A program made the position numbers and the translations under genes. From the IMG/VR virus record IMGVR_UViG_3300029404_000062: a stretch of 64,000 bases of DNA; one strand, given 5' to 3'. Positions 1 through 64,000 of this stretch are shown here, piece after piece. Below the pieces are notes generated by a model. It worked only from the letters and a program-made list of their open reading frames with translations, made no database searches and had not been told where the DNA came from. Source of the DNA: a virus. How positions within the stretch are numbered: the stretch's first letter is position 1; each line of letters opens with the position of its first letter.

Positions 1-1347
1 GAGCCAGTTCTGGTCGTAAATATTGGCGTAGCTCTGGATGGAGGAGTCGTTGTTGGGGTCCGCCAGACCTGCATTGCCCGCGCCAAACCAGTTGCAGACG
101 ATGGTGCTGACGGTTCCATTGCCGTCATCATAGACGATGGCAGAGTTCTCAACGGCCACCTGATAGCCCTCGGGCAGGTCATCCAGCACCGGGGCGCTTG
201 CCACGACCTCGCCGGTCTTCATATCAAGTGCAAGAAGGTTTACGGTATCCTGATTATCGGTGAACAGCACAAGGTTCGGTGTCAGTGTGGGAGAGCAGCC
301 GCCGCCCCATGCAAGACCGCCGCCGGTGGTCTTATCGCCTTCGCCGCTCACCTTTGCGCCTGCGCTCTCATAGGGCGTGCACCACACAACGTCTACGCCT
401 TCTTCTGCACGCAGAAGATAGCAGTTCTGGTTGGTCAGGATCACCGCGCCGTCCTTGGAGGCGGCGATGCCGTTCTCGGCACCCTCGCCGGGGGTCAGCT
501 CGTGGACAAAGACAGCCTTTGAAAGGTCTGCCTGCTCACCGTTCAGGATGGCATCAATGGCAGAACGGGCAATGTAGCCGATGACGCCCTGCTGCTGGCG
601 CTGCGGGTAAATGCGGAAGCCGCCCGTTGCAAACCAGAGGTTTCCGTCATAGTCAAAGACCACGGACAGAAGATTCTGCGTCAGTTCTTTTCCAAGTGCA
701 GCCTCGGCAGCCGCCTTGATATCAATGTCCAGCACCTTTTCAAATTCCGGCAGCACATTGCCGTTTTCGTCCGTTGCGCGGAGCATCAGCACATGGTTGT
801 TGCTCGTGGGGCAGACGATGCGGTTGGACGCGTCCATGAAGGTATAGGAGCTTTGGATGACGTACCCGCCGCCGTCATGCTTCTTCGGGGAGAAATAGCC
901 AAGCGTCTTTGTCTCCTCGGCGTTCAGGTCGCGGATGGCAATGCCGCCCAGCAGCGGCACAACAGCATGGCCGTAGCTGTCAAAATAGATGGCGGGAGAA
1001 GCATTTGCATTCGTTGTCTCGTAGGAAACGTTGATCTCGGGATAAATGCCCAGCGGCAGGATCTCATCCGTCGAGTCGGTGTTATAGCCGTCGTGATGAA
1101 TGTTTGCATCGCTCTTGGCCATATAGGGGTTTTCCTCCACCTGCTTGGGGTTCAATGCCTTTACCGGCAGCGACGCAGAGGTCGTCTGTGCAGAAGAGGG
1201 CTGCACAGCAGCGGACGATGCAGCGGGCTGCGAAGCTGCGCCGCTGTCTGCGGGCGTCTGCGTACCGCCGCAGGCGGCCATGGACAAGCACAATGCTGCG
1301 GTCAGTGACAAGCTTAACGCAGAATGGATGATCCTTTTCTTTTTCAT
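1..1347 (-). CDS. Secreted lipoprotein, 3'-truncated by window edge. N-terminus MKKKRIIHSALSLSLTAALCLSMAACGG has a signal peptide plus lipobox. Remainder of unknown function.
   Basis: Reverse-complement translation from ATG at 1345-1347, with RBS GGAGAACGG upstream. Lipobox L-S-M-A-A-C present. ORF continues to position 1 without a stop. Confidence 0.6.
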   Translation of the reverse strand, partial: MKKKRIIHSALSLSLTAALCLSMAACGGTQTPADSGAASQPAASSAAVQPSSAQTTSASLPVKALNPKQVEENPYMAKSDANIHHDGYNTDSTDEILPLGIYPEINVSYETTNANASPAIYFDSYGHAVVPLLGGIAIRDLNAEETKTLGYFSPKKHDGGGYVIQSSYTFMDASNRIVCPTSNNHVLMLRATDENGNVLPEFEKVLDIDIKAAAEAALGKELTQNLLSVVFDYDGNLWFATGGFRIYPQRQQQGVIGYIARSAIDAILNGEQADLSKAVFVHELTPGEGAENGIAASKDGAVILTNQNCYLLRAEEGVDVVWCTPYESAGAKVSGEGDKTTGGGLAWGGGCSPTLTPNLVLFTDNQDTVNLLALDMKTGEVVASAPVLDDLPEGYQVAVENSAIVYDDGNGTVSTIVCNWFGAGNAGLADPNNDSSIQSYANIYDQNWL

Positions 1348-1377
1348 AAACCGTTCTCCTTGTTGTGTTCGTTGCGG

Positions 1378-1767
1378 TCAGGTCGGCGCTGCTCTGCCGG
1401 ATTTTTTTTGATCCAGCCAGATGCAAAAACCCTGCCGCAGGGCGGCTTCGGTCACCGGCTCCAGCAGAAAATAGTCTGCACGCAGCCGGAAGGCATGGAG
1501 CGAAAAATCCAGATCGCTGCACCAGATAACACGTGTTTGGGGACAAAGCGCGCGCAGATGCTCTACTGCATTCAAGCCGTCGACACCCGGCAGGGCGATC
1601 ACGGCGTTTGTCAGCGGCTCGCTGCGTGCGGTTTCAAAAAAACTTTCCTGATCGTGGTAACAGTCCATTTGGGGAAACAAACAATGCTCGGCGCAGAACT
1701 GCAAGATCTGCTCTGTCAGAAAAGCTTCCTGCGCCCTGCTGTTTGTCAGCACGGCGATTCGGTACAC
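1378..1767 (-). CDS. Atypical receiver (CheY-like) domain protein lacking the canonical phospho-acceptor Asp.
   Basis: 129-aa ORF with GTG start preceded by AGGAGGA. Residues ALPGVDGLNAVEHLRA...YFLLEPV resemble the receiver fold, but the DD pair and acceptor Asp are replaced (IAVLTNS, AVIALPG). Confidence 0.4.
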   Translation of the reverse strand: MYRIAVLTNSRAQEAFLTEQILQFCAEHCLFPQMDCYHDQESFFETARSEPLTNAVIALPGVDGLNAVEHLRALCPQTRVIWCSDLDFSLHAFRLRADYFLLEPVTEAALRQGFCIWLDQKKSGRAAPT

Positions 1768-1961
1768 AGCTTTCCTCCTTTCTCTTCCTCCCTTATTGGG
1801 GGCTTCTGTCTCCAGTATACGGACAGGCGCGGTCTTTTCAAGGTATCTGGCACGAAAGCACTGTTTCCGTCACGAAATCCCGTTTTCTGCTGCGACAGAA
1901 CCGGGCAACTGTGCTATAATCAGGATGAAAGAGTTTATAAAGGAGGTTGGAAGCTATAACA

Positions 1962-2516
1962 ATGGCTTCTTGGTACAGCATGAGATTTGCGATCGTTGAC
2001 GACCTTGATACCGAGCGCACGCTGCTGAAGGAGCGCTTAGCGCGGCAGCTGCGCCAGCGCGGCACAGAAGCAGAGCTTTTAGAATTTGACAGCGGCGAAG
2101 CTTTTCTGGCGGCAGAAAAAGAGCGGCGCTTTACCGCCGCATTTCTGGATATTTACATGGAAGGCTTAAGCGGCATGGACGCGGCAAGGGAGCTTCGGAA
2201 AACAGATACGGACTGCCTTCTGGTTTTTACCACCACCTCGACAGACCATGCGCTTGAGGGCTTTCAGGTGCGGGCATTTCATTATCTGGTCAAGCCATTT
2301 TCCGAAACCGAGCTTTCCGGTCTGCTGGATAAAATGCTCTCAAAGCTCCCGCGCCCGGAGCCGATCCTGACGGTGAAGGTGGATGGCAGCGACATTCGTT
2401 TGCGCTATCGGGACATCATCCAGTCTGTCCAGCATATTGCAGAAAAGACCGGCGGCGCAAGTACGTTCACCTATCAGGATGGCGTTTTCTCCGCCAAGGT
2501 CATGCTCTGTGGGTAA
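1962..2516 (+). CDS. Response regulator with intact receiver domain (DD, D in DIYMEG, T, KP) fused to a short, possibly truncated, LytTR DNA-binding domain.
   Basis: ORF 1947-2516; ATG at 1962 lies downstream of AGGAGG at 1941-1946. Receiver motifs FAIVDDLD...AAFLDIYMEGLSGMDA...VFTTTSTD...YLVKPF are present. C-terminal ILTVKVDGSDIRLRYRDIIQSVQHI is LytTR-like but ends early. Confidence 0.55.
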   Translation: MASWYSMRFAIVDDLDTERTLLKERLARQLRQRGTEAELLEFDSGEAFLAAEKERRFTAAFLDIYMEGLSGMDAARELRKTDTDCLLVFTTTSTDHALEGFQVRAFHYLVKPFSETELSGLLDKMLSKLPRPEPILTVKVDGSDIRLRYRDIIQSVQHIAEKTGGASTFTYQDGVFSAKVMLCG

Positions 2517-2578
2517 TGGCGTCCCATCGTGCAGGGGCAGGCATCCCGTCTGACGCAAAACGCTTCGCCATTAAAAAA

Positions 2579-2626
2579 CCGCGAGGATGCGTTCATAAAA
2601 GCGCTTCCTCGCGGTTTGATCTTTTA
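2579..2626. terminator. Bidirectional rho-independent terminator between convergent genes.
   Basis: 10-bp stem CCGCGAGGA...TCCTCGCGG flanked by an A-run on the 5' side and TTTGATCTTTT on the 3' side. Confidence 0.6.
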
Positions 2627-2673
2627 TAGGTTTATTTTATAGCATTGTGCATTTTTACGCACAGGCATAAGTC

Positions 2674-4059
2674 TTAAACAGCGTAACCCTTGTTCTTAAT
2701 GACCTCCACGACCTGAGAGACGTACTTCTGGCAGGTGTCGTGGTCGGGGGCTTCCACCATCACGCGCACAAGCGGCTCAGTGCCGGACTCACGGACGAGG
2801 ATACGGCCGGTATCGCCCAGTGCTTCTGCAACGGCCTTGACGGCCTCCTGCACCGCCGGGTCGTTCTGTGCGGCCTTTTTGTCGGTGACGCGGACATTCT
2901 CCAGAACCTGCGGATAAATCTTCAGGGGCTCAGCCAGCTTGCTCATAGGCATCTTCTTGGCCAGCATAACTTCCATCATCTTGAGACTGGTCAGGATGCC
3001 GTCACCGGTGCTGGCGTACTTAGAGAAGATGATATGACCGCTCTGCTCGCCGCCGATACGGCAGCCGTTCTTAGCCATGTACTCGTAGACGTACTTGTCG
3101 CCCACAGCAGTCTTAGCGTAGCCAATGCCCTGCTCATCGAACGCCTTGTAGAGGCCAAAGTTGGACATAACAGTCGTGACTACGGTGTTGTTCATCAGCT
3201 CGCCGTGCTCCTTCATGTAGCAGCCGTAGATGTACAGAATGTGGTCGCCGGTGATGACATTGCCTTTCTCGTCCACGCACAGGCAGCGGTCAGCATCGCC
3301 GTCGAAGGCAAAGCCGACATCCAGACCGTTCTCCACCACAAACTTCTGCAGACCCTCAATATGGGTAGAGCCAGCATTGTTGTTGATATTCAGGCCATTG
3401 GGCTTGTTGTTGATAACATAGGTATCTGCACCCAGAGCATCGAAAACACTCTTAGCGATATTCCAGCTTGCACCGTTGGCACAGTCCAGACCGACCTTGA
3501 CGCCTTTGAAGGAGTAGATACCCAGAGAAATCAGATAACCCATATAACGGTTGCGACCTGCCACATAGTCCACCGTACAGCCGATGTGCTCGCGATGGGC
3601 AAAGGGCAGCTCCGGCCAGTCCTTATCAAACACATGAAGCTTGCCGTCGATGTAGTCCTCCACCAGCAGCAGAGTCTCTTCGGGCATTTTCTCGCCGTAG
3701 CAGTCGATCAGCTTGATACCGTTATCGTAGTAGGGGTTGTGGCTGGCAGAGATCATGATGCCGCAATCGAAATCGTCCACGCGGGCAATGTAAGCCACAG
3801 ACGGCGTAGTAGTGACGTGCAGCAGGTAGGCGTCTGCGCCGGAAGCGGTCAGGCCAGCGACAAGACTATATTCAAACATATAGGAGCTGCGGCGGGTGTC
3901 CTTGCCGATAACGATACGGGCAGGCTCGCTGTTGCCGTTGCGCTTGCGGAGCATATTATAATACCAGCCAAGGAAGCGGCCAACTTTGTAGGCGTGGTCG
4001 GCAGTCAGATCAATACCAGCTTCACCACGGAAGCCATCAGTTCCAAAGTACTTTCCCAT
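2674..4059 (-). CDS. glmM: Phosphoglucosamine mutase-like phosphohexomutase.
   Basis: N-terminus MGKYFGTDGFRG and active-site loop GIMISASHNPYYDNGIK (phosphoserine motif) are GlmM hallmarks. Product is ~460 aa. In-frame upstream extension of ORF 2674-4122 ignored; start at MGKYF has RBS GAGGTAA. Confidence 0.75.
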   Translation of the reverse strand: MGKYFGTDGFRGEAGIDLTADHAYKVGRFLGWYYNMLRKRNGNSEPARIVIGKDTRRSSYMFEYSLVAGLTASGADAYLLHVTTTPSVAYIARVDDFDCGIMISASHNPYYDNGIKLIDCYGEKMPEETLLLVEDYIDGKLHVFDKDWPELPFAHREHIGCTVDYVAGRNRYMGYLISLGIYSFKGVKVGLDCANGASWNIAKSVFDALGADTYVINNKPNGLNINNNAGSTHIEGLQKFVVENGLDVGFAFDGDADRCLCVDEKGNVITGDHILYIYGCYMKEHGELMNNTVVTTVMSNFGLYKAFDEQGIGYAKTAVGDKYVYEYMAKNGCRIGGEQSGHIIFSKYASTGDGILTSLKMMEVMLAKKMPMSKLAEPLKIYPQVLENVRVTDKKAAQNDPAVQEAVKAVAEALGDTGRILVRESGTEPLVRVMVEAPDHDTCQKYVSQVVEVIKNKGYAV

Positions 4060-4239
4060 TTCTTGATTACCTCGTTCCCAAAAGTGAACTTTTAATAGTG
4101 TATATGCTTTTCCCCGTCGCACGATGCTACCTGCGAAAAAGCATTGTCATCCGCATAGTGCATCGAATCAGGGACACTGTGAATTTAGTATAGCACAATT
4201 CTTGAAGCAAATCACCCTTTCTGCAGATTTTCTCCCTGC

Positions 4240-4292
4240 AGACACACAAAAACACCCTTCCTCTCACGGAAACCCGCAAAAGGAAGGGTGTT
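4240..4292 (-). terminator. Rho-independent terminator downstream of the GAPDH remnant, minus-strand sense.
   Basis: Stem ACACCCTTCC...GGAAGGGTGT followed on the minus strand by a TTTTTGTGTG run. An adjacent second hairpin TCTGCAG...CTGCAGA is present. Confidence 0.55.
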
Positions 4293-4402
4293 AAACTCAT
4301 TATCCTGTTGTCATACCGATCACAGCATATTCACACCAGCAAAGCCGGTATCAGCCGTTATTCAGCACGGCACCTCAAGCACTTTTGAGCGTAGAGCTGT
4401 GA

Positions 4403-4511
4403 TTAGCAGTTCTCAGCGAAGTACTTAATGGTACGGACCATCTGAGAGGTGTAGGAGTTCTCGTTGTCGTACCAAGACACGACCTGAACCTGATAGGTGT
4501 CGTCGTAGCTA
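4403..4511 (-). pseudogene. gap: 3'-terminal remnant (last ~36 codons) of the glyceraldehyde-3-phosphate dehydrogenase gene. The upstream body is absent and replaced by an AT-rich junction.
   Basis: Reverse-complement translation gives RSYDDTYQVQVVSWYDNENSYTSQMVRTIKYFAENC*, the canonical GAPDH C-terminus (VVSWYDNE, YFAE). Reading upstream hits an in-frame TAG at 4512-4514, followed by non-coding AT-rich DNA. Confidence 0.7.
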
Positions 4512-4845
4512 CGCTAAATTTTCACGATTTTTTTGTGATCGTTCATAATTTCGAAACAACAGTTACAGTACCACAGCATACCGTTGTCGTACCAAAACCG
4601 GCTTGTTCGTACCAAAATTATACCACGTTTAGGCGTTATTTTCAAGATCTTTCGCGATTTTGTGTTTTAGAATTATTCTATACATTTTACTTCTTTTTAC
4701 GTGCATATAATTTTCACATAGTATCGTGTACTCCTCGGAGCGTCCGGGACCCGGGGCTTCCGCCGGGGCGTTCGCCCTGCCCAGATGCGCTCCTCAGGGT
4801 GGGTGTGATGAGGGGTTGGATGATTCTGTTCGGTCTCCACGATCT

Positions 4846-5194
4846 CACGCTGAAGAGCATCGTACTGCTGCTGGGTGATCTCACCGTTGGCAAGCTGCTC
4901 ATTAGCCTGCTGTGCGGCAGTCTTCAGCGTTGCCAGCTTTTCCTTGGTGGCTTCAATGGCATCCTTGAGCATCTTTTGCTTCTGGACGACCAGTTCTGTA
5001 TTGGAGGGGTCCAACTTCAGGAGTTTGTTGACATCCTTCAGTCCGGACTGCGTCCCCTTGATTGACTTGTTTACACTTTCCAGTGCTTTGGAGAGCTTTG
5101 TGGTATCGCCGCCGATCTCAACGGTGATGCCCTGGATTCTGGATGCCATTTGCGTAACCACCTCCTCGCAGGCATGAAAAAAGCCCATCTGCAC
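4846..5194 (-). pseudogene. Duplicated 5' fragment of the tape-measure gene (first ~116 codons). ~96% nucleotide identity to 36010-36383, then diverges into an unrelated tail.
   Basis: ORF 4697-5194 translates to MQMGFFHA.EEVV..MASRIQGITVEIGGDTTKLSKALESVNKSIKGTQSGLKDVNKLLKLDPSNTELVVQKQKMLKDAIEATKEKLATLKTAAQQANEQLANGEITQQQYDALQREIVETEQN, identical to the TMP N-terminus at 30429-36383. Similarity extends 16 bp upstream of the ATG (GCATGAAAAAAGCCCATCTGCACG.AGCAGACAGGCTAAA). Confidence 0.8.
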
Positions 5195-5292
5195 GAAGCA
5201 GACAGGCTAAAGGAAAAAATGCTATTAGCTGTGTATCAAAGTCATCCTTTCAGCATACAATATATTTATCAGCAAATTTATCGACTAACCGG

Positions 5293-5321
5293 TTGATATT
5301 TTTGCAAACGTGTGCTATAAT
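5293..5321 (+). promoter_or_regulatory. Near-consensus sigma-A promoter upstream of the antitoxin gene.
   Basis: TTGATA, 17-nt spacer, TATAAT, followed by RBS AAAGGAG 10 nt before the ATG at 5348. Confidence 0.55.
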
Positions 5322-5347
5322 GCAATCAAAGAAAGGAGTTGACGATT

Positions 5348-5677
5348 ATGGCTTCTGTTATGAGTGCTATTACCAACACTGTTCCAATCACCCAATTCAA
5401 CCGTGGTCTTGCCGGAAAAATATTTGAAGATGTCAAGCAGTGCGGTGCCAAGGTTGTTATGAAAAACAATGCTGCCGAATGCGTTCTCATCTCCCCGGAC
5501 GAATATGTCCGTTTAATGGATGAATTAAATGATGCTCGTCTGCTGGCTGTTGCTTCTGAACGTATGGCACACTTTGATCCCACCTCTTTGATTTCTGAGG
5601 AAGAAATGAACCGCCGTCTCGGTGTTACAGAAGACGATCTCGCCGGTTTTGACGAGGTAGAAAGTCATCTTCCTTGA
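5348..5677 (+). CDS. Phd/YefM-family type II antitoxin, orphan: no cognate toxin gene follows.
   Basis: ITQFNRGLAGKIFEDVKQCGAKVVMKNNAAECVLISPDEYVRLMDELNDARLL matches the Phd/YefM antitoxin fold signature. The last ~8 codons run into the ParB-MTase gene fragment. Confidence 0.65.
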   Translation: MASVMSAITNTVPITQFNRGLAGKIFEDVKQCGAKVVMKNNAAECVLISPDEYVRLMDELNDARLLAVASERMAHFDPTSLISEEEMNRRLGVTEDDLAGFDEVESHLP

Positions 5678-5745
5678 CCTCCTTGCTGTGGACCTTGTTG
5701 AACAGGGTCTCAATCTCCGGCGGCTCAAAGGGATCAAAACTTCAG
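5652..5745 (-). pseudogene. ~95-bp internal fragment of a ParB-nuclease/DNA-methyltransferase gene (~88% identical to 60331-60425). Minus-strand translation ...PPEIETLFNKVHSKEVKEDDF.
   Basis: Direct nucleotide alignment of 5652-5745 with 60331-60425 inside CDS 59497-60765. Same orientation as the full gene. Confidence 0.65.
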
Positions 5746-5924
5746 CGTTTTGTATGAGTTCTCGGCATTTTCAGTTCATATAACTGTGAAATACAACCAA
5801 TTTCAGTGCCCTATATAGTGTGCAAAACAGGTTCTTTTCGACATTGCTACGTCAATATGGTTTGTTGAGTAGACATTTCTGGACTAAAAATGCGGCGGCG
5901 TAGTTGCTCGACAGGGGCGCAAAA

Positions 5925-6215
5925 AGCTCACTTATTGCGATATGTCGCTACATATCCGATTTTTGAGCATAAAAAAAGAAGCCGCCGATTATGGACGAAT
6001 CGACCGCTTCAAACTCCGTTTGGAGTAAAATGTTCACTTTTTTCTGGACAAGTGATTATTCTCACTTATATGGATTTTTAGTGATTATACTCACTTATTT
6101 TCGTCTGGATGATTCTATCACCCAGATATAAGGGTGCGTAAAAAGCTCACTTATTTTAAGTGAACATAATCACTTATTTTCAATAGCCGTAAGTGAGCTT
6201 AATCACTTATTTTTC
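5925..6215. repeat. Iteron-like array: at least 9 copies of (A)AGCTCACTTATT(TT) or its complement AATAAGTGA in both orientations within ~290 bp.
   Basis: Copies at approximately 5925, 6031, 6051, 6061, 6081, 6091, 6145, 6157, 6171, 6191 and 6203. The final pair forms inverted copies (TAAGTGAAC / GTAAGTGAGC). Confidence 0.6.
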
Positions 6216-6320
6216 ATGGTATGGGTCCCGCCCAGATGGTTACCTTCCGGCTTGCTAACAACTTAGCCTCCTGGATCGTGACCGTCTGGGCTGCTTTTTT
6301 CCTGCTTCGCCACACGCCCC

Positions 6321-6791
6321 TCACACTGCCCCACTGTCGCGTTTTATCGGCGAGGCCGAGGAACTTTCCGCAGCGGAGGTGTTTTCGCCACACAGGGGCT
6401 TTGTGGGGCTTTCGTCCAGAGCCTTTCCGTTTTCCACAAGGAACGGTGTACTCAGGTCAAAGCTCACAAGTTTTTGACCTGGGATGCTTTTCCCTTCCAT
6501 GCGGTAAGTCCTGCTCTTGTTCCAATGGGCATCCCGGTAGATCATCTGCACCAGTGCCTTGCACTTTATCTCACAGCTATTGCCTTCATTCAGCTTCGGC
6601 GTTTTATGAGAACCCACATCCTCGGCTGCACAATTCTGGACTGCCACTTGATTGGCCCGACGATTGTATAAAAAGCGATAATGTACCGGCCAGCCCAGAG
6701 CTTCCAAGGTGCTGCGGAAGATAGTGATCCTTCCATCCACCGCATTAAAGGTCATCCCCAGCATCCGCTGGTTCCATATTCTTTCGCTCAC
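6321..6791 (-). CDS. Stand-alone paralog of the serine-recombinase C-terminal domain (DUF4368-like), diverged copy.
   Basis: MTFNAVDGRITIFRSTLEALGWPVHYRFLY... aligns with rec1 residues ~415-520 (TIFNGKLRFNTACLKKFETVEYVELLL...) and with ORF 6843-7559. Confidence 0.45.
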   Translation of the reverse strand: MSERIWNQRMLGMTFNAVDGRITIFRSTLEALGWPVHYRFLYNRRANQVAVQNCAAEDVGSHKTPKLNEGNSCEIKCKALVQMIYRDAHWNKSRTYRMEGKSIPGQKLVSFDLSTPFLVENGKALDESPTKPLCGENTSAAESSSASPIKRDSGAV

Positions 6792-6842
6792 GTCTCTCCC
6801 CTCCTCAAAAATGGGCGCACTTTCCCCTTGGTATCGTTATGT

Positions 6843-7559
6843 TCAATCTGTTCCGGCACTCTGCCCGACTTCGGGGACCGCTTTCCCTGTCAGTATTCCC
6901 ATTGACACATATTCGTCCATCTGCTGAACTTCGGATTCCTTCAGATGTTCTTCTACAGGCACGCCAAAAGTACCCGCAATATCATCCGGGTAAAATCCCT
7001 TTCTGCTGCTTGCAGGCTTTTCTTCTGGTGTGTTATTCGGAGAATCGGCGGCACCTTTCTTCCGTCTCTGTCCTTCATGGAAAATCTCAGGCACGAGCAA
7101 ATCAAAGACATACAGGGTTTCACCCTCAAAGGTGATCCTGTATCCCAGCATCTTGTACCGGCATTCGCTATCCCAGCCCATCTCCTTATAGACCAGCTCG
7201 GCAAAAGGCTTGCAGGACATTTTTCTGCTCTTTCGCTTATCCGGTTTTGCAACGCACCAGCGCAGAGCGTCTTTATCATTTTCATCACAGCCGCGCACGA
7301 CAATTCGCTTCAAGTCACTGTTGAACATGACATGAACATAGACCACATCTTCCAGACCAGTAATGCAGGCCGTGTTGAATGTGATGCTGTCCTTGCGGAT
7401 CACGATGGCGGGGTCACGAAGATGAGCAAACAACTCTTTTCGCACGACCTGATATCCATCATACGAAAAGGTACTCTCCAGTTCTTCTGCTCTTGTGTCT
7501 CTATCATTTTGTTCTGCCTGCTCTTCTGATGGCAGAATTACAGTATTTTCCTCATTCAT
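6843..7559 (-). CDS. Stand-alone paralog of the serine-recombinase C-terminal domain (DUF4368-like). Overlaps the stop of recombinase 1 by 8 nt.
   Basis: YDGYQVVRKELFAHLRDPAIVIRKDSITFNTACITGLEDVVYVHVMFNSDLKRIVVRGCDENDKDALRW aligns along its length with the rec1 C-terminus (LTGYEVVRAQYFSTMQNPAMTIFNGKLRFNTACLKKFETVEYVELLLNSVDRCVAIRPCEKSNPNAIRW). Confidence 0.55.
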   Translation of the reverse strand: MNEENTVILPSEEQAEQNDRDTRAEELESTFSYDGYQVVRKELFAHLRDPAIVIRKDSITFNTACITGLEDVVYVHVMFNSDLKRIVVRGCDENDKDALRWCVAKPDKRKSRKMSCKPFAELVYKEMGWDSECRYKMLGYRITFEGETLYVFDLLVPEIFHEGQRRKKGAADSPNNTPEEKPASSRKGFYPDDIAGTFGVPVEEHLKESEVQQMDEYVSMGILTGKAVPEVGQSAGTD

Positions 7560-9393
7560 CTATTTCAGTCCATCCTTCCATTATCTCTTCCGCTTCATGG
7601 AGCAGCGCATTCAGACTATCTGCGGTAAATGTATTCATTTCTTCTATCTCTGTTGCCGGCCGAAGCACATCCCAGTTCCCGGCATAATGTTCCTGCTGTA
7701 AAATACCGACCTGCGCAATACTTGTGATTGGCTGTCCAAAAGTCCCTGCCCATTCCGGTGGGAAAATGTAAATCGTTTTTTTGACCGTTTCGCCCTCTGC
7801 TTCTTCCGAATTTTCCTTTGGCGGCAGAACGATTTCTTCAACCTTGATCATCTCCGGCTCGTCCAGTTCAAAGAGCATCAGCTTATTATCGCCGTCCTCC
7901 ACGAATTGCCCACGGAACCGATAACGCAGATCTTCATCCCACTCCATGATGTCAAAAAGAGTCTTTGCCAGACCACGGCAGCCAAGTGTGCTGGCACACC
8001 AGCGTCCTTCTTTCAGCCGACCCCAGCGGATTGCATTGGGATTGCTCTTTTCACACGGACGGATAGCAACGCAGCGGTCAACGGAATTTAACAACAGCTC
8101 CACATATTCCACAGTTTCAAACTTTTTCAGGCAGGCTGTGTTGAAACGCAGTTTTCCATTGAAAATCGTCATTGCAGGGTTCTGCATCGTTGAGAAATAC
8201 TGCGCCCGAACCACCTCATATCCCGTCAGGTCGAGCCGTTTTTTCACATCTGCCACGACAGAATCGTCCGGCTCCTGCATCACACTTTCGGATGCTTCCC
8301 GGTATTCTTCAGCCGAAAAGCCTGTCCAGTCCTTATCGAAAGGAACATATCCTCGCAGGATTCCATCATCAACCACGCTCAAAACCGGCAGTGGCCGATT
8401 TTTCCTCGTGTAACTTCTGGATGCTCTCAGGTGATTGGCAGCGTTGAATACATCTCTGGACACGATTGCCTCATGGTGGTCCCGCTGCCGATACTGCGTC
8501 CGATCATTGTTGTTTTTCTTGGATTTATGCGTCAAAAAATTTGGCGTGTAAGTCTTTCGAGCCAGTACATCTCCGCAATGACGCTCATTTGCAATGACAC
8601 CCGCCAATGTGCTCGGATTCCATTCCGTGTTCCCCGGCTTCGTCTTCCGCCCGTATTCCGTTAGGAGTTCTGCAATTTCCTTAAGAGAAAATCCGTTCAA
8701 GTACAGGTAATAAATCACCTTTACCGTCTGGGCTTCCTCTGGGTTGACCACCAGGTTGCCTTCCTCGTCCTGATCATATCCCAGCAGAGCCGGAGTCAGG
8801 AACAGACCACGGCTAAAGCGCCGGTCAATGGACCAGTTCATAATGATAGACTTGGAATGGGATTCTTCCTCTGCCACTGATGCCAGAATGGTAAGAATCA
8901 TGCGGCCATTGCTGTCCAACGTGTAAATATTGTCGGCTTCAAATTTCACACCTACAGGTGGTGTAAGGTTTTTCAGTGTTTCAATTACAGATAAGCAGTC
9001 TACGATATTTCGTGCAAAACGGGCAATGGACTTCGTAAGAACAAGGTCGATTTTCCCGGCCTTGCAGTCCTCAATCAACTGCTGCATTCCCTTGCGATGT
9101 TCCAGGGATGTGCCGCTGATGCCCTCGTCATCGTAGATGCCGACAAATTCCCATCCCGGCTGCGCCTTGATGTATTCAGTATAATAATTCTTCTGAAGCT
9201 CATACGAGGAAGTCTGTTCATCATTGTCAGTGGAAACACGGACATAGGCTGCGACACGCCGAATAGAGGTGCTTTCTTCAAGCCCCTCCACAGTTTTTGC
9301 CGGGATGACTTCCAGTTCAGAGGCATCCACGCCTTTATACCGATCTCTGATTTTTTGCTTGCGGTCTACCGCTTCCACTTCACTGCTTATCAT
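7552..9393 (-). CDS. Large serine recombinase 1 (resolvase catalytic domain + recombinase domain + zinc-ribbon + C-terminal DUF4368-like domain).
   Basis: N-terminal AAYVRVSTDNDEQ (catalytic Ser) ...KSIARFARN. 613 aa. Confidence 0.85.
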   Translation of the reverse strand: MISSEVEAVDRKQKIRDRYKGVDASELEVIPAKTVEGLEESTSIRRVAAYVRVSTDNDEQTSSYELQKNYYTEYIKAQPGWEFVGIYDDEGISGTSLEHRKGMQQLIEDCKAGKIDLVLTKSIARFARNIVDCLSVIETLKNLTPPVGVKFEADNIYTLDSNGRMILTILASVAEEESHSKSIIMNWSIDRRFSRGLFLTPALLGYDQDEEGNLVVNPEEAQTVKVIYYLYLNGFSLKEIAELLTEYGRKTKPGNTEWNPSTLAGVIANERHCGDVLARKTYTPNFLTHKSKKNNNDRTQYRQRDHHEAIVSRDVFNAANHLRASRSYTRKNRPLPVLSVVDDGILRGYVPFDKDWTGFSAEEYREASESVMQEPDDSVVADVKKRLDLTGYEVVRAQYFSTMQNPAMTIFNGKLRFNTACLKKFETVEYVELLLNSVDRCVAIRPCEKSNPNAIRWGRLKEGRWCASTLGCRGLAKTLFDIMEWDEDLRYRFRGQFVEDGDNKLMLFELDEPEMIKVEEIVLPPKENSEEAEGETVKKTIYIFPPEWAGTFGQPITSIAQVGILQQEHYAGNWDVLRPATEIEEMNTFTADSLNALLHEAEEIMEGWTEIDE

Positions 9394-9403
9394 GTACTTC
9401 CTC

Positions 9404-10381
9404 TCATTCTTCCGGCTTTATGCTCCAATACCACTGGCGCATCTTCCGATAGCTTCGGATGCCGAGTTCCTTTTTTGTATTTTCTGCGGTCCTGCGGCTG
9501 ATACCCTCGTCGCTCATCCGCATATAGATTTCCCTTGATCTCATGTCTCCCTCAGAAAGCAACTTTTTGATCAAGTATGCGGCTTTCTCGGACTTCGATT
9601 CAAAATCTGGCATTCCCGGATCTGCGGATGGATCTGGTGTAACCTCACACTCCAACCACTCAAATCCTGCTTCTGCTGTTATGGAGAACCGAATCTCACC
9701 GTCTGATGGAGCCAGACTATTTTTGATCTGCCGAACAATACGGATGTCTGTGTTTTCCGGGTCGCGCTCTACTTGCAGGACACTCCGGGCCGCAGCCACG
9801 ACATCAATACTGCCCAGGCTCCGGTACAGACCTTTGGTTCCTTCCTTTTTGTTGAGATGCCCAATCAGCACAATGGCACAATCATATACGGATGCCCACA
9901 TACCCAGCCGGTGCATCAACTTTCTTGCTCTGCCCGCAATCTGAAGGTCAGAATCGCTTCCAAGATATGCCTGAATCGGATCGATGACTACCAGACGCGG
10001 CCGGAATTCTATAATAGCCTGCCGGATGCGTTCATCATCCAGCGTCAGCCCGCTGTATGTATCTTCATTTATAAATGCCACATTCCTGCAATCCGCACCG
10101 CACTTTTCCAGTCTGGGCTTGATGGTATCTGACACACCGTCCTCCGAACACTGGTAGATGACTTTCTTCGGCATCCCGATTGGTTTTCCATCCGGGGTGT
10201 TCCCGCCTTTAGAAAGTTCCGCAATCAGGTTCATCATCATTGTGGATTTGCCATCTCCGGGATCTCCTTGCAGCAATGTGATCTTTCCAACTGCAATGAA
10301 CGGATACCACAGCCAGCGAACAGAAGTCGCCTGTACATCACTATATAATGTAAGAATTCCTGTTTCACCTTTTCCTGCCAT
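9404..10381 (-). CDS. RecA-like P-loop ATPase (AAA_25/RepA-like) with C-terminal DNA-binding-like tail. Co-operonic with recombinase 1.
   Basis: Walker A GDPGDGKS and Walker B-like RLVVIDPIQ. Start at MAGKGETG has RBS GGAAAGGAAAG. Its stop lies 11 nt from the rec1 start. Confidence 0.6.
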   Translation of the reverse strand: MAGKGETGILTLYSDVQATSVRWLWYPFIAVGKITLLQGDPGDGKSTMMMNLIAELSKGGNTPDGKPIGMPKKVIYQCSEDGVSDTIKPRLEKCGADCRNVAFINEDTYSGLTLDDERIRQAIIEFRPRLVVIDPIQAYLGSDSDLQIAGRARKLMHRLGMWASVYDCAIVLIGHLNKKEGTKGLYRSLGSIDVVAAARSVLQVERDPENTDIRIVRQIKNSLAPSDGEIRFSITAEAGFEWLECEVTPDPSADPGMPDFESKSEKAAYLIKKLLSEGDMRSREIYMRMSDEGISRRTAENTKKELGIRSYRKMRQWYWSIKPEE

Positions 10382-10631
10382 CGTCTTTCCTTTCCATTTG
10401 CAGTCTTTTCCTACATTTATATTATAGAGAATGCGTGACGATTTGGCTTCCACCTGTCAGGTGGAGTAACACCAAAAATTCCACTTGTCAGATGGAAAAA
10501 TCGCCTAAGACCACATTACCGATGGAGGTGCGGACTATTGCGGTCTTAGAATCTCCTATATTCAGTTGCTATGTGCATCTTCCTGCGAGATAATCGAACT
10601 GCCTTATGCGGGTATCATAAGGAGGAAACAC

Positions 10632-10973
10632 ATGGCAATCGATTATATCGCACTTGGACAGCGCATTAGCGATTTTAGAAACAAACATAATTTTTCACAG
10701 GAGGAGCTTGCTTTCCGCAGTGGCGTTGGAAACAAGCATATCAGCAACATTGAACTTGGAAAAGGAAAACCGAGTCTGGAATCTCTCGTCCAAATTGCAA
10801 ACGTTCTTAATGTATCCGCAGATGACCTGCTAGTGGACAGCCTTACACACTCTACTTCCACTGCTGACACGGAGATTCACCGTCTGCTCTTAGACTGTAA
10901 CGCAATCGAACAGGAGATTCTCACCCGGATGGTAAAGGAGATGAAAGCAATCCTCTACGGTTTGGGAATCTGA
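10632..10973 (+). CDS. XRE-family helix-turn-helix transcriptional regulator.
   Basis: FSQEELAFRSGVGNKHISNIELGKGKPSLESLVQIANVLNVSADDLL is a classic HTH_3 motif. Only plus-strand gene in the island. Confidence 0.7.
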   Translation: MAIDYIALGQRISDFRNKHNFSQEELAFRSGVGNKHISNIELGKGKPSLESLVQIANVLNVSADDLLVDSLTHSTSTADTEIHRLLLDCNAIEQEILTRMVKEMKAILYGLGI

Positions 10974-11134
10974 TTTTGTAACCCGTTGACCACATAACAA
11001 AAAAGCCCGCATAAGCCACAGCTGCACTTCGGCTCAAACCGGGGTGCTGTCTGTGGTTCATGCGGGTCAGGGCAAAAAAAGGAGCCCGCCAGCGTACCAT
11101 GTAGATTCTACACAGTGCGCCAGCGGGCAAAATT

Positions 11135-11653
11135 TCACTTCAATAGATCAGACAGACTGTATTCTCCCTTCGGAATGTTTGCAGTTCTCCGATATTCCTT
11201 TATTGCACTTATCAATGTTTGTGGATTACTGAAATAGTCCTTTACAAAATCATATGACTTCACATCATGCATACGCAGATCCGTCTTACAAAATTCGCTC
11301 GGTTTCTTCCCAGAACGCTTAAACTTGTCATAAGCTCCTTCACTATGGATGATCAGCATTTCTATTTCTGGTGCTGTAATGATATTTATGACATCAACCT
11401 TATGTTCGTAAGCCTTGCTAAGACGAAAATCTTCTCTGCGAGAATCCAAAATCCGAATCACGGAAATTTGGTCATCAAAGCCTTTACGCAAGTAACGCTC
11501 CTCAAATCGCTTTGCACTTCGGCAGCGGATAACACTTTCGTCCAGCATTTCTTCCCTTGAAAAAATCAAAAGGTCATTATCCACAAGAATATCAATAATT
11601 GCGGACTCTGCAGAGCCCTCGCATATACACGCTTTATATTTTGCTAATTTCAT
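11135..11653 (-). CDS. Small DUF4276/RloB-like (TOPRIM-related) protein, partner of the AAA_21 ATPase.
   Basis: N-terminus KACICEGSAESAIIDILV resembles the xLVEGxTEExFV TOPRIM-like start of DUF4276 proteins. 172 aa, low GC (~38%). Separated from the upstream ATPase gene by 13 nt. Confidence 0.45.
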   Translation of the reverse strand: MKLAKYKACICEGSAESAIIDILVDNDLLIFSREEMLDESVIRCRSAKRFEERYLRKGFDDQISVIRILDSRREDFRLSKAYEHKVDVINIITAPEIEMLIIHSEGAYDKFKRSGKKPSEFCKTDLRMHDVKSYDFVKDYFSNPQTLISAIKEYRRTANIPKGEYSLSDLLK

Positions 11654-11665
11654 TTCGCCGCCTCC

Positions 11666-12817
11666 TTAGTGTATTGAAGCAGCCAAATTTTTCTTCAAGC
11701 GCATATATGCCTCATATGCAGGAGTTGTTCCCTCAAGAAAACCGCTTTGATAGGCATCACTCTTTTTAATGTCATTGCGCTTTAAAATATTGCTCAAGTT
11801 ATCAGCTGTGATTCCGTTACGGTTTCTAACGATATAGATTCCATCATTTCGGTCATATTCATCCAGCAATTCTGGATAGTGCGTTGTAAAAATCAGTGTT
11901 CCACCGTTTCTGTTCAAACGGCTATCCATAAAGAAGCGTACTAAAGTCGTGACAATTTCTTTATTAAAATGGTTTTCGATTTCATCCACCAGAAGGTATC
12001 CACCGGACTGAAGAACCTCTTTTACCATTGAAAAAGTAATGATACCCTTGATTGTGCCGGAAGACAGATACTGTTCAAGATCCACTGCATTGTTCAAAGT
12101 GATCTCATCTTCACCCTTAAATTTCAGGTGAATAAAGGTTTTTCCATCTGTTTCTTCAAAACACAATTTTTCAATGGTCGGATCAAGAAAAGCTATCACT
12201 TCGAGTGGGATGTCATCTGTAAATGGAAGGACATTCACATTTGTATAAGAAAGCAGGCTGAATACTTCAACCTTATCATTTGTCTTTTTATTATGAGCAA
12301 TAATCAAGCTAACATCGTCCGGAAGGAACGCTTCATCATTATTCCGAACTGCAGCCGGCTCTATTCCGGTAAAATCCGTCAGATATTTTTTCGACTTTAC
12401 GCTGGCAATCGGTTTCTCCCACATTTTTTCGGCCAGAATAGAGTAATTATAATCTCCCGCTTTTGCTTTCTTTGCCACAATCACAGTCTCCAGGCAGCAG
12501 ACGTATTTGCGTTCATCATAAAAATATGTGCGAATCGTTGCCTTCTCAGTTCCTCCAAGAATGCTCTTTGCTTCCACATGATTAATGGGCTCATTTTTAA
12601 CAATGCTCAAGGCCAGATTGATAACTTTCAGCACGGATGTTTTTCCAGACGCATTGATGCCAATAAAAGCACAAGCGGAATGAAGGTAGTAATTATCCTT
12701 CATCCTATACAGGCGATCTTTATCATCCTCACTTACACGCTGTTGGGTATAAAAGCAGATATCAAGATCTTCCTTAAACAGTGGAAGTCCTTGTGCCGTG
12801 ATACGAAGTATTTTCAT
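11666..12817 (-). CDS. AAA_21/ABC-type ATPase (OLD/AbiL-like ATPase component).
   Basis: Walker A GINASGKTS, Walker B LLVDEIENHF, followed by TTHYPELL (H-loop). 383 aa, low GC. Confidence 0.65.
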   Translation of the reverse strand: MKILRITAQGLPLFKEDLDICFYTQQRVSEDDKDRLYRMKDNYYLHSACAFIGINASGKTSVLKVINLALSIVKNEPINHVEAKSILGGTEKATIRTYFYDERKYVCCLETVIVAKKAKAGDYNYSILAEKMWEKPIASVKSKKYLTDFTGIEPAAVRNNDEAFLPDDVSLIIAHNKKTNDKVEVFSLLSYTNVNVLPFTDDIPLEVIAFLDPTIEKLCFEETDGKTFIHLKFKGEDEITLNNAVDLEQYLSSGTIKGIITFSMVKEVLQSGGYLLVDEIENHFNKEIVTTLVRFFMDSRLNRNGGTLIFTTHYPELLDEYDRNDGIYIVRNRNGITADNLSNILKRNDIKKSDAYQSGFLEGTTPAYEAYMRLKKNLAASIH

Positions 12818-12914
12818 TTTTCAATCCCCCTTCTAAAAACGGCTTTTCCGTTTTTATTTTTCACTATTCTTATTATACCCCACCTAAAAGAAATTATCAA
12901 CGATTTTTCCGTTT

Positions 12915-13316
12915 TTATTTTCTTCTATATCTCAAACTCCGGTAAGCATCCTGTATGAAGCCCACAAACTCAGGACTCATCGTCTCCACGATATGTTTGC
13001 CGTCCACCCCTCGCAGCATCTCTACGGCGATCTGCGCCACATCGCTCTTGTCCTGTTCCATCCGTCTCAAAGCATCTGCCACCGCCTCATCAATGAACGC
13101 AGCGAGCTTTGCTCCTTCAATAATGCTTTGTACCGGCATCGGTGCGCCATCTTCACCCGCCAGCCGGATGACTTTTGGTTCTATGATCTCCCCGATCTTA
13201 CGCAGTGCTTCATCCTCCGGCATCTGCCGCAGATACCCTTTCATGGTGCTTACGACCATTATCTCCAGCGGTGTTGTCCCGTAATCCTCAACGGAAAGCC
13301 ACGATAACCTTTTCAC
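12915..13316 (-). CDS. Hypothetical protein (133 aa).
   Basis: ORF only; no recognisable motifs. Confidence 0.3.
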   Translation of the reverse strand: MKRLSWLSVEDYGTTPLEIMVVSTMKGYLRQMPEDEALRKIGEIIEPKVIRLAGEDGAPMPVQSIIEGAKLAAFIDEAVADALRRMEQDKSDVAQIAVEMLRGVDGKHIVETMSPEFVGFIQDAYRSLRYRRK

Positions 13317-13410
13317 ACTATCCTCTCCCTGCTATGTGTATTTCTGTGTACCCACAACATATAACAGGACTCTGCACATAGCAACCAAATTTTTCCGGAT
13401 AAACGGAAAC

Positions 13411-13460
13411 AAAAAAGGCCCTGCCAGATGCAGTTTTGAGCCACATCCAGCAGGGTCGTA
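13411..13460. terminator. Bidirectional rho-independent terminator downstream of recombinase 2.
   Basis: Stem GCCCTGCCAGATG...CATCCAGCAGGGTC with T-runs on both flanks (TATTTTTT on plus, TTTTTTGTTTCC on minus). Confidence 0.55.
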
Positions 13461-13518
13461 TTTTTTCTCACATTATGCTGTTCGTCTTATCGTTGGTTTC
13501 TTCAAATAGTGTTTTTTC

Positions 13519-15819
13519 TCACACAGCTTCTCCACGTTCCCGTTTTGCAGCGGTCGTCAGATACCGGCGATACTGGATGCTGAAGCCATGCACTTTGTAC
13601 GGTGCATCCACATACACCACCGTACCGTTGAGGTCGCTCCGCTTGAATCCCATGAAGCTGGTCAATGTTCTGCGATTGCCCTTCGTCGTCAGCGTTACAC
13701 CGAAGTTCGTCTTGTAGGTGATGATATCGCCCTGCACCACTCCACTCTCGATGAAGGCGCAGTAGATACCTTTCTCAAAATGAAGCATATCTGGGGATTC
13801 GGCGATTCGCTCTGGTGTCAGCTTCAGCTTGCCCTTGGTCACAGCGGACACTCGCCCTTCAATGACCTTACCGTCCACATCTCTCAGAAGACTTCCCTGC
13901 ACATCCAGTCCGTTGACCTTCAGCGGCATTCCGGCCGCGTTGGTATCCGGCAGTTCTTTCAGGCAGGCAAGGAAATATTCAAAGTTCTTCTTCATGATCG
14001 TCAGCACACCCTGCTCTGCCTCGATGGTCTGCTGCTCATGGCGAAGCGTCTTGATGCGCTCCCGCAGGTCATTTACCAGCTCTGTGTAGATTTGGGCCTC
14101 CGAGCCTTCCTCTGCCGAAATCTCATAAAAGGATGCTCCGATGCTGTTCGGGGTCAGCCCGTTCCGGATGTCCGTGTCGATGTCATCGATTGTCACCTCG
14201 CCGTTGGAAAGGGCATCCTTCAGTTCCGCATTATCTTCCAGAGCGGCTTCCCGCAGGGCTGCCACCTGATGGCTGACTGCATCCTGCAGGCGTTCTTCCA
14301 GTTCTTCGATCTGAGAATTCACCGTCTGAAGCCGCTGTACCGAGATGCTGTTGTTCTTTGCCTGCTTCATCGCCTGTTCAAAAGCGTTGTCGAACAGGGT
14401 CACGATCATGGATGCATCGCCGTGCTGTTCGTAATCCCGCTTCATGCTGTAAAGCAGTTCCATGAAGCTCTGCTCCAAAGCGCATTCATAATAGGTTTCA
14501 GAAGGACACCGTTCATTGGCGGCTTTCTTTTCCGCATCCGACATACATCCCTTTTTGCTGCGACAGTACATTTTCTGGTCGGGGCTGCCATTCTTGGGCG
14601 GTGCGTCCTGCCGTTCTCCTGCCTTCCGCTTGCACTTCCAGACAGGATAGGAATAGCTGTACTTTTCGAGGAATTCACCCGTATCCTCCCCTGTCGCTTT
14701 CAGGCTCCTCTCATCCGTGTAGCCATTTGCCACGCCAGTGTACGTCACACGAAAGAATCCTTCACCACAGGGCTTTCCGGCATCCGGTCCATGCTCAAGG
14801 ATTGCCCCACAGCGCAGATTTCCAAAAGGTGAGCCTTTGATGGTGCGGGTCTTTTTCTTTCCGGGACCTTTCGTCATATCCGTCCGGGGCTTCTCGAACA
14901 AAAGCGTCTGCACCTTATCCCAAGTCACCCGGTCGATGATGCCTACATGGTGGTTCTTGACATAGTACCGGGGTGCTTCACCCTTATTGATGCTGGAACG
15001 GTGTGTCAGGAAATCCTTCGTGATGGTCTTCTGCATCTCCACATCGCCTACATATTTCTCATTCCGCAGAACGATCAGGATGGAGCTTGCCCGCCATTTC
15101 TTTCCGTTCACAGTCGTCTTTCCCAGCTCGTTCAATTCTTCTGCGATTTTATTAGCGGTCTGCCCCTTCACGAAGCGTTCAAAGATGTACCGCACCACCT
15201 GCGCCTGTTCCGGTACGATCACCCACTCCTGATTCGGTCCCAGATCATACCCCAGCATCCGCTTCAGATTGATATGCGGAACGCCCGCCTGGAACTTCTT
15301 CTGGATACTCCAGCGGATGTTGTCCGAAATGGAACGGCTCTCATCCTGTGCCAAAGCGGAAAGGATGGTCAGGATCAGCTCGCCTTTGGCATCCAGCGTA
15401 TCGATATTTTCCTTCTCGAAGTACACACCCACAGGCGGCTTCAATTGCCGAAGCTCACGGGTACAGGTCAGGGAATCGATCGTGTTTCGTGCGAATCGGG
15501 AAATGGACTTCGTGACAATGTAGTCCAACTTGCCATCCATCGCGTCCTTCATCATGCGGTTGAATTCCTCACGGTGCTCTCTGTTCGTGCCGGATTTAGC
15601 TTCATCGGCATAGATGCCTGCAAAGATCCATCCAGGTTTTCCTGTAATCAGGTTCTTGTAGAATGCTTTCTGGGTCGTGTAGGATGTCTGCTGGCTTTCA
15701 TCGCCAGTGGACACGCGGCAGTAAGCCGCCACACGGATGTTCGTCTGCTGTTTCAGCTGTCCGCCATTCTGCACTGATCGCACACTGGCAGGGATCACGT
15801 CTACTTTTCTCTGTGCCAT
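13519..15819 (-). CDS. Large serine recombinase 2 (766 aa).
   Basis: AAYCRVSTGDESQ...KSISRFARN resolvase domain; long recombinase/zinc-ribbon/coiled-coil C-terminus. Confidence 0.85.
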   Translation of the reverse strand: MAQRKVDVIPASVRSVQNGGQLKQQTNIRVAAYCRVSTGDESQQTSYTTQKAFYKNLITGKPGWIFAGIYADEAKSGTNREHREEFNRMMKDAMDGKLDYIVTKSISRFARNTIDSLTCTRELRQLKPPVGVYFEKENIDTLDAKGELILTILSALAQDESRSISDNIRWSIQKKFQAGVPHINLKRMLGYDLGPNQEWVIVPEQAQVVRYIFERFVKGQTANKIAEELNELGKTTVNGKKWRASSILIVLRNEKYVGDVEMQKTITKDFLTHRSSINKGEAPRYYVKNHHVGIIDRVTWDKVQTLLFEKPRTDMTKGPGKKKTRTIKGSPFGNLRCGAILEHGPDAGKPCGEGFFRVTYTGVANGYTDERSLKATGEDTGEFLEKYSYSYPVWKCKRKAGERQDAPPKNGSPDQKMYCRSKKGCMSDAEKKAANERCPSETYYECALEQSFMELLYSMKRDYEQHGDASMIVTLFDNAFEQAMKQAKNNSISVQRLQTVNSQIEELEERLQDAVSHQVAALREAALEDNAELKDALSNGEVTIDDIDTDIRNGLTPNSIGASFYEISAEEGSEAQIYTELVNDLRERIKTLRHEQQTIEAEQGVLTIMKKNFEYFLACLKELPDTNAAGMPLKVNGLDVQGSLLRDVDGKVIEGRVSAVTKGKLKLTPERIAESPDMLHFEKGIYCAFIESGVVQGDIITYKTNFGVTLTTKGNRRTLTSFMGFKRSDLNGTVVYVDAPYKVHGFSIQYRRYLTTAAKRERGEAV

Positions 15820-15861
15820 AATTGCTCCTTTCCGCCGATCCTCTTCCGACCGGCTCTCGCT

Positions 15862-18210
15862 TTACTTTCTCCGAATCTGCTTCACATACTGCTTTCTCTG
15901 GCTTCCATTCCGCATCACATGACCATCAAAGTAGCTGGCAGTGTAGCGGTAATCCTCGATGTTGGTATCCATCTCAACTTCCGTTTTGGTGTCATCGAAC
16001 CAGTGGATCGTGTACTTCAGCGGAGAATGGATAGTCATCGAAAGGATAAATGCCTTGCAGTGTTCCTGCGTCATACCGTTCAGAAATTCTATCATTCCTT
16101 CCCGTCCTGCCGGAAGCTGTTTCATCCATTCGAGGGCTTTTTCTCGGCGGTCATAATCCTGTTCCAACTCTTCCCAGTATTCTTCCAGATAGTCAAGCCG
16201 TTCTGTCAGTTTCTGTTCCGATTCTTCGTCTGCTGCTACCGCCTGTTCCAGCTTTTCAATCAGCTGTCTCTTTTCCTCAATGGTGGCTGCATCGATCATC
16301 TCATCACCCAGAAGTTCCAGTCTGGTTTGCATAACATCCACCTGACTCTTCAGCAGACGGATTTTCTTATTCGTGCTCTCGATACTGAGATGGGCCGCCG
16401 AAATCTGCTTTTTATAAAAGGCACGGTCACGTTCCATGAAGTCCAGCTTCTGTATGCTTTCCAGCCGCGACAACATCTGGCTCACAAAGCTGTCCGCTTC
16501 CGGGGTGAAATTTTCATACTGCTCTTTGAACCGTCCACTCATGATGTCTGCAATCTTCACATCATCGTGGATCGGTTTGACCGTCAGCCGGAACCGTTCC
16601 AGAACACCTTTTCGGAATACGCGGATGATCTGTTCCTCATACACCTTTTCTGCATGACAGATCCTCTTTCCATTATTCTGATTGCTGGAAGGGCAGAACC
16701 AAATCGTGTTGCTCCCGCTTGAGTTTCTTACATTATAAAATCGTCCGCATTCTCCACAGATGAGTCTTCCGCTAAAAGCCTTCGGTACATTTAATTTTCC
16801 CAGCCCCCTGCCGTAGTAAGAACTGTTCATTATTCGTATCTCTTGTACTTTTGCAAACAATTCTTCATCGATAATTGCCGGGTGATGGTCTCTGACCAGA
16901 TATTGCGGAACTTCTCCATTATTTATCCGTCTTTCATGGTTTAAGTAGTCCGTAGTATAGCTTTTTTGAATCCGGACTGCCCCTGTGTAACGCTCCGCAC
17001 GAATAATCTGCCCGATCTGCCGTCCAGTCCAGCCATCTTCCAACACACTGTTGAGCTGTCCCTTTTTTGAATTTTTCTTTCGGGCTTCCACTGCCTTTGT
17101 TCGCGGTGGTGGAATTCTATCAAAATTCAAGCTCCTGGCAATCTCTGTATATGCCTTACCTTCCAGAACTTCATGGAAGATTCGCCTGACCACCGCCGCT
17201 TCCTCTTCAACGATTTCAATGTCCTTATACTTATATCCACTTTCAAGGGTAATGACCTTTCCATTGTAGCGGTACCCATAAATGACCGCATTCCTGACTT
17301 CTCCCTTTGGAAAGCGCATCTTATTTCCAAGATTGATATTGCCGGAAATACTCCGACTCTCTTCCTGGGCGATTGCCGCCAGCGTAGTAAGGATAAAATC
17401 ATTCGTCGGGTCAGCGGTGTCCAGATTTTCCTTTTCAAAAAGGATCGTCACGCCACTGTCATGCAGGGCATCCAATGCTTCCATGAAATCTGCCGTGTTC
17501 CGTGCAAAACGGGAAATGGACTTGCACACAATGCGGTCGATTTTTCCCTCTTTGCAGTGCCGGAGCAGTCTGCGGAATCCGGTTCTATTTTCTCTGGATG
17601 TACCGGAGATGCCGTAATCTGAGTACACACCAACTGCATTCCATTCCGGATTGCTTTCAATCAGCTGGTTAAAATAGCGTTCCTGTGTTTCGTAGGAATT
17701 TTCCTGATCACTCGAATCTGTAGAAACGCGGATGTAAGCAGCCACCTTCAGACAGCCATTTTTCTTTTTCGTTGCACGGAACGTAGCCGTGGAGATGAAT
17801 CGGTTGTCCTGTTCCTGTGGTTCTTCATCTGCATGAAAAAGCTGTGAGAACTCACTCTGCATCCCGCTCTGTACTTTTTCTGCGATGTCCGGCTGTGCCA
17901 TGACTTTCCTTGCCGCCAGCGCATTCTGAATCAGTGCGGTAATGCCGGGGTCTACTACTTCTTTTGGTTTTTGTTGAGTAGACCTGTCCTGTTGCGTGTC
18001 AGTCGAGGGTAAAAAGGAAGCCGTGGCAGCTTCCGTACTCTGACGGACTCCTGCCACAGCTTCTTTCGGTTTAAGGGCTGCTGCCAACAGAGCTGAAACA
18101 TCCACGGCAGATGCCGTTTCTCTCTTTTTCTGTTTCTGCTGGACGGTATTTTTGACCGTTGCTTTCTGTAAACTTGCCAGAAAATCAGTTCCTGCACTCA
18201 TAATCTCCAC
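15862..18210 (-). CDS. Large serine recombinase 3 (782 aa) with a ~140-aa N-terminal extension.
   Basis: VAAYIRVSTDSSDQ...KSISRFARN; CGECGRFY zinc-ribbon. Confidence 0.85.
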   Translation of the reverse strand: MEIMSAGTDFLASLQKATVKNTVQQKQKKRETASAVDVSALLAAALKPKEAVAGVRQSTEAATASFLPSTDTQQDRSTQQKPKEVVDPGITALIQNALAARKVMAQPDIAEKVQSGMQSEFSQLFHADEEPQEQDNRFISTATFRATKKKNGCLKVAAYIRVSTDSSDQENSYETQERYFNQLIESNPEWNAVGVYSDYGISGTSRENRTGFRRLLRHCKEGKIDRIVCKSISRFARNTADFMEALDALHDSGVTILFEKENLDTADPTNDFILTTLAAIAQEESRSISGNINLGNKMRFPKGEVRNAVIYGYRYNGKVITLESGYKYKDIEIVEEEAAVVRRIFHEVLEGKAYTEIARSLNFDRIPPPRTKAVEARKKNSKKGQLNSVLEDGWTGRQIGQIIRAERYTGAVRIQKSYTTDYLNHERRINNGEVPQYLVRDHHPAIIDEELFAKVQEIRIMNSSYYGRGLGKLNVPKAFSGRLICGECGRFYNVRNSSGSNTIWFCPSSNQNNGKRICHAEKVYEEQIIRVFRKGVLERFRLTVKPIHDDVKIADIMSGRFKEQYENFTPEADSFVSQMLSRLESIQKLDFMERDRAFYKKQISAAHLSIESTNKKIRLLKSQVDVMQTRLELLGDEMIDAATIEEKRQLIEKLEQAVAADEESEQKLTERLDYLEEYWEELEQDYDRREKALEWMKQLPAGREGMIEFLNGMTQEHCKAFILSMTIHSPLKYTIHWFDDTKTEVEMDTNIEDYRYTASYFDGHVMRNGSQRKQYVKQIRRK

Positions 18211-18367
18211 TCCTTTCTGCCCGTTTCTTCCTTTGGGCAGTCACATATTCCCTCTGTTTCGTGATATTATCAAGTTTTATCGGCGCAGAAAGACGGAGAA
18301 ATACCGCTCCGATTATTGTTCTATCTGCACGATATGTACCCCACCCTTGGCGGGTGGGGAGGTCTTA

Positions 18368-19834
18368 TCAGATCCGGGCAGCATAGTCCAGACTGATCCA
18401 GCCTGCGCCGGATTTCAGCTTACCCCAGCCCTTGACCGAGCCAGTTCCAGCAGATTCTGCGACAATGGTGAACACGCCCTTTCCGGTGTAATAACCGGTC
18501 TTACCGTAATTCGTGCCCGGTCCCTTGCGGATGTTGAGGTCGTTAATGGATACACGGACTGCATACGGCACAGATGCCGCCGGGGTAGTCGGATAGACCG
18601 CCTTGCCGTCCGGGTCAAAGACCGTATAGCCGGGATTTGCATCTGCACATTCTTTGGCATAGACCAGCTCATGGAATGCGCCTTTCTGGGAAGCCGCGTT
18701 CTGCCAGCTCTTACGCACACGATACCAGCCGGAAATCGCGGTGCTGTCAGACGCTTTTGCCAGATCATACTTCGTAAGGTTCCAACGCTCGATGATACTG
18801 CAAAGGTTCTGAACATAGGTGTGGCTGGTCGCATAGCCACCGTCCTTGATCAGCTGCACTGCTTTCTTGTAGTCCGTGCAGCCTGCCAGACCCTCATAGC
18901 GTTTCTTGCTGCCGTTCATTGCCCCCAGCAGATACGCTGCATGGTCGGCAATAGAATCTTCCACACAGTCATATTTGCGAAAATTAGCTGTGATTGTGAC
19001 CATCGAACCGTCCGGGTTCTGTTCCTGCGTTTTCTTCGTGTAGACAGACGTTCCATCCCATGCAGAATTCGGCCAGGTATTACCGGAGAGGTCAGCCTTC
19101 ATGCCAAAGCAGTTATTGGCATTCTGCGCCAACTCGCTCGTGCCATAGCCGGACTCCAGAATGAACTGTGCCATCGACACACAGGCGAGGATGCCGGACT
19201 GTTTCTGGTTCTCCGTGAATAGCGGCCCGATCTTTGTGACTGCTTCTGCCTCAGATAGATTTTTCAGCGAAGATGCCTGCAAGCCGGAAGAACCGCCCAG
19301 TGCCGCCGTCGCCTTTGCCGCCAGATCACCCAGACGGGCATACAGCCAGTCGCCGGGGCAGCTTTTGTTGGCAAACCAGCGATGCACAGTCAGCACCATC
19401 TCGTCTGCTGCCGGAGCATAGTTGAGTGTCTTATTCTTATCCCCCAGCCACAACAGCTTTTTCTTGCCGTTGCGCTGACAAATATCGGTGCAGAGCTTAA
19501 TTAGGGAACCGTACACCGAACTGTTCATGGCATACGGTGCAGTCAGGTCACTGGCGCACTCGATAGTGATAGCTCTCTGGTCATTCGCATTGCTGGAAGA
19601 GCACCAGCTGCGGTTCTTCTCTTCCACGCACAACGAAACCCTGCCGTCCTTGCCGATGCCGTAGTTGCAGCTTGCCTGACGGCTCGTGCTGGTAAAGCAG
19701 CCGCAGATGCTTTCCGCAGAAAGCTGACCCACAACACAATGCGGTGTGATACGGTCGATGCTGTGTGTCCTCTGCCCGGAGTGGTTCGGGGAGAGATTGG
19801 TGTAAACAACAAGTGGACTATTGGTATATCCCAT
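18368..19834 (-). CDS. Modular endolysin: N-acetylmuramoyl-L-alanine amidase (Amidase_2/PGRP) + glucosaminidase domain + C-terminal SH3b-like repeats.
   Basis: Amidase_2-like NHSGQRTHSIDRITPHCVVGQ; glucosaminidase-like FILESGYGTSELAQNANNCFGMK; C-terminal GWYRVRKSWQNAASQKGAF / VRVSINDLNIRKGPGTNYG repeats. Confidence 0.8.
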   Translation of the reverse strand: MGYTNSPLVVYTNLSPNHSGQRTHSIDRITPHCVVGQLSAESICGCFTSTSRQASCNYGIGKDGRVSLCVEEKNRSWCSSSNANDQRAITIECASDLTAPYAMNSSVYGSLIKLCTDICQRNGKKKLLWLGDKNKTLNYAPAADEMVLTVHRWFANKSCPGDWLYARLGDLAAKATAALGGSSGLQASSLKNLSEAEAVTKIGPLFTENQKQSGILACVSMAQFILESGYGTSELAQNANNCFGMKADLSGNTWPNSAWDGTSVYTKKTQEQNPDGSMVTITANFRKYDCVEDSIADHAAYLLGAMNGSKKRYEGLAGCTDYKKAVQLIKDGGYATSHTYVQNLCSIIERWNLTKYDLAKASDSTAISGWYRVRKSWQNAASQKGAFHELVYAKECADANPGYTVFDPDGKAVYPTTPAASVPYAVRVSINDLNIRKGPGTNYGKTGYYTGKGVFTIVAESAGTGSVKGWGKLKSGAGWISLDYAARI

Positions 19835-19898
19835 AATGATTACCTCCTGAAAAAGATAGAAGCCCGGATTTCTCCGAGCCTCTGCGCAATGTGTATTT

Positions 19899-20609
19899 TT
19901 AAGGAATCAGCAGCTTCATGCCGACCCGGATGGCATTGGAGGTCAGACCGTTCAGCGAACGAATCTCTCCGTAGCGAGTACCATCTCCCAGCTCCTTCTC
20001 TGCGATCTTCCAAAGATTGTCGCCGGGATGCACCTCATAGATCTTGCTGGCAGTAAACGCATAGGTATCGGCACTGTTGAGGACATACGCCAAACCATTC
20101 TCTGCCTCCGGGCATTTGATCTTCAGCCAGCCATCACAGAATTCCGCGATTTCCACAATGGTGTTTTTCTTGTAGACCGTTACGACCTCGGATTCAAGAT
20201 CCGGACTGGTGCGGATATTCATGAGCGTCTTGAGCTTACCGTAGGCAATAGTCGCCGGAAGTTCCTCTGCAGTCGGGAACTCGACCTCATCCACAGGCTC
20301 TTCTTTCTTATCCGCTGGCTGCTCTCCCGCCTCCGATTCTTCCACAGGACTTTCCGGTTCCTTCTCCTCCGGCTTATCCAGTACCTCTCGCTCCTCGTTA
20401 TCCTCTGCTCCCGTAACAGGCACGGCTTCCTCCGGGTAGATGACATTACCGTCATTGTCAAAAACACGGCTGCCCGGATTCTCATCACACTTTGCTTTCG
20501 CGTTTGCCAGCAGCCGGTATGCGCCAAGCTGGGAGGATTCATCTTCCCAATCCACCCGCACACGGTAATAGCCGGTCGTCAGCTTTGCAGGGTATTCTTT
20601 CTTACTCAT
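19899..20609 (-). CDS. Cell-wall-binding protein: N-terminal SH3b-like repeat, acidic linker, C-terminal LysM domain.
   Basis: YYRVRVDWEDESSQLGAY (same repeat type as the lysin) and C-terminal YEVHPGDNLWKIAEKELGDGTRYGEIRSLNGL...GMKLLIP (LysM). Confidence 0.6.
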   Translation of the reverse strand: MSKKEYPAKLTTGYYRVRVDWEDESSQLGAYRLLANAKAKCDENPGSRVFDNDGNVIYPEEAVPVTGAEDNEEREVLDKPEEKEPESPVEESEAGEQPADKKEEPVDEVEFPTAEELPATIAYGKLKTLMNIRTSPDLESEVVTVYKKNTIVEIAEFCDGWLKIKCPEAENGLAYVLNSADTYAFTASKIYEVHPGDNLWKIAEKELGDGTRYGEIRSLNGLTSNAIRVGMKLLIP

Positions 20610-20661
20610 CTTGTTCTCCTCCTAAAAATAAGGGAGAGGCTGTCACACCTCTCCCAGTTCA

Positions 20662-21090
20662 TCACTGTTCCTCGTTCTCGTGCTTCTTCTGGCTTTTTTC
20701 CTCCTTGAGCTGCGCCAGCATCTCCTTCAGCTTGTCCGGCACCGGAAGACCGATCACCGCCGCATTCTCAAGACAGCTCAGACCTTCATTTGCCAGATAG
20801 AAGAACACCACAGCCGTGCGGATGGCAGAGCCATTCTGAAGCACCTGTGTATCGATGATGTTGGCAATCCCGACCAGCACGAAGATACACACCTTCTTGG
20901 CAATGCCACGGAAGCCGACCTCAGAAGACAGCTCATGCTTGATGGCTGCTGCCAGCACCCCGGTGAAGTAGTCACAGACCACGAACACCACCAAAGCGTA
21001 AAGGAAGCCATCAAAGCCACCGAAGAACCAGCCCAGAAATCCGCCCAATCCTGCGAACATCCATTCAATCTTGTCGATCACATTCTGCAT
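20662..21090 (-). CDS. Holin (TcdE/phage_holin_4-like, multi-TM).
   Basis: Hydrophobic segments GLGGFLGWFFGGFDGFLYALVVFVVCDYFTGVLAAAI and IFVLVGIANII; charged C-terminal tail; located upstream of the lysin. Confidence 0.7.
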   Translation of the reverse strand: MQNVIDKIEWMFAGLGGFLGWFFGGFDGFLYALVVFVVCDYFTGVLAAAIKHELSSEVGFRGIAKKVCIFVLVGIANIIDTQVLQNGSAIRTAVVFFYLANEGLSCLENAAVIGLPVPDKLKEMLAQLKEEKSQKKHENEEQ

Positions 21091-21223
21091 ACGCTTGTCC
21101 TTTCCTGCCCAGTTGGGCATAAAAAATAGACGGCATCTGCCGCCTTGTGTAAAAAAACTCCTTCTATAATGAACACCGTTTAACAGACATTTTAGAAGTA
21201 TGTCTGTCCTTGACGGTGGAAAT

Positions 21224-23506
21224 TTAATAAAATTTGTTATCTAATCCGATAAATTCAACCTCCCGGAACTCGGTCGGGTTCTTCTTGATAATCCAATCGA
21301 TATAGGTGGCGATAATCATGGCACAGACGAAATAGCCAACTGCATTGAAATGTCCTCCTCGCTTCTGCTGATAAAGAAAACCGGAAGAATACAATGTCGT
21401 GCCGTAAGTGAAAAGGTCAACCAGATACACATTCTGGAACATCCCTGCAATCTCACGAACTGCAGCATTATACCCGGCAGTTTCCACAGCTTTTAACGGA
21501 TCGGTCAGCACAAAGATTTTTGCTTTCGGCTGAAGTTGCTGAATTTTCTGGATGATCCTTCCGTAATTCCCATAGTAGGTATCCGGATTCTGTGTATAAT
21601 CATTCATGTCGATATCCGCAGCCGTGCCAATGGTGTACTTCTTATTGTTTTCGTTCTGCCCCAGTCCGATGACATAAGCCTCGCACTTATGCTCTCCGTC
21701 AAAGCACTCAACTGCCATAGAGCTGGAAAGGAACGTATCACACCGGAGTCCACCTCTTGACCAGTTGTAATAGGTATTGCCAGTCATTCTGGCAAGATAC
21801 TGTCCCCAGGAATACTCAAACAGATCTTTTCCACTGGTAGAACCATCTGCTTTCTTATACACAGCTTCTCCGCTGGCAAGACTATCTCCGATGCAGCCCA
21901 CATGTCGGAAAATCGCCATCAAACCGGCATCATTGCGAATGCGCTCCAACGGAGTATCCGAAAGATTAAATCCCAGCAGATCATTCACTTCGGCTGTCAA
22001 CCGCTTCTGGATGCTTACTTCCAATTTTCCCTTCGTGACCGCGCCATCGGCAATTTTAGGAGTTGTGATTGCCCCATCCTGCACCTTCCCGGTAGAAACA
22101 ACTGTATCCTGAAACCAGATCTTTGCAAAATCCTTCAGGTTTTCCTTGTACATAGTCAGCCGGATATATTCCGTTCCCTTCGGGCAAACAAATTCTGTAT
22201 AGCACAAAACCCCACCCTTCTCCTGAGCATATTTCAGACCAGAAAGATATTTCTTATCTGCATCATAGAATGCCAGACCAGAAACATCATTGGGTGCTGT
22301 ACTCATGCTGGCGCGTAAAAGGCATCGGCTACCGCCATACGGAAATGGAAGATAATCTTCAGTCGCAAAATAAGTGTTGGTTCCAGGCGTATATGTCCGG
22401 AGGCTTCCATTTGACCGAGAAATATACAAATCGGGGGTCAGAACAATATCCAGGGGGATTTCCAGAAATGCCGCATTTTTTGCAAGCACCGCACCATCAC
22501 TCAGCTTTTCCGGTGTTATGGATTCATCTGCCAGATTGTCCGTCTTAACACATTTCTGTGCCAATTTCTCATGCGTGACCGCCTGATCTACGATCTGACC
22601 AACAGAAACACTGCAATCATCCAGCCACAGACCCACACCATCGAGGTTTTCCTGCCCCATGCAGGTCATCCGCATATACGCTGTCCCTTCCGGACAAAAA
22701 ATGCGCCGCAATGCCAGTTTGTTCGTTTCCCGGTTGTAGTCACTTCCAGCGATAAACTTCTTATCTGCATCATAAAAAGCAATCCCAGATTTATCGCTTT
22801 CCACTTTTGACATGGCAGAGCAAACCTGAATCCAACAACCCCCATACGGAAATGAAATATATTCTACCGTAGCGAAATACACGTTTGGTGTCTGTGAAAA
22901 AGTCTCCACTCCGCCATATTTTCTCGGAATATATTTATCTGCCGTCCAGTTGAGCTCCGGCGTGATATTCAGAAAAGACAAGCGGCTTCCGTTCAATGCA
23001 TCTTTCAAGATACCTTTACCAGATCCGATTGCCCGAACATGAGATCCCATTGATTTATAGGTCTGCCCTTCTTCATCCACCCGTGCGTCCACAACCTCTG
23101 CGGCATAGTCCTTATCCTTATCGGTCGAAGCCGACACATTGGCATCCAGCCGCTTATCCATCGTATCCATGCGGCTGTTCAGCTCTGCCTTATTGCTGTT
23201 GGTAAGGCTTTCTGCCGATGCCACACGGGTGTTAATATTGGATTCAGCCTTGTCAACATATTCCGTAAGATGAGCTTCGGTCTCTTTCATCTCCCGGATC
23301 GCTTCTGCAATCTGGGCACTGTAAAGGCTGTACTGCATCCAGTAAGATTGATCCGAAATGGCAGTTCCGGTCGGCACAGGCTTCCTGCTGATATAGCTCT
23401 CTCCGGACGATTTATCGAGTACAATGCTGAGTTCTTCGTATTCCTTGCTAATATCCCACACACCATCGTGTTTGGGAACGATTCTTCTTCCAATAAATTT
23501 AGACAT
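21224..23506 (-). CDS. Tail fibre/receptor-binding protein 1 with C-terminal SGNH/GDSL hydrolase domain.
   Basis: N-terminus MSKFIGRRIVPKHDGVWD... is shared with the next gene. GDSL block HVGCIGDSLASGE near residue 525. Confidence 0.7.
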   Translation of the reverse strand: MSKFIGRRIVPKHDGVWDISKEYEELSIVLDKSSGESYISRKPVPTGTAISDQSYWMQYSLYSAQIAEAIREMKETEAHLTEYVDKAESNINTRVASAESLTNSNKAELNSRMDTMDKRLDANVSASTDKDKDYAAEVVDARVDEEGQTYKSMGSHVRAIGSGKGILKDALNGSRLSFLNITPELNWTADKYIPRKYGGVETFSQTPNVYFATVEYISFPYGGCWIQVCSAMSKVESDKSGIAFYDADKKFIAGSDYNRETNKLALRRIFCPEGTAYMRMTCMGQENLDGVGLWLDDCSVSVGQIVDQAVTHEKLAQKCVKTDNLADESITPEKLSDGAVLAKNAAFLEIPLDIVLTPDLYISRSNGSLRTYTPGTNTYFATEDYLPFPYGGSRCLLRASMSTAPNDVSGLAFYDADKKYLSGLKYAQEKGGVLCYTEFVCPKGTEYIRLTMYKENLKDFAKIWFQDTVVSTGKVQDGAITTPKIADGAVTKGKLEVSIQKRLTAEVNDLLGFNLSDTPLERIRNDAGLMAIFRHVGCIGDSLASGEAVYKKADGSTSGKDLFEYSWGQYLARMTGNTYYNWSRGGLRCDTFLSSSMAVECFDGEHKCEAYVIGLGQNENNKKYTIGTAADIDMNDYTQNPDTYYGNYGRIIQKIQQLQPKAKIFVLTDPLKAVETAGYNAAVREIAGMFQNVYLVDLFTYGTTLYSSGFLYQQKRGGHFNAVGYFVCAMIIATYIDWIIKKNPTEFREVEFIGLDNKFY

Positions 23507-23669
23507 AACAGTCTCCCTTCTACCGGTCTGCTCCGGCCATCATGATTTTCACTGCATCCGGCAGACTGGGAGGTCCTGTCTTTGAGAGGTCAAGAGCTAC
23601 ATAGTACCCCCCCCCCGAATTTTCTGACGATTCATCATATTCTTTTTCCTTTCCCGGCAAAATGCCGCA

Positions 23670-26600
23670 TTATTTGCTGTCCTCCGTCAGCCACGCACGG
23701 ATCTGGCAATAGTAGCCGTCTGCCCATGCCTGATATCCTCGTGCCGAGGGATGGATGCTGTTGGTTAGTGTCCGGCTGGTTTCCGTGAACCGGTTCGTCA
23801 CCGGTTTATCACTGTACGGAAATGCCAGACGGCGGTCAGTGCGCAGGCCGTGGGCAAAGCAGGTCACATTCTTGTGGTACTTGCCAGCATCAAATGCCTT
23901 GATCAGTGCAAGGTTCAGCGTGTTGATGCTCATATGGAAGATACCCATGCTGGAACCGCACTGATAAGAATAATCCGAGCCGGGGCCACAAAGACCGATA
24001 CCGATCTTGCAGTTCGGGAAGCCCGTTTCCTTATCCAGCAGCGCATCGATAAACTGCTTCGCCTGATCCACGAACTTCTGCACCTCTGCTTCCGTGCGGT
24101 ACAGTGTAGTGCCCTGTGACACATCATTGGTGCCAAGTGCAATCAGGAAGTAATCGATGCCCTCATAGCCGTTGGTCTCGCAGTATTTCTGGAAATCCAG
24201 ACGGCCTTTGATCTTGTCCCAGAACGCATTCGTTTTGCCGGCGTAATCCGTATCTGCCAGATACCGGGCAAAGGTCCAGCTGCCGCGTCCTTCGTGCTTG
24301 CCACCAGACGGTCCTCTCGTTCCCAGCGGGTGGATCACGCAGTCATTATCCTCTGCCAGCAGACGGTACACTTCCGTTGCCACAGAACCATTGTCCACGA
24401 GAGAGTCTCCACAGATGCAGATATTCTTCGTGAGCTTGTCCTTCAGCTTATGGTGGACCCTGACCTGGACAGGTTTGGACGATACCGTATGGCAGTCATC
24501 TTCATCCAGACGGCGGACGGTCAGTGCAAAATCCGTACTGTCCTTCGTCGGCGTGTAGTTCATGCAGTACTCGTTCCGGGTCAGGCTCGGTGCATTCGTG
24601 CCTCTGGCGAGCACATACAGATTTTCCTTGCCATCGTGGCGGGAAAGACAGTCAAAGAAGATGGAAAGCTGGCGTCCCTCCATGCAGTCCCAGTGGGACG
24701 GGGTCACGATGTCATCCTCTACAGCCGGAGTAATGGCTTTCTGCACATAATCCGTGATACGCTTCGGGATGAAAGATGCCGCGTTATCCGCGAAGAGATC
24801 ACCCGCTTTGTATTCCTTACCGCCCACAATGAACTTCACATCCGGGTGAATGTGCGGATTATACAGCTTGCTCTGATACCAGGATGCAATATAGAAACCA
24901 TTCGTACCCAGCTTTCGGAACAGGCTGGTGTCGTACAGATTGATGGTTTTCGTACCGGCATCATAAGCGAGGATGCGCATCGGCATACCAAATGTCGAGC
25001 TAGGTGTGTTAAATGCCATCTCTACCGGATCGCCTGCCATGATCCACTCATAGTGGAACGTATCTGGAACACCCAGACACTTGGTACTGACCTGGATCGT
25101 ACCGCCATCCTGGTCAATGGTAATACCGCCGCTTGCCAGATACATATGGCGGGAATCCTTACCGGCAAGATCCGTGCGGAGCTGCTGGAAGCGGTCCTCA
25201 TACTTCTTTTCGATATAGGAATCACGCCGTTCTTCATCGAAAAGCTCACCAGCCTTATAAGTCGTGCCATCCAGCACAATGCTGAAAGAGGAACCCATGT
25301 GCGGATACCAGAAATGGTTTTCATACCATGCAGCGATATAGTAGCCGTTTACTCCCAATGCCCGGAACTGTGCAGTGTTGTAAAGATTGATCTGATCTAT
25401 GGACGAGTCATAGGCAAGGATCAGCATGTGATGCTTTTCTGCTTCCGTACTATCCAACATCGGTACCGGCTCCTCACTAGCACTGATCCAGTAGTAAGCA
25501 CCGTTATCGACAACCGCCAGGATACGTTTCGTGACCTGAATGGTGCGGTTGACCCTATCGATCGCAAACTGGCCTGTAGCGAGGAACATCTTTGCTGAAC
25601 GGTACTTGTGCCAGGTCATCGCAGTATTCGCAATCTTGGCTGGATTGCCATAATCGATCCCGTTGATGACTGTACCGCTGCTTGAAGGAGCTGCGTACAC
25701 CACATTCCAGTCAAAAAAGACCGCAAACACAAAGCGGCCCTTTGTGAATAGATCGCCCCAGCTATCGCCGCTTGTATTTTCCACCTTAATGACAGGGACT
25801 TCTGTCTTTTCTCCCGTCTCGTTTGCGGATGCTTCCGCACCATCATAATAGATCGCCCACCATTTTCCCACTACTGCAAAGTCAAACGAGGTACTGTTTT
25901 CCGCCACCAGTTTCGTCTGCTCGTACTGTGTACCATTTGTACGGCGGCAGACATATACACTCTTTCCCTCCGGGAATGTGACCGTCACTTTGCTGCCCGT
26001 GAACCTGATATCCACGCTGCCGTTCATCCACTGCCAGCCTGTTGCGTAATTTGACAGCAATCTCATCGGGAGCATGTTGTCATAGAGGTACACCGAGAGC
26101 TTCGAGAACAGCTTTTCATTGGTGGTGACAGAGATGAAACGGGTATTCGGAAGCAGTGTGATCACATAGTTGTCATAGACCTTGCCGCTCTCTGCCCGGA
26201 AACAGCCACCGAGGAACTTACGGTCCATGTCATAGCAGACCACGTTGTTATAGTCATCCCGGCCGCTCATATAGCCGAACTGACCGTCCACCAGAATCGC
26301 ATCACCGCTGACCGGGACCATGTGCGCCACGCGCCAGCTTTCCGAAGCTACAAGGTTGCCGTTCTGGTTTGCGTAACCATTTTTGATCACCCAGTTCTTC
26401 ATGATATTCTGCATGGAACGCACCCTGCCGACTGCACGGATATTGTCACCGGCTGTGGGATAAGTCTTTCCCTCATCATCCACACGGGCATCTACCAGCT
26501 CCTGCGCATAGTTGGCATTTTTGTCCGTAGATGCCTTGACGTTGGCATTGATCTGGGCTTTCAGTGTTTCTGCAGTCTTATCCATCTCGGACTTACTGGC

Positions 26601-26975
26601 TGCAACTGCACTGTTCGCTGCATCGACTTTCTGAGTGATATCCGCTACATCCTGTGCGGTCATCTTGCGCAGGACTGCCACATCTGATGCAGTATCTGTA
26701 CGAAGCTGCTCTACATCTGCCGCAGTATCCTTGCGGAACTGCTCCACTTCTTCTGCCGTATTCTGACGGTACAGAGCCATCTGCTCCGAGAACCGGGAAC
26801 ACATCGCCCAGTATTCCTCCTGAGACAAAAGCGTTCCGACCGGCACAGGTTTCCGGCTCATATAGCTGTCGCCAGTGGATTCCTCATACACAATGGTAAG
26901 AGGCTCATATTCTTTTGCTTTGTCCCAGACACCATCATGGCGAGGGACGATTCGGTTGCCGATATATTCCGACAT
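23670..26975 (-). CDS. Tail fibre/receptor-binding protein 2 (~1100 aa) with C-terminal SGNH/GDSL hydrolase domain.
   Basis: MSEYIGNRIVPRHDGVWD N-terminus paralogous to fibre 1. C-terminal ICICGDSLVDNGS ... GTNDVSQG (GDSL blocks I and III). Confidence 0.7.
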   Translation of the reverse strand: MSEYIGNRIVPRHDGVWDKAKEYEPLTIVYEESTGDSYMSRKPVPVGTLLSQEEYWAMCSRFSEQMALYRQNTAEEVEQFRKDTAADVEQLRTDTASDVAVLRKMTAQDVADITQKVDAANSAVAASKSEMDKTAETLKAQINANVKASTDKNANYAQELVDARVDDEGKTYPTAGDNIRAVGRVRSMQNIMKNWVIKNGYANQNGNLVASESWRVAHMVPVSGDAILVDGQFGYMSGRDDYNNVVCYDMDRKFLGGCFRAESGKVYDNYVITLLPNTRFISVTTNEKLFSKLSVYLYDNMLPMRLLSNYATGWQWMNGSVDIRFTGSKVTVTFPEGKSVYVCRRTNGTQYEQTKLVAENSTSFDFAVVGKWWAIYYDGAEASANETGEKTEVPVIKVENTSGDSWGDLFTKGRFVFAVFFDWNVVYAAPSSSGTVINGIDYGNPAKIANTAMTWHKYRSAKMFLATGQFAIDRVNRTIQVTKRILAVVDNGAYYWISASEEPVPMLDSTEAEKHHMLILAYDSSIDQINLYNTAQFRALGVNGYYIAAWYENHFWYPHMGSSFSIVLDGTTYKAGELFDEERRDSYIEKKYEDRFQQLRTDLAGKDSRHMYLASGGITIDQDGGTIQVSTKCLGVPDTFHYEWIMAGDPVEMAFNTPSSTFGMPMRILAYDAGTKTINLYDTSLFRKLGTNGFYIASWYQSKLYNPHIHPDVKFIVGGKEYKAGDLFADNAASFIPKRITDYVQKAITPAVEDDIVTPSHWDCMEGRQLSIFFDCLSRHDGKENLYVLARGTNAPSLTRNEYCMNYTPTKDSTDFALTVRRLDEDDCHTVSSKPVQVRVHHKLKDKLTKNICICGDSLVDNGSVATEVYRLLAEDNDCVIHPLGTRGPSGGKHEGRGSWTFARYLADTDYAGKTNAFWDKIKGRLDFQKYCETNGYEGIDYFLIALGTNDVSQGTTLYRTEAEVQKFVDQAKQFIDALLDKETGFPNCKIGIGLCGPGSDYSYQCGSSMGIFHMSINTLNLALIKAFDAGKYHKNVTCFAHGLRTDRRLAFPYSDKPVTNRFTETSRTLTNSIHPSARGYQAWADGYYCQIRAWLTEDSK

Positions 26976-26997
26976 ATTTTCCCCTTTCCCGGCTGCA

Positions 26998-27666
26998 TCA
27001 GCCGTTTGCAAACTCTACGATCAAGCGTCCGTCACCATCCATTGAAAAGATGAGCTTCAGACCATCCTCGGTGGTGAAGGCAAGATAACCGTCATCCGTA
27101 ACCGTACAGTTCAAAAGATTTTCGATGAATTTCTGGATGGTGCTGGATTCCGACTTGTCACTGAAGCCGAGTCCATCCTCCGACACAACGGCAAAATAGC
27201 CATCATCCGTGATATACACTTCCAGCAGTCCCTTGCGGATGGCTTCCACCACGCCAGCGTAGGTATAAGTGGCGATCTTGCCGTTGTTGATGGCTGCCCG
27301 CTCCACCTTCAATGTGAGAGAGAACGACCCAAGGACATCCCCTGCTGCGCTGAGCATAACAACATCCAGCGGAAACCGCCCGGCCTGTGCGGTCATGAAG
27401 GTCGTGATTGTAAAGACGACCGCCCCATTTTCAACAAACACAAGGTCGGATGCCGTCTCGCTGGTGTAATGAAAGATCGTGCCGTCCGGTCTGGTGCCGG
27501 AACAGGCAACAATGCAGTCCTGCGGTACAGAATACTGTACCGAGTTGTTATACAGGACACATCTGACTTTCCGTGCCCTGTTATCATATTGTTTGACCGG
27601 AACTGTCACTGGAATGAGATTTTCCGTCAGCGACAGTTCCACTTCCTGATAAATGCTTGTGATCAT
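26998..27666 (-). CDS. Phage tail/baseplate structural protein (BppU-like), hypothetical.
   Basis: Position between Tal and the fibres. 222 aa with no enzymatic motifs. Confidence 0.35.
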   Translation of the reverse strand: MITSIYQEVELSLTENLIPVTVPVKQYDNRARKVRCVLYNNSVQYSVPQDCIVACSGTRPDGTIFHYTSETASDLVFVENGAVVFTITTFMTAQAGRFPLDVVMLSAAGDVLGSFSLTLKVERAAINNGKIATYTYAGVVEAIRKGLLEVYITDDGYFAVVSEDGLGFSDKSESSTIQKFIENLLNCTVTDDGYLAFTTEDGLKLIFSMDGDGRLIVEFANG

Positions 27667-29630
27667 TATGCGCTCCCTCCTTCCTGATCGGTCTTCTTAT
27701 CATCTGTTTCTTCTTTGCCCCCATTATCTTTTTCTTCGGTGTCCTGGTTCTCCGGCTCCGGCTTTTCCGGTTCCGTCGGTGTGGTCGGTTCCGTTGGTTG
27801 TTCCGGCTCATGGCCGATGGTCTGCCACTGTTCTCCATCCCAGAGCTTTAACCGCAGGTTCTTCTTATCAACCCAGAGCATATCTGCCGCCGGGGCCACC
27901 GGCGCATTTTCCGACACCGGGATGCTGGGCTGGTACTTTTCATCCAGTTCTTTTTCGACATCTTCCGACAGCTTCTTCGCCACACTGTATCTCTCATCCA
28001 ACTCCTTCTGCAGATCTTCTGAGATTTCTGTTAGGGTGCCATACCGCTTATCCAGTTCCTCATACAGCTCTTTAGACAGCTTCTTTGCCGTTTCGTACCG
28101 CTGGTCGAGCGTTTTCTGAAGCTCGGCAGAGATGGCGGTCGCTGTTTTGTACCGTTCATCCAGTTCCTTCAGCAGCTCCTCGGAAAGCTCCGTGGCTTTC
28201 TTATAGCGGTCATCCAGTTCTTTGAGGGTCTGTTCCAGTAGGATCGCTGTCCTGACTGCGGTGTCATCCGCCTCCCAGCCATATCCCCACGTCTTACCGG
28301 CATCCGTGGATACAAACAACCCGGCAGCGCTGTTCTTCCATGCGACCGTTGACTGTTTCAAAGTCGCCGCATTGAATGCATACCGGGTCGTATTTCCCTT
28401 ACTGTCAGTTTCATTTTTATAATGCAGTCCAAACAGCGCAGCAAAAAGCGCACCGTCATAAATAATGGATGCTGTGATCCCACCGACCTGCTCTCCCACT
28501 GCTGTCTCCGCACGGACTGCCGTATCATAGGCAATCGTTGCTGTATTCCGGATGCTATTGAGCGAACCGGTCAGAGAAGAATTCCGGCTGCTGACTGTGG
28601 AGTTCGACAGCGTAATGCTGTTATAGCGTTCCAGCAGCGCATCATACTCGGTTTCCGTGACTTTGGAACTGATTTCGATTCCCAGCTTTGAGATAAACAC
28701 ATGGACCGTATCGCAAAGGGAGACTCGCTCTGCTTCCACGATGTCCTCGTATCCCGGTGTATTCCAGAGCTGTAAGAAGTCGATCTTGATGTCGATTTCC
28801 GGCTCCGTTAAGTCCGTGGTGTCGATATAGTTCTGTGCATATTCCCGGAGTGCCGTCTCACTCGGCTTTTCCTGAAAATTGCTGGTACAGTCCAGCACGG
28901 TGACCTTCTGGTAAGGAATTGACCGCTTGCTTTGCAGCACCACCTTCTCCGGCAGCTCCATGACCGCCTGGGTTTCATTATCCACCCAGTACGGATGCAC
29001 ACCAGTGATCGTGTTCTCGATGGATTTCTCCATCTTGAAGTCTGTCAGGTTCTTCCCGTAGATGATGTGGACATTGTGATCCGCACCTCTGGTTTTATGA
29101 AACTTGACCGTGTAGCGATCCCACTCAAATTCACCGCCGAAGGTATCCAGCACGGAAGCATCCATGCCGCCCAGACAGTTACGGAAGGACGATGGAACGC
29201 CCAGCGTAAAGGTTGCACTGGATTCCACATTCGTCCAGACATTAAACGGACAGTCGAAAGCCGCATGGCTTTTCAGCCCCTGCATTGCCCCGCCACATCC
29301 GGTCACTGAAAATGGTGATACCGTGATAAAGTTGAGCTGGTAGGAAATATGCCGTGCCTGCACTTCCAGCTTGCCATCAATAGGGGTCGTGATCTTGTAG
29401 ATGCGGAACGGCTGAGACTGCATGGTATCGGATGGCTTGGCAAGGATGATATTCCCCTCCTCCAGCCTTTCTGCATGGATGCCATCTGCCGGACAGACCA
29501 GCTTCAGTTCATAGCTTCCGTTTCTCTTTTCCGTTACAGTACAAGACTGTGCATCTGCCAGCTTTCCGATGCCGTTATGGTCAAATTTCATTTCTCTGGA
29601 ATCATATAAACATGGAATCACTGGCTGCAC
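27666..29630 (-). CDS. Tail-associated lysin/tail tip protein (Tal, prophage tail endopeptidase-like N-terminus) with heptad-like KELDERY repeats and Pro/Glu-rich C-terminus.
   Basis: Location immediately after Dit; size 654 aa. Internal repeats LKELDDRYKKATELSEELLKELDERYKTATAISAELQKTLDQRYETAKKLSKELYEELDKRYGTLTEISEDLQKELDERYSVAKKLSEDVEKELDEKY. Confidence 0.6.
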   Translation of the reverse strand: MQPVIPCLYDSREMKFDHNGIGKLADAQSCTVTEKRNGSYELKLVCPADGIHAERLEEGNIILAKPSDTMQSQPFRIYKITTPIDGKLEVQARHISYQLNFITVSPFSVTGCGGAMQGLKSHAAFDCPFNVWTNVESSATFTLGVPSSFRNCLGGMDASVLDTFGGEFEWDRYTVKFHKTRGADHNVHIIYGKNLTDFKMEKSIENTITGVHPYWVDNETQAVMELPEKVVLQSKRSIPYQKVTVLDCTSNFQEKPSETALREYAQNYIDTTDLTEPEIDIKIDFLQLWNTPGYEDIVEAERVSLCDTVHVFISKLGIEISSKVTETEYDALLERYNSITLSNSTVSSRNSSLTGSLNSIRNTATIAYDTAVRAETAVGEQVGGITASIIYDGALFAALFGLHYKNETDSKGNTTRYAFNAATLKQSTVAWKNSAAGLFVSTDAGKTWGYGWEADDTAVRTAILLEQTLKELDDRYKKATELSEELLKELDERYKTATAISAELQKTLDQRYETAKKLSKELYEELDKRYGTLTEISEDLQKELDERYSVAKKLSEDVEKELDEKYQPSIPVSENAPVAPAADMLWVDKKNLRLKLWDGEQWQTIGHEPEQPTEPTTPTEPEKPEPENQDTEEKDNGGKEETDDKKTDQEGGSA

Positions 29631-29637
29631 CTCCCTT

Positions 29638-30420
29638 TTACAGCGTCCACCAGCGTGGAGTCACCTCCACCGCTGTGATACCGCCTGTCCATGTGATCTG
29701 TGTCTTTCCCTCCGGCAATTCCGGGAAGTCATCCGAAAGGATGGTCTCATTGCAGAAGCCGGAAGCGTTGTAGGCGTTGTGCGTCTCACAGTTGAGCAGC
29801 ACGTAGTCCTTAATACTGTGGATGGTGATCTTCTCCTCACCCACATACAGCTCACCGCCAGAATCTCCGTAGACCTTGAAGATAGGCTGCGCCGGAAATG
29901 CAAATGGGTTCTTCAAAGTTGATCTGCCATCCAACCGGATCGTCCTCTGCCCATCCACGCTCCACCTCTGGGGCTTACAATTGAAGGTCAGTTCCATCTC
30001 AGCGGCTTTCTGGGCGGTGATATCAAATTCCAGAGCATCCTTGCAGACTGCCATCCTGAAGAAATCCGGGTCGTAGGTGTCCTGCAACTTCTGGTAGCCA
30101 ATCGGAGATAACAGCCATGACTTGACCGCAGCTGTCTTGGCTGGCAGACCGTTGAAGAAAAATGCCTTATACTTGATATCCACGTTCTGATATCTGCGCC
30201 TTCCTGTCCTTGCATTCTCGGTGATGATGTCCCCGTTCCTGCCGGGTACGGAGGTACTCTCCACATCTGCAGCCGGGGAATCATATACACCGGGTCCAGA
30301 CAAATATAAAAGGAAGTCTTTGCTGGACTTCCCAGCAAAGGCCAGATACTGTCTGGCGTATCTGCCTTTTAACTGAAACTGTGATACTGTCTGCTTTGGG
30401 GTGTTGTAGCCCATACGCAT
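29638..30420 (-). CDS. Distal tail protein (Dit, siphovirus tail component).
   Basis: 260-aa gene directly downstream of the TMP, the conserved Dit position. Confidence 0.6.
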   Translation of the reverse strand: MRMGYNTPKQTVSQFQLKGRYARQYLAFAGKSSKDFLLYLSGPGVYDSPAADVESTSVPGRNGDIITENARTGRRRYQNVDIKYKAFFFNGLPAKTAAVKSWLLSPIGYQKLQDTYDPDFFRMAVCKDALEFDITAQKAAEMELTFNCKPQRWSVDGQRTIRLDGRSTLKNPFAFPAQPIFKVYGDSGGELYVGEEKITIHSIKDYVLLNCETHNAYNASGFCNETILSDDFPELPEGKTQITWTGGITAVEVTPRWWTL

Positions 30421-30428
30421 CTCCTCCT

Positions 30429-33400
30429 TTACTTGAAGACTGAATCATCCTCGTGGATCATGCCGTTGATCTTATCGGCAACGGTCTGTGCCAGTTCATC
30501 ATCGTTCCGGGCGTTATAGCCATTGACTGTGATATACACACCGCCAAGGTTGGTCGTCCGGGTGGTACCGCCTCCGGCCAGAGCTGTCCGCGGGAAGTTC
30601 CAGCCAGAGCCATCGAAGTGCGGCAGGGTCAGTTCCGGCAGACTGAAGGAACTGATGCCCTCCATACCCTGCTGCACCTTTGCTGCCATCGACTTGATCT
30701 GGCTGATCAGACTGCCTTCTCCTTTCTTGATGCCGCCGGAAAGCAGCTTCATGAAGTCCGGCATATAGGTGTCCGCATCTGCCAGAGGTCCTTCATCCGG
30801 TACCGAGAAGTGCAGGAACGATCGGATACCGCTTGCCACACTCTTGACCGCATTGCCGACCCAGCTGACGCCCTTTTTGATACCTCCGGCGATACCGCCA
30901 ACGATGTCTTTGCCCAAGCTGACCGCCGAGGAAGCCACATTCTTGATACTGCCCCAGATGGACGATGCCACATTGCCGATGGCAGATGCCGCATTGGAGA
31001 TTCCGTTCTTGATGGCATTGACACCGTTCGTGAATACAGAAGTGACCTTGTTCCAAATATTCGTCACACCCTCCCGGAAGCCATCGCAGTTTTTCCAGAG
31101 AGCGGTCAGTCCCAGACCGATGCCGCCAACGGCCGCCACTGCGATACCTGCAGGACCCGCCAGACCAGCAAGTGCTGTGCCTGCGGATGCGAGGAAACCA
31201 CCTGCGGAGCTTGCTACGCCTGCAAGAGCCGTACCCGCACCTGCCGCCAGACCAGATACGGCCGTGCCAACCGAACCGAACAGTCCTGCGATTGCGGAGC
31301 CGGCAGAACCAGCAATTCCGCCCAATGTGGACCCCACACCAGACAGAAGCCCGGAAAGACTGCCGCCTAAACCACCGATCTTCGATACCACACTGGAAAG
31401 CAGTCCGCCCAGATTCGACAGGATTCCACTGCCGCTGGAGCTAAGGCTTCCCAGCTTCGAGATAATGCCAGTGATGCCTTCTCCGAGACCGCCCATCTTG
31501 GAAGTCAACCCAGAGATCAGGTTGCCAAAGTTCGACACAATCTGACCGCCATCTGCACTGCCGATTTTCGACAGGAAACTGCCGATGTTGGACAGCAGAC
31601 CGCCGCCGTTCTCTGTGCCGAGAACATTGCCGAGGTTCTGCATCGTACTTCCAAGGTTTCCAATGGTGTTCTTCATGGAACCGAGCTTGTCCACAAGCCC
31701 CGTGACCGTATTGACCGTGTCACCGACCTTGCTGATGCCGTTGCCCAGGCTCTTTAGGAAATCCGAGTTGAAGGTATCGCCAAGGCTACGGATCGCATTC
31801 CCAAGGGAACTGGTCTGAGAGCTCAGCTCACCAATGGAATCCTTCATATCCGCAAAACCCTGCTTCACTTCATCGCTCATGCCACCGACTGCGGTTTTGG
31901 TGATACCCTGCAGGTCAGTCCAGAGCTGCTGGAACTGTGTTTTCAGACCGGAAAGCCCGGACATCAACTGGGACTGGATACCGCTGCCCACATCCCTTGC
32001 AGCACTACCGATACCGCTCTGACTTTTCTTGATCGTGGTGGCAAAACTGCCGACCACGGAATCCATCCAGTCGCCCAGAGAATCTACCGGGGTCGTGAGG
32101 TTGCTGCTCATAGCCCCAGCAAGTCCCTGCACGGCTTTCACCACCGACTTGACATTTTTCTTAATGCCGGTTGCCAGCAGCTTCATGAAGTCGGGCATAT
32201 AGGTATCTGCATCGGACAGAGGACCCTCGTCTGGTACAGAGAAATGCAACAGACTTCTAACCCTGCTTGCGACATTTTCTGCCGCTGCGATCACGGAACT
32301 AGCCGCTGCCCGGACACCTGCCGCCATCTGGGAACAGATATCTGCACCCCAGCGGTATGCCGAAGAAGCAATCGAACCGAGCGAGTTAAAGCTGCTCCTG
32401 ATACTTGCGACACCAGAAGAAACCGTGCTGCGCAGGCTGGACATTGCCGAAGACACCGTGGACTTGATGCCGTTGAAAGCAGAGGTCGTGGTGGATTTCA
32501 GGGAATTCCAGCCGCTCGTGACCGTACTGCGGACAGCTGTGACAGAAGAAGTCGTAAGAGACTTGATGCTGTTCCATGCTGTCGTAATGACTGTTTTGAT
32601 ACCATTCCAGCTGGTGTTTGTCAGAGTTTTCACTGCGTTCCATGCGCTTGTCATGGAAGATTTTACAGAAGCAGTCGCAGAAGTAGTCAGAGACTTGATT
32701 CCGTTCCATGCTGTAGTGATAACGCTCTTGATTCCGTTCCAGCTGGTCGTTGTCAGCGACTTCACTGCATTCCATGCACTGGTCATGGAAGATTTAACTA
32801 CCGCTGTCGCAGAGGTCACATTGGATCTCACCGCCGCAAAGCTGGTCTGGATGGTGGTCTTGATGCTGTTCCATGTGCTCGTGGTACTGGTCGTAATGGA
32901 GCTCCATGCGGATCTCATCGCGGCACTTACACCTGTCGTTCCGGTCTTCACCGTCTGGCTGATGGCTGCCCAGCTCTTACTGTATGCCTGCTCCACTCCC
33001 CTCATGGAGTTGGTGATGGAGGTAGACAGCGTGGTGGACAGGTTCTCTGCCGCCGCAGTCACAAGGCTGGTGTTGGTCGTGATGCCGTTTGCCAGACCCT
33101 GCATAAAGTCCGGCATCCAGCTTTCCATATCTGCCAGAGGTCCTTCATCCGGCACAGAGAAGTGCAGGAAGGAACGGATACGATCCGCCACTCCCGATAC
33201 GGCACTTGCCACATCCTGAATCCTCGACTGGATACCGGACACAATGTTGCCGATCATGTCAGAGCCCCACGAAAATGCCTGTCCAGCCAGACCCTTGATA
33301 AAGGAGACCGCACTGTTAAAGCCATTCGTGATGGTGGTCTTAATACCGGAAATCGTAGAGGAAATCCCGGATTTCATCGAGTTAAAGGCTGTGGTTGCCG

Positions 33401-36383
33401 CGCTCTTGATGCTGTTACTGAGGGACGAAACCGTAGACTTCATGGCATTCCAGCCGGAGGAAACCACCGATTTGATGCTGTTAACCACACCGGAGATCTT
33501 GCTGCTGATGGCGCTCCAGATGGAAGAAACCGTGGACTGGATCGCAGAAAGGACTGTCGAAATGACCGTCTTGATCGCATTCCATGCCGTACTCATCCTG
33601 GTTTGGATGCCAGTCAGCAGCGGAGACAGGAAGGATACAATGGCGTTCCACACCGTTGTCACTGCAGTCTGGATTGCTGTCAGCACCGTGGAGATAGCCG
33701 TCTGAATCGCTGACCAAACTGTAGAAAAAGTCGTCTGCAATCCAGTCAGCATCGGAGTCACGAAGGCAACGATGGCGTTCCAGATGGAAGTGATCTTCGT
33801 CTGAATTGCGGTCAGTGCTGCGCCGATCAGGATCTGGATCACCTGCCAGATAGTCTCAAACAGATATTTGAACGCATCCAACAGAGGTTTCATGGTGTTG
33901 TAGATGCCATTCCACACCGAAGTGATAGTCGTGCTGATGGTGTTCATGACCGTAGAGATCGCGGTCGAGATTGCCGTCCACACAGTTGTCACCGTGGTAT
34001 GGATTGTATTCATCACAGAAGAAACTGCTGTGGAAATGGCAGTCCAGATGGTGCTGAAGGTCGTCTGGATACTCGTAAGGACGGTGGTGAAAAATCCAGA
34101 CACTGCTGTAAATACAGTCGTTGCTACACTTTGGATAGCGGAAACTGTGTTTGAAAAGAAGCTGCTGATTCCACTCCACACAGTCTCGAAGAAGCTCTTG
34201 ATACTGCCCCAGACCGTCTGCCAGTCCGTACCGAACAGCCCAAGGAACACATCCAGCGCACTCTTCAGAGCAGTAAGGGTCATGGAGAAAATGGACTTCA
34301 CGCCATCCCAGATGCTGGAAAAGATACCCTTTACCGCTTCCCATGCGCCGCTCCAGTTGCTGGAGAACACATTGGAAAAGACATCAAACAAGCCGAGCAG
34401 CGTATCCAGAGCCGTACTCAATACCGTAGCCACAATCTGGAATGCTCCCTCAAACAGCGGTGCAAGCACCTGACAGAAGCCATCCCAGACTGCTTTCAGT
34501 ACCTCAGTTACATCCTTAAAATCAAAGCCCAGCCCGTTGATCCGCTGTATCAGCTGATCACAGAAGCCTTTCACCTTGGAAACGATGTCGTTCCAGATGC
34601 CGGTAATGGCAGCACGGAACTCCTCGTTGGTGTTCCAGAGATTCATAAAAGCCGCCACCAGCGTACCGATGACGGCCACTACAGCTACGACCGGCCCGGA
34701 CAGACCACCCAGAACCACACCCAGCTTGCTGAACACACCGCTGGCACTTCCCACGTGGGTGATGAGAAGCCGGACACCCTTTGCAAGAGAACTGAACCCC
34801 CGCATCGCGGTGCCGACGGTCGATATGGTCTTGCCCAGCACAATGAGCAGCGGACCAATGGATGCCGCCAGCAGCCCGATCTTGATGATCGTTTCCCTGG
34901 TACTTTCATCCATACTGTTCAGCTTGTCCACGAACTGCTGCACGGCAGATACGATCTTACGGATGGTCGGCATCAGGATATCACCAAAAGAAATGGCCAG
35001 CTCTTCCAACTGAGATTTCAGAATGGTGAGCTGACCATTTAAATTGTCCTGCATGGTCTCTGCCATGCTTTCGGATGCACCATCGCAGTTTTCAATGGCT
35101 CCACGCAGTTTGTTGATGTCCGTTTCGCTGGAATTCATCAAGGCAAGGAATCCGGACATAGCATTTTTGCCGACCAGTGCCTCAGCGTTGGCGGCCTTCT
35201 CAGATTCCGACAGCCCGGAAAATGCCACACGGCAGTCCGCAAGGATGTCGTTCAGGCTTCTCATGCTGCCATCTGCGTTGCTGGTCGCAATCGTGACCTC
35301 ACCAATGTTTTTACCCACAAAGGTCACTTCACCGGAAAGGTTGTTCATGATGGTACGAAGGGACGTACCAGCCTGCGAAGCCTTGATACCACTATTTGCC
35401 ATCAGACCGATGGCTTCTGCGGTATCCTCTGCCGAGAATCCCAGCGCACCGGCGATAGGTGCACAGTACTTGAACGTCTCGCCCATCATGGAGACATTGG
35501 TGTTCGCATTGGAAGAAGCAGCTGCAAGGATATCTGCAAAATGCCCGGAATCCGCAGCAGATAAGCCGAACGCGGTAAGGGCATCCGTGACGATATCCGA
35601 AGTCGTAGCGAGGTCTTCACCGGATGCCGCCGCAAGGTTCATGATACCCTCGATGCCGTTCAGCATGTCAGAAGTCTTCCATCCGGCCATGGCCATGTAT
35701 TCCATCGCCGAAGCTGCCTCGGATGCAGAGAACTTGGTCTTTGCACCCATCTCACGGGCTTTTGCACGAAGCTGGTCAAAGTCATCTCCTGTCGCACCGG
35801 AAATGGCAGAAACCTTACTCATCTCGGAATCAAAATCTGCTGCTGTCTTTACTGCGGCCGTACCAAGACCCGTTACAGCGGCAGTCACCGGCAGGAACTT
35901 CTTACCAACATTCTCCACAGAAGATCCGATGTTCTGGAGCTTTTCTCCGGCTTCATCGATTTTGGCAAGAGTCGCATTGGTAGTAGCCGCCTGGTCCTGT
36001 AAGGATCGCAGATTCTGTTCGGTCTCCACGATCTCACGCTGGAGGGCATCGTACTGCTGCTGGGTGATCTCACCGTTGGCAAGCTGCTCATTCGCCTGCT
36101 GTGCCGCAGTCTTCAGAGTTGCCAGCTTTTCCTTGGTAGCTTCAATGGCATCCTTAAGCATCTTCTGCTTCTGGACGACCAGTTCTGTATTGGAGGGGTC
36201 CAGTTTCAGGAGTTTGTTGACATCCTTCAGTCCGGACTGCGTCCCCTTGATTGACTTGTTTACACTTTCCAGTGCTTTGGAGAGCTTTGTGGTATCGCCG
36301 CCGATCTCAACGGTGATGCCCTGGATTCTGGATGCCATATGGATGACCACCTCCTTTTGGGCATGAAAAAAGCCCATCTGCAC
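30429..36383 (-). CDS. Tape measure protein, 1984 aa, with extensive internal degenerate repeats.
   Basis: Size, position after the G/GT chaperones, coiled-coil N-terminus, Gly-rich segments, and repeats of ...TIWTAISTAVSSVMNTI... type. Confidence 0.85.
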   Translation of the reverse strand: MQMGFFHAQKEVVIHMASRIQGITVEIGGDTTKLSKALESVNKSIKGTQSGLKDVNKLLKLDPSNTELVVQKQKMLKDAIEATKEKLATLKTAAQQANEQLANGEITQQQYDALQREIVETEQNLRSLQDQAATTNATLAKIDEAGEKLQNIGSSVENVGKKFLPVTAAVTGLGTAAVKTAADFDSEMSKVSAISGATGDDFDQLRAKAREMGAKTKFSASEAASAMEYMAMAGWKTSDMLNGIEGIMNLAAASGEDLATTSDIVTDALTAFGLSAADSGHFADILAAASSNANTNVSMMGETFKYCAPIAGALGFSAEDTAEAIGLMANSGIKASQAGTSLRTIMNNLSGEVTFVGKNIGEVTIATSNADGSMRSLNDILADCRVAFSGLSESEKAANAEALVGKNAMSGFLALMNSSETDINKLRGAIENCDGASESMAETMQDNLNGQLTILKSQLEELAISFGDILMPTIRKIVSAVQQFVDKLNSMDESTRETIIKIGLLAASIGPLLIVLGKTISTVGTAMRGFSSLAKGVRLLITHVGSASGVFSKLGVVLGGLSGPVVAVVAVIGTLVAAFMNLWNTNEEFRAAITGIWNDIVSKVKGFCDQLIQRINGLGFDFKDVTEVLKAVWDGFCQVLAPLFEGAFQIVATVLSTALDTLLGLFDVFSNVFSSNWSGAWEAVKGIFSSIWDGVKSIFSMTLTALKSALDVFLGLFGTDWQTVWGSIKSFFETVWSGISSFFSNTVSAIQSVATTVFTAVSGFFTTVLTSIQTTFSTIWTAISTAVSSVMNTIHTTVTTVWTAISTAISTVMNTISTTITSVWNGIYNTMKPLLDAFKYLFETIWQVIQILIGAALTAIQTKITSIWNAIVAFVTPMLTGLQTTFSTVWSAIQTAISTVLTAIQTAVTTVWNAIVSFLSPLLTGIQTRMSTAWNAIKTVISTVLSAIQSTVSSIWSAISSKISGVVNSIKSVVSSGWNAMKSTVSSLSNSIKSAATTAFNSMKSGISSTISGIKTTITNGFNSAVSFIKGLAGQAFSWGSDMIGNIVSGIQSRIQDVASAVSGVADRIRSFLHFSVPDEGPLADMESWMPDFMQGLANGITTNTSLVTAAAENLSTTLSTSITNSMRGVEQAYSKSWAAISQTVKTGTTGVSAAMRSAWSSITTSTTSTWNSIKTTIQTSFAAVRSNVTSATAVVKSSMTSAWNAVKSLTTTSWNGIKSVITTAWNGIKSLTTSATASVKSSMTSAWNAVKTLTNTSWNGIKTVITTAWNSIKSLTTSSVTAVRSTVTSGWNSLKSTTTSAFNGIKSTVSSAMSSLRSTVSSGVASIRSSFNSLGSIASSAYRWGADICSQMAAGVRAAASSVIAAAENVASRVRSLLHFSVPDEGPLSDADTYMPDFMKLLATGIKKNVKSVVKAVQGLAGAMSSNLTTPVDSLGDWMDSVVGSFATTIKKSQSGIGSAARDVGSGIQSQLMSGLSGLKTQFQQLWTDLQGITKTAVGGMSDEVKQGFADMKDSIGELSSQTSSLGNAIRSLGDTFNSDFLKSLGNGISKVGDTVNTVTGLVDKLGSMKNTIGNLGSTMQNLGNVLGTENGGGLLSNIGSFLSKIGSADGGQIVSNFGNLISGLTSKMGGLGEGITGIISKLGSLSSSGSGILSNLGGLLSSVVSKIGGLGGSLSGLLSGVGSTLGGIAGSAGSAIAGLFGSVGTAVSGLAAGAGTALAGVASSAGGFLASAGTALAGLAGPAGIAVAAVGGIGLGLTALWKNCDGFREGVTNIWNKVTSVFTNGVNAIKNGISNAASAIGNVASSIWGSIKNVASSAVSLGKDIVGGIAGGIKKGVSWVGNAVKSVASGIRSFLHFSVPDEGPLADADTYMPDFMKLLSGGIKKGEGSLISQIKSMAAKVQQGMEGISSFSLPELTLPHFDGSGWNFPRTALAGGGTTRTTNLGGVYITVNGYNARNDDELAQTVADKINGMIHEDDSVFK

Positions 36384-36423
36384 GGAGCAGACAGGCTAAA
36401 AATGGGTATAAAAATACCCTGCC

Positions 36424-36450
36424 AGCTTTCACCAGCAGGGTTGATTAGAA
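36424..36450 (-). terminator. Terminator hairpin immediately downstream of the DUF234 ATPase gene.
   Basis: CCCTGCCAGCTTTCACCAGCAGGG stem-loop, followed on the minus strand by a T-rich run. Confidence 0.5.
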
Positions 36451-36453
36451 TTT

Positions 36454-37851
36454 TTACTTGTAAAGGTCTTCCAGCGTTATCAGCCGAACTTCACCTCGCT
36501 CTTGTGCCTGAAGAAGTCCATCTGTGAATCCGCCTTTCGAGAAGATATAGTAGTGATAGTTGTTGCCCTTTCCAAAAACTGAAGCATAATCCCGAATCAA
36601 ATCGAGTTCATCCACACCGATTTTCTCATTCCGGTATTTGCATGAACCGATGATATAGTCTTTGCCCTCAACAGGAGTTCCGACGATATCAATCTGTATC
36701 TGCTTTTTCTTCTTCGGGTCTGTCCCCCACCACTGGCCGATTTCACTCAGCTCAATAGGAAGGCTATCCGAATAATAGAGCAGGTAATCCTGACACATCT
36801 TCTCATAAATTAGACCCATGTAATCAGGAAGATACTGCTTTACAGCGTGTGGATAGGTCTTTGCAATTCTGCCAGAGTCAATGGCACTCATATTGATTGG
36901 CACAAACCGATACCAGAAACGGAAGAAGTTATCAGCCAGCAGATAGATGGTTTTCTTACCCGGTTTTTCTGTAATCGGTGTTTCTTTCTTCGCAATGCCA
37001 AGGTCGATCAGCGTTTTCAGGTACTTCGATACGACCGAGTTTTCCTCGCCGACCTTCATCTTGATATCGTTCATTCGGGAAGCACCTTCTGCAATCGCTT
37101 TAATGATTGCATTATAAATGGCCGGCTCCCGGAGTTCCTGCTTCAGTAAGTTCCCCGGTTCCTCATACAGATAGCTGGAGCGGTCAAAGAAATTATCCAA
37201 CAGAGCTTCATCCACACTATCTCGCACATCCAACTTATTGATATAGTGGGGAACTCCTCCCGTGATTCCATAAATCAGGGAATTGTCTTCTGCAGACAGA
37301 TTTGGGTGGAACACAGCGGTTTCTTTATAGTCTAGCGGCTCAATCTTAAACTGTCCAGTACGTCTGCCATACAACGGACTTTCCTTTCCAAGCACCTGAC
37401 TCTCCATGAAGCTCATAGAGGAGCCGCAAAGAATCAGGTACATCTTGGACTCTGTCCATTTGTGGTCGATGATGTGCTGCAGCATCGCTGAAATAGCTGG
37501 TTTTGCTTTTGCAAGATAAGGATACTCATCAATGACAAAGACAATCCTCTTTTCCTTTGAAAGTGCTGTCAGCTCATCCAAAGCTGCATCATAGGACCTG
37601 AACTCCGGTGCAGACTCCATATCCGGCCGCTCAAAACTCATAATCGACTTTGAGAGAGCTTCCAGATTTTCCTTTCCTGTCGTGTTCAATGCAGAAAAGA
37701 AAATGGTAGGCTTATCTTTGCAGAACTCGTTGATCAGTGCCGTTTTACCAACACGCCGTCTGCCGTAGATGACAATGCACTCAAACTTATCACCTGCATA
37801 CCGTTTATTCAGTTTCCGCAGCTCATCCTCACGGCAATAGAATTGACTCAT
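36454..37851 (-). CDS. AAA+ ATPase of the COG1672 type (Arch_ATPase domain + C-terminal DUF234, predicted nuclease-like). Low-GC moron inserted between the tail chaperones and the TMP.
   Basis: Walker A GRRRVGKTAL, Walker B VFVIDEYPYL. ~44% GC against ~57% in flanking phage genes. Own promoter and terminator. Confidence 0.7.
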   Translation of the reverse strand: MSQFYCREDELRKLNKRYAGDKFECIVIYGRRRVGKTALINEFCKDKPTIFFSALNTTGKENLEALSKSIMSFERPDMESAPEFRSYDAALDELTALSKEKRIVFVIDEYPYLAKAKPAISAMLQHIIDHKWTESKMYLILCGSSMSFMESQVLGKESPLYGRRTGQFKIEPLDYKETAVFHPNLSAEDNSLIYGITGGVPHYINKLDVRDSVDEALLDNFFDRSSYLYEEPGNLLKQELREPAIYNAIIKAIAEGASRMNDIKMKVGEENSVVSKYLKTLIDLGIAKKETPITEKPGKKTIYLLADNFFRFWYRFVPINMSAIDSGRIAKTYPHAVKQYLPDYMGLIYEKMCQDYLLYYSDSLPIELSEIGQWWGTDPKKKKQIQIDIVGTPVEGKDYIIGSCKYRNEKIGVDELDLIRDYASVFGKGNNYHYYIFSKGGFTDGLLQAQERGEVRLITLEDLYK

Positions 37852-37911
37852 CTGCTCACCTCCAATAATTACACTCGTGAGTTAGTAACTCGTAAGTTAC
37901 TTCTTTACGAG

Positions 37912-37943
37912 TATAATAAATCAGATAGTCTGCAAAGTCAAGT
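37912..37943 (-). promoter_or_regulatory. Near-consensus sigma-A promoter driving the DUF234 ATPase moron.
   Basis: Minus-strand TTGACT, 17-nt spacer, TATTAT, followed by a 5'-UTR hairpin CTCGTAA...TTACGAG and RBS GGAGGTG. Confidence 0.5.
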
Positions 37944-37959
37944 AAAATAAGTCGAACCT

Positions 37960-38187
37960 TTAGAATCGATCGAAGTCCGACTGACTTGCCAGCTCTTTGT
38001 ACGGATAGTCGTCGTTCTGCCGCTCTGTGAACATATCATTGACCAACCCGATGGTCAGCAGGTCGAGGTCGGCAATGCTGATACCGAGCTGTACACAGCG
38101 CAGCAGAAAGAGCGGGGTGGTCATTTCCCGCTCACTTTTTCGAGGTTTTTTCTGGATTCCACCTCCGTCTGCACATTCAGGCCCCAC
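37960..38187 (-). CDS. Tail assembly chaperone T segment. Expressed as a G-T fusion by -1 programmed frameshift.
   Basis: ORF in the -1 frame overlaps the 3' end of the G gene. Frame arithmetic and reading after the slippery site give KKPRKSEREMTTPLF, matching this ORF. Confidence 0.65.
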   Translation of the reverse strand: MGPECADGGGIQKKPRKSEREMTTPLFLLRCVQLGISIADLDLLTIGLVNDMFTERQNDDYPYKELASQSDFDRF

Positions 38188-38501
38188 AGTTCGATCAGCT
38201 GGGGCAGGATCTGGTAGATGGAGAAGGTGTTGAACTGGTCCAGGAACTCCTCCGGGCTGTCCGGCACATTCGCAGGGTCAGCATGACGGGCCATCAACCA
38301 TGCCAGGTCCTCGAACATCTCCAGACTGAAAAGGTCGAGGTTGGAATTGTCCTCATCGTTCTCCCCTACGCTCTTTTCCAGCTGGCGCAAGTCTTTGTAA
38401 ATGTCACGGCCGAACTTGATACGGTACAGGCGGGGTACAGCGGCACTTGCCTTAAAGGTGACTTCCTTGCCATCGATCTCGATTTTCTTTGTAACTGCCA
38501 T
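38121..38501 (-). CDS. Tail assembly chaperone G.
   Basis: Start MAVTKKIEIDGKEV with RBS GGAGG. Sits in the conserved position between the major tail protein and TMP. Acidic C-terminus. Confidence 0.7.
   Translation of the reverse strand: MAVTKKIEIDGKEVTFKASAAVPRLYRIKFGRDIYKDLRQLEKSVGENDEDNSNLDLFSLEMFEDLAWLMARHADPANVPDSPEEFLDQFNTFSIYQILPQLIELWGLNVQTEVESRKNLEKVSGK
38145..38151 (-). promoter_or_regulatory. -1 programmed ribosomal frameshift slippery heptamer A_AAA_AAC (mRNA sense) in the G/GT overlap. A second G_AAA_AAG lies 9 nt downstream.
   Basis: Zero-frame codons AGA AAA AAC CTC GAA AAA GTG. Shift to -1 yields the T ORF. Confidence 0.6.
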
Positions 38502-38567
38502 AATCGTAATCCTCCAAAATTTCATGTAAAATTGGCAGAGCCGAAGCCCTGCCATATATCGTGTTTC

Positions 38568-39395
38568 TTACTCTGCCGGGTCAATGCTCACCAGTGCATT
38601 ACTGCCACTCACAGTCGGCAGCTTTCCATCCCACTTCTGGATCTTCTGGTAATCGATCAGCGTATCGGACAGGCTTTCTGCCAGTTTGCGGTTTGCCTCT
38701 GCCTGTGCATCTGCGGCAATGGAAGTCTTCTGGGCTTCTGCCTCTGCATTGGTGATCGCCACCTGCTTATCGGCTTCTGCCTTGGCAATGGCGGCTTCGT
38801 TCTCGATCTTCTGCTTATCTGCGTTCTGCTGTGCAATGGACTTCTGCTGGATGGCGGCATTGTAGGCTTCCTCGAAATTCATGTCGTTGACGACGACCTT
38901 GTTTACGAACACAACATCCTCACCATATTTCTGCACAAGGGACTCTGCCAGCTTCTGCTGTGCCAGAGGCTCGATCTTGGTACGGTTGGTTACCTCATTG
39001 GGACCAAGTTCTGCCATCGCAGACTTGATTGCCGATGCCACTAACTCATCACCGACCAGATTCTTGATGTCGGACACATTCGCATACAGCCATGCGCTCT
39101 TTTCAGGAAGCACCTGATAGGTCACGATGACATCAGCGGCATACACAGGAGTCTTGTCGGAGGCTTCGCCCCAGACCTGCGCCTCGATATGCTTATCCTG
39201 CTGCTTGTTGTTGACCTTATGGATGCTCTGCACAAAAGGAATGCAGAAATTGAGCTTGCCACTCTGGATGGTGGTCTCCTGGATCTGACCAAAGCTGGTC
39301 TTCACGCCGGTGTAGCCGGTGGGAATGATGTGGAACGAACAGATAGCCAGCACCAGAACGATGATCACTGCGAACAAAGGAAAAATCTTCTTCAT
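38568..39395 (-). CDS. SPFH/band-7 (prohibitin/HflC-like) membrane protein. Moron between the major tail protein and chaperone genes.
   Basis: N-terminal TM helix IFPLFAVIIVLVLAICSF, SPFH core, C-terminal Ala/Glu/Lys-rich coiled-coil (AEAEAQKTSIAADAQAEANRKLAE). Confidence 0.7.
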   Translation of the reverse strand: MKKIFPLFAVIIVLVLAICSFHIIPTGYTGVKTSFGQIQETTIQSGKLNFCIPFVQSIHKVNNKQQDKHIEAQVWGEASDKTPVYAADVIVTYQVLPEKSAWLYANVSDIKNLVGDELVASAIKSAMAELGPNEVTNRTKIEPLAQQKLAESLVQKYGEDVVFVNKVVVNDMNFEEAYNAAIQQKSIAQQNADKQKIENEAAIAKAEADKQVAITNAEAEAQKTSIAADAQAEANRKLAESLSDTLIDYQKIQKWDGKLPTVSGSNALVSIDPAE

Positions 39396-39457
39396 AATCG
39401 TATACCTCTTTATAATAATGTAAGCAGAGCCAAAGCCCTGCGGTGTGTGCCGGTCAC

Positions 39458-40072
39458 TTAGCCCTGCGGCTCCTCGGTGTGACTGGTGTCTTCAGTGTCC
39501 ACAGCTTCTGCCTGCGGCTCATAGACCGCATCGTACCACTTGTTATAGACATCATCGGTGGTGTTGGTGCCGGTCTTTGCCTTAACATAACCGTTTGCCA
39601 GAGGGGTTGCCTGCAGGTTCAGGGTGTCCGTCTTGACTTCCTTGCTGTCCTCATTGGTCTCACCCTCGATGGACGGACGGCTTGCCACACAGTTGTACAG
39701 CACATGACGGATGTGGCGCTGGTCGCCATCGAACTCAAACAGGAATGCGAAATGCTCCAGTTCCACGTTGGCGTTCTCAGCAAGCACGCCATTGCCATCC
39801 AACTCCTCGTGCATGATGTCCGTGAGGAAGCTCTCCGGGATCAGCGCGATCTCCAGATCCCCCTCATAGCCGGAGTTGTTATTCACGACATAGTAGGCGA
39901 TATTGTCCGCATAGAACGGCTCGATCTCGCCATTGGCATCCATAGAAAGACTGACGGCACCGGGAATACGGACCGGCTTTGCATAGGTGACACTGCCATC
40001 TTCGTCAAAGGTCGCCTTGGCATAATGGCAGTTTTTCAGGCCAAATTTGACCTTATTGCTTTTCTTCGACAT
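39458..40072 (-). CDS. Major tail protein.
   Basis: Position upstream of the chaperones. N-terminus MSKKSNKVKFGLKNCHYAKATFDEDGSVTYAKPVRIPGAVSL is typical of siphovirus major tail proteins. 204 aa. Confidence 0.7.
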   Translation of the reverse strand: MSKKSNKVKFGLKNCHYAKATFDEDGSVTYAKPVRIPGAVSLSMDANGEIEPFYADNIAYYVVNNNSGYEGDLEIALIPESFLTDIMHEELDGNGVLAENANVELEHFAFLFEFDGDQRHIRHVLYNCVASRPSIEGETNEDSKEVKTDTLNLQATPLANGYVKAKTGTNTTDDVYNKWYDAVYEPQAEAVDTEDTSHTEEPQG

Positions 40073-40106
40073 AGTGTTCCTCCCATAAAAATATCCTGCA
40101 TGAGCA

Positions 40107-40424
40107 TCACACAGTCAGCTCATACAGGACTTCATACATCTTTTCGGTTTCGATCCAGACCTCGCTTTTCTCATAGTAGAGTTCGTGTGCGGTCAGGACT
40201 TCTTCAATGCTTGCTTCCATATCCGAGTCTTTGTAATCGGTGTACACCTCAATGTCCAGCCGGTTAAAGTGGTGGTACACAAGGTTATCTGCACCGAAAT
40301 TCTCGGCTTTCGGATACAGGAAACAGATAAACGGTGGATCAGGGCTCTCCCCTTCTGCGAAATGGTCATACGCATAGGGAAGCCCCATCTCCTCCACCAG
40401 AGCTTTTACTTCTTCATGGGTCAT
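40107..40424 (-). CDS. Hypothetical phage protein, possibly tail terminator/completion (by position).
   Basis: Position only; 105-aa acidic protein. Confidence 0.3.
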   Translation of the reverse strand: MTHEEVKALVEEMGLPYAYDHFAEGESPDPPFICFLYPKAENFGADNLVYHHFNRLDIEVYTDYKDSDMEASIEEVLTAHELYYEKSEVWIETEKMYEVLYELTV

Positions 40425-40434
40425 TGGTTCCTCC

Positions 40435-40812
40435 TTACTTTAGTGCCTTTTCGATGAGAGACTGGAGCTGCTCGATACCGGCCTGCTCTGCCGGGGCAAT
40501 ATGGGGTCTTGCTGCCACCCGGCCGCCGCCGCGCTTGGCATGACCTTTTTCCAGCAGATGTGCCAGCTGGTAGCGGTTTTTGGAATGCACCACCATCTGA
40601 AGGCTCTGGCTGGACTCCGACTGCTTGGTCGCCGCCCAGCTTCCCTTGTACGCGCCCGTCCGGGACGGTGCATTGGCCGAGATCTGGTCTTTGACCGTTT
40701 TGGCAGACTTACGGACAGCACTTTTCACCTGCGCGGAAGCAAGCGTTGCATATTCTTTTAAGCCCTCGTTTATGGCATCTGCCATCTCATCAATGCTGAC
40801 GGTTCTGCTCAT
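40435..40812 (-). CDS. HK97 gp10-family head-tail joining/tail component protein.
   Basis: 125 aa; the ...YQLAHLLEKGH... block resembles the gp10 family; conserved gene order. Confidence 0.5.
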   Translation of the reverse strand: MSRTVSIDEMADAINEGLKEYATLASAQVKSAVRKSAKTVKDQISANAPSRTGAYKGSWAATKQSESSQSLQMVVHSKNRYQLAHLLEKGHAKRGGGRVAARPHIAPAEQAGIEQLQSLIEKALK

Positions 40813-41143
40813 CCGGCTGCCTCCTCTCCAGTCTGCAATGAATCTTCAGGATCTTCTTCTGATAGTTCATCGGGTCAACGGATTCGATATTGTAGAGCTG
40901 CTCCCGGAAGCGGATGCGGTAACCAGTGGAAGTTAATCCTCTGGTCTCGCTGCACCAGCGAACCGTAAACACCACGCTCTTCTGTTCGGCTGTGACCTCA
41001 CCTTCTTCTTCCTGTGCCTGATAGGTCGAAGCGTAGGCAAAGCAGGTGAAATATTCCTCCCATGTGTTCCGATGGTTTCCGACCTTATCGGTCACGACCG
41101 TGCTTTTCTCGATTGTGATCCGCTCATTCAGTTTCTCGATCAT
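40790..41143 (-). CDS. Head closure (head-tail adaptor) protein.
   Basis: 117 aa. Gene order connector, head-closure, gp10, major tail protein. Confidence 0.5.
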   Translation of the reverse strand: MIEKLNERITIEKSTVVTDKVGNHRNTWEEYFTCFAYASTYQAQEEEGEVTAEQKSVVFTVRWCSETRGLTSTGYRIRFREQLYNIESVDPMNYQKKILKIHCRLERRQPDEQNRQH

Positions 41144-41481
41144 CAGAACACCCCCTCCCTCACAGCAAACAGAATGGAACGAAGCGTCAGCATCAGCTGC
41201 TTATGGTCAGCTTCGTCCCGGTGCTCATAGAGATACCCCAGTGCATACAGAATCGCCACACGACAGGTGCTGCGCAGGGCTTCCAGTTCCCTTGTGGGCA
41301 GTACTCCGTTCTCGGCATCCCGGTCAGCGGCATTGACTGCCTCCCACTGGTCTTCCGAAAGACGGCCAACGTCCTTGCACATCTGCTCCGCAGAAGATAA
41401 AAGAATGCCGATCAGGGCATCCTCATCGCTGCTGTCCACGCGGAGATAGGTCTTCGCTTCGTAAAGCGGAATCAGTGCCAT
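41143..41481 (-). CDS. gp6-like head-tail connector protein.
   Basis: N-terminus LYEAKTYLRVDSSDEDALIGILLSSAEQ matches the gp6-like connector pattern. Confidence 0.55.
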   Translation of the reverse strand: MALIPLYEAKTYLRVDSSDEDALIGILLSSAEQMCKDVGRLSEDQWEAVNAADRDAENGVLPTRELEALRSTCRVAILYALGYLYEHRDEADHKQLMLTLRSILFAVREGVF

Positions 41482-41507
41482 AACCAGCTCCTCCTTTCCA
41501 GACTTTC

Positions 41508-42713
41508 TTAGCCCTGCGGTGCCATCTGCAGAAGCTGTACGGCTTCGGGCAGGATCAGCTTGCCATCCACACGCTGGGTGGTCAGGAAACCGACCTGATC
41601 AGTACGGGCATACAGCTCGTTCAGACGGCGGAAGGTGCGGTTCTGGCGGTCAGCCACCCAGTAGTAGCTGTAATCGCCAAAGGCCATGACCTTGCTGCCA
41701 CCCTTGATCTCCGGCATGAAGGCGGAAGTCTTCAGTGGACGGTTCAGCAGGGTATCCGGCTTGCCGATCTCCAGACCCGGCTTCCAGATATAGTTGCCGT
41801 TGTTGTCCTTGATGGTCATCAGCTGCAGCACCAGGGCTTCGTTGCAGAGGAACTGTGCCTTCTTGCGGTAAGGAGCCTTCAGTGCATAGTAGAGCTTGAA
41901 GATCTCATCAAAGGACACAGCATCCTTCTGGGCGGCGGTCACACCGACCTTGGCACCGCCGGTCTCAGCCAGCAGACCCAGAGGCTTGCCCACACCGTCA
42001 CCAGTGATAAAGGCACGCTCCTCTGCGTTGCCCATACGCACACCGAAACGGCGGGCAATATAGGTGGCGAGGTCAAAAGCGGAGTCATTCAGCAGCTCGT
42101 TGGAGATCTTGATCATAGTGCCCAGCTTGTACGCAGACAGCATGGTCTGACCGAAAGTGGTATCGCTCTCCGGGATCTCCTCACCCTCATCGATCCAGCT
42201 TGCCTCGCCGGTATCCTCAGCGATAGGGATCTTGCGGGTGCCGGAGCTGGTGCGGATGACAGTCGCCAGGCCACGGAAGATGTTGTTCTCTTCCAGTGCC
42301 TCCACCAGCTTCTTCTCGAACTCATCCGGGACAGTGAAGCCGCCCTCGGTATCCTCGCCCACAGACAGTGCATTGCGGACCTCGCCGTAATGGCCACGGT
42401 TGCGGATCATGTTCCAGAAGTTCTCGGCATACTCGGCAGTGGCGGTCGGCTTGACATCCTTCTTGCTGCCGTTCTTCGGGTCAGCATGGACAGGATTGGA
42501 AGTCGGTGCGGACAGCTGTGCCTCGATCTGTGCCTGCTGCTCCAGACGCTCGATCTCTGCACCCAGGTCCTTGACCTCCTGTGCCATCTTGTTGTACTGC
42601 TCCACGGCCTCAGCCTTTACCAGACCGTTCTCGCCGCGGTTCTTCTCCAGAAAGTCCTTGGTCTGCTCCCAGAGAGTGTTGCGCTTGGTGCGCAGTTCCA
42701 GAATCTTACTCAT
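41508..42713 (-). CDS. Major capsid protein, HK97 fold.
   Basis: 401 aa; follows the prohead protease; blocks ...KLGTMIKISNELLNDS..., ...FITGDGVGKPLGLL... typical of HK97-type MCP. Confidence 0.8.
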   Translation of the reverse strand: MSKILELRTKRNTLWEQTKDFLEKNRGENGLVKAEAVEQYNKMAQEVKDLGAEIERLEQQAQIEAQLSAPTSNPVHADPKNGSKKDVKPTATAEYAENFWNMIRNRGHYGEVRNALSVGEDTEGGFTVPDEFEKKLVEALEENNIFRGLATVIRTSSGTRKIPIAEDTGEASWIDEGEEIPESDTTFGQTMLSAYKLGTMIKISNELLNDSAFDLATYIARRFGVRMGNAEERAFITGDGVGKPLGLLAETGGAKVGVTAAQKDAVSFDEIFKLYYALKAPYRKKAQFLCNEALVLQLMTIKDNNGNYIWKPGLEIGKPDTLLNRPLKTSAFMPEIKGGSKVMAFGDYSYYWVADRQNRTFRRLNELYARTDQVGFLTTQRVDGKLILPEAVQLLQMAPQG

Positions 42714-42770
42714 AGTGTTTGTCCTCCATAGATTGATTTGTGGTGATATGAAAAACAGCCTGAATGCACA

Positions 42771-43670
42771 TCACTTCATGCACTCAAGCTGTTTCATCAG
42801 GATATTGTAGGGAATGCTGCCATCCTCGGTCTTTCCGTCCATGTCAAGGACAGGACCGGAATTGGCAGGTGGTTCAGCCGGAGGGGTAGGCTCTGCGGAC
42901 GGTTTCGGGTCAGCAGGTGGCTCCTTCGGCTCAGTGTGTTTCTGGCCCACATCTTCCGGCTTCACACCCAGACGGTTCAGGACGATTAGATCCATCTGAC
43001 GGCTGGAGAAAAGGTGCCCTGCCGTATCCTTCTGGAACGGCTTCTTTTCTTCGCCCTCGCCCGGTTCACTGTCAGGGTCTTCTTCCGGATTCTCCGGATC
43101 TGCCGGGTCACTGTCCGGCTCTTCCTCTTTCTTTGCAAAGAGGATCTCATCTGCAAAGCCCAGCTCCACCGCCTTCTTCGCATTCATCCAGGTCTCATTG
43201 CTCATGAGGTTGGCGATGCGGGCATGGCTGAGTCCGCTCTTTGCAGCATAGGCATTGATGATGCTCTCCTTGACTTCGTTCAGCACCTCGATGGCCTTCT
43301 CCATGTCCTTGGTGTTGCCCATCGCAACGGTGCTGGGGTCATGGATCATCAGCATGGCGACAGGACTCATCTGGACAGTATCACCGGCCATTGCGACAAC
43401 AGATGCCGCCGAAGCTGCAATCGCATCGATCTTGACCGTGATGCTGCCCTTGTAATCCTTAAGCATGGTATAAATCTCGGCGGCGGCGAACACATTTCCG
43501 CCCGGACTGTTGATCCAGACGGTCACATCCCCCTCGCCGGATTCCAGCTCATCCCGGAACATCTGCGGCGTGATCTCATCGCCCCAGAAAGATTCCTCAT
43601 CGATGGGTCCTTCCAGCCGGAGAATTCTGGTGTCATCACTGTTTTTGATCCAGTTCCAGAATTTCTTCAT
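42771..43670 (-). CDS. Prohead maturation protease (ClpP/S14-like) with acidic scaffold-like C-terminus.
   Basis: WINSPGGNVFAAAEIYTML...IDAIAASAASVVAMAGD...MLMIHDPS carries the ClpP-family catalytic-centre pattern. Confidence 0.8.
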   Translation of the reverse strand: MKKFWNWIKNSDDTRILRLEGPIDEESFWGDEITPQMFRDELESGEGDVTVWINSPGGNVFAAAEIYTMLKDYKGSITVKIDAIAASAASVVAMAGDTVQMSPVAMLMIHDPSTVAMGNTKDMEKAIEVLNEVKESIINAYAAKSGLSHARIANLMSNETWMNAKKAVELGFADEILFAKKEEEPDSDPADPENPEEDPDSEPGEGEEKKPFQKDTAGHLFSSRQMDLIVLNRLGVKPEDVGQKHTEPKEPPADPKPSAEPTPPAEPPANSGPVLDMDGKTEDGSIPYNILMKQLECMK

Positions 43671-45064
43671 CGGGTTCTCCTTCCTGTTTTTTGTGGCTTA
43701 CTCTCACTCAGCCGGTTATCGCTGTCAGGTTCGTCTTCCGGGTCGGGCTGTGTCTGTTTCGGCTGATTCTGCTGGACTGCGGCAGCTTTATTCTGCTGTG
43801 CCACTCCTGCATCTTTCAGCTTCACATAGCCGCCGTTCAGATAATAATCGTCACCGCCCTCCTCTGCCGGGATGAGATCCATGTTCTCCAGACGATGCAC
43901 ATCATTCGGAGAGAGGAAGCCGTTACTGATGCCGGTCGCATAACCGTTCATCCGGCTCTGGTAGTCACCACGGAGCAGACCGTCCACATTGAATTTCGGG
44001 AAGTAGGTGTCCTGCTCCTCTTCCAGCAGCAGATCCTTGATGATGCCCTGCTCGATGCGGACAAGCCACGGGGTCAGGGAGTGCATCACGAAGTTCAGCG
44101 ACTGGTATTCAATGTTGGAGAAGGTCGCCCTGGACAGATCGGCTACCAGATGCGGAGGCACACGGAAGATGCGGCAGATCTCCGTCACGGAAAACTGCTT
44201 CGTTTCCAAAAACTGGCTGTCCTCCGGTGGCAGGGAGATTGGTTTGTAGGCCATGCCCTCTTCCAGCACAGCCACACGATGGGCATTGGCTGCACCGCCA
44301 TAAGCCGCCTCCCAGCTATCCCGGATACGGTTCGGGTCTTTTACAACGCCGGGATGCTCCAGCACACCGCTGGGCTGTGCGCCGTTCTTGAAGAAGGAGG
44401 AACCGTATTTATCTACCGCAATGGAAGTGCCGAGGCTGTTCTTCATCATAGCGATTGGCGAGAAACCGATCAGGCCATTAAACCCAAGCCCCGGCACATG
44501 AAAGATCTCGTCCCGGCGGAAGTAGAGGTCCTTGTTCTGTTCTCCCGGAACTTCATCCGTGTATGCGTGGTAGATATAGTAGAGCTCGCCACTCTCATCT
44601 CGGTCCACTTCGACATTTTCCGGCATCAGCGGATACAGACCCAGCACCGTATTCTTGCCATCTCGGACGATCTGCGCGTAAGCGTTGCCCCAGAGAAGCA
44701 GGTGGGTCATCAGCGTTTCCCAGAAGACAAAGGATGTCATCTCCGGGTTGGGCTGGCGATACAGGATCTTGTACAGCGGATGATCCCGTGCCTTTTCCTT
44801 GTTGCCGTTGTCGTCTGTCACCCGGTAGAGATGCAGCGGCAGTGCCGCAATGGACTCTGCCAGCAGACGAACACAGGCATACACGGTCGGGATCTGCATG
44901 GCGGCTTTCTCATCCACCTGCTCCCCGGCATTGGAACGGCCAAACACAAAGGTCTGCCCGGAATCGCGGACATTATCCGTGACCTGCGGCAGACCTTCTT
45001 TTGGCTGTTCTGTTTTGGGAGAATCCCTTGGGTTCTCAAACCCCATCCATTCCCAGAATCCCAT
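43667..45064 (-). CDS. Portal protein (HK97-family).
   Basis: 465 aa between terminase and protease; start overlaps the protease stop by 4 nt. Confidence 0.75.
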   Translation of the reverse strand: MGFWEWMGFENPRDSPKTEQPKEGLPQVTDNVRDSGQTFVFGRSNAGEQVDEKAAMQIPTVYACVRLLAESIAALPLHLYRVTDDNGNKEKARDHPLYKILYRQPNPEMTSFVFWETLMTHLLLWGNAYAQIVRDGKNTVLGLYPLMPENVEVDRDESGELYYIYHAYTDEVPGEQNKDLYFRRDEIFHVPGLGFNGLIGFSPIAMMKNSLGTSIAVDKYGSSFFKNGAQPSGVLEHPGVVKDPNRIRDSWEAAYGGAANAHRVAVLEEGMAYKPISLPPEDSQFLETKQFSVTEICRIFRVPPHLVADLSRATFSNIEYQSLNFVMHSLTPWLVRIEQGIIKDLLLEEEQDTYFPKFNVDGLLRGDYQSRMNGYATGISNGFLSPNDVHRLENMDLIPAEEGGDDYYLNGGYVKLKDAGVAQQNKAAAVQQNQPKQTQPDPEDEPDSDNRLSESKPQKTGRRTR

Positions 45065-45303
45065 TAAGCCTTATCCTCCTTCTCCAGTTCCGGCAGACCG
45101 GCAAGGCTGGTACCGAGGGACGCAACACCTGCCACGATCACTGCACTGCCGACTGCCATCCAGTCCACCGTGCCGCCGGGCATCTGTGTCACGACCAGGG
45201 CCGCGCCGGTCTGGAACATCGTCTTTGCAGCACGGATGCCGGCTGCCTTCCACCATTCTGCACTCATCAGATACTTCATTGTGTTTTCCTCCATCTTTTT
45301 CAT
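45064..45303 (-). CDS. Small membrane protein (79 aa), hypothetical.
   Basis: Two hydrophobic segments; translationally coupled between TerL and portal. Confidence 0.35.
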   Translation of the reverse strand: MKKMEENTMKYLMSAEWWKAAGIRAAKTMFQTGAALVVTQMPGGTVDWMAVGSAVIVAGVASLGTSLAGLPELEKEDKA

Positions 45304-45304
45304 A

Positions 45305-46930
45305 TCAAAAAACGATCATGTCACGTTCGTCGTAGACGCTTCCCTGCTGCTGTCCTTCGTTTCGGATGCAGCGGTCCAGTGCCATGATCGCAGCGACGAT
45401 ACCATCGATTTTCTCCGGCGATTTTGCCTTTGTCGGCTTGATATTGCCTGCCGGGTCGGTATCCACGACCACATTCCCCGCCATCCATGCCATGACCGGA
45501 TTGCCGCCGTGGGTAATACGCCCTTCCATCAGGAGCTTGTAGAACTCCTTGGTGGGCGGGCTCATATCTTTGAAGCCCTGTCCGAAAGGTACGACTGTGA
45601 ATCCCATCCCCTCAAGATTCTGGGTCATCTGCACGGCTCCCCATCGGTCAAAGGCAATCTCTAAAATGTGATAGGTCTTACCCAGCTCCTCGATGACTTT
45701 CTCGATAAATCCGTAGTGAATGACATTGCCTTCTGTCGCCATCAGATACCCCTGCTGATACCAGACATCATACGGAACGGATGCCCTGCGCACACGCTGG
45801 GGGATCGTGTCCTCCGGTATCCAGAAGAAAGGAAGCATGATGTACTTTTCTTCTGGGATTCTCGGTGGGAACATCAGCACAAAAGCTGTGATGTCTCCGG
45901 TGCTGGACAAGTCCAGACCTCCATAACAGTCACGGCCTTTCAGGACTTCCATATCAATGGGCTGGTTGCCCAGATTGTAGATGTGTTCCGGGATAAACCG
46001 GGTCAGCGATGCAACCCACATATTCAGACGAAGCTGCTTGAACACATTCTCCTCTGCCGGGTTGTCCAGTGCTTCCTGGTACGCATCCCGGACACGCTGT
46101 ATCTGGATGGTCTGGCCCAATGAGGGGTTTGCCTTATACCAGTTGGCTTCATCGTGCCAGTCATCCTCATCGGTCAAACCGTAGACCACGGGGTAGAAAG
46201 TGTGGTCGATCTTATGTCCGGCCAACAGGTCAAGGGCTTTCATGTGGAGCTCGTAGCAGATGCTCTCCTTGTCCGTGCCGGCCGTGGTGATCAGGAAGAA
46301 CAGCGGCTGTTCACGGGCATCACCGGAACCTTTGGTAAGGACATCGTAGAGTTTTCGGTTTGGCTGGGCATGAACCTCATCCAGCACCAGACCTGACACG
46401 TTCAGACCGTGCTTCGTACCAACTTCGGCAGACAGAACCTGATAAAATCCTGCGTTCCCGTAGTTCACGATGCGCTTGGTGGCTGCCATGATCTTGCACC
46501 GTTTCAAAAGTGCCGGGGTCATCTGCACCATCTGGTGGGCAACATCAAAAACAATGGATGCCTGCTGGCGGTCAGCCGCCGCACCATAGACTTCGGCAGA
46601 TGGCTCATTATCGGCAAAAAGCAGATACAAGGCCACCGCAGCGGCAAGCTCAGATTTGCCGTTCTTCTTGCCGATTTCGACATAAGCCGTGCGAAACTGA
46701 CGGTTTCCCTTTTCATCCACGATGCCAAACACATCCCGGATGATCTGCTCCTGCCAAGGGAGAAGCCAGAACCGCTTGCCTGCCCACTTACCTTTGGTAT
46801 GACGCAGGTTTTCGATAAAAGTCACTGCCCGGTCTGCTTTTGCGGCATCGTAATGGCAGGTCGGAAGCATGAACCGGCTGGGTTTGTAGTCCTTTAGTTT
46901 CGGATAGTTTTTCGGTCTGCACTCTGCCAT
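45305..46930 (-). CDS. Terminase large subunit.
   Basis: 541 aa; ATPase region ...KRFWLLPWQEQIIRDVFG... and Walker-type LVLDEVHAQ; nuclease C-terminus. Confidence 0.85.
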   Translation of the reverse strand: MAECRPKNYPKLKDYKPSRFMLPTCHYDAAKADRAVTFIENLRHTKGKWAGKRFWLLPWQEQIIRDVFGIVDEKGNRQFRTAYVEIGKKNGKSELAAAVALYLLFADNEPSAEVYGAAADRQQASIVFDVAHQMVQMTPALLKRCKIMAATKRIVNYGNAGFYQVLSAEVGTKHGLNVSGLVLDEVHAQPNRKLYDVLTKGSGDAREQPLFFLITTAGTDKESICYELHMKALDLLAGHKIDHTFYPVVYGLTDEDDWHDEANWYKANPSLGQTIQIQRVRDAYQEALDNPAEENVFKQLRLNMWVASLTRFIPEHIYNLGNQPIDMEVLKGRDCYGGLDLSSTGDITAFVLMFPPRIPEEKYIMLPFFWIPEDTIPQRVRRASVPYDVWYQQGYLMATEGNVIHYGFIEKVIEELGKTYHILEIAFDRWGAVQMTQNLEGMGFTVVPFGQGFKDMSPPTKEFYKLLMEGRITHGGNPVMAWMAGNVVVDTDPAGNIKPTKAKSPEKIDGIVAAIMALDRCIRNEGQQQGSVYDERDMIVF

Positions 46931-47415
46931 CAGCTTCCACCTCCTCCCAGCAGATTCTCCATCTCATCAGCTGCATCCGCAGGACCGCCGTCCGAAGCAA
47001 TGATCCGGCTTCGGGAGGACGGGGTCAGACCGAACTGCTCTGCAAACTTGTTCATGATCTTCAGATAGGTCTGGGCGATGGACACCTGCGGCACCTGCTG
47101 CCAGTACCCGGACGGGGTCTTGACGATAGTGCCGTGCTGGGTGATGAACTCCTCTGCCTCCTTCCATCGGGCATACGCCTGACAGTAACCGGCAAAGGCC
47201 GCCATGTCCACTTCGGTCAGGATGCCGATGGCTTCCATCTGTTTGGCAAGTCTACGCCACTCTTTCTTTGCTTCCGGCTCCAGCCACTTCGGACAGGCCG
47301 GTGCTTTCTTATTGGGCTTCGGTTCGCTGGTGTTCAGCGGATGCTTGCCCGGATTACCTTCCAGTTCCTTCATGGCGGTCGGCTTTGGTTTTCTGCCTCT
47401 GGTAGCCATTGGCAT
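46930..47415 (-). CDS. Terminase small subunit (P27-family-like).
   Basis: Basic N-terminus MATRGRKPKPTAMKELEGNPGKH, typical of P27-family TerS; adjacent to TerL with overlapping stop/start. Confidence 0.7.
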   Translation of the reverse strand: MPMATRGRKPKPTAMKELEGNPGKHPLNTSEPKPNKKAPACPKWLEPEAKKEWRRLAKQMEAIGILTEVDMAAFAGYCQAYARWKEAEEFITQHGTIVKTPSGYWQQVPQVSIAQTYLKIMNKFAEQFGLTPSSRSRIIASDGGPADAADEMENLLGGGGS

Positions 47416-47600
47416 CTCCTCCTTTCTACAAAAATGGGTAAAGAAAAAGGACCTCCAAAGAAGTCCTTAAAATATCATTTTCCCAAACAGGAAACTTTTC
47501 TGCATAACTAACAAATAGTTTCCCATTTCGGCAACTTTATATAAAACACATCGGATACGAGGCACAGCCCCTTTTCAGGGCGTGTACCTTTTGGGTGCTG

Positions 47601-47978
47601 TTAGGCGTTGGGGTTGGCTTCCTTCCAAGCCTCGTATTCATCGACCAGCTCCGCTTCCTCGATGACCTGCCAGACGCTGCAGAAGCGGCTTCTCTGCTGC
47701 TCGATCTCCGCTTCCGTCCAGTCTTCCGGCTTGCGGCTCATGTCGTGGTAGGCATCCATCTCCGCTTTCGTCCGGAAGAAAAGGATCTGCTTCAGCTTCA
47801 GCGTTTCCTCGTTATTCCGCAGGCTGTACCGCTTGTCTTCTGCCGCCCTGCAAAGGCTTCCGAGATCGTTGCAGCTGAGGGTCATGTCCTGCTTGAAGGC
47901 GATCTCAATGCCGATCAGCTTCTTCTCGGTGTCAGCTTCCTGAATGTTCTTAAGGTAGGTTTTTGCTTTGTTCGTCAT
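47601..47978 (-). CDS. Hypothetical phage protein.
   Basis: Start MTNKAKTYLKN preceded by promoter cassette copy 1. Confidence 0.4.
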   Translation of the reverse strand: MTNKAKTYLKNIQEADTEKKLIGIEIAFKQDMTLSCNDLGSLCRAAEDKRYSLRNNEETLKLKQILFFRTKAEMDAYHDMSRKPEDWTEAEIEQQRSRFCSVWQVIEEAELVDEYEAWKEANPNA

Positions 47979-48004
47979 GGTCTGTATCCTCCGTGTGTTT
48001 TGTT

Positions 48005-48090
48005 TTCCGTAGGGCTTTTCCCTTCGTTGTGACTGTATATTACCGTCACTGCCCGGACATAGCAAGCGGCTATGCTGCACGATCATACAC
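48005..48090 (-). repeat. Promoter/leader cassette copy 1 (conserved ~80 bp: upstream box GATCGTGCAGTATAGCCGCTTGCTAT, -35 TTGCTA, 17-nt spacer, -10 TAATAT/TATAT, leader ...ACCGAAAGGG..., RBS).
   Basis: Aligns with copies at 48488, 49150, 49772, 50438, 50762, 54898, 56328. Confidence 0.6.
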
Positions 48091-48177
48091 ACCCCTTTTT
48101 GTCGGATTTATGTGTATTTACACGCCGGAGAAATCCGCCACTACGAGCAAAAGCCCCCGAAGGAGCTCTGCCTTTTT

Positions 48178-48462
48178 TCAGTGTGCGTTCCTGATGCACC
48201 ACTCGATCGCGTGACCGGCATCCGTGTAGGTCTCATCGGAAATCTTCAGAAGCTCCAATCGGCACTCAATCGGTGACCAGCCTTCCTCCGGGTCTTCCAC
48301 AAAGCCGTATACCGCTCCCTCCAGCATGCCGTTCCAGTTCATCTGGGCAACCAGAACCCTGTCACCGAACTGCATGATGCTGTCGTAGCAAGGTCTGAGT
48401 CGGTCGTAGAAGCTCTCGATGCTGATGTTGTTTTCTGGGAAATTAATCAAATGCTTTTTCAT
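48178..48462 (-). CDS. Hypothetical small protein (94 aa).
   Basis: ORF behind cassette copy 2. Confidence 0.4.
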   Translation of the reverse strand: MKKHLINFPENNISIESFYDRLRPCYDSIMQFGDRVLVAQMNWNGMLEGAVYGFVEDPEEGWSPIECRLELLKISDETYTDAGHAIEWCIRNAH

Positions 48463-48487
48463 GGTAAAATCCTCCGTGTTTTCGTTT

Positions 48488-48572
48488 TTCCCTTGGGGCT
48501 TTCCCCTTTCGGTATGTGCATATTACCGTCAGGTGCAAAGGATAGCAAGCGGCTATACTGCACGATCATCTT
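48488..48572 (-). repeat. Promoter/leader cassette copy 2.
   Basis: CCTTGGGGCTTTCCCCTTTCGGTATGTGCATATTACCGTCAGGTGCAAAGGATAGCAAGCGGCTATACTGCACGATCAT. Confidence 0.6.
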
Positions 48573-48597
48573 CCCAGAATACCGGGCAGAATGTACA

Positions 48598-48813
48598 TTA
48601 CTCTGCATTTTCGGCATCCTGCTCCATGAGGTCTACGATGGTATCGTAGAAGAATTGCGGGTCGTAGGCCAGCGGCTCCCGGCCGGCTTCCTTATCCATC
48701 CTGATCTGGTCTGCTACCATGTCCTCGGCATCCTCCAGCGTGAAGGCATCCTTATCGCTGTCATCCATGTGATTGTAGATTTCCACGATGACATCCATCA
48801 TCCGTTCTTCCAT
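48598..48813 (-). CDS. Hypothetical acidic small protein.
   Basis: ORF 48598-48879; internal start MEERMM chosen. Confidence 0.35.
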   Translation of the reverse strand: MEERMMDVIVEIYNHMDDSDKDAFTLEDAEDMVADQIRMDKEAGREPLAYDPQFFYDTIVDLMEQDAENAE

Positions 48814-48941
48814 GTGCTTTTCCTTTCTGGGGCATCCACGCCGCCACATCTTCCCCTGTGTGGGGCGTTGTCGCTTCATTCGGATCGTTTTGCCACCCGT
48901 GGCACAAGCCCCTGTGTGGGGCTGTGTCGGGGGCTGTCGGT

Positions 48942-49133
48942 TTATCTGTTCATCCGTCCCAGCAGGTAGGCTTCCTCCATTGCTTTCTGGATGCCCCAGA
49001 CCGGAACCTCAATGAAGTCCTCGCTGTCATTGTCGCGGGCTTCGAGGTCGCCCCGGCTGTCTACCGCTGCCATCAGGCGCTTGGCGATTTCCAGCAGGGC
49101 TTTTTCTTCTTCCTTGGTAATGTTCTTCTTCAT
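48942..49133 (-). CDS. Hypothetical small protein (63 aa).
   Basis: Behind cassette copy 3. Confidence 0.35.
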   Translation of the reverse strand: MKKNITKEEEKALLEIAKRLMAAVDSRGDLEARDNDSEDFIEVPVWGIQKAMEEAYLLGRMNR

Positions 49134-49149
49134 GGTGGTTTCCTCCGTT

Positions 49150-49232
49150 TTTCTTGGTTTTCCGTTTCGGTATGTGCATATTACCGTCTATGTCACACAC
49201 TATCAAGCGGCTATACTACACAAAGATAGCCG
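49150..49232 (-). repeat. Promoter/leader cassette copy 3.
   Basis: TTTCGGTATGTGCATATTACCGTCTATGTCACACACTATCAAGCGGCTATACTACAC. Confidence 0.55.
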
Positions 49233-49297
49233 CCCGGAACTGTGCGTATTACAGCAGAAGAAAAGGGCTGCCGGCAAGCCCCATGTGTTTCTCTGGC

Positions 49298-49747
49298 TTA
49301 GTAGTCTTCTTCGTCCTCGTAATCTTCCTCTTCGTCCCAGTCATCTTCCTCTTCATCCCAGCTGTCATCCTGGTCTTCTTCCTCATCCTTGAAGTCCCAC
49401 ATATCTTCGGTCGGCTGGTTTCTAAGGTCTGGGTTCTGCTCAACATAGTCGGCAACCGCTCCGCAAAGGATGTCCAGAACCTTTTCGTAGGCTTCCTCAC
49501 TGTAGACTGCCCAGGCATCTGCAGTCAGCTTTGCGATTTTGTCGTTGCCCTTGGCTCCAAGGAACCGCCCTGCAGGGTTGCAGGTTTCCTTGCCGTAGCC
49601 GATGCCCAGCTGGTCGCCGTCGTTGTAAAAGCGGTATCCGATGCGGCTCATTGCCCTTACCAGCTCCCCTGCGAGGCTGTCTGCCTTGCCCGTATCCGGT
49701 ACCAGTTCCTTGAAAAGTTTATTGATGCGGTCTTCATTCTTCGTCAT
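49298..49747 (-). CDS. Hypothetical protein with extremely acidic C-terminal tail (DWDEEEDYEDEEDY). Candidate DNA-mimic/anti-restriction-like.
   Basis: Start MTKNEDRINK behind cassette copy 4. Last ~45 residues are >60% Asp/Glu. Confidence 0.4.
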   Translation of the reverse strand: MTKNEDRINKLFKELVPDTGKADSLAGELVRAMSRIGYRFYNDGDQLGIGYGKETCNPAGRFLGAKGNDKIAKLTADAWAVYSEEAYEKVLDILCGAVADYVEQNPDLRNQPTEDMWDFKDEEEDQDDSWDEEEDDWDEEEDYEDEEDY

Positions 49748-49771
49748 TGTCGTATCCTCCGTTTTTGTTGT

Positions 49772-49848
49772 TTTCCCCTTTCGGTGACTGTATATTACCG
49801 TCACCTCGAAACACTATCAAGCGGCTAAACTACACGATCATTCAATCC
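49772..49848 (-). repeat. Promoter/leader cassette copy 4.
   Basis: CCCTTTCGGTGACTGTATATTACCGTCACCTCGAAACACTATCAAGCGGCTAAACTACACGATCAT. Confidence 0.55.
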
Positions 49849-49949
49849 TGTAATTGTCATATTTATGTGCTTTTCATGCCAGCTTTCGGAAGACAGACAC
49901 GAGCAAAAGGCTGGTCATTTCCAGCCCCTTGCGCCTGTCGGTCTTGCCT

Positions 49950-50210
49950 TTAGCGGATGATTTCGAGGTAGCTTACGTTGCCCCAGCAGTCCGTTCCCTT
50001 GAAGCGGATGCGCTTGTCGTTCTCCCTGTCGAGGGTGAATTTCCGAAGGAGCTTCATCTTCTGGATGCGGTTCAGAAGGTCCTTGCCGTTCTTCGCATCC
50101 TCAACGGCATCCCTGATCTCGACCACCGCACTGTCGCTTCCGTACCAGAGGTTGCTGAGTGCCTCTGGAATTCCGTTTGCAAGATAAAGGTTGATTTTTG
50201 TGTAGGTCAT
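49950..50210 (-). CDS. Hypothetical small protein (86 aa).
   Basis: Co-transcribed with 50226-50432. Confidence 0.35.
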   Translation of the reverse strand: MTYTKINLYLANGIPEALSNLWYGSDSAVVEIRDAVEDAKNGKDLLNRIQKMKLLRKFTLDRENDKRIRFKGTDCWGNVSYLEIIR

Positions 50211-50225
50211 GTTTTTGTTCTCCTC

Positions 50226-50432
50226 TCAAAATGTCATCGTTTCCAGAATCTCATCCATGCCTGCCTCCCAGTCATGGCGGCTAAATTCAATTTTGCTGTA
50301 CATCTCTGCGCTGTCCGGCTCATCGAAAAGCCGGAAGCATTCTCTTGCCAGCTCCTCGCTGGTATGCTGCTGGATTTCATCCGGCTGTCCATCCAGCCGT
50401 GTAAAGGTGATCTCGTAAGTGTAGCGTTCCAT
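50226..50432 (-). CDS. Hypothetical small protein (68 aa).
   Basis: Behind cassette copy 5. Confidence 0.35.
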   Translation of the reverse strand: MERYTYEITFTRLDGQPDEIQQHTSEELARECFRLFDEPDSAEMYSKIEFSRHDWEAGMDEILETMTF

Positions 50433-50437
50433 GTTCT

Positions 50438-50518
50438 TTGCCCCTTTCGTTTTGGTAGCTGTATATTACCGTCACTGCCGGATACTATCAAGCGGCTAAA
50501 GTACACGATCATCTGCCC
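50438..50518 (-). repeat. Promoter/leader cassette copy 5.
   Basis: TTTTGGTAGCTGTATATTACCGTCACTGCCGGATACTATCAAGCGGCTAAAGTACACGATCAT. Confidence 0.55.
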
Positions 50519-50571
50519 CCTGATCTGGAGGATTTATGTGTTTATCCGGGGAGGTTTCCCTCCCCGTTTTC

Positions 50572-50748
50572 TTAGCTGAACATCTCTGCCGTGTCATCGT
50601 CGATCCAAAGGTGCATGCCGTCTGCTTCCATAATCGCATGGTCTTCATGAACCTCGGTGATGATTCCTTCCCGGCTTCCTCTTCCATCAAATTCGTTCCA
50701 GTGCCATGTTGTCTTTCTTCCCTTTTTCCATGTTCTCCAATCAGCCAT
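50572..50748 (-). CDS. Hypothetical small protein (58 aa).
   Basis: Start MADWRTWKKG with RBS GGAGG, behind cassette copy 6. Confidence 0.35.
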   Translation of the reverse strand: MADWRTWKKGRKTTWHWNEFDGRGSREGIITEVHEDHAIMEADGMHLWIDDDTAEMFS

Positions 50749-50761
50749 TCTCCTGTCCTCC

Positions 50762-50842
50762 TTTGCTTTTTGTAGCTGTATATTACCGTCACCGCCCTGT
50801 GATAGCAAGGCCATAAAACGTCATATTATCAACGATCTTTGC
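50762..50842 (-). repeat. Promoter/leader cassette copy 6 (more diverged).
   Basis: TTTTTGTAGCTGTATATTACCGTCACCGCCCTGTGATAGCAAGGCCATAAAACGTCAT. Confidence 0.45.
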
Positions 50843-50958
50843 CCCTCATGTTTGGTACATATATGACCCCTGATTGACTTGCTATATATGTGTTTCTGCG
50901 GCATTATACACACAACGAAAGCAAAGAAAAACCAAACCAAAAACGGAGGACAAAAACC

Positions 50959-51210
50959 ATGAAAAAGACCATTACAGAAGTTGAAACCGCAATCGAAAAC
51001 CGCATCGCAGAGCTTGAAGAAGAATACGAGCTGGACATTTACGACCGCAACGACATCCGGGAAGAAGAATACCAGAAAGCCGGATGGCGGCACGACCCTT
51101 TCCCAGAGGAGCTTGAGGAAGAGGACGAAGAAGAGGAAGAAGATTGGCACTACCACAGCATGGAAGAACGACTGAACGAGGTCGGCATGAGCATGAGGGA
51201 TTTCTTCTAA
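50959..51210 (+). CDS. Small acidic protein (83 aa). Only plus-strand gene in this arm.
   Basis: Start MKKTITEVE after RBS AACGGAGGA. EEEDEEEEEDW acidic stretch; own promoter TTGACT...; followed by a hairpin terminator. Confidence 0.45.
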   Translation: MKKTITEVETAIENRIAELEEEYELDIYDRNDIREEEYQKAGWRHDPFPEELEEEDEEEEEDWHYHSMEERLNEVGMSMRDFF

Positions 51211-51214
51211 GGAA

Positions 51215-51262
51215 TCCCAAAAGGCTCCCCCAGCAGAAGCTGGGGCTCTGCCTCGTATCCCC
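51215..51262. terminator. Bidirectional terminator hairpin between convergent genes.
   Basis: CCCCCAGC-AGAA-GCTGGGGG stem-loop with flanking T/G-rich runs. Confidence 0.45.
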
Positions 51263-51409
51263 CGTTTTGGTTTGGTATGATACACAAAACCGCTGCCAGA
51301 TATTTGTGTACATTATGGCGGCGGTTCTTCTTGCTATCGTTGCTTTATAGAGGTAACATACAGTAAACTGGAAGGGGGTTCTCATTCTTTTGAGGCCCCC
51401 ATTTTCCGT

Positions 51410-51601
51410 CTAATCGGCTTCGCCCTGCATTGCCTGATGCATCACCCTGCGGTTATGCGCCCTGGCTTTCTTTTTCAGGTCTCTTTTCCATCTGCGGATG
51501 GTCACCGCCTTGCAGTGGTTTCTCGACCATTCGTATTCATCCAGAATGTATCTGCCGCCGTGTTCCCTCTCGCCATAAGCCGGCATCTTTCTGTGTCCCA
51601 T
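51410..51601 (-). CDS. Hypothetical small basic protein (63 aa).
   Basis: ORF only. Confidence 0.3.
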   Translation of the reverse strand: MGHRKMPAYGEREHGGRYILDEYEWSRNHCKAVTIRRWKRDLKKKARAHNRRVMHQAMQGEAD

Positions 51602-51672
51602 AGGCCCCTCCTGTTAAACCAAGCCCTCCCGGTCTTTTCTGGCCGAGAGGGTATTTTTCTGATTGTGGTATC

Positions 51673-52044
51673 TTATTCCGGCTTCGTTCCGTCATCCATC
51701 TGGATGACTGCCATCTGCCCGAACATGCTGACGAATGCCTCCGGCACCCAGAAACGTTCCCTGAATTTCCTGAGCAGGTCCTGGGGCAGCTCTGCGAAAT
51801 CTTCCTCGCCCAATCCGCAGATGAAGAAGTTTCCCTTGATGGGCTGCTCCAGTTCCGGGATGTATCTGCTGAACAACTTCTCGGTGAACAGACCGTTGTC
51901 ATCGGTGACCAGGGCGGCGCGTTCTTCCCACGGGTAGGTGGCTGTGATGCAGTCGCAGTTGAGGATGCGGTAGAACTCTTGCAGGGAGTTTTCAATATCC
52001 ACCACCTGCGGATGCTCCATCGGTTTGATCAGAAGAACTTTCAT
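51673..52044 (-). CDS. DUF3846-like hypothetical protein.
   Basis: MKVLLIKPMEHPQVVDIENSLQEFYRILNCD resembles the DUF3846 family common in phage/ICE accessory regions. Start overlaps the upstream stop (ATGA). Confidence 0.35.
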   Translation of the reverse strand: MKVLLIKPMEHPQVVDIENSLQEFYRILNCDCITATYPWEERAALVTDDNGLFTEKLFSRYIPELEQPIKGNFFICGLGEEDFAELPQDLLRKFRERFWVPEAFVSMFGQMAVIQMDDGTKPE

Positions 52045-52508
52045 TCGACCCAGCCCCCTTTCACGATTGCCCAGTCTGCAAGCTGCATCTTCTGCTGTCC
52101 GCCCCATGCAATATCCTCTAACGCTTCCTCCGTTCCGCAGCGGTTGCAGATCTGAATGTCCGCCCTTCGACTGAGTGCCTGCTGCTGATGGGCGTAGCAG
52201 TCAGGATTTGCTCCGCACCTGGGGCAACGTGGTCCGGTCTGTCGCGTTTTTCCAAGCCGGTCGAGCGACACCTTGACCTCGGCATCCGTTGCCACACGGT
52301 GGCAACTGTCCGCGCCGTAGGAAATGTTCAGATGGCTTCCGGTGTCCCAGCTCACTAAGATGTTTCCGGCATCATCAACCCCGTTGCAGGTTCCCTGCGT
52401 TCCGATGGGCGGTGCCTGCCTGTCATCCATCTCATCGAGGATGATCCGGCATCCGACCGGGAACTCTTTTCTCAACTTCTTGACCATTTTCTGATCTGCG
52501 AAATTCAT
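52041..52508 (-). CDS. DUF4314-like protein with C-terminal zinc-ribbon.
   Basis: VGCRIILDEMDDRQAPPIGTQGTCNGVDDAGNILVSWDTGSHLNISYGADSCHRV (DUF4314-like) plus CPRCG...CNRCG. Confidence 0.45.
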   Translation of the reverse strand: MNFADQKMVKKLRKEFPVGCRIILDEMDDRQAPPIGTQGTCNGVDDAGNILVSWDTGSHLNISYGADSCHRVATDAEVKVSLDRLGKTRQTGPRCPRCGANPDCYAHQQQALSRRADIQICNRCGTEEALEDIAWGGQQKMQLADWAIVKGGWVE

Positions 52509-52984
52509 GACTGCACCTCCCCGATCATCTTCTGGGCGGCATCCTTATCCATGCATTCCTTCAGCGCACCTTCGAGGATGTGCATCGGGAAGTGGAATGC
52601 CTTGTAGCCGTCATGCAGAACTTTGTAGTAATACCGGCTCGGTGCGCGGTGCCCGAAGTCGTTTTCCATGATGTAGACCATTGCGGTCACCATCTCCGGC
52701 TCTGCCCCTTCCCGGAGCAGTTCAATGTTCAGATCTTCCTTGCGGTAGTAGTTCGGGTAGCCCTCATAGAGGTCGAGGTTTCCTTCGTCCCTTTCCGAGA
52801 TCTCCCACACCAGAACCGGCGTGTTCTTCTTCGGGTTCGGTGCGATGGTGGCGCAGCCGCGGAACAAAAGCTCCCAGCCGGCCAGCACCGCCTGCCCTGC
52901 AATTTTTGCATCCGGGCATCGGTCTGCCATCTGCTCCACCGACAGGTTGCTGCCGTAGGCGATGTAATATTTCTTGTTCTTCAT
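52505..52984 (-). CDS. Gamma-glutamyl cyclotransferase-like (GGCT/AIG2-fold) protein 1.
   Basis: YYIAYGSNLSVEQMADRCPDAKIAG... matches the GGCT signature YxAYGSNL. Start MKNKKYY. Confidence 0.65.
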   Translation of the reverse strand: MKNKKYYIAYGSNLSVEQMADRCPDAKIAGQAVLAGWELLFRGCATIAPNPKKNTPVLVWEISERDEGNLDLYEGYPNYYRKEDLNIELLREGAEPEMVTAMVYIMENDFGHRAPSRYYYKVLHDGYKAFHFPMHILEGALKECMDKDAAQKMIGEVQS

Positions 52985-53114
52985 TTGAATCTCTCCCTTC
53001 GGTTTTCTCCGCTCTTGTCTGGCGGTATGGTATATATCACTCTTTTGCCCTGATTTATCAAGGCCGATGAGCATCATATACTGCACAGTGTTTTTTTCCT
53101 GTGATCGTGTACTC

Positions 53115-53636
53115 TTACATCATCTGCCGCTTCTTCAGATACCGGATGGCTTCCGCCCTTCCGATGCTGGCTGCCAGTCCACGCTTCAGTGTGTCCAGCG
53201 GAAATTCCCAGTCGCTGTATCCGCCACGCAGCAGTTCAAAATACTCGGCATCCGGGCAGCCAAGCCTCCGATCCTCGTGCATCACATAAGCGATGCATGG
53301 CTTTGCCTTTTTCATGCGGTTCCCGTTCAGGTTCCAGACCGGAAGCTGGAACTGCTTCTTATAATAGTATCTTGGGCAGCCTTCGTATCGGTCTAGCAGG
53401 AGCTCATCGTATTCCGAGAGCTTCCAGACCACCGCCGGTACGCTTTCATTGGCATCCTGCTCGATGGTGGCATAGCAGCCGGTCTTACTCTTTTTGAACA
53501 GGAGCCGGTAGCCCATGATCTCGGTCGTGCCGACCACCACAGCGTAAGGGCATCTCTTTCCCATCCGTTCCATGTCGAGGTTGCTTCCGTAGGCAAGGTA
53601 ATATCTGGATGGGTTTCGGCTGATCAGTTCAAACAT
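53115..53636 (-). CDS. Gamma-glutamyl cyclotransferase-like (GGCT/AIG2-fold) protein 2, paralog of the preceding gene.
   Basis: RYYLAYGSNLDMERMGKRCPYAVVVG...; start MFELISRN. Confidence 0.65.
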   Translation of the reverse strand: MFELISRNPSRYYLAYGSNLDMERMGKRCPYAVVVGTTEIMGYRLLFKKSKTGCYATIEQDANESVPAVVWKLSEYDELLLDRYEGCPRYYYKKQFQLPVWNLNGNRMKKAKPCIAYVMHEDRRLGCPDAEYFELLRGGYSDWEFPLDTLKRGLAASIGRAEAIRYLKKRQMM

Positions 53637-53865
53637 CTGCCTCACCGTCCTCCCTGCCAGTGAACTCCACGCCCTGGAAATCCTCTTTCCCAAGCTCGAT
53701 CTGGCTGTCCCGCCACCAGTCCTCTGCCACACGCTGGGCTTCCTCCACGGTCGGCTCTTTCATCTCGGATTCATAAATGGTCACCGTCCTCTGGTAGGTC
53801 TCGGTGATGATCACCTTAAAGGCTCTGCCGCCCGGTGTGTTTTCATTTTTTAACGTGCTTTTCAT
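53629..53865 (-). CDS. DpnD/PcfM-like small protein.
   Basis: 78 aa; FKVIITETYQRTVTIYESEMKEPTVEEAQRVAEDWW pattern typical of the DpnD/PcfM family seen in conjugative/phage accessory regions. Confidence 0.4.
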   Translation of the reverse strand: MKSTLKNENTPGGRAFKVIITETYQRTVTIYESEMKEPTVEEAQRVAEDWWRDSQIELGKEDFQGVEFTGREDGEADV

Positions 53866-53932
53866 AAACCTGCACCTCCTTCTACCACCTCAAGGGCGGT
53901 TGCCCGCCCAAAAGGTGCCCGTGCATCCCGGC

Positions 53933-54868
53933 TTATTTGTTCCGCCAGGATGCGTTGCCCTCCATGTTCCGCAGAAGGATCTCCCTTGCCGTTGCAAATT
54001 CATCCCCGATGAATCCCAGCCTCAGCATCCAGCACCGCATCGCGTACTTTTCGTTGTCGGTCTGCTGGGGCTTCGGGCTTGCCGTCCTGACCATCTTGGC
54101 AAGCTGGCTCATTGCGAGGCAAAGCTGGATGTAGGCTTTCATCTCACCGGCATGCAGTCCGTTGCGCTTTCCGTCCGCTGGGTCTGCAAATTGGAAAAGG
54201 CGGAATTCAATGGTTCCTTTTGTAAAGGTGGCATGAAGGTTCAGCATATGGTATCGGCTTGAATTGTAATGCTGGCTTCTGCCGTAGTCTGCACCGTTAC
54301 CTTCGTACCAGATGTCTTCCAGCCTGTGCATGGTGGTCGGCTTCTCGCGGTTCAGCCGGTCGAGGAAGCGGTGGTTGACCACCTGGCAATAATGTCCGGT
54401 GCGCCCCGCGTCGATCCGGATGGCTCTGCCGATCTGCTGTTCGTGCGCCGCCATGATGTTCACAAGGTTGCGGATGGTCTTTGCGGTGTGGTCGCCTTTG
54501 CCAATGTGAATGTGGACTCCGCATCCGCGGCTTGGGCTGCTCTTTGCGCCTGCCTTGCGGAGCAGTCGGATAATTTCCTGCAGGGGTTCGATGTCGTCGT
54601 AGGTGAGGATCGGGGTGACCAGTTCGCATTTTTCTGCGTCCGGTCCGTAGATGCTCACATCCCTCTGGAATTTCCAAACCCTGCCCTGTCCGTCCTTGCA
54701 AGCCCAGCTGTAATATCCGTACTCGCTGGCCGCGTTCCATGCTCTGGTTCCGAAGTACTCGGCGACCTTTCTTGCCGCTTTTTCTCTGGTGATGTTGTTC
54801 ATCTCGATCTCAACTCCGATGGTCTGGTTCTTCATGGCTTCAATCTGCTCTCTTGTTTTATCGTTCAT
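53933..54868 (-). CDS. Amidoligase (glutamine-synthetase/GCS-like carboxylate-amine ligase, Amidoligase_2 family).
   Basis: Metal-binding GVEIEM (ExE), CGVHIHIG (HxH), and TIEFRLFQ (E-x-R) motifs in the order expected for the GS-like amidoligase fold. Start MNDKTREQ behind cassette copy 7. Confidence 0.6.
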   Translation of the reverse strand: MNDKTREQIEAMKNQTIGVEIEMNNITREKAARKVAEYFGTRAWNAASEYGYYSWACKDGQGRVWKFQRDVSIYGPDAEKCELVTPILTYDDIEPLQEIIRLLRKAGAKSSPSRGCGVHIHIGKGDHTAKTIRNLVNIMAAHEQQIGRAIRIDAGRTGHYCQVVNHRFLDRLNREKPTTMHRLEDIWYEGNGADYGRSQHYNSSRYHMLNLHATFTKGTIEFRLFQFADPADGKRNGLHAGEMKAYIQLCLAMSQLAKMVRTASPKPQQTDNEKYAMRCWMLRLGFIGDEFATAREILLRNMEGNASWRNK

Positions 54869-54897
54869 GGTATGTTCTCCTTTGTTTTTTCCTTGTT

Positions 54898-54996
54898 TTC
54901 CCTTTCGGTATGTGCATATTACCGTCAGGTGCGGATAATAGCAAGGATATAAAAGAACATATATTCGACAAATATCGAGAGGAATGATCGTGTACA
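54898..54996 (-). repeat. Promoter/leader cassette copy 7.
   Basis: CCCTTTCGGTATGTGCATATTACCGTCAGGTGCGGATAATAGCAAGGATAT...GATCGTGTACAT. Confidence 0.5.
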
Positions 54997-55100
54997 TTTC
55001 TGCAGTTTATCCGCTTGATAATGTACATTTTCAGAGTTAATATCGTTACAATGAAAGAGGGTCTCGCATATTTTCCGTCCCCCATTGGGAGCTTGGGAGC

Positions 55101-56285
55101 TTACGCTCCCGCCTCCAGCATCTGCGCCGTGTCTGCCCCACAGTCGGGCTGTGTCGGCTCGGCATCTGCTGATGCGATCGTTTCCCCTGCGGAGGCACTG
55201 CCCTCCTGTGCCGCCTGTTTCGCGGCTTTCAGGGCATCCCGTTTTGCCTTTTCCCTTGCGAGGAACTTCTGTGCTTCCTCATCCGTGCGGAAAGCCGCAT
55301 GGCCGGAAAGATTCTCCATGAGGATCTTGCGTGTTTCTTTGAAGTCCGGACCGTTCATCCCCAGCCGCAGGAGCCATGTGCGGAGTGCGTATTTCTCATT
55401 CTCATCGTTGACATCCTTTGCCTGGATGCGCTTCTGGCTGATCGCCTGCTGGTTCATCAGCACCGCCAGCTGTGCAAAAGCCGTCAGGTGTTCGTGGTCC
55501 GGTGCGGTCGGGAAGCCGGTAAAGGTGACCTTCTCGGTGGTGATTTTCAGGCCTTCCAGTGCAGCACCATGTTCAGTCTCATAGTCGCTTACCGCGTTGA
55601 TGAAGTTCATGATGGCAAAGGTGCAGCTATCGTCTTTCAGCTTCTCCACCAGTCCCTCTTCCACATGGAAGTTTCCGCCAGTCGCCTTGCCGATGAGCTT
55701 GCCGCGGCTGTAAAGAAGGTTGACCAGGTTGCGGAGAGTCACACCGTTGTGCTGGCTGACCGGGAATGCAAGTTCCAAGTCCAGCGGCACCTCTTCCGGC
55801 TGATCTTCTGTCTCCTGCGATTCTGCATCCGGCTCATCCTCTATGGTATCATCCTCAGCCGTATTGTCCGGCTCCAATGCATCCTCGGCTCCTGCTTCCG
55901 CAGGTTCATCTTCTGCGGTATCTGCATCTTCGGATTCCTGCTCGTCCAGAACCTCCAGCTCTGCTTCGGGCATCTGCTCAGTTTCCGCTTCGGTCACAGG
56001 CTCCTCATCCATATCCGCTGTCAGCTCTGTGTCCTCCGGCTGGTCATCCGTGCTCTCAATACTCTCGCCGCCGCGGATCAGTCCCTCATTCAGCAGGGTC
56101 GTCAGCAGCTCGGCATCTGCATTCTCCGGCTCGACCAGAAGGTTGCCATTCCGGTCGATGGTGTAGCTCCCGATGTCGTAAGAATACAGAGGTGCTTTGG
56201 TATAGTAAGGGTGGATGCCGGTCAGCTCCTCCATGCGTTTTGCGAGGGTCTTTCTCTCGGCTACGTTCAGTTTAAATTTCAACAT
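55101..56285 (-). CDS. Degenerate amidoligase paralog: retains the C-terminal half but lacks the catalytic N-terminal motifs; carries a ~120-aa hyper-acidic insert.
   Basis: C-terminus EKYALRTWLLRLGMNGPDFKETRKILMENLSGHAAFRT aligns with the amidoligase's EKYAMRCWMLRLGFIGDEFATAREILLRNMEGNASWRN; TLRNLVNLL vs TIRNLVNIM. Region 70-190 is D/E-rich (TDDQPEDTELTADMDEEPVTEAETEQ...). Confidence 0.5.
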   Translation of the reverse strand: MLKFKLNVAERKTLAKRMEELTGIHPYYTKAPLYSYDIGSYTIDRNGNLLVEPENADAELLTTLLNEGLIRGGESIESTDDQPEDTELTADMDEEPVTEAETEQMPEAELEVLDEQESEDADTAEDEPAEAGAEDALEPDNTAEDDTIEDEPDAESQETEDQPEEVPLDLELAFPVSQHNGVTLRNLVNLLYSRGKLIGKATGGNFHVEEGLVEKLKDDSCTFAIMNFINAVSDYETEHGAALEGLKITTEKVTFTGFPTAPDHEHLTAFAQLAVLMNQQAISQKRIQAKDVNDENEKYALRTWLLRLGMNGPDFKETRKILMENLSGHAAFRTDEEAQKFLAREKAKRDALKAAKQAAQEGSASAGETIASADAEPTQPDCGADTAQMLEAGA

Positions 56286-56327
56286 AATTCATCGCTCCTT
56301 TTCGTTCATTTGTTTTTGTGCATCCCG

Positions 56328-56398
56328 ATGTTCTTTTCGGTAGCACATATATCACTCTAAAACGGATGAATAGCAAGGCCATTTCCCGATATTCTTCA
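56328..56398 (-). repeat. Promoter/leader cassette copy 8 (diverged).
   Basis: CTTTTCGGTAGCACATATATCACTCTAAAACGGATGAATAGCAAGGCC. Confidence 0.4.
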
Positions 56399-56508
56399 TG
56401 TTCGACCATTTACACAAGGGACCGCAAAATCTGTTGTGTAAATAGGACCAATATGTAAGCCCACCATATCACCAGGTCGCTTTCTACCTAGTAATATAGC
56501 GGGCCAGT

Positions 56509-58737
56509 TTATTCTTCCAGACCTGCACACCACGCGATGCCGGCCAGAACGAAGTAAACACAGGGCAGTGCCACGCCGTTGCCCCAGAGTTTGTACTCTG
56601 CCGCATCCGAATACGGGTCAGCCAGCCATTTGCGGATCTGTTTCTCTGTCTTTGGTTTCTTCGCCTGCGTCACGATCCTGCGGTGTGTTTCAAACACATC
56701 TGCCCAGAATGCCAGCTCTTCATCGGTCGGATTCTCCGCGCCGAGGTCACTGCACCACCAGTCCGGAAAGCCCTGCAACCGGGCGCATTCGATTGGTGTC
56801 AGTCGGCGGACTGTGTAGCTGACATCCTGCGGCACCGGTGCAATGGTGGTCGGGTCTTTGTAGTCCCGTGCCATCAAGGTCGGCGCAACCTCTTTCTCCA
56901 CCTGCATATAGGAGCCGGTAGTCATGGCATAGACGCTTTCCGGGACACAGACTGCATGGCGGTCAGTGGCATCCAGCGTGAAGCAGACATCCTCATTAAC
57001 CCCGTCCCCCTGCGGGCCGTTCTCGTCCTTGCGGCCGATCATGTTGCCCTGCAGCACAAAGGTCTGCATCTGGTCGCTCCGGGTCGCCATGAGTGCGCCG
57101 GACTTTCCATGCAGGTCGATCAGCTCATTGCGCTGATTTACGTGGAATGCGGTCACATCTTCCGGCTGTGCCACGAAGGTCTGCTGCTTCATCCCCGGCT
57201 CTGCTGCCAGTGCTGCTGACTTATCTCCCAGATCCCAGACTTCATCCCGCTGATTCTGGGTAAAAGCCACTGCCGGTGCGCCGCCGTGGGTACAGGACAA
57301 AGGCGGTGCCACCTGTTCGTCCACCGTGCAGTTCGACTTTCCGCCACCCTGATCCACGCAGACAACAGGTTCACAGATGCACAGCCCTCCCTGATTGCAG
57401 GTCGGGTCACCACCGCTGCGGTCGAGTGTCCGAGAGGTGCTGGCTTCATAGAAACCACTGTGCGGATTGTCACTCATCATGGAGTGGCTTGCCTTGGAGC
57501 AGACACCGTAGGCTTTCAGAACGAACAGCGTCTGGTCATTGTTGCAGCCCAGAGTTGCCGATTTTTCCTCTTGCCAGATCGCGCCCTTTCCGCCTCCATC
57601 ACATCCAGAGCGGATCTTCAGTGTGACCGCCGGGGAGTTTTCAACATCTTTCACCAGGCTTTCCACAGAGTTTTCAACTCCCATGACCAGCGGAACATTG
57701 CCGCCGCCTGTACCGCACCGGCTGGTCAGCGTCTGCACCTTGCCATCCTCGGAAATCTTCACCCGGCTGTCCGCAGGATGATTTTCCAGTGCAATGGCGG
57801 CCGGAACCACACCGGCCCGGAGTGTCGGTGAGCGTTCTTCCTCGTACCCGATGCTTCTGGCATTGGCGGAGTGTTCAGTGCAGAAGCCTGCCGCCTCCAT
57901 AACGCAGGGTGGATGCCCATGATCCTCTGCCCGGAGCGTCCCGGTCACTTCATGGGATACATCCATCTGTGCTCCACCCTGATCATTCAAGACGATTCTT
58001 CCGTTTCCACAGCCTGTCTCTCCAATGCTTCTTTCAGCACAGGCGGCAGCTCTTTGCCACGCACGGAAGCTCTCCGCAGAATACCGAGACACGCCTTCGG
58101 ACTCAAATAATATTTCTTTGGCACCCCGACCTGCAAAATCTGCGACAAGGAAGATTCGTTTTCTTCTTTGGGGTACGCCCCACCACTGTGCATCAAGGAC
58201 TCGATATGCGACGCTCCATCCGTCTCCCAGATAGTAGTCGGCATCGGGCCAGCCTTTTTTCGCAGGCGCAGGCACCTCGGCGGCCGGTTCTTTAACACCG
58301 ATGACGGCTTCGAGGACTGCTTTGAAGTCCTGCCCTTTGTTGGAGGAGAAAGCTCCCGGCACATTTTCCCACACGATGAATCGCGGTTGTTTTCCATTGG
58401 TTGCACACCTCATTTCCTTCACGATTCGGATTGCTTCATAAAACAGGCTGGACCGTGAACCATCCAGACCATCTCGTTTCCCGGCGATAGACATATCCTG
58501 GCATGGACTGCCAAAGGTGATGATGTCCACGGGCGGCAGGTCTGCGCCGCTGATGGCAGACACATTTCCGTAGTGTTTCATCTGGGGCAGCCGCTTCGTT
58601 GTTACCCGGATGGCGAACGGCTCCACCTCACTGCTCCAGACAGGCTCGATTCCAGCAAGCATTCCACCCAACGGAAAACCCCCGGAGCCATCGAAGAGGC
58701 TGCCGAGGGTCAAAGTCTTATTCTGTTCTTTGCTCAT
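56509..58737 (-). CDS. DNA (cytosine-5)-methyltransferase, 742 aa with a very long target-recognition region (multispecific phage-type).
   Basis: Motif I LFDGSGG, motif IV GSPCQDMS, motif VI ENV. ~450-aa insert between catalytic motifs and motif IX/X. Confidence 0.85.
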   Translation of the reverse strand: MSKEQNKTLTLGSLFDGSGGFPLGGMLAGIEPVWSSEVEPFAIRVTTKRLPQMKHYGNVSAISGADLPPVDIITFGSPCQDMSIAGKRDGLDGSRSSLFYEAIRIVKEMRCATNGKQPRFIVWENVPGAFSSNKGQDFKAVLEAVIGVKEPAAEVPAPAKKGWPDADYYLGDGWSVAYRVLDAQWWGVPQRRKRIFLVADFAGRGAKEILFESEGVSRYSAESFRAWQRAAACAERSIGETGCGNGRIVLNDQGGAQMDVSHEVTGTLRAEDHGHPPCVMEAAGFCTEHSANARSIGYEEERSPTLRAGVVPAAIALENHPADSRVKISEDGKVQTLTSRCGTGGGNVPLVMGVENSVESLVKDVENSPAVTLKIRSGCDGGGKGAIWQEEKSATLGCNNDQTLFVLKAYGVCSKASHSMMSDNPHSGFYEASTSRTLDRSGGDPTCNQGGLCICEPVVCVDQGGGKSNCTVDEQVAPPLSCTHGGAPAVAFTQNQRDEVWDLGDKSAALAAEPGMKQQTFVAQPEDVTAFHVNQRNELIDLHGKSGALMATRSDQMQTFVLQGNMIGRKDENGPQGDGVNEDVCFTLDATDRHAVCVPESVYAMTTGSYMQVEKEVAPTLMARDYKDPTTIAPVPQDVSYTVRRLTPIECARLQGFPDWWCSDLGAENPTDEELAFWADVFETHRRIVTQAKKPKTEKQIRKWLADPYSDAAEYKLWGNGVALPCVYFVLAGIAWCAGLEE

Positions 58738-59504
58738 ACAGCCTCCTCTCCGAGCATCTGCTCTGTGGCTTTCTGGTAGAAATCTCTGGACACTTCAAAT
58801 CCGTAGCTGTTGCGTCCCAGCTCTCTGGCAGCCCGAAGTGTCGAACCACTGCCGGCGCACGGGTCAATGACCACATTGCCCTCATCGGTAAAGGTTTCGA
58901 TCAGGCGTTTCAGCACGGACACCGGTTTCTGGGAAGGATGGATCTTCGGATATTCTTTGCCGTCCCGCTTCCAGTCAAACCAGTTGAAGATCATGTGGGG
59001 CTTGCCGTCTTCTCCGAGGTTACGGAACTTCGGCAGCTTGTTCCGGTACAGCACCAGAGCGTATTCCGTTGCACCCACGATCTTCATGTTGGCTTTCAGG
59101 ACTTGCGGACTGTAGTTCTTGCAGAACACCAGCGGGATATAATTCTTGAAGCCGTACTTCTCCGCTTCAGTGATCACCTTCGGGATCTGCTGGAAAGCAC
59201 AGAAAACGATCATGCACGGCGCATCTTTCTCGCCTTTTCCCGGCTCTTTCTTGAGCAGCCGGTTGCAGAAATGGAAATATTCTGCAATGTTGAAAGTGAA
59301 GTCGGTATTGAATGCCGCTTTCCGTGCCTTATCGCTCTCACCATTCTTGTTGTCCCCGTCCACATACCAGTCCGGTCTGCTGGCGTAGAAGTCCATTCCT
59401 ATGTTATACGGAATGTCGGCGATCACCAGCTGTGCCTTGGGGATGTTATAGGACTTGAAATTCTGGAAGTTGTCATGGATGAGGACACATTTCACATCAG
59501 CCAT
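58734..59504 (-). CDS. Amino-DNA methyltransferase (N6-adenine or N4-cytosine), beta-class motif order.
   Basis: Motif IV IADIPYNIG precedes the AdoMet motif VIDPCAGSGSTL. Confidence 0.75.
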   Translation of the reverse strand: MADVKCVLIHDNFQNFKSYNIPKAQLVIADIPYNIGMDFYASRPDWYVDGDNKNGESDKARKAAFNTDFTFNIAEYFHFCNRLLKKEPGKGEKDAPCMIVFCAFQQIPKVITEAEKYGFKNYIPLVFCKNYSPQVLKANMKIVGATEYALVLYRNKLPKFRNLGEDGKPHMIFNWFDWKRDGKEYPKIHPSQKPVSVLKRLIETFTDEGNVVIDPCAGSGSTLRAARELGRNSYGFEVSRDFYQKATEQMLGEEAV

Positions 59505-60765
59505 CGGCACCCACGCTTTCCGGCTCAAAGGTCGCCACCTCATCGAACTTCAGCCTCTGACCATCCCGGAGAACACACACATCCTCATAGCGGCCTTCAC
59601 TGTGTTCGATATACCGTTTCACGATGACATCCACGAATTTCGGGTCCAGCTCAATGCCCCGGCAGACACGGTCGGTCTCCTCACAGGCGATCAGGGTCGA
59701 GCCGCTACCGAGGAACGGGTCAAGGACGATGCCGTTGGTCATGGTAGAGTTGCGGATGGGATAGCTCATCAGACCGATGGGCTTCATGGTCGGATGGTCC
59801 TTGTTGGATTTCGGACGGTCATACTCCCAGATGGTCGTCTGCTTGCGGTCAGAATACCACTGGTGCTTGCCCTTCTGCTTCCAGCCATACAGACACGGTT
59901 CGTGCTGCCACTGGTAAGGACTGCGCCCCAGCACCAGTGCGTTCTTCTTCCAGATACAGCACCCGGACAGGTAGAACCCTGCATCCTTGAACGCCTTTTG
60001 GAAGTTCAATCCTTCGGTATCTGCATGGAAGATGTAGATGGAACCGTCATCCGCCAGATGGTCATGCATCTGTTTGAACGCCGCCAGCAGGAACTCGTAG
60101 AATTCCGAGTCGCCCATGTTGTCGTTCAGGATCTTGCCGGCCGTTTCTTCCACATCGACGTTGTACGGAGGGTCCGAAAGCACAAGGTTGGCTTTCACGC
60201 CGTCCATCAGGGTGCCGTAGCACTCTGCTTTCGTGGAGTCACCGCACAGGACTTTGTGCTTGCCCAGCATCCAGAGGTCACCCTCTTTGGAGAAGCACGG
60301 CTGCTTCAGTTCGGATTCCACATCAAAGTCATCTTCCTTGACTTCCTTGCTGTGTACCTTGTTGAACAGCGTCTCGATCTCAGGCGGGTCAAAGCCGGTC
60401 TTGCCCAGATCAAAGTTGGAATCCTCGATGTCTTTGAGCAGGTCGGCCAGCAGCGAATCATCCCACGCGCCTGTAATTTTGTTGAGGGCAATGTTCAGCG
60501 CCTTTTCTCTGGTCTTGTCGATGTCCACCACCGCACACGGAACTTCGGTGTAGCCCAGTTCCATCGCAACGGTCAGTCGCTGGTGACCGCCGATGATTGT
60601 CATGTCGGCATTGACCACCAGCGGGTCGGCAAAGCCAAACTCCGTGATGGAGTTCTTGATCTTCTCGTACTCTTTGTCTCCCGGCTTCAGCTTTTTCCGG
60701 GGATTGTATGCCGCTGGCTTGAGTACGGACACCGGCAGCATCTTCAGTTCAGCAGTTGTTTTCAT
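59497..60765 (-). CDS. ParB-like nuclease domain fused to an amino-DNA methyltransferase (DPPY).
   Basis: N-terminal ParB-like KMLPVSVLKPAAYNPRK... with GGHQR motif; methyltransferase motifs LSDPPYNV and LDPFLGSGST. Confidence 0.8.
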   Translation of the reverse strand: MKTTAELKMLPVSVLKPAAYNPRKKLKPGDKEYEKIKNSITEFGFADPLVVNADMTIIGGHQRLTVAMELGYTEVPCAVVDIDKTREKALNIALNKITGAWDDSLLADLLKDIEDSNFDLGKTGFDPPEIETLFNKVHSKEVKEDDFDVESELKQPCFSKEGDLWMLGKHKVLCGDSTKAECYGTLMDGVKANLVLSDPPYNVDVEETAGKILNDNMGDSEFYEFLLAAFKQMHDHLADDGSIYIFHADTEGLNFQKAFKDAGFYLSGCCIWKKNALVLGRSPYQWQHEPCLYGWKQKGKHQWYSDRKQTTIWEYDRPKSNKDHPTMKPIGLMSYPIRNSTMTNGIVLDPFLGSGSTLIACEETDRVCRGIELDPKFVDVIVKRYIEHSEGRYEDVCVLRDGQRLKFDEVATFEPESVGADG

Positions 60766-60786
60766 GTAAGCTCCTCCTTACTGGAT

Positions 60787-61020
60787 TTACACACGCATGA
60801 CCTGAGAGAACGGCACGAAAAAGGAGCCGAACAAAAAGCCCGACTCCAGTTTCTCGCTGTCTCCGCCATTCTCCGACTGCGGCCGTTCCGACATCTTGCA
60901 CCATTCTGGATCTTTTCCGTTGATGGATGCCAGAACTCTTTCTTCCGCTTCGTCAATCGTATGTACACAGATTTCTCCGGTGTTGAACATGGGGAACACA
61001 CCGATCACCTTTTCACTCAT
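60787..61020 (-). CDS. Hypothetical small protein (77 aa).
   Basis: ORF only. Confidence 0.3.
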   Translation of the reverse strand: MSEKVIGVFPMFNTGEICVHTIDEAEERVLASINGKDPEWCKMSERPQSENGGDSEKLESGFLFGSFFVPFSQVMRV

Positions 61021-61516
61021 CTTCCGTTGCCTCCTTCATCCCGTATCGATAATCCCAGTAACAGTTCAGACTGCAGAACTTCCGTTCCCTCCTCTGCTCA
61101 TCCACTGCCCGGAACTCCCGTCCACAGTTTTTACAGATGACCAGCCGGGAAGTTTTGCCTTTCTTACCATACCGGTTGAAATACTCTTTTTTGCACTCCC
61201 CGGAGCAGAACCGTCGTAAGCCACCTGCGCCTTTTTGCGCCGCGATCCGTCCGCAGACCGGGCATCTCCGATCCGGAGTGATCTTAGGCGGCATCAGGTG
61301 ACAGTTCCCACTCTCCGGCAACCCCAGTTCCCGGCAGTAATCCGTGACCTGTTCCAAAGAAAGCCCGGTGTCTTCTGCGATCTCCACACATTCAACCCCG
61401 GCAAGCCGCTGCCTTCTGACTTCTTCCCGCTCCGGGCGGTACTCATATCCCTCAAACACACAATCCAGCCGCACACCATTCTGTACGACATCACGCTCCA
61501 CGCTCAGCGGTTCCAT
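61013..61516 (-). CDS. Zinc-ribbon protein with HTH-like N-terminus and repeated CPxCG...R(R/K)FCSxxC motifs. Candidate phage regulator.
   Basis: Start MEPLSVERD with RBS GGAAGGAG. SLEQVTDYCRELGL HTH-like; RCPVCGR...RRFCSGECKKEYF and ICKNCGREF...RKFCSLNCYWDY. Confidence 0.4.
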   Translation of the reverse strand: MEPLSVERDVVQNGVRLDCVFEGYEYRPEREEVRRQRLAGVECVEIAEDTGLSLEQVTDYCRELGLPESGNCHLMPPKITPDRRCPVCGRIAAQKGAGGLRRFCSGECKKEYFNRYGKKGKTSRLVICKNCGREFRAVDEQRRERKFCSLNCYWDYRYGMKEATEDE

Positions 61517-61799
61517 CTGCTTCACTCCTTCCCTTGTTTGCACAGGCTCGGCTGCAATATTTCCGTTCCAGACCATACTGGTGCCGGTAGGAAAACTCCC
61601 TGCCGCACACCGGACAGATCTTTGACCGCACGGTCTTCCAGTTCTCTGGTTTCGGGTGGGTGTTGTTCCATCTGGACCGACATTCCGGCGAGCAGAACTT
61701 TCTTGGCCGGCCTTTATGGTTCGGTACGATTGCCGTACCGCACTGAGGACAGAAGGCAAACGCCATGTCCTTGATCATCTCAGCCGTGTAATCCTCCAT
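61491..61799 (-). CDS. Zinc-ribbon protein, paralogous motif architecture (CPQCG...RKFCSPEC; CPVCGREF...RKYCSRAC).
   Basis: 102 aa; same duplicated Cys motif as the downstream gene. Confidence 0.4.
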   Translation of the reverse strand: MEDYTAEMIKDMAFAFCPQCGTAIVPNHKGRPRKFCSPECRSRWNNTHPKPENWKTVRSKICPVCGREFSYRHQYGLERKYCSRACANKGRSEADGTAERGA

Positions 61800-62201
61800 C
61801 TGTCCTCACCGTCCTCTCATTTTTCGCCGTTTCTGCGGCATTTTCTATGGAAAATTTCAAAATACATACGAAAAGCGGCGAAGCAGGGATCGGCTCCGTT
61901 CCGCCAGGTTGAATTGTTGTTGCGGCGGCCGATCTGCGCACGCCTCCTGTTCCTCCCGGAACAAGCTAAAATGTGCAAAAGCTCCCTGTTTACGAGAGGT
62001 TTCACACACTTTGGTTCATTTCGGGGAAAAAGAATGGCACCGGAACCAAAGCTCCGATGCCTGTACATTTTCCTTGTTCATTTTGCGCCGTTAATCTGCT
62101 GACCCCCGGCCTATGAATTTTGCGGTTTTTCACGCAAAAGGGGCCACCGGTCTCCGTGAGACTTCACCACAGAGAAGTGACCCCGGCCCCCGGTGGGGTA
62201 A

Positions 62202-62561
62202 TCAGTAGGTGTATGTCGGATTGATGTCTTCCGTCAGGGTCTTCCGGTCGTGGCATTCTTTGCAGAGTGCCTGCCAGTTGTCCTCGTCCCAGAAAAGGCG
62301 CTGGTCGCCACGGTGCGGTTTAATGTGATCCACCACCGTAGCTCTGACATACCGGCCGTTCTTCATGCACTCCACACACAGCGGGTGCGCTTGCAAATAT
62401 GCCTTGCTGACTTTTTGCCAACGGCGTGTGTAACCACGCTTGGCAGCAGGTCTTGTTACTTCCGGGTGGAGAGGCAGGTGCTTCTCACAGTACAGCCTTC
62501 CGGGTTCCACCAGCTCCGGGCAGCCGGGGTGTCGGCACGGTACCTTTGGTTTGAACGGCAT
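62202..62561 (-). CDS. HNH endonuclease (phage-type).
   Basis: VDHIKPHRGDQRLFWDEDNWQALCKECHDRKT (HNH motif with His/Asn and Cys ligands); 119 aa. Confidence 0.8.
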   Translation of the reverse strand: MPFKPKVPCRHPGCPELVEPGRLYCEKHLPLHPEVTRPAAKRGYTRRWQKVSKAYLQAHPLCVECMKNGRYVRATVVDHIKPHRGDQRLFWDEDNWQALCKECHDRKTLTEDINPTYTY

Positions 62562-62564
62562 GGC

Positions 62565-63632
62565 TTACTCCTCCCACGGAAGACCGGCCTTACCGAAGTG
62601 ACCGTAGGCACTGACCTTGTTGTAGTCCACATCCAGAAGACCCAGCCGTTTGGTGATACCCTGCGGGGTCAGGTCGTAGCTGTCGTTGATGTAGGCTTGG
62701 ATGAAGTCCAGTGCTTCATGCTCCGTACCAAAACACTCCACCGACACACCCACCGGCTGAACCACGCCGATGGCGTAGGCCAGCTGGACTTCACACTTGT
62801 CAGCGTAGCCGGCCTGCACGATGTCCTTGGCGATCTTCCGTGCCATGTATGCAGCGGAGCGATCCACCTTGGTGGGGTCTTTGCCGGACAAAGCACCGCC
62901 ACCGATACAACCGATGCCGCCGTAGGTATCACACGCCAGCTTCCTGCCAGTCACACCACAGTCGGCAAAGCTGCCGCCCAGCACGAATCGGCCGGTCGGG
63001 TTGACCAGCTTCTGGAAGCTCCCGTCCAGTCCGTACTCACAGGCGGCAAGCACCATCATGGATTCGATGATGTGCCGGAAATCGCTGACCTCCACATCCG
63101 GGCTGTGCTGCACGGAGCAGAGGAAAGTGGTGATGCGTCCGGTGTCATAATCATAGCTGACCTGTGCCTTGGCATCTGCACGGAACATCCTGCTGGGATG
63201 CGCTTTCAACAACTGCAGAAACTTGGTGGCGACCATGTACGGAATCGGCATCTGCTCCACCGTTTCGTTGGTGGCATAGCCATACATGATGCCCTGGTCA
63301 CCGGCACCGCCCTTGTCCACACCAAGTGCAATGTCCGGCGACTGCTTGTCCACCAGAATGCCGATGCGGAGCAGCTCTCTCATATCAAAGCCCAGCTTCT
63401 CGGCGCCGATGCGGGTAAGCACATCGTGGACGATCTGGTGGTAGTTCGGCTGGTAGTCGGTGGTGACCTCGCCAGCGATAATAAGCTGGCTCTTTTTCAG
63501 CAGGCACTCGATTGCCACGCGGGCGTTCTTGTCATGCTGAAGGATGTCTGTCACGATGGCATCTGCGATCTGGTCACAGATCTTATCAGGATGTCCATCG
63601 CTGACCTGTTCACAGGTAATAATCTTACTCAT
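62565..63632 (-). CDS. metK: S-adenosylmethionine synthetase (MetK), phage-encoded, translationally coupled to the HNH gene.
   Basis: DGHPDKICDQIADAIVTD at the N-terminus, GAGDQGIMYGYA, and the Gly-rich C-terminal loop match MetK. ORF 62565-63761, start taken at MSKIITCEQ with RBS GGAGG. Confidence 0.8.
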   Translation of the reverse strand: MSKIITCEQVSDGHPDKICDQIADAIVTDILQHDKNARVAIECLLKKSQLIIAGEVTTDYQPNYHQIVHDVLTRIGAEKLGFDMRELLRIGILVDKQSPDIALGVDKGGAGDQGIMYGYATNETVEQMPIPYMVATKFLQLLKAHPSRMFRADAKAQVSYDYDTGRITTFLCSVQHSPDVEVSDFRHIIESMMVLAACEYGLDGSFQKLVNPTGRFVLGGSFADCGVTGRKLACDTYGGIGCIGGGALSGKDPTKVDRSAAYMARKIAKDIVQAGYADKCEVQLAYAIGVVQPVGVSVECFGTEHEALDFIQAYINDSYDLTPQGITKRLGLLDVDYNKVSAYGHFGKAGLPWEE

Positions 63633-63683
63633 GTTCTTTGTCCTCCGTCTTTCATGTATCACAAAGCAGGCCGCCTTTGCCCT

Positions 63684-63841
63684 TGCCCACAAATAGGCTC
63701 CCACAAAGACTGCCTGCCATGTTCCAATATTGCTTTTACAGTGTAAATGCGATGCCCACAAAGATTGGGCCGCCCAGTGAAAAAGTAACTTTCAAATCTT
63801 CTTGTTTTCTTTTCTTGTAGCAAGTAGCAACTTGTAGCTAC
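63684..63841. promoter_or_regulatory. Operator-like repeat cluster upstream of metK: three (G)CCCACAAAG boxes and the palindromic block CTTGTAGCAAGTAGCAACTTGTAGCTAC (contains perfect palindrome GTAGCTAC).
   Basis: Boxes at ~63684, 63698, 63753; palindromic block at 63815-63841; AT-rich surroundings. Confidence 0.4.
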
Positions 63842-64000
63842 TTTTTCATATAGAAATCTATAAAAGAAAGTAAACATCAGTGTACAAGGGGTACAAACAA
63901 GATAAAATAGAAATGAGGGGCGATAGAGCGGAAATGTCAGATTTTCCACTCTATCTGAACACGGTCGCTGGTGGCCTTGATCGTAGAGATCAAACCATCG

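Follow-up and report, generated by a model that had tools for sequence, protein, structure and literature searches.

In lambdoid and other temperate phages, extra genes located between backbone genes, the morons of the Hendrix/Juhala concept, have their own promoter and often their own terminator, and their presence varies among relatives. They usually stand alone, each under a promoter unrelated to those of other morons. T4-type phages contain a 'mobile regulatory cassette', the promoter-early stem-loop (PeSL), for which mini-circles as well as promoter and terminator activity have been shown (Arbiol et al. 2010, PMC2839356; Comeau et al. 2014, PMC4122927). PeSLs, together with the lambdoid morons, are the closest known analogue of the array described here. 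Two further systems share features with it. According to the account of Stewart et al. (1998) in PMC6873191, the lytic Bacillus phage SPO1 has a 12-kb host-takeover module within its terminal redundancy, in which small genes form many short operons with promoters and ribosome-binding sites of the type seen in strongly expressed genes, and for which early timing and host-shutoff functions were shown. Plasmid leading regions carry anti-defence islands with Frpo promoters on DNA that is thought to act first in the new host (Samuel et al. 2024, PMC11541004).

The window, i.e. the whole stretch of 64,000 nucleotides that was analysed, is a prophage of a Heliusvirales-type temperate siphophage from a gut bacterium: TerL is 76% identical to that of Streptococcus phages and of Clostridium phage NatCom_42228, the terminase, portal, capsid and tape-measure genes identify a tailed prophage, nearly all genes share one strand, and two large serine recombinases are encoded. 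The arm bounded by the DNA methylase and terminase genes, the pre-terminase accessory arm to which the sequence-only reading had assigned a repeated promoter-leader cassette, contains mostly ORFans or DUFs as cargo, which lend no support to a role as early or anti-defence genes. Eight copies of the cassette had been noted, and all eight lie at the positions named, on the minus strand and promoter-like; they are far beyond chance, with E-values of 1e-17 to 1e-9 for eight minus-strand nhmmer cores and nine exact matches to CTTGMTA-N17-TRAYAT in the window vs 0.00 expected (100 shuffles). The count itself was too low, since our profile search with nhmmer identified 12 copies of about 80-110 bp within 48.0-56.4 kb (8.4 kb), nine on the minus strand, which is the gene strand, and three on the plus strand: a minus-strand copy at 53014-53091 and the plus-strand copies at 50847-50927, 51298-51378 and 54982-55060 had been missed. 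The remaining 55 kb of the window contain no further convincing copy (next profile match, E=0.17). From upstream to downstream, the features are:

56286..56415 (core 56330-56410), minus strand: cassette 1, the most diverged minus-strand copy (E=9.5e-10), TTGCTA-17-TGATAT followed by leader and ribosome-binding site; leads a 394-aa gene (55101-56285) that matches phrog_2443 'amidoligase enzyme'.
54977..55060 (core 54982-55060), plus strand: orphan cassette (E=6.4e-12), an exact pattern match with box ATGATCGTG and TTGATA-17-TAATAT; back-to-back with the next cassette and reading in antisense into the 394-aa gene at its 3' end.
54869..54981 (core 54896-54976), minus strand: cassette (E=4.1e-17) leading genes with the Pfam domains Amidoligase_2 (53933-54868, 311 aa), DpnD/PcfM (53629-53865) and GGACT (53115-53636).
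52985..53096 (core 53014-53091), minus strand: cassette (E=2.3e-10), TTGATA-16/17-TGATAT, leading GGACT (52505-52984), DUF4314 (52041-52508) and DUF3846 (51673-52044) genes (Pfam) and probably also a 63-aa gene (51410-51601).
51293..51405 (core 51298-51378), plus strand: orphan cassette (E=7e-14), TTGCTA-17-TAACAT, directly followed by a GC-rich hairpin and AUUUUCC (RNA fold -22.8 kcal/mol, z=-2.65).
50842..50958 (core 50847-50927), plus strand: cassette (E=3.8e-13), TTGCTA-17-CATTAT, leading the only plus-strand gene of the arm (50959-51210), which encodes an 83-aa acidic protein (pI 4.16) of a family that occurs with the cassette in 30 loci.
50749..50845 (core 50761-50840), minus strand: cassette (E=8.3e-17) leading a 58-aa gene (50572-50748); back-to-back with the preceding cassette, the -35 hexamers being 70 nt apart.
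50433..50519 (core 50444-50514), minus strand: cassette (E=4.2e-16) leading a 65-aa gene (50237-50432) and an 86-aa gene (49950-50210).
49748..49847 (core 49772-49842), minus strand: cassette (E=1.9e-16) leading a 149-aa acidic gene (49298-49747, pI 4.05), with a terminator-like site downstream of it (49282-49264).
49134..49233 (core 49158-49228), minus strand: cassette (E=9.1e-15) leading a DUF6900 gene (48942-49133, Pfam) and a 71-aa acidic gene (48598-48813).
48463..48575 (core 48500-48570), minus strand: the reference copy of the cassette (E=1.3e-17), with the exact upstream box noted earlier; leads an Nmad4 gene (48178-48462, Pfam).
47979..48092 (core 48018-48087), minus strand: last cassette (E=1.4e-13), leading a 125-aa gene (47601-47978) just upstream of terS, of a family found in 52 loci.
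47430..47600, minus strand: cassette-free spacer between array and terS, with two strong hairpins in the terminator scan and RNA fold (-34.2 kcal/mol, z=-3.63), the second being a terminator-like stem with T-run (47468-47447) directly before the terS ribosome-binding site; an insertion hot spot in relatives.
18201..18340, minus strand: possible 13th, diverged copy (weak profile matches, E=0.17 and 0.05), with a box-like ATATCGTGCAGATAG, TTGATA (18273-18268), 17 nt, GAATAT (18250-18245), leader GTGACTGCCCAAAGGAAG, a ribosome-binding site and an ATG at 18201, upstream of the first large serine recombinase.

Six units agree with the proposal that a cassette drives one or two small genes, but the larger and the gene-less ones do not: 53014-53091 apparently leads four genes, 54896-54976 three and 56330-56410 a single one of 394 aa, and two plus-strand copies are without a gene, which counts against reading every cassette as a promoter unit. 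The observation of the repeat is thus partly confirmed, and its interpretation is partly supported.

The anatomy of the cassette is as first described: the -35 TTGCTA/TTGATA, a 17-nt spacer, the -10 TAATAT, a purine-rich leader with ...ACCGAAAGGG... and the ribosome-binding site follow each other in this order. Among 431 distinct copies from relatives, conservation peaks at TTG(C/A)TA and GGTAATAT with an unconserved 17-nt spacer between them, and two such hexamers at this distance are the signature of a putative sigma-A-type promoter. A Shine-Dalgarno sequence and an open reading frame of at least 35 aa lie 10-50 nt downstream of 480 of the 538 copies, and the orientation of the cassette matches that of the downstream gene. 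Against a plain promoter, the hexamers agree with the TTGACA/TATAAT consensus at only 8-9 of 12 positions, and a generic promoter scanner detected no excess in the array (7 sites vs 6.8 expected in shuffles). The reading that we prefer, and consider probable, is that the cassettes are double-stranded promoters of the host sigma-A type, each with leader and ribosome-binding site, which also serve as substrates for homologous recombination; this activity is predicted from the conserved elements.

It had been suggested that a single factor binding a conserved upstream box co-regulates the units. The box quoted, GATCGTGCAGTATAGCCGCTTGCTAT, is carried by only two copies in the window at up to 3 mismatches; a looser form, ATGATCGTG...TAGCCGC, is present in five, the remaining copies having a box version that is 10 nt longer or degenerate, and instead of one box common to all copies there are three upstream classes. 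A phage-encoded activator or alternative sigma factor could nevertheless bind the box or an extended -10 and switch on the units jointly as middle or late genes, in some relatives including the packaging operon. The distance from ATGATCGTG to the -35 is exactly 21 nt (163 distinct copies) or 31 nt (78), i.e. two spacings one helical turn apart, and this is the only hint towards a box-binding factor; two of the three upstream classes conserve TTTAGCCGC, which abuts the -35. The hexamers are fixed and non-consensus (GGTAATAT in 84% of the copies, TAATAT being the -10 there and TATAAT never), and the -35 is TGGATA in some relatives (Streptococcus and NatCom copies), which might indicate that an additional factor is needed, as opposed to simple recognition by sigma-A. 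Two phage clades can be distinguished by TerL identity to the window (about 98% and about 62%), and similarity among cassettes is slightly higher inside a clade (0.60-0.62) than across clades, even where the downstream gene is shared (0.545). Moreover, in clade 2 one cassette lies directly before terL, which fits a purely early accessory promoter poorly. Even so, we regard such a phage-specific regulon as rather unlikely: the best-conserved blocks are the -35 and -10 at 17 nt, as the housekeeping sigma factor requires, whereas a good -35 is usually missing from late promoters that depend on an activator. In addition, the box is absent from 182 of the 431 distinct copies, the two spacing classes could merely reflect two lineages of copies, the recombinase gene, too, has a cassette-like promoter in front of it, and neither the window nor the annotated relatives showed a gene for a sigma-like protein or a known late activator.

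The orphan copies and the terminators bear on another possibility, namely that the cassette promoters are constitutive and that terminators together with a phage antiterminator determine their output, as in the PR'/tR'/Q system of lambda, with promoter-terminator units such as the 51293-51405 orphan or the cassette-terminator-terL arrangement of clade 2 loading a factor for read-through into the structural genes. The hairpin and U-run directly after this orphan, from which a transcript of about 45 nt or one antisense to the 63-aa gene is predicted, would suit such a function, as would the 9-bp stem with U6 that separates terL from the last cassette of L082 (clade 2), the strong terminator just before terS in the window, the single orientation of nearly all genes and the conservation on both sides of the -10. 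The hairpin is retained in other loci with different stem and loop sequences, and orthologues of the orphan at 54977..55060 occur in both clades; no conserved open reading frame follows the latter, and the antisense frame lacks conservation across the clades. However, the same hairpins also end converging minus-strand genes at their 3' side, so that the orphans may be remnants of deleted units, most cassettes are directly followed by a ribosome-binding site and a gene rather than a terminator, and no Q-like or N-like gene was identified. Control by antitermination thus carries only a slight probability.

The cassette is not restricted to this prophage: it is present in at least 119 viral contigs (IMG/VR) and in 30 bacterial genome loci from Blautia, Faecalibacterium, Ruminococcus, Lawsonibacter, Clostridium fessum and others, and three recognisable copies are found in Streptococcus suis phage phiSC070807 and two in Clostridium phage NatCom_42228. 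In the loci for which flanking markers were captured, the arrays of both clades are immediately upstream of terL and are bordered on their other side by methylase genes, and no clearly non-phage setting was seen. The proteins encoded downstream form 37 clusters, of which about 20 are real and unrelated to each other, and the cassette is thus indeed found beside different genes in relatives.

These loci differ in the content and order of their units, and the proposed gene shuffling by recombination between repeats is supported by indels and by hybrid cassettes. In an all-against-all comparison, 18 of 46 clean indels within arrays have both ends inside cassettes (chance, about 4%), the events being partly non-independent, with about 10 clearly different cassette-to-cassette events; against the window, this applies to 5 of 17 clean indels. 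Raw BLAST end-points showed no enrichment at cassettes (12% vs 10%). Two hybrid cassettes could be aligned directly: that of L049 has 50749..50845 as upstream and 50433..50519 as downstream parent, and that of L039 has 54869..54981 and 52985..53096. In other genomes, a separate cassette precedes the 86-aa gene, or the 65-aa gene is precisely missing. As judged from these junctions, units are lost, gained and reordered through recombination between cassette copies. An array of short gene units bounded by a repeat, with units gained, lost and reordered in a prophage with two large serine recombinases, might also suggest an integron-like or another site-specific system of gene cassettes, or a selfish repeat of the MITE type, the promoter-like appearance being incidental. 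This is extremely unlikely, as the junctions overlap by 5-42 nt at varying places in the cassette, indicating homologous exchange and no fixed crossover point; extended palindromes and terminal inverted repeats are absent from the copies, the hexamers are conserved and oriented with the downstream gene, and, where flanking markers were captured, the copies lie in the phage arm beside the terminase and methylase genes.

DUF3846, DUF4314, amidoligase and DpnD/PcfM proteins and methylases, the cargo seen here, are typical of Firmicutes conjugative elements. This cargo, and a promoter for each gene as in plasmid anti-defence islands (PMC11541004), would agree with Frpo- or ssi-like promoters that are active on entering single-stranded DNA. 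Yet single-stranded folds lack a long hairpin with the -35 and -10 in a duplex stem and vary from copy to copy (z-scores -3.0 to +0.2), the element is a tailed prophage, and it has no plasmid match, so that the probability of this explanation is virtually negligible. Since the cassette has no match in Rfam and its copies no common single-strand fold, it is not an RNA or single-strand device. The array resembles the Frpo islands in its cluster of small accessory or anti-defence-type genes and methylases, many with a repeated dedicated promoter, but differs in being phage-borne and in lacking the fold in which Frpo functions.

The likeness to the PeSLs goes further, and the idea of cassette shuffling is not new (PMC2839356, PMC4122927): in both cases, intergenic motifs with sigma-70-like -35 and -10 sequences and a Shine-Dalgarno sequence and start codon at their end are repeated directly upstream of small genes of unknown function, cluster in a hyperplastic region and border insertions, deletions and replacements between close relatives, with recombination between copies as the proposed driver. 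However, PeSL phages are lytic T4-type myoviruses and not temperate siphophages of Firmicutes, and the stem-loop that defines the PeSL is inconstant here (45% of the distinct copies have an inverted repeat around the -10, vs 31% in a mismatched control). The cassette lacks an AT-rich upstream element, has instead the G+C-containing box, extends its conserved unit about 40 nt into the leader and occurs in back-to-back pairs and gene-less copies. The units resemble morons as additions with their own promoter between backbone genes that only some relatives possess, but here a single promoter-leader family recurs 12 times and is conserved among phages whose hosts belong to different classes, and only one unit passes a strict terminator scan. 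With SPO1, the array shares a Firmicutes phage arm of small genes in many short operons, each with a promoter; the account in PMC6873191 does not portray the SPO1 promoters as a single long repeated cassette and mentions no cassette-mediated shuffling, and early timing and host shutoff are features of that lytic phage with its terminally redundant module.

If the cassettes are sigma-A-type promoters, each would make the following gene or short operon its own transcription unit, and together these units would fill the variable accessory arm from the methylase to the terminase genes. RNA polymerase with host sigma-A would start about 6-9 nt after TAATAT, and the array genes would be expressed in the prophage and/or early during infection, apart from the late operon, with the structural operon insulated by the terminator before terS in the window or, in clade 2, by the one that separates terL from the last cassette. 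Because the copies share a near-identical core of 25-40 nt, they may undergo homologous recombination, in which a crossover between two direct copies would delete the intervening units, leave a hybrid cassette and release a circle able to re-enter at any other copy, so that relatives would differ by whole units and in unit order. With about 20 gene families, cassette-to-cassette deletions and hybrid cassettes, the ideas of a portable module, of gene shuffling and of a handle for mining variable accessory genes in related phages hold.

Twelve copies of a cassette of about 80-110 bp, made up of an upstream box of variable form, a predicted -35 and -10 separated by a 17-nt spacer, a purine-rich leader and an RBS, occupy the accessory arm of this prophage between the DNA-methylase and the terminase genes. 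The repeat family was found by direct-repeat search, pattern search and a 12-way alignment, from which a profile was then built. All twelve copies lie within 48,018-56,410 (E 1e-17 to 1e-9 in the profile search), and there is no further convincing copy in the 64-kb window, the next-best profile match having an E value of 0.17. Moreover, the pattern CTTGMTA-N17-TRAYAT matches nine times in the window as compared to 0.00 matches expected from shuffles. The sequence-only reading had counted eight copies. All eight are genuine and lie on the minus strand, but the total was too low: the alignment upheld the repeat family and, together with the profile, added four copies and the second strand.

Cassettes added by alignment and profile
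53014-53091, minus strand, cassette
50847-50927, plus strand, cassette
51298-51378, plus strand, cassette
54982-55060, plus strand, cassette

Two of the plus-strand cassettes stand back to back with a minus-strand copy each, and the distance from -35 to -35 is 70 nt in both pairs. Directly before the first large serine recombinase, a weak profile match with a box-like ATATCGTGCAGATAG about 45 nt upstream may represent a diverged thirteenth copy:

18201-18340, minus strand, candidate thirteenth, diverged cassette with TTGATA-17-GAATAT, leader and RBS (profile E 0.05-0.17)

For the anatomy of the cassette, 682 copies from the window and 150 related loci were anchored and reduced to 431 distinct sequences. 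In these, the arrangement TTG(C/A)TA, 17 nt, TAATAT is invariant or nearly so: the information content is close to maximal at TTG(C/A)TA and GGTAATAT, near zero in most of the 17-nt spacer, and intermediate on the ACC-GAAAGG-AAAA stretch that follows the -10. This element reads TAATAT in 84% of the distinct copies, never the consensus TATAAT, and is directly preceded by GG in 370 of the 431. A Shine-Dalgarno sequence and an open reading frame follow 480 of 538 copies, mostly 10-50 nt past the profile match, and between the expected start and the ATG the leader would measure only about 35-45 nt. Thus, the cassette is predicted to be a promoter-leader module. The two conserved hexamers, their fixed 17-nt spacing and their orientation, which is that of the downstream gene, suggest a promoter read by the housekeeping sigma factor. 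The hexamers agree with the textbook consensus at no more than 8-9 of their 12 positions, and a generic promoter scan found no excess over shuffles in the array region; for contrast, an unrelated consensus promoter elsewhere in the window has the form TTGATA-17-TGcTATAAT. A known structured RNA leader, i. e. a riboswitch, an attenuator or a member of an sRNA family, can be dismissed since no Rfam covariance model matched either strand of 47000-57000 up to E=1.

The region ahead of the -35 is less uniform. A single upstream box had been proposed as the site through which one factor co-regulates all units; such a box is indeed present in part of the copies, but the cassettes as a whole are heterogeneous and fall into three upstream classes.

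Upstream classes of the cassette
Class A: ATGATCGTGYAGTWTAGCCGC directly against the -35
Class B: the ATGATCGTG box as in class A, exactly 10 nt farther from the -35
Third class: TTTTCTGTAnATTTAGCCGC, mostly in the second phage clade

The box has the form ATGATCGTG...TAGCCGC. In the distinct copies its start is placed at one of two distances ahead of the -35, 21 nt in 163 and 31 nt in 78 of them, with practically no other distance represented. Since the offset of 10 nt corresponds to one helical turn, the two spacings hint at a bound protein; equally, they could go back to two founder lineages. GATC occurs in 90% of the class A boxes and in 59% of those of class B (e. g. at 48567-48575 and 50511-50519 of the window), and two N6/N4 adenine/cytosine methylases are encoded beside the array, so that a methylation-sensitive cassette promoter is conceivable. 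A role of the box as repressor operator was considered as well: the lysogeny-switch region of the related Streptococcus suis phage phiSC070807 contains repeats of a different, TTGCAAC-like type and not the cassette box, and thus nothing indicates that the cassettes are bound by the prophage repressor.

Secondary structure does not unify the copies either. An inverted repeat of at least 5 bp around the -10 was found in 45% of 244 distinct copies as compared to 31% in a mismatched-pair control and 17.5% after shuffling. Two classes of arms with compensating changes can be distinguished, GGTGAC/GTCACC and GTTGTA/TACAAC, and many copies have neither; with so weak an enrichment, a universal hairpin at the -10 was rejected. 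The single-strand DNA folds of the twelve copies have z values from -3.0 to +0.2, and the structure varies from copy to copy. With no fold common to the twelve, a single-strand promoter or a cruciform is not a tenable explanation, and the same applies to a promoter of the Frpo/ssi type, in which a long imperfect hairpin restores the -35 and -10 as a duplex: in the folds obtained here, the hexamers do not pair with a complementary arm. A separate short GC hairpin motif, GCCCCACACAGGGGC on the minus strand, occurs three times, twice in the spacer between the DUF6900 gene and a 71-aa gene (48852-48874 and 48908-48930) and once within the 3' end of a 394-aa gene (55135-55157).

The window is a prophage of a Heliusvirales-type siphophage. 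Its terL is about 76% identical to those of Streptococcus prophages (the Javan phages, S. suis phiSC070807 and the phi-Ssu..._rum group) and likewise to that of Clostridium phage NatCom_42228, assigned to Ca. Heliusvirales. On the minus strand, which codes for nearly all genes of the window, those for a SAM synthetase, an HNH protein, a zinc-finger protein, a ParB-methylase, an N6/N4 methylase and a C5 methylase lie on the upstream side of the array; it is followed by terS (Terminase_4), terL, portal, protease, capsid, tape measure, tail and lysis genes and finally by two large serine recombinases. A tyrosine integrase was not seen in the window, the recombinases being of the serine type only. 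This full tailed-phage gene set, and the lack of a near match in the plasmid collection, argue against a plasmid or ICE origin. Between the C5 methylase gene and terS there are 17 genes in about 8.9 kb, as opposed to three small genes in phiSC070807. The cassette-led genes encode Nmad4, DUF6900, DUF3846 and DUF4314 proteins, two GGACT/AIG2 proteins, DpnD/PcfM, Amidoligase_2 and a 394-aa amidoligase-associated protein, and in addition eight ORFans without a Pfam or PHROG match. Twelve of the 17 array proteins have a pI below 6. Among the small array genes, the sole PHROG match is that of the 394-aa protein, to the middle of the 801-position family 'amidoligase enzyme'. The amidoligase (53933-54868, minus strand) and this acidic protein (55101-56285, minus strand) also fall into one BLAST family (family 1), and by eye their C-termini resemble each other (...NEKYA(M/L)R.W(M/L)LRLG...); the pair may be a split or duplicated gene.

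Several observations concern the prophage outside the array. A 165-aa open reading frame (4697-5194, minus strand), which adjoins an apparent host glmM-like gene (2674-4122), duplicates the N-terminus encoded by the 1984-aa tape-measure gene (30429-36383, minus strand) together with the sequence ahead of that gene, the shared sequence being VQMGFFHA...ASRIQGITVEIGGDTTKLSKALES; it may be what is left of a previous prophage of this type that had occupied the same site. Within the late operon, an ATPase_2/DUF234 (STAND-like) gene (36454-37851, minus strand) separates the tail genes from the tape-measure gene and resembles a moron or a defence-type insertion. The recombinases are followed downstream by an AAA_21 (AbiEii-like/SMC_N) ATPase and its 172-aa partner and then by an AAA_25 protein with neighbours of 613 and 238 aa (11135-12817 and 6843-10453, minus strand, for the whole set). 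It is possible that these are defence cargo or a second small element.

The cassette is not confined to this prophage. The exact form GCCGCTTGMTA-N17-TAATATRCA is present in at least 119 IMG/VR contigs, and bacterial genomes contribute a further 30 loci. Among the latter are isolates with arrays, for instance Faecalibacterium intestinale CLA-AA-H281, Blautia faecis DFI.3.66, Clostridium fessum SNUG30386 and Ruminococcus callidus ATCC 27760. Most loci have arrays of 3-12 copies. According to their terL these phages form two clades, about 98% and about 62% identical to the window, respectively. Wherever the flanking markers were captured, the array lies just upstream of terL in both clades, with methylase genes on its other side. 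Two recognisable cassettes are present in NatCom_42228 and three in phiSC070807. In the latter they have the form AAATGACTKGATA-N17-TAATATGTRCACAACAAAAGAAGAGGAG...ATG and precede small genes at 20.8, 26.7 and 30.4 kb of the phage genome; its lysogeny and replication regions contain none. As both phages stand outside the two clades, the family is old and lineage-wide and not a recent local amplification. One of the three cassettes of phiSC070807 (KT336321.1; loci L152, L153 and L154) lies between a Doc toxin gene and the portal gene, and the phage carries resistance cargo consisting of mef/msr-type macrolide efflux, aminoglycoside and streptothricin resistance, and rRNA methylase genes. One exact pattern match in a metagenome-assembled genome labelled Nanoarchaeota (L127, JAHJRD010000017.1), with neither a profile match nor a phage marker, is probably due to chance or to a binning artefact.

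Two features assigned to the cassette by the sequence-only reading, portability and gene shuffling by recombination between the repeats, are largely borne out by the comparison of the relatives. The open reading frames that follow cassettes form 37 clusters, about 20 of which look real and mutually unrelated. When related prophages were searched for the cassette beside different genes, both content and order of the units varied: with the units written as numbers, the loci read, for example, '8 6 4 3 5 0', '8 10 4 3 5 0', '6 10 4 3 5', '8 4 5 0' or '10 4 5 0', and the relative order is altered in L104 ('3 ... 4 ... 5'), L030 ('4 28 8') and L064 ('5 3'). The ends of BLAST HSPs are not significantly enriched at cassettes (12% vs 10%); an enrichment was seen only after clean indels had been isolated. 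Relative to the window, both ends lie in a cassette in 5 of 17 distinct indels (expectation for both ends about 4%) and one end in 7 of 17. In the all-against-all comparison the corresponding numbers are 18 and 19 of 46, with the qualification that these events are partly redundant and include about ten clearly different cassette-to-cassette events. The junction overlaps measure 5-42 nt and lie at varying positions of the cassette. Direct alignment identified two hybrid cassettes: (i) In L049, the upstream half of 50761-50840 is joined to the leader of 50444-50514, the switch point lies inside the 36-nt GTGACGGTAATATACAGCTAC that is common to both parents, and a 58-aa unit is lost. (ii) In L039, the upstream part of 54896-54976 is joined to the core and leader of 53014-53091, and the amidoligase, DpnD and GGACT genes are deleted. 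Some indels stop at the RBS-proximal edge of the cassette, as in L074, which lacks exactly a 65-aa gene. Finally, cassette identity is 0.60-0.62 within a clade as compared to 0.545 between clades even before the same gene, and this higher similarity fits an ongoing exchange or turnover among copies.

Two plus-strand copies, 51298-51378 and 54982-55060, have no gene, and both positions are kept in both clades. The former is followed immediately by a strong hairpin and AUUUUCC, and relatives keep this hairpin with altered stem and loop sequences; the latter faces antisense into the 394-aa gene. The antisense reading frames are not conserved between the clades, which argues against these orphan copies being leaders of coding genes. 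They may be what deletions of units have left behind, act as insulators, or give rise to short or antisense RNAs. GC-rich hairpins follow most units, only one of which (49282-49264) satisfies the terminator scan. In the second clade, the last cassette is followed by a 9-bp stem with U6 and then by the RBS of terL, and in the window a comparable terminator stands directly ahead of terS. This layout would fit an insulation of the structural operon from the accessory promoters, and it would also be compatible with antitermination. Ahead of terS, the cassette-free spacer (47447-47545 of the window) is an insertion hot spot with 0.75-1.5 kb of extra DNA in several relatives.

Among known systems, the PeSLs of T4-type phages are the closest match in kind. 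These repeated sigma-70-like promoters carry a Shine-Dalgarno sequence and a start codon, have demonstrated promoter and terminator activity, and cluster ahead of ORFans in hyperplastic regions; indels and mini-circles arise when the copies recombine (PMC2839356, PMC4122927). Similarly, the motif studied here has in silico a sigma-70-like -35 and -10, its twelve copies are confined to 48.0-56.4 kb upstream of ORFans and DUF genes, and indels among relatives are bounded by it. In contrast, a box of mixed composition replaces the AT-rich upstream region of the PeSL, and the phage is a Heliusvirales-type siphophage rather than a member of the T4 lineage. The PeSL has a stable stem-loop (terminator or attenuator) as an integral part, to which the inverted repeat in 45% of the distinct copies may at most be a partial counterpart. 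By this analogy in promoter, location and indel boundaries, and with the differences in AT-rich region and lineage, we regard the cassette as an element that would function as PeSLs do while standing outside their family. Another resemblance is to a moron: units with their own promoter-like site are present or absent between relatives in a common backbone (methylases, then terS and terL) that is shared with phiSC070807, and the moron's own terminator may have a counterpart in the one hairpin, of those after most units, that satisfies the terminator scan. Unlike in typical morons, one promoter family is reused many times. Moreover, the many-promoter arm is reminiscent of the host-takeover arm of SPO1. 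An integron attC site does not fit: the cassettes share no palindrome, the crossover positions vary, each unit has its own promoter-like site, and no tyrosine integrase was seen in the window. The paper that defines the Heliusvirales makes no mention of promoters or intergenic repeats (PMC11283538).

It is tempting to speculate about what so many similar promoters may be for. The cassette could be the docking site of a Heliusvirales-wide regulator, either an activator at the phased box or a Q-like antiterminator, which would act at units of promoter plus terminator. Accessory genes and recombinase would then be under one type of promoter, which in some lineages would govern the packaging and structural operon as well. 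In a related reading, the arm would enter a new host first, and with one promoter per gene each would fire during entry, as a phage counterpart to the leading regions of plasmids; the Phi1207.3 paper does not give the virion DNA ends for this phage family. Even taken together, we consider these two readings unlikely.

Heliusvirales-type prophages are described as one of the phage lineages with the widest distribution in the human gut (PMC11283538). The pattern GCCGCTTGMTA-N17-TAATATRCA, or the cassette profile, provides a short signature that locates their variable accessory arm and would mark out single genes as ready-made expression units. From the 150 loci it gathered about 20 unrelated families of small proteins, many of them acidic and without known function. 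As these adjoin methylases, SAM synthetase, amidoligase/GGACT enzymes and Nmad4, they are candidates for host-takeover, DNA-modification and anti-defence functions. The hybrid cassettes suggest a concrete mechanism for gene exchange among temperate gut phages, a proposal that is open to test. Moreover, the PeSL idea would no longer be limited to lytic phages of the T4 type with Gram-negative hosts but would apply to temperate ones of Clostridia and streptococci, including relatives of the S. suis phage phiSC070807 with its macrolide and aminoglycoside resistance. While current ideas are not overturned, the cassette is a useful entry point to the variable genes of a very common order of gut phages.

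Follow-up and report, generated by a model that had tools for sequence, protein, structure and literature searches.

The window analyzed here is the whole stretch of 64,000 nucleotides from the IMG/VR virus record IMGVR_UViG_3300029404_000062. It contains genes for TerL, portal, ClpP protease, capsid, tape measure, lysin and serine recombinases, which confirms the phage-borne location given in a first-pass annotation of this DNA. On the minus strand of the prophage lies a cluster encoding a 394-aa acidic protein, an Amidoligase_2 enzyme, a DpnD/PcfM-like protein, two paralogs of the gamma-glutamyl cyclotransferase family (GGCT), a DUF4314 zinc-ribbon protein and a DUF3846 protein. The cluster recurs as a conserved accessory module in temperate siphophages of gut Clostridia, where it is placed between DNA methyltransferase genes and the terminase. 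Three DNA methyltransferases and a SAM synthetase directly precede it.

59497-60765, minus strand: ParB-N6/N4 methyltransferase fusion, upstream context (Pfam)
58734-59543, minus strand: N6/N4 methyltransferase, upstream context (Pfam)
56509-58737, minus strand: C5-cytosine methyltransferase, upstream context (Pfam)
56349-56377, minus strand: promoter-like cassette CTTGCTA-N15-GTGATAT, 5' of the pseudo-ligase gene (pattern search, nine-cassette alignment)
55101-56285, minus strand: 394-aa amidoligase paralog, predicted to be catalytically dead ('pseudo-ligase'), pI 4.25
56061-56285, minus strand: N-terminal subdomain of the pseudo-ligase, residues 1-75 (pLDDT 96-98; full-length hhalign)
55788-56060, minus strand: disordered acidic linker of the pseudo-ligase, residues 76-166, 91 aa with 43 D/E and 0 K/R (pLDDT 45-58; composition)
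55266-55787, minus strand: C-terminal domain of the pseudo-ligase, residues 167-340 (BLASTP, hhalign, pLDDT about 97)
54916-54945, minus strand: promoter-like cassette 5' of the ligase gene (pattern search, nine-cassette alignment)
53933-54868, minus strand: 311-aa Amidoligase_2 enzyme, predicted GS/GCL-fold ATP-dependent carboxylate-amine ligase, pI 9.27
53629-53865, minus strand: 78-aa DpnD/PcfM-like acidic protein (Pfam E 7e-6)
53115-53636, minus strand: GGCT paralog A, its ATG overlapping the DpnD stop codon (ATGTTTGA) (Pfam GGACT, PHROG 2520)
53034-53062, minus strand: promoter-like cassette 5' of GGCT-B (pattern search, nine-cassette alignment)
52505-52984, minus strand: GGCT paralog B (Pfam GGACT and AIG2_2; alignment with human GGCT 2pn7)
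52041-52508, minus strand: DUF4314 protein with a C-terminal CxxC...CxxC zinc ribbon, ATGA overlap with GGCT-B (Pfam E 1.2e-26)
51673-52044, minus strand: DUF3846 protein, ATGA overlap with the DUF4314 gene (Pfam E 3.8e-21)

A pattern search of the window revealed nine copies of the promoter-like cassette CTTGMTA-N14-17-GTRATAT, all on the minus strand between 48037 and 56377, compared with a chance expectation of 0. Three of them precede cluster genes, namely the 394-aa gene, the ligase gene and GGCT-B, and the earlier proposal that the 394-aa protein is encoded by a second cassette-driven gene was thereby borne out. The pattern was found again at equivalent positions in related loci; the upstream cassette next to the ligase is kept even where the identity of the relative's pseudo-ligase has fallen to about 40%. 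The promoter cassette of the pseudo-ligase also precedes several further small acidic proteins. The genes from the ligase onwards had been described as a single operon. The gene list is correct, but because GGCT-B has its own cassette the putative operon probably consists of two transcription units. In addition, the DUF4314 gene at 52041-52508 falls outside the interval 52505-56285 that had been assigned to the whole cluster.

The 311-aa protein matches the Pfam model PF12224 (Amidoligase_2) with 189.5 bits (cut-off 22; E 1.2e-55) over profile positions 1-244 of 245. The residues E20, E22, E82, H119, H121, R205, N210, E221 and R223 are all present and are invariant in 93 relatives. With this score and a complete set of nine residues (ExE, E, HxH, R, N and ExR; metal, ATP and acyl-phosphate), the assignment as an Amidoligase_2-type ligase with ExE, HxH and ExR-type residues was upheld. 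The predicted model shows the GS/GCL fold, and the closest solved relatives are glutamate-cysteine ligases and glutamine synthetases; for Amidoligase_2 family members themselves no solved structure was detectable by sequence, and no measured activity was found. Judged by sequence and model, the 311-aa protein is predicted to be an intact enzyme of the glutamine-synthetase/glutamate-cysteine-ligase fold. Beyond the Pfam model it carries a C-terminal helical module of about 65 residues (residues 243-309, nt 53942-54142).

The 394-aa protein could be aligned with the ligase over its full length (hhalign 99.9%, E 4e-35; residues 4-338 with ligase residues 21-311), and BLASTP revealed 40% identity over 67 aa to the C-terminal part of the ligase (E 2e-14). 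The claim that this protein keeps the C-terminal half of an amidoligase is in agreement with both comparisons (hhalign 99.5-99.9%). It also matches PHROG 2443 (E 1.6e-39), and its model has the same fold neighbors as the ligase at lower Z. Pfam matches were absent at E 0.01 for the 394-aa protein and at E 1 for ten shorter family members. The ligase residues E20, E22, E82, H119 and H121 correspond to K, K, a deletion, E and A, with K3 and K5 in the places of E20 and E22, whereas R205, N210, E221 and R223 are replaced by A, a deletion, T and T. All nine ligase-invariant residues are hence substituted or deleted, in line with the catalytic degeneracy noted before, and across 268 family members the equivalent positions show no conservation of catalytic residues. 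Over its full length the 394-aa protein is paralogous to the ligase, and it probably keeps the ligase fold. It has none of the nine active-site residues and is predicted to be catalytically dead.

The acidic region had been described as a stretch of about 120 residues which replaces the N-terminal part of the ligase. Our analysis using pLDDT values and hhalign demonstrated instead that residues 1-75 are retained and pair with ligase residues 21-112 in the full-length alignment, although this subdomain alone reaches just E 0.033 against a shallower ligase profile. The linker measures 91 aa and is an insertion between the N-terminal subdomain and the strand that bears HxH in the ligase. Across the family its length varies from 0 to 135 residues and it is always acidic. 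Since many members have a linker of just 0-4 residues and still keep the conserved domains and the genomic position, the linker is inessential to the function of the family. The helical module NEKYAxRxWLxRLGxxGxxFKxxRxxLxxNLxGxxAFR is shared with the ligase (pseudo-ligase residues 267-333, nt 55287-55487), and pseudo-ligases and ligases alike hardly vary at its positions N-E-K, R, W, G, R, G and A-F/W-R.

Two GGCT-fold paralogs had been reported, and the Pfam family GGACT (PF06094; cut-off 22.8) recovered both, GGCT-A with 35.9 bits (E 1.3e-8) and GGCT-B with 44.6 bits (E 2.6e-11; AIG2_2 E 1.4e-6). They match PHROG 2520 with E 8e-36 and 2e-41, and are 34% identical to each other (E 7e-31). The nearest solved protein to GGCT-A is human GGCT (E 3e-5), and GGCT-B aligns over its full length to the human structure 2pn7, where the phage YEG stands opposite the human QEG. 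GGCT-B has the YGSNL motif and the catalytic Glu within 'LDLYEG'. Both paralogs thus retain two features of the human enzyme, the YGSNL loop for substrate binding and the catalytic Glu. Among the companions, the DUF4314 zinc-ribbon protein was clearly recovered, whereas the DpnD-PcfM match of the 78-aa protein is marginal (26.3 bits versus a cut-off of 25). In the latter protein a folded core is conserved while the C-terminus varies, ending with ...GEADV in this window.

The pseudo-ligase family comprises 2,325 representatives at 50% identity. It was counted in 536 stretches of IMG/VR, in at least 594 stretches from genomes and in only 5 plasmid records, and is almost entirely phage-borne. Its position is always between DNA methyltransferase genes and the terminase. 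The 90%-identity cluster of the 394-aa protein contains 798 sequences and that of the ligase 3,767. The ligase is found in at least 34 Ca. Heliusvirales reference genomes of the PV0364xx accession series, a lineage reported in 82% of 5,441 people (PMC11283538). In nearly all related loci a ParB-methyltransferase gene, with or without Dcm, is located immediately 5' of the pseudo-ligase; the commonest downstream neighbor is DUF4314 (45 of 53 genome loci). DpnD is present at 60 of 67 viral loci versus 12 of 53 genome loci. Where the pseudo-ligase occurs, 62 of 67 viral loci also carry the ligase, as do 36 of the 53 genome loci; 17 of the 53 species sampled have the pseudo-ligase but no ligase, whereas GGCT without the ligase was never observed among the 53 genome loci. 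The pseudo-ligase is more widely retained than the ligase and is not simply its accessory. As the ligase is missing in these 17 species, the pseudo-ligase has a function of its own.

The Pfam entry for Amidoligase_2 describes the family as neighboring an Aig2-family cyclotransferase in Firmicutes, and PHROG annotations already include the ligase/GGCT pairing in phages. Papers that refer to Iyer et al. 2009 and Hardies et al. 2013 describe this pairing as well (PMC5498523, PMC10580990), and an arrangement of two PHROG 2443 proteins plus GGCT is listed for Clostridium clostridioforme prophages (PMC11318856). The first-pass statement that the pairing is uncharacterized in a phage therefore holds experimentally but not as a novelty, since it has been predicted and is routinely annotated (PHROG, PMC5498523, PMC10580990, PMC11318856). 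The situation is different for the pseudo-ligase. Its current labels are 'hypothetical', 'virulence-related protein' (the NCBI name) and 'amidoligase enzyme' (PHROG 2443); 'virulence-related' is without evident basis, and neither the NCBI name nor the PHROG label notes the loss of the catalytic residues. We found no description of the pseudo-ligase as such in annotations or the reachable literature, and the inactivated acidic paralog appears to be undescribed, as had been supposed.

Our preferred reading, which we hold tentatively and with a little less than even confidence, is a gamma-glutamyl-type ligation and removal system combined with a protein that binds the same partner without catalysis; its probable purpose is host takeover or counter-defense. 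In an ATP-driven reaction, the ligase would couple a carboxylate of the glutamate type to a target amine, and target recognition may occur at least partly via the C-terminal module of the ligase. The GGCTs are predicted to cleave the amide at N-terminally free gamma-glutamyl groups with release of 5-oxoproline; this could undo, shorten or recycle what the ligase has made, or break down a gamma-glutamyl compound of the host. The pseudo-ligase would perform no catalysis and would bind the same partner as an adaptor, a sequestering protein or a competitor. The co-regulation by nine cassettes, together with the small acidic proteins and the methyltransferase and SAM-synthetase neighbors, suggests a host-takeover or counter-defense program. 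The gamma-glutamyl chemistry we infer from the fold neighbors only. Instead of being a recognition surface, the shared module could also serve oligomerization or have a purely structural role, and, because the ligase is absent in 17 of 53 species, the function of the pseudo-ligase need not relate to the ligase target. A more specific version, which we regard as rather improbable, is that ligase and pseudo-ligase form a writer/binder pair for a gamma-glutamyl-type mark on a host protein, for example a defense or housekeeping factor. Both would recognize the target via the shared module, the GGCTs would erase or recycle the mark, and the more ancient and more widely kept dead copy would clamp or sequester the target alone. 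If true, this would be a new principle of counter-defense or host takeover in phage lineages that are among the most prevalent of the human gut.

Among the alternatives, a role in small-molecule metabolism is unlikely but survives best. Here, the only substrates of ligase and GGCTs would be free metabolites, such as gamma-glutamyl amino acids, amines or precursors of low-molecular-weight thiols, and a host pool would be reshaped during infection, while the pseudo-ligase would be unrelated, e.g. with a role in the methylase/packaging region. The closest solved relatives of both enzyme types indeed use small molecules: for the ligase they are glutamate-cysteine ligases and glutamine synthetases, and for the GGCTs human GGCT, which cleaves gamma-glutamyl amino acids; the occurrence of the pseudo-ligase independently of the ligase would also fit. 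However, a ligase and a cyclotransferase acting on one free metabolite would constitute an ATP-wasting cycle, and a scan of cluster and flanks revealed no transporter or other pathway genes. Furthermore, a ligase module which lies outside the Pfam core and is common with a non-enzyme fits a macromolecular partner better.

The composition of the linker (43 D/E and no K/R in 91 residues), the invariably acidic linkers of the family and the location beside methyltransferases in a shared cassette context with several small acidic proteins would be expected of an anti-restriction protein that works as an acidic DNA mimic or decoy, in the manner of Ocr or ArdA, with the linker as the active part and the ligase-like domains as a scaffold. 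We consider this distinctly improbable: the many members with a linker of 0-4 residues keep domains and position, and the linker is predicted to be disordered rather than a rigid DNA-shaped surface.

Modification of the cell envelope for superinfection exclusion, with the enzymes making or trimming peptide links of an unusual kind on peptidoglycan precursors, was proposed for the cassettes of phiEco32-, RIO-1- and LUZ24-like podophages and is the published prediction for phage amidoligase cassettes that PMC5498523, PMC10580990 and PMC11318856 cite; the same two enzyme families occur in our cluster. We judge it very unlikely, since the amidotransferase, the ATP-grasp ligase and a second amidoligase are missing from cluster and flanks and the neighbors are DNA methyltransferases and small cytoplasmic-looking acidic proteins. 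It is further known from GGCT enzymology that the gamma-D-Glu of the stem peptide offers no free alpha-amine usable by a cyclotransferase, which argues against this role as well.

We assign a similarly small probability to DNA hypermodification. The ligase would place an amino acid on a modified base or on a carboxylated or aminated intermediate, the GGCTs would strip a transient gamma-glutamyl protecting group, and the pseudo-ligase would bind DNA or the modification machinery. BtrG removes such a protecting group in butirosin synthesis. The cluster directly follows three DNA methyltransferases and SAM synthetase, and amidoligase genes have been observed beside thymidine-hypermodification genes in viral metagenomes (PMC8989533). 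In contrast, no hydroxymethylase, 5-HMU DNA kinase, aGPT-Pplase-type or glycosylase-fold gene was detected in cluster or flanks, with the replication module lying outside the window, and the methyltransferases are constant whereas ligase and GGCT are optional. Pup-like tagging, with the DpnD/PcfM-like acidic protein ligated through a C-terminal acidic residue, is hardly credible, since the DpnD C-terminus is unconserved (...GEADV here), DpnD is missing from two-thirds of the ligase-bearing genome loci (12 DpnD versus 36 ligase), its core is folded and conserved, unlike Pup, and the cluster has neither a depupylase-like nor a proteasome partner.

For over 15 years, phage amidoligase/GGCT cassettes have been annotated without a known substrate, and the version with ligase and pseudo-ligase is very common in human-gut prophages. 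Once the dead paralog is recognized, the shared module can be used as bait for the putative common partner. In practice, the result corrects the annotation and offers a design that can be tested, but it does not yet amount to a new mechanism.

Compared with known systems, the phage ligase is a clear member of Pfam PF12224 (GS-like amidoligases; Iyer, Abhiman, Burroughs and Aravind 2009), with ExE/HxH/ExR and the GS/GCL fold, and like other members it is paired with AIG2/GGCT genes. In contrast to the family at large, the phage clade adds the conserved C-terminal helical module of about 65 residues and usually has a dead paralog upstream. The cassettes of phiEco32-, RIO-1- and LUZ24-like podophages (Hardies et al. 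2013, as cited in PMC5498523) likewise combine a phage Amidoligase_2 with GGCT, and peptide-bond chemistry was predicted for them. As portrayed there, they have an amidotransferase, an ATP-grasp ligase and a second active ligase, whereas the Clostridia cluster is without all three; glutamine amidotransferase and ATP-grasp ligase were absent among 27 proteins scanned across 46930-63761. The podophage hosts are Proteobacteria and those of the present cluster Clostridia, where the location between methyltransferases and terminase and the addition of pseudo-ligase, DUF4314 and DUF3846 are further differences. The PADLOC defense-system models gave 0 matches for the seven cluster proteins. The PafA/Dop pupylation pair consists of two paralogous GS-fold proteins around one gamma-glutamyl amide bond, an arrangement that ligase and pseudo-ligase would resemble, and the models of ligase and pseudo-ligase both match Dop and PafA. 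However, Dop is an active amidase with its ATP site preserved, the phage paralog is without all catalytic residues, and the removal activity resides in Dop in pupylation but putatively in the unrelated GGCT enzymes here. A conserved Pup-like tag was not evident in the cluster, the variable DpnD-like C-terminus being without a conserved Gly-Gly-Glu/Gln. Gamma-glutamyl cyclotransferases of the BtrG type serve in protecting-group chemistry. With human GGCT (C7orf24) the phage GGCTs have a full-length alignment, the YGSNL loop and the catalytic Glu in common, but the similarity is low (E 1e-4 to 1e-5) and the phage proteins form two diverged tandem paralogs.

The window is a prophage, with genes for a large terminase, a portal protein, a ClpP-type prohead protease, an HK97-type capsid protein and tail proteins, together with a 1,984-aa tape-measure protein, an amidase/glucosaminidase lysin, three serine recombinases, an HNH endonuclease and a small terminase of the P27 family. 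The cluster containing the amidoligase-related genes is arranged as follows.

Genes of the amidoligase cluster, listed from its upstream end.
62565-63761, minus strand, SAM synthetase, at the upstream end with an HNH endonuclease
59497-60765, minus strand, ParB-N6/N4 methyltransferase
58734-59543, minus strand, N6/N4 methyltransferase
56509-58737, minus strand, 742-aa C5-cytosine methyltransferase
55101-56285, minus strand, 394-aa acidic protein
53933-54868, minus strand, Amidoligase_2 enzyme (311 aa)
53629-53865, minus strand, DpnD/PcfM-like protein
53115-53636, minus strand, first gamma-glutamyl cyclotransferase paralog (GGCT-A)
52505-52984, minus strand, second gamma-glutamyl cyclotransferase paralog (GGCT-B)
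52041-52508, minus strand, DUF4314 zinc-ribbon protein
51673-52044, minus strand, DUF3846 protein
after the DUF3846 gene, minus strand, small, mostly acidic proteins, then TerS and TerL

A start/stop overlap, ATGTTTGA, joins the DpnD/PcfM-like gene to GGCT-A, and ATGA overlaps are found at the GGCT-B/DUF4314 and DUF4314/DUF3846 junctions. The Pfam domain of the C5-cytosine methyltransferase (56509-58737, minus strand) is matched in two stretches with a very long middle region between them, the layout one would expect if this is a multispecific phage enzyme carrying several target-recognition domains. Elsewhere in the prophage, the gene of a 465-aa ATPase_2/DUF234 protein (36454-37851, minus strand) separates the tape-measure gene from tail genes upstream. 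Among the PADLOC candidate defence families, PDC-S27 matches this protein (E 2.8e-56), which may be a prophage-borne defence moron. The large serine recombinases (7552-9393, 13519-15819 and 15862-18210, minus strand) are clustered at the prophage end, adjoined by an AAA_25/KaiC-like ATPase (9404-10453). Three such enzymes exceed the need of a single integrase and could reflect nested elements or invertases. Two large tail-region proteins (21224-23506 and 23670-27011, minus strand) terminate in GDSL/SGNH lipase-esterase domains and are possible tail fibres with a receptor-modifying or deacetylating role.

The assignment of the 311-aa protein to Amidoligase_2 with ExE and HxH motifs, made in the first-pass annotation from the sequence alone, was confirmed by Pfam (E 1.2e-55) and by PHROG 2443 'amidoligase enzyme' (E 7e-106). 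A comparison of 93 distinct ligases from related loci revealed that E20, E22, E82, H119, H121, R205, N210, E221 and R223 are invariant. The AlphaFold model, calculated with an alignment of database homologs, has a mean pLDDT of 86.9 and a pTM of 0.89; a solved relative in the PDB was not detectable by sequence. The ligase is an intact enzyme of the GS/GCL fold and is predicted to be active. The two GGCTs, which share 34% identity, also look intact: both match PHROG 2520 and can be aligned from end to end with the gamma-glutamyl cyclotransferase of humans, both retain the YGSNL loop, and the Glu of their 'YEG' stands opposite the Glu of human 'LDEQEG', the catalytic Glu98 of that enzyme. The earlier GGCT assignments are thus supported. 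The DpnD/PcfM-like proteins encoded directly after the ligase (53629-53865 and homologs in the related loci L002-L097) consist of a conserved core and a variable acidic tail. These tails often end in GGE, EGGE or GGDGDE, recalling Pup; the copy in the window ends in GEADV.

The 394-aa protein had no match in Pfam or NCBIfam, and it is matched by PHROG 2443 with an E value of 1.6e-39. Using BLASTP, only its last 67 residues could be aligned with the ligase (40% identity). A profile of 54 diverse members of its family, compared with a shallow ligase profile, aligned residues 169-335 with ligase residues 117-311 (99.5% probability, E 2.5e-23), beginning exactly at the HxH strand. The comparison of the N-terminal part alone was not significant (E 0.033), so the ligase profile had to be widened to more diverse sequences; with it, a full-length alignment of residues 4-338 with ligase residues 21-311 was obtained (99.9%, E 4e-35). 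In this alignment E20 and E22 of the ligase correspond to K3 and K5, H119 and H121 to E171 and A173, R205 to an alanine, and E221 and R223 to T254 and T256, while N210 and the whole strand carrying E82 are deleted. All nine active-site positions are therefore substituted or deleted, in agreement with the earlier proposal of a catalytically degenerate paralog, and across 268 family members they are not kept as catalytic residues. Near-invariant in the family are P175, H179, N186, L187, G245, F255, N296-E297-K298, R302, W304, R319, G328 and A331-F332-R333, much of which is common to the ligase. A PDB sequence search found no solved relative of this protein or of the DUF4314 protein. Judged from these alignments, the 394-aa protein is a full-length, catalytically dead paralog of the ligase, and the two have a conserved C-terminal module in common (ligase residues 243-311, dead-paralog residues 267-340).

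The acidic stretch was originally thought to replace the N-terminal region. This is not the case: the AlphaFold model retains an N-terminal subdomain (residues 1-75, pLDDT 96-98) and a C-terminal domain (pLDDT about 97), and the disordered residues 76-166 (pLDDT 45-58) are inserted after helix alpha-2, ahead of what was the HxH strand. The 91 residues of this segment include 43 D/E and no K/R. Across the family the linker varies from 0 to 135 residues and is always acidic. A dependence of the linker on the ligase, as if it were the substrate, was rejected, since linkers of 0-4 residues occur with a ligase and linkers of 107 residues without one.

The repeated 'cassette' recognized in the first-pass annotation proved to be a promoter-like element consisting of CTTG(A/C)TA, 14-17 nt, GT(A/G)ATAT and a conserved ACCGAAAGGG leader, with a conserved TAGCCGC box upstream. 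Nine copies, where none is expected by chance, are present within 48037-56377, all on the minus strand, and no further copy was found in the 64 kb. Every copy is followed by a short gene or operon. The set resembles a regulon dedicated to accessory genes, situated immediately upstream of the terminase. Rfam contains no family matching the region. Related phages, including distant ones of Pelotomaculum, Clostridium botulinum and Streptococcus, have the pattern at corresponding positions. The cluster probably comprises three transcription units inside this nine-promoter regulon, since copies stand before the ligase, before GGCT-B and before the 394-aa gene. The single operon initially assumed to start at the ligase is probably two units, as GGCT-B has a cassette of its own. 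The same cassette also stands over several small proteins (49298-49747, 50890-51210, 48942-49133 and neighbours) that have strongly acidic tails (e.g. ...DEEEDDWDEEEDYEDEEDY) and no Pfam match, one of them (50890-51210) encoded on the plus strand; they are candidate DNA-mimic or anti-restriction proteins.

Database searches showed that the dead-paralog family comprises 2,325 representatives at 50% identity (E <=1e-3), with matches in 536 IMG/VR stretches and at least 594 stretches of one-genome-per-species bacteria. The assigned hosts are mostly Lachnospiraceae, Oscillospiraceae and other Clostridia, and a few MAG bins are labelled otherwise. The dead paralog is nearly exclusive to phages. A conjugative-element origin, prompted by DUF4314, DUF3846 and DpnD/PcfM, was rejected because only five plasmid records match the family, all non-mobilizable. 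Among isolate records, the closest matches (86%) bear the titles Blautia faecis and Faecalibacterium intestinale; Clostridium fessum SNUG30386 (L083) comes next at 71%. The two 86% loci, L082 (Blautia faecis DFI.3.66) and L084 (Faecalibacterium intestinale CLA-AA-H281), share identical coordinates for 9 of 12 mapped genes, from MetK through GGCT-B. The two records belong to different families (Lachnospiraceae, Ruminococcaceae). They could share a prophage of very recent origin, or one of the assemblies could be contaminated or mis-assigned.

In the 160 loci fetched, the best of roughly 1,100, the gene order is constant: the ParB-methyltransferase, an optional second methyltransferase and/or Dcm, the dead paralog, then, where present, the ligase block with DpnD and one or two GGCTs, DUF4314 standing on one or the other side of this block, followed by an optional DUF3846, more genes and TerL. 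Co-occurrence was counted in loci with at least 4 kb downstream. Among 67 close viral relatives the ligase is present in 62, any GGCT in 63 and DUF4314 in 56; the corresponding numbers for 53 more diverse genomes, one per species, are 36, 29 and 45. In the genome set no GGCT occurs without a ligase, and the ligase is missing from 17 loci. A minimal dead paralog of 195 aa, annotated 'virulence-related protein', fills the same slot in streptococcal Javan prophages and a Clostridium botulinum phage. In Streptococcus phage Javan630 (L164, 1111-6620) a SAM synthetase, a methyltransferase and the mini dead paralog lead on to the terminase, and in Clostridium phage CWou-2020b (L001, 3369-8767) the order is methyltransferase, mini dead paralog ('virulence-related protein'), terminase; both lack ligase and GGCT. 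Faecalibacterium phage FP_Taranis, whose described host is F. prausnitzii, encodes a related ligase but neither a GGCT nor the dead paralog. At least 34 Ca. Heliusvirales reference genomes carry the ligase and most carry the dead paralog; the window was not assigned to this group because its TerL is closest to streptococcal Javan prophages (76%). Taken together, the module is real, well delimited and very widespread in phages.

Fusions gave no clue to the dead paralog. The fusion of its C-terminal half to a serine recombinase (database protein P0222) looks like an insertion or gene-calling artefact, and some other members have N-terminal HTH or zinc-ribbon extensions. The P0222 fusion and a ligase gene split by a ~3.4-kb insertion in one IMG/VR contig (L068, 1289-5742) suggest that mobile elements insert into the cluster.

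Since a third of the sampled species have the dead paralog but no ligase, this protein must have a role of its own, and the enzymes seem to be an accessory to it, not the reverse. PADLOC and NCBIfam models matched none of the cluster proteins. We propose, with moderate to low confidence, that the ligase would form a gamma-glutamyl-type amide, that the GGCTs would remove or recycle gamma-glutamyl groups as 5-oxoproline, that the common C-terminal module would be a recognition or interaction surface, and that the dead paralog would act by binding; the purpose may be host takeover or counter-defence. Specific counter-evidence exists for each alternative. Chemistry of the ligase and GGCTs on a free metabolite survives best and is unlikely. 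An action of the dead paralog as an acidic DNA mimic is improbable, modification of the envelope or hypermodification of DNA would each be a long shot ranking below it, and Pup-like tagging through the DpnD-like protein is the most improbable.

Discussion of phage Amidoligase_2 genes beside GGCT and amidotransferase genes goes back to Iyer et al. 2009 and Hardies et al. 2013, and such sets are usually suggested to serve superinfection exclusion or cell-wall modification (PMC5498523, PMC10580990, PMC11318856). The paper on Ca. Heliusvirales does not mention amidoligases (PMC11283538). The first-pass view that the pairing is uncharacterised in phages thus holds only insofar as open-access PMC and bioRxiv full text yielded no experimental work on the cluster proteins; the same texts yielded no account of the dead paralog, which within this scope is undescribed, as had been supposed. 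A survey of Clostridium clostridioforme prophages lists, uncommented, two PHROG 2443 genes and a GGCT in one prophage (PMC11318856), which is the same arrangement as here. The enzyme pairing is therefore already known; the novelty lies in the dead paralog, a variant form within the Amidoligase_2 family that had gone unannotated.

Follow-up and report, generated by a model that had tools for sequence, protein, structure and literature searches.

Methyltransferase genes, an HNH endonuclease gene and an optional phage-type SAM synthetase gene in a prophage of a gut Clostridia bacterium

Why would a phage genome encode a SAM synthetase (MetK) beside DNA methyltransferases? The question is raised by positions 56509-63632 of a 64,000-nucleotide stretch of viral DNA (the window, i.e., the whole stretch analysed; IMG/VR record IMGVR_UViG_3300029404_000062), in which a sequence-only reading had named five genes, encoding a MetK, an HNH endonuclease, a ParB-fused amino-methyltransferase, a second amino-methyltransferase and a C5-methyltransferase, and had proposed that phage MetK secures SAM for protective genome methylation. 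All five genes are present and intact, all on the minus strand, as confirmed by Pfam domains and ORF coordinates (Table 1). The explanation that we favour, with a little more belief than doubt, is a packaging-proximal modification block that protects phage DNA, with MetK topping up SAM.

Table 1. Features of the module and of the packaging genes that close the block.
Feature	Position	Strand	Evidence and remarks
TerL	45305..46930	-	PF05119/PF03354/PF20441 cover TerS and TerL
TerS	46930..47415	-	P27/Terminase_4 type; PF05119/PF03354/PF20441 cover TerS and TerL
C5-cytosine methyltransferase, 742 aa	56509..58737	-	PF00145 in three stretches
Second beta-class amino-methyltransferase (N6_N4_Mtase), 269 aa	58734..59543	-	PF01555 (E 1e-24)
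ParB_N and N6_N4_Mtase fusion, beta-class, 422 aa	59497..60765	-	PF02195, PF01555; phrog_498 (E 7e-188)
77-aa protein	60787..61020	-	gene called in related loci L003-L007
Zinc-ribbon protein, 167 aa, paralogue of the 102-aa protein	61013..61516	-	phrog_2308 (E 2e-20)
Zinc-ribbon protein, 102 aa, two CxxC...CSxxC units	61491..61799	-	phrog_1271 (E 1e-17); phrog_2308 (E 2e-17)
Terminator-like hairpin after HNH	62036..62061	-	11-bp stem, 7 G-C pairs, then T-rich tail
HNH endonuclease, 119 aa	62202..62561	-	PF01844 (E 5e-10); phrog_144 (E 1e-37)
metK, compact methionine adenosyltransferase, 355 aa	62565..63632	-	Pfam S-AdoMet_synt N, M and C domains
Three TTTGTGGG repeats in the metK leader, possible regulatory site	63686..63762	-	sequence repeats

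The module sits within a prophage of a gut Clostridia bacterium. Downstream of it lie genes for TerS, TerL, portal, ClpP protease, HK97-type capsid, tape-measure protein and endolysin, and the window holds a complete complement of phage structural genes together with serine recombinases. We lean towards reading the element as a temperate siphophage integrated in a Clostridia genome, the module being its packaging-proximal DNA-modification block. TerL is about 76% identical to those of Streptococcus Javan and phi-Ssu phages and of Clostridium phage NatCom_42228 and, judged by its sequence, the phage falls within the same TerL lineage as the Ca. Heliusvirales gut phages and the Javan and phi1207.3-type prophages of Streptococcus.

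It had been conceded that metK might be the only copy of the host, in a region that is not prophage. Nothing was found in support of such a housekeeping gene. The window stops 368 nt upstream of metK and cannot itself show what lies beyond, but contigs that are 99.99% identical over the module, and encode an identical MetK, carry genes for a D5-type primase, PemK, SNF2 and DNA polymerase A on that side, so that phage genes flank metK on both sides. Complete phage genomes from viromes have MetK at the same place. Furthermore, canonical bacterial MetKs are longer and do not exceed 49% identity to this MetK, and no module gene occurs within 10 kb at any of 72 bacterial loci of canonical MetK. These data, together with the structural genes and recombinases in the window, refute a host housekeeping metK, to which we assign a practically nil probability.

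The claim that the SAM synthetase is complete was borne out. Besides its three Pfam domains, the protein scores 392.3 bits against the metK equivalog TIGR01034 (cut-off 309.4 bits), aligns over residues 4-354 with E. coli MetK (PDB 7ll3; E 3e-92), conserves the motifs GHPDK, GAGDQG, DAKAQV, NPTGRF, DCGVTGRK and GGGALSGKDPTKVDRSAAY of that enzyme and matches phrog_1569 (E 3e-132). Its gene starts with an ATG preceded by GGAGGA; a longer ORF starting with TTG and extending to 63761 was discarded as an artefact of mechanical ORF listing. The ATG of the HNH gene lies 3 nt past the metK stop codon, with GGAGGAG within the final metK codons. Purifying selection is evident for MetK (dN/dS 0.07), the ParB-methyltransferase (0.04) and HNH (0.11-0.15), and the module enzymes look functional from their sequences.

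The metK-HNH pair is probably a transcription unit apart from the methyltransferase operon, because the terminator-like hairpin and a gap of about 400 nt without any called gene follow HNH, a correction to the earlier reading. A search of Rfam families gave no match for the hairpin and gap. Upstream of metK, half of the copies of TTTGTGGG in the window (3/6) are clustered within 80 nt, and no SAM riboswitch was found ahead of the gene.

The three methyltransferase ORFs are consistent with one operon because they overlap, by 47 nt between the ParB-methyltransferase and the second amino-methyltransferase and by ATGA between the latter and the C5 enzyme, in agreement with the proposed co-transcription. 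Their alleged different chemistries stand in part: one is an m5C enzyme and the two others belong to the same beta-class amino-methyltransferase family. In the alignment, DPPY (198-201) precedes FLGSGS (351-356) in the ParB-methyltransferase, and DIPY (43-46) precedes CAGSGS (229-234) in the second enzyme. We take these two forms of motif IV to resemble N6-adenine more than N4-cytosine enzymes. The ParB-methyltransferase also matches PADLOC MTase_II PDLC03229 (E 3e-172). The second amino-methyltransferase is facultative in relatives, being missing in locus L012 and several viral loci. Among the small genes upstream, that of the 102-aa zinc-ribbon protein is kept in related loci, that of its 167-aa paralogue is called in loci L003-L007, and the 77-aa protein has no family match in Pfam or PHROG.

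The C5 enzyme fits, by its sequence, the multispecific phage-type architecture suggested earlier on the basis of its enlarged target-recognition region. The Pfam match is broken into three stretches by a large insert, and the catalytic core retains Cys79 in GSPCQ, ENV (124-126), QRRKR (190-194) and RRLTPIE (644-650). The variable region spans 449 aa and contains about 11 'TL'-type TRD-like units; the TL dipeptide occurs 9 times versus 1.45 expected, a number reached in none of 20000 shuffles. Five indel blocks of 13-40 aa, gained or lost among 120 close homologues that share at least 87% identity outside them, occur in 9 combinations. The protein matches the PADLOC orphan methyltransferase PDLC03715 (E 7e-281), and the module has no restriction endonuclease partner recognisable with Pfam, PHROG or PADLOC.

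Beyond the domain identities, motifs, purifying selection, gene order, phage context, conservation and modular variation that we observed directly, we infer expression timing, target specificities, an anti-restriction role and a benefit of MetK through these methyltransferases as follows. During lytic growth, the operon encoding the two zinc-ribbon proteins, the 77-aa protein and the three methyltransferases would methylate replicated phage DNA before packaging. The C5 core, with its tandem array of about 11 interchangeable recognition units, would mark several unrelated sites, the two amino-methyltransferases would probably place adenine marks, and the combined marks would shield progeny DNA against many of the type II-like restriction systems met in the next host. 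From the separate metK-HNH unit, the compact SAM synthetase would top up the methyl donor during the burst, and HNH, rather than being the partner in a restriction system, would most likely act with the terminase as the nuclease of HK97-type cos packaging. MetK may plausibly feed phage DNA methylation; the terminator-like hairpin between metK-HNH and the methyltransferase operon argues against this link, and more SAM would also favour SAM-dependent restriction, as type I systems and BREX require SAM.

The distribution of these genes bears on the same link. This MetK occurs in 136 GenBank phage records and, in 50 IMG/VR loci with at least 5 kb downstream, phage-type MetK is accompanied by the ParB-methyltransferase (48/50), HNH (47/50) and the C5-methyltransferase (34/50), in line with the association first noticed here; many of the sampled loci are near-identical, so that all such counts are not independent, and shared ancestry within one TerL lineage may account for much of the synteny. 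Conversely, MetK is present in 27 and missing in 33 of 60 loci of ParB-methyltransferase homologues (at least 6 kb upstream available), with a single case among the 26 loci of the 60-76% identity class, and many loci without MetK retain the C5-methyltransferase. MetK is dispensable for the methyltransferase battery because it is missing in these 33 loci, and a strict functional link between them does not survive. HNH is found in 59 of the 60 loci, mostly within about 1-2 kb upstream of the ParB-methyltransferase gene; these two genes make up a nearly constant core of the block, to which MetK is an optional addition.

This core could also be seen as a packaging device formed by HNH, the ParB-methyltransferase, TerS and TerL, which we hold to be distinctly unlikely. 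The ParB-fused enzyme would mark or nick DNA to license or regulate cos/pac cleavage, for which we see only a small chance, and, with a similarly low probability, anti-restriction would be secondary and MetK would serve the ParB-fused enzyme. At the pac site of P1, Dam methylation regulates cleavage, and TerS proteins of the P27/Terminase_4 type, as found here, are usually paired with HNH. The proximity of HNH to the ParB-methyltransferase in most loci and the position of the block directly upstream of TerS and TerL in smaller streptococcal phages fit such a device, as do the non-specific nicking activity of a B. cereus ParB-methylase (cited in PMC5512222) and the ability of phage ParB-like proteins to activate DNA-modifying enzymes on double-stranded DNA (PMC13229309). 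However, it leaves the facultative many-unit C5 enzyme and the second amino-methyltransferase unexplained, and in this window the ParB-methyltransferase and TerS are 12 kb apart, with other genes in between.

The optional nature of MetK would equally suit a lysogenic-conversion or auxiliary metabolic gene that, as long as the phage stays integrated, alters SAM, methionine and sulfur metabolism of the host and with it the synthesis of autoinducer-2 and polyamines; this is unlikely in our estimation, and so is its corollary that adjacency to the methyltransferases is inherited gene order only. In S. agalactiae, lysogens deleted for a homologous prophage metK differed in aggregation, glycocalyx and biofilm, phenotypes partly restored by plasmid-borne metK (PMC8223999) and indicative of a role other than in phage DNA methylation, and Kieft et al. 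read viral metK as organosulfur auxiliary metabolism (bioRxiv 10.1101/2021.01.05.425418). A mosaic junction at 63873 and the hairpin bound metK-HNH like a moron cassette. Nevertheless, the minus strand upstream of metK showed no sigma-70-like promoter, the gene lies between the replication and packaging modules, away from the lysogeny end, and the 72 bacterial metK loci lack such neighbours. Moreover, two MetK lineages independently lie next to ParB-methyltransferases: a second viral lineage, of canonical length, 43-48% identical to this MetK and about 52% to bacterial MetKs, also adjoins such an enzyme, and some of these loci have a TerL that shares no more than 27-29% identity with the present one.

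It had further been suggested that MetK counteracts SAM-depleting host defences. Literature searches gave no such defence, the only SAM manipulation found being that of phage SAM lyases, and restoration of SAM removed by a host defence or by the lyase of a competing phage appears highly improbable. SAM pools are a known battleground, since the T3 SAM lyase both destroys SAM and inhibits the MetK of the host, resulting in escape from BREX and type I systems, and the phage MetK, as a distinct compact lineage, might evade inhibitors aimed at the host enzyme. Its short loop after the GVD motif, considered as a phage-specific trait, was ruled out as such: 13 bacterial MetKs in the sample share it.

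Returning to the modification block that we favour, the module is not new: the same set of genes has already been described in this widespread lineage of gut and streptococcal phages. MetK is present in 58.9% and a C5-methyltransferase in 67% of Ca. Heliusvirales genomes (PMC11283538), and metK and dcm co-occur on viral genomes (bioRxiv 10.1101/2021.01.05.425418), so that their pairing in this lineage is already published. The details added here are the C5 variable region of about 11 units and the core of HNH and ParB-methyltransferase with optional MetK. Among the closest phages, NatCom_42228 (PV036444) has the same order, MetK-HNH-...-ParB-methyltransferase-C5-methyltransferase-...-TerS-TerL, and Streptococcus phage Javan20 encodes MetK and adenine and cytosine methyltransferases, then TerS and TerL. 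In GenBank, the NatCom MetK carries the wrong label 'peptidase', and 'hypothetical' is a frequent label for the C5 enzyme. The MetKs of the named Ca. Heliusvirales, Javan, phi1207.3 and phi-Ssu phages, whose TerL proteins are about 76% identical to this one, are 56-62% identical to the present MetK. Compared with Javan20, NatCom_42228 and their kin, this prophage has the second amino-methyltransferase in addition, and its C5 enzyme is longer than those of Javan20 (about 417 aa) and NatCom_42228 (about 640 aa).

Phage-enriched fusions of a ParB-CTPase fold with an N6_N4 methyltransferase, such as B. cereus Bce_0392, share the two-domain architecture and the prophage location of the ParB-methyltransferase, whereas the latter is embedded in an HNH-containing block with optional MetK. 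The T3 SAM lyase is likewise a phage gene product acting on the host SAM pool in a restriction-modification context; its action is the opposite of that of a SAM synthetase, and the proteins are unrelated. Finally, the C5 enzyme resembles the multispecific ones of Bacillus phages SPR, phi3T, rho11s and H2 in having a single catalytic core whose motifs follow the canonical order and, between motifs VIII and IX, tandem units with the x-T-L/V-x-A/T signature, which appear and vanish between relatives. The variable region is larger here (449 aa, versus 215 aa in SPR and 279 aa in rho11s and H2), with about 11 units versus 3-4 visible motifs. The units share a motif grammar of the S/A-x-T-L-T/S-A style with those of the Bacillus phages, although their similarity is marginal, the best local match (E 0.07) aligning FTLDATDRHAVCV with FTVNTIDRHGVAV.

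All genes of the module are intact and lie on the minus strand, and each gene named in the sequence-only reading (those for MetK, an HNH nuclease, two amino-methyltransferases, one of them ParB-fused, and a C5-methyltransferase) is present, intact and correctly read. A 398-aa ORF with a TTG start given for metK in a mechanical ORF list is an over-extension. The HNH gene starts 3 nt past the metK stop, and the ORFs of the three methyltransferases overlap mutually. The HNH gene is followed by a gap of about 400 nt without called gene (61800..62200), in which a strong terminator-like hairpin (62061..62036) is located. The one correction to the sequence-only reading is therefore that metK-HNH appears to be transcribed separately from the methyltransferase operon. 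A search of the gap (61800..62200) against Rfam gave zero family matches, and we consider this gap a candidate late promoter site or cos site. Rfam searches at gathering and E-value thresholds, together with ARAGORN, detected neither a tRNA nor any RNA family; in particular, no SAM riboswitch lies ahead of the phage metK. The metK leader (63686..63762) contains three TTTGTGGG repeats within 80 nt, among six in the whole window. Purifying selection acts on all genes, dN/dS being 0.07 (MetK), 0.04 (ParB-methyltransferase) and 0.11-0.15 (HNH).

Table. Features of the module and of the neighbouring regions discussed in the text
Feature	Coordinates	Strand	Description
metK	62565..63632	minus	355 aa; ATG start eight bases downstream of GGAGGA; three Pfam domains of S-AdoMet synthetase; TIGR01034
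HNH	62202..62561	minus	119 aa; PF01844; Shine-Dalgarno within final metK codons
Zn-ribbon protein	61491..61799	minus	102 aa; phrog_1271, phrog_2308
Zn-ribbon protein	61013..61516	minus	167 aa; phrog_2308
77-aa protein	60787..61020	minus	no family match in Pfam and PHROG searches
ParB-methyltransferase	59497..60765	minus	422 aa; PF02195 + PF01555
Amino-methyltransferase	58734..59543	minus	269 aa; PF01555
C5-methyltransferase	56509..58737	minus	742 aa; PF00145 split over three stretches
Amidoligase-like protein	55101..56285	minus	394 aa; long acidic linker
Amidoligase_2	53933..54997	minus
GGACT/AIG2-like proteins (two)	53115..53732 and 52505..53086	minus
Nmad4 domain protein	48178..48462	minus	'nucleotide modification associated' domain
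Large tail-region proteins (two)	21224..23506 and 23670..27011	minus	C-terminal GDSL lipase/acylhydrolase domains
Serine recombinases (three)	7552..9393, 13519..15819 and 15862..18210	minus	613, 766 and 782 aa
AAA_25 ATPase	9404..10453
AbiLi-like AAA_21 ATPase	11666..12817		PADLOC PDLC02335, E 2.5e-31

The module is followed downstream by genes encoding TerS (Terminase_4), TerL, portal, a ClpP-type protease, an HK97-type capsid protein, a 1984-aa tape-measure protein and an endolysin. Past these structural genes are located three large serine recombinases and then, at 1-5.5 kb, host genes (a response regulator and a phosphoglucosamine-mutase-like gene). At the other end, only 368 nt of the window lie upstream of metK, and the terminal part of a 127-kb JGI contig (L005) matches the window at 100% identity, indicating that the assembly itself stops at that point. 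Two other contigs, 99.99% identical from position 63873 on, have genes for DNA polymerase A, DUF932, SNF2, PemK and a D5-type primase of 809 aa immediately ahead of metK. This places metK in the interior of the phage, with the replication module on one side and the packaging module on the other. The earlier description of metK as phage-borne had left room for this gene being the only copy of the host; this was checked and is not the case, with replication genes flanking metK in the near-identical contigs. Position 63873 is a sharp mosaic junction, upstream of which contigs otherwise 99.99% identical carry a different gene, and in several assemblies the sequence breaks off 320-390 nt ahead of metK.

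Other regions of the window also deserve mention. The two ATPase genes are located between the serine recombinases, at the integrase end of the prophage, and this region may correspond to defence cargo or to a second integrated element. The GDSL proteins of the tail region are possibly receptor- or envelope-modifying tail enzymes. Between the C5-methyltransferase and TerS (48178..56285), the amidoligase-like, GGACT/AIG2-like and Nmad4 genes are accompanied by DUF4314 and DUF3846 genes, and the amidoligase could represent a further modification pathway. The ENA contig scaffold_883 (L006, 4448..6051), a natural variant 99.98% identical through metK and the ParB-methyltransferase, has after the latter an ORF of 129 aa and then a TerL shortened to 405 aa; it contains neither the second amino-methyltransferase nor the C5 enzyme nor the amidoligase block. 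This arrangement reflects either a deletion or an assembly error.

The MetK protein exhibits the complete three-domain architecture (PF00438, PF02772 and PF02773, corresponding to the N, M and C domains), scores 392.3 bits against the TIGR01034 equivalog (cut-off 309.4) and aligns over residues 4-354 to Escherichia coli MetK (PDB 7ll3, E 3e-92). The substrate- and metal-binding motifs are all kept in comparison with 7ll3 (GHPDK, E42, GE(I/V)TT, GAGDQG, DAKxQV, NPTGRF, DxGxTGRK and GGGAxSGKDPxKVDRSAAY) and are invariant over 12 phage and bacterial MetKs. By family membership, this compact protein is thus a predicted SAM synthetase. In its gating loop, only 2 residues separate GVD from GAGDQG, whereas most Bacillota MetKs have 15-20; 13 sampled bacterial MetKs are equally short, ruling out the short loop as a phage-specific trait.

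The C5 enzyme has a single catalytic core, with motifs I, IV, VI, VIII, IX and X in canonical order: FDGSGG (15-20), GSPCQ (76-80, with Cys79), ENV (124-126), QRRKR (190-194), RRLTPIE (644-650) and GNG (719-721). All are invariant in the alignment of its homologues (motif IX as RRLTPxE), and a REBASE-derived PADLOC profile assigns the protein to an 'orphan methyltransferase' family (about 719 positions, E 7e-281). The Bacillus phage enzymes SPR, rho11s and H2 are experimentally multispecific, and we retrieved their genes and that of phi3T from databases for direct sequence comparison. The region between motifs VIII and IX spans 449 aa in the C5 enzyme, versus 215 aa in SPR and 279 aa in rho11s and H2. 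Eleven units can be recognized in this variable region, centred on a T/A/P-L dipeptide at residues 267, 305, 336, 372, 395, 437, 479, 509, 548, 587 and 620. The TL dipeptide occurs nine times there, against 1.45 expected, a count reached in none of 20000 shuffles. A local grammar is common to these units (SPTLRA, QTLTSRCGTGGG, FTLDATDRHAV) and to the Bacillus recognition domains (SPTLTT, TTLTSQSVGGLGG, FTVNTIDRHGV), although unit homology to the Bacillus phage enzymes is marginal (best local match E 0.07 in a four-sequence database).

When the two units closest to each other in sequence (490-524 and 529-563) were used to build an HMM, it retrieved those two alone; what the remaining units have in common is a short motif, not a sequence that can be aligned. 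A sequence search of the PDB with the last two units returned only a generic motif IX match and a weak match to an uncharacterised E. coli enzyme, and an AlphaFold2 model of the C5 enzyme (14-sequence alignment) was unusable (mean pLDDT 28.6). The strongest evidence for a modular enzyme is comparative: apart from indels, 120 homologues of 711-825 aa share at least 87% identity, and the five blocks of 13-40 aa by which they differ all lie within the variable region and occur in nine presence/absence combinations. Judging from its sequence, the C5 enzyme looks like a modular, multispecific methyltransferase; the size of the variable region, its TL-type units and the indel blocks bear out the initial suggestion of an enlarged target-recognition region of the multispecific type.

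The ParB-methyltransferase harbours in its N-terminus a PF02195 domain (residues 6-89) with GGHQR as GxxR box and in its C-terminal part a PF01555 domain (193-382), in which DPPY (198-201) precedes FLGSGS (351-356). It combines a ParB/Srx-fold domain with a beta-class methyltransferase in which motif IV comes before motif I. A REBASE-derived PADLOC profile places it in a type II methyltransferase family (E 3e-172), and fusions of ParB-fold domains to N6_N4 methyltransferases are described as phage-enriched (PMC12704722). For other members of this fusion type, nucleotide binding or nicking by the ParB domain and the methyltransferase specificity (base and sequence) are known. The HNH motif and the Terminase_4 TerS are both present in the window, 14.8 kb apart; in related streptococcal phages, the gap between HNH and terminase contains Zn-ribbon and methyltransferase genes alone (about 3-5 kb). 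The HNH protein would most simply be a terminase-associated nuclease, as suggested by its constant position and by the small HNH proteins encoded beside a P27/Terminase_4-type TerS and TerL in HK97-type cos phages.

Among 50 loci of phage-type MetK in IMG/VR with at least 5 kb of downstream sequence, 48 encode the ParB-methyltransferase, 47 HNH, 34 a C5-methyltransferase and 23 an amidoligase; the ParB-methyltransferase is also found at 8/10 loci of divergent viral MetKs of canonical length (at least 5 kb downstream). With one representative genome per species, only eight loci encode a MetK with 53% identity or more to this one, and module genes are found less than 10 kb away at six of them; the following 72 MetK loci, of canonical type (364-382 aa, at most 49% identical), have no module gene within 10 kb (0/72). 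Reciprocally, 59 of 60 loci of ParB-methyltransferase homologues with at least 6 kb of upstream sequence encode HNH and 27 encode MetK; the 33 loci without MetK rule it out as an obligate partner of the ParB-methyltransferase. MetK is present at 16/17 loci in the closest class of ParB-methyltransferases, at 10/17 in the class with 76-90% identity and at 1/26 in that with 60-76%, and the C5 enzyme is kept in many MetK-less loci. Since many sampled loci are near-identical, all these counts are descriptive and do not represent independent tests.

The reciprocal scan designates HNH and the ParB-methyltransferase, upstream of TerS/TerL, as a near-invariant core. Everything else is facultative and supplements this core at some loci only: MetK, the C5 enzyme, the second amino-methyltransferase and the amidoligase/GGACT genes. 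That this core and the terminase form primarily a packaging device seems to us distinctly unlikely. MetK almost never occurs without methyltransferases, whereas methyltransferases often occur without MetK; this fits an auxiliary gene whose benefit depends on methyltransferases, but the same pattern is also expected from shared ancestry in a lineage where the ParB-methyltransferase is nearly universal. A second group of viral MetKs (L153, L157-L165 and L167-L171; 370-390 aa), sharing 43-48% identity with the present MetK and about 52% with bacterial ones, directly adjoins the ParB-methyltransferase, and the TerL of some of these phages is only 27-29% identical to this one.

In the best-supported reading, the operon would mark progeny DNA by methylation ahead of packaging and so blunt restriction in the next host, with the C5 enzyme covering several sites and MetK topping up SAM. 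MetK might alternatively be a metabolic gene expressed during lysogeny, in line with the lysogen phenotypes obtained by deletion of a homologous prophage metK in Streptococcus agalactiae (Renard et al., PMC8223999), but we consider this rather unlikely. Besides supporting such protective methylation, MetK had been proposed to counter host defences that deplete SAM. Our literature search found no described defence of this kind, and the known manipulations of SAM, by phage SAM lyases, go in the opposite direction, making this proposal highly improbable. Phage T3 is the textbook case of a strategy based on the destruction of SAM. It is conceivable, if doubtful, that MetK is the mirror image of the T3 lyase, i.e., a dedicated SAM generator for high-flux hypermethylation, recruited at least twice (two MetK lineages) beside ParB-fused amino-methyltransferases, and that the C5 enzyme, with 11 units and more in block-bearing relatives, is the most multispecific DNA methyltransferase described, gut phages re-tuning its targets by block exchange. 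Should MetK sustain self-methylation, very common temperate phages of gut bacteria and streptococci would escape restriction by raising the methyl-donor supply, the opposite of the T3 strategy, and a block-built C5 enzyme would provide a natural toolkit of portable m5C recognition modules.

Relatives of this module are well represented in databases. A tblastn search with MetK retrieved 136 GenBank phage records, including 90 Streptococcus prophages in which the gene is annotated 'S-adenosylmethionine synthetase'; the matches in Helicobacter 'phages' correspond to host genes flanking the prophage insertion site. In several deposited Ca. Heliusvirales genomes (PV036444 and other NatCom records), MetK is labelled 'peptidase' and the large C5 methyltransferase 'hypothetical protein'. 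The MetKs of the 'NatCom' gut phages of Ca. Heliusvirales are 61-62% identical to this one, Clostridium phage NatCom_42228 exhibits the gene order of the window, and Streptococcus phage Javan20 encodes MetK and two methyltransferases followed by TerS and TerL. The TerL of the window is about 76% identical to those of both phage groups, NatCom_42228 included. Besides TerL, the markers of Ca. Heliusvirales are portal, major capsid protein, DNA polymerase, helicase and SSB. The portal, capsid and protease of the window have matching Pfam types, and the replication markers are seen only in the near-identical contigs, outside the window. A C5-methyltransferase is encoded by 67% of Ca. Heliusvirales genomes and an S-adenosylmethionine synthetase by 58.9% (de Jonge et al., 2024, PMC11283538). 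The co-occurrence of metK and dcm on the same viral genomes, the conservation of MetK motifs, purifying selection on viral metK and the separation of viral MetK clades from bacterial ones have also been reported (Kieft et al., bioRxiv 10.1101/2021.01.05.425418). The gene association is thus already published, and our analysis mainly confirms it, adding details of anatomy but no new kind of system: the module is a further member of a very common phage module, and what the analysis contributes is the layout of the multi-unit C5 enzyme and the position of MetK as an optional satellite of the HNH and ParB-methyltransferase core.
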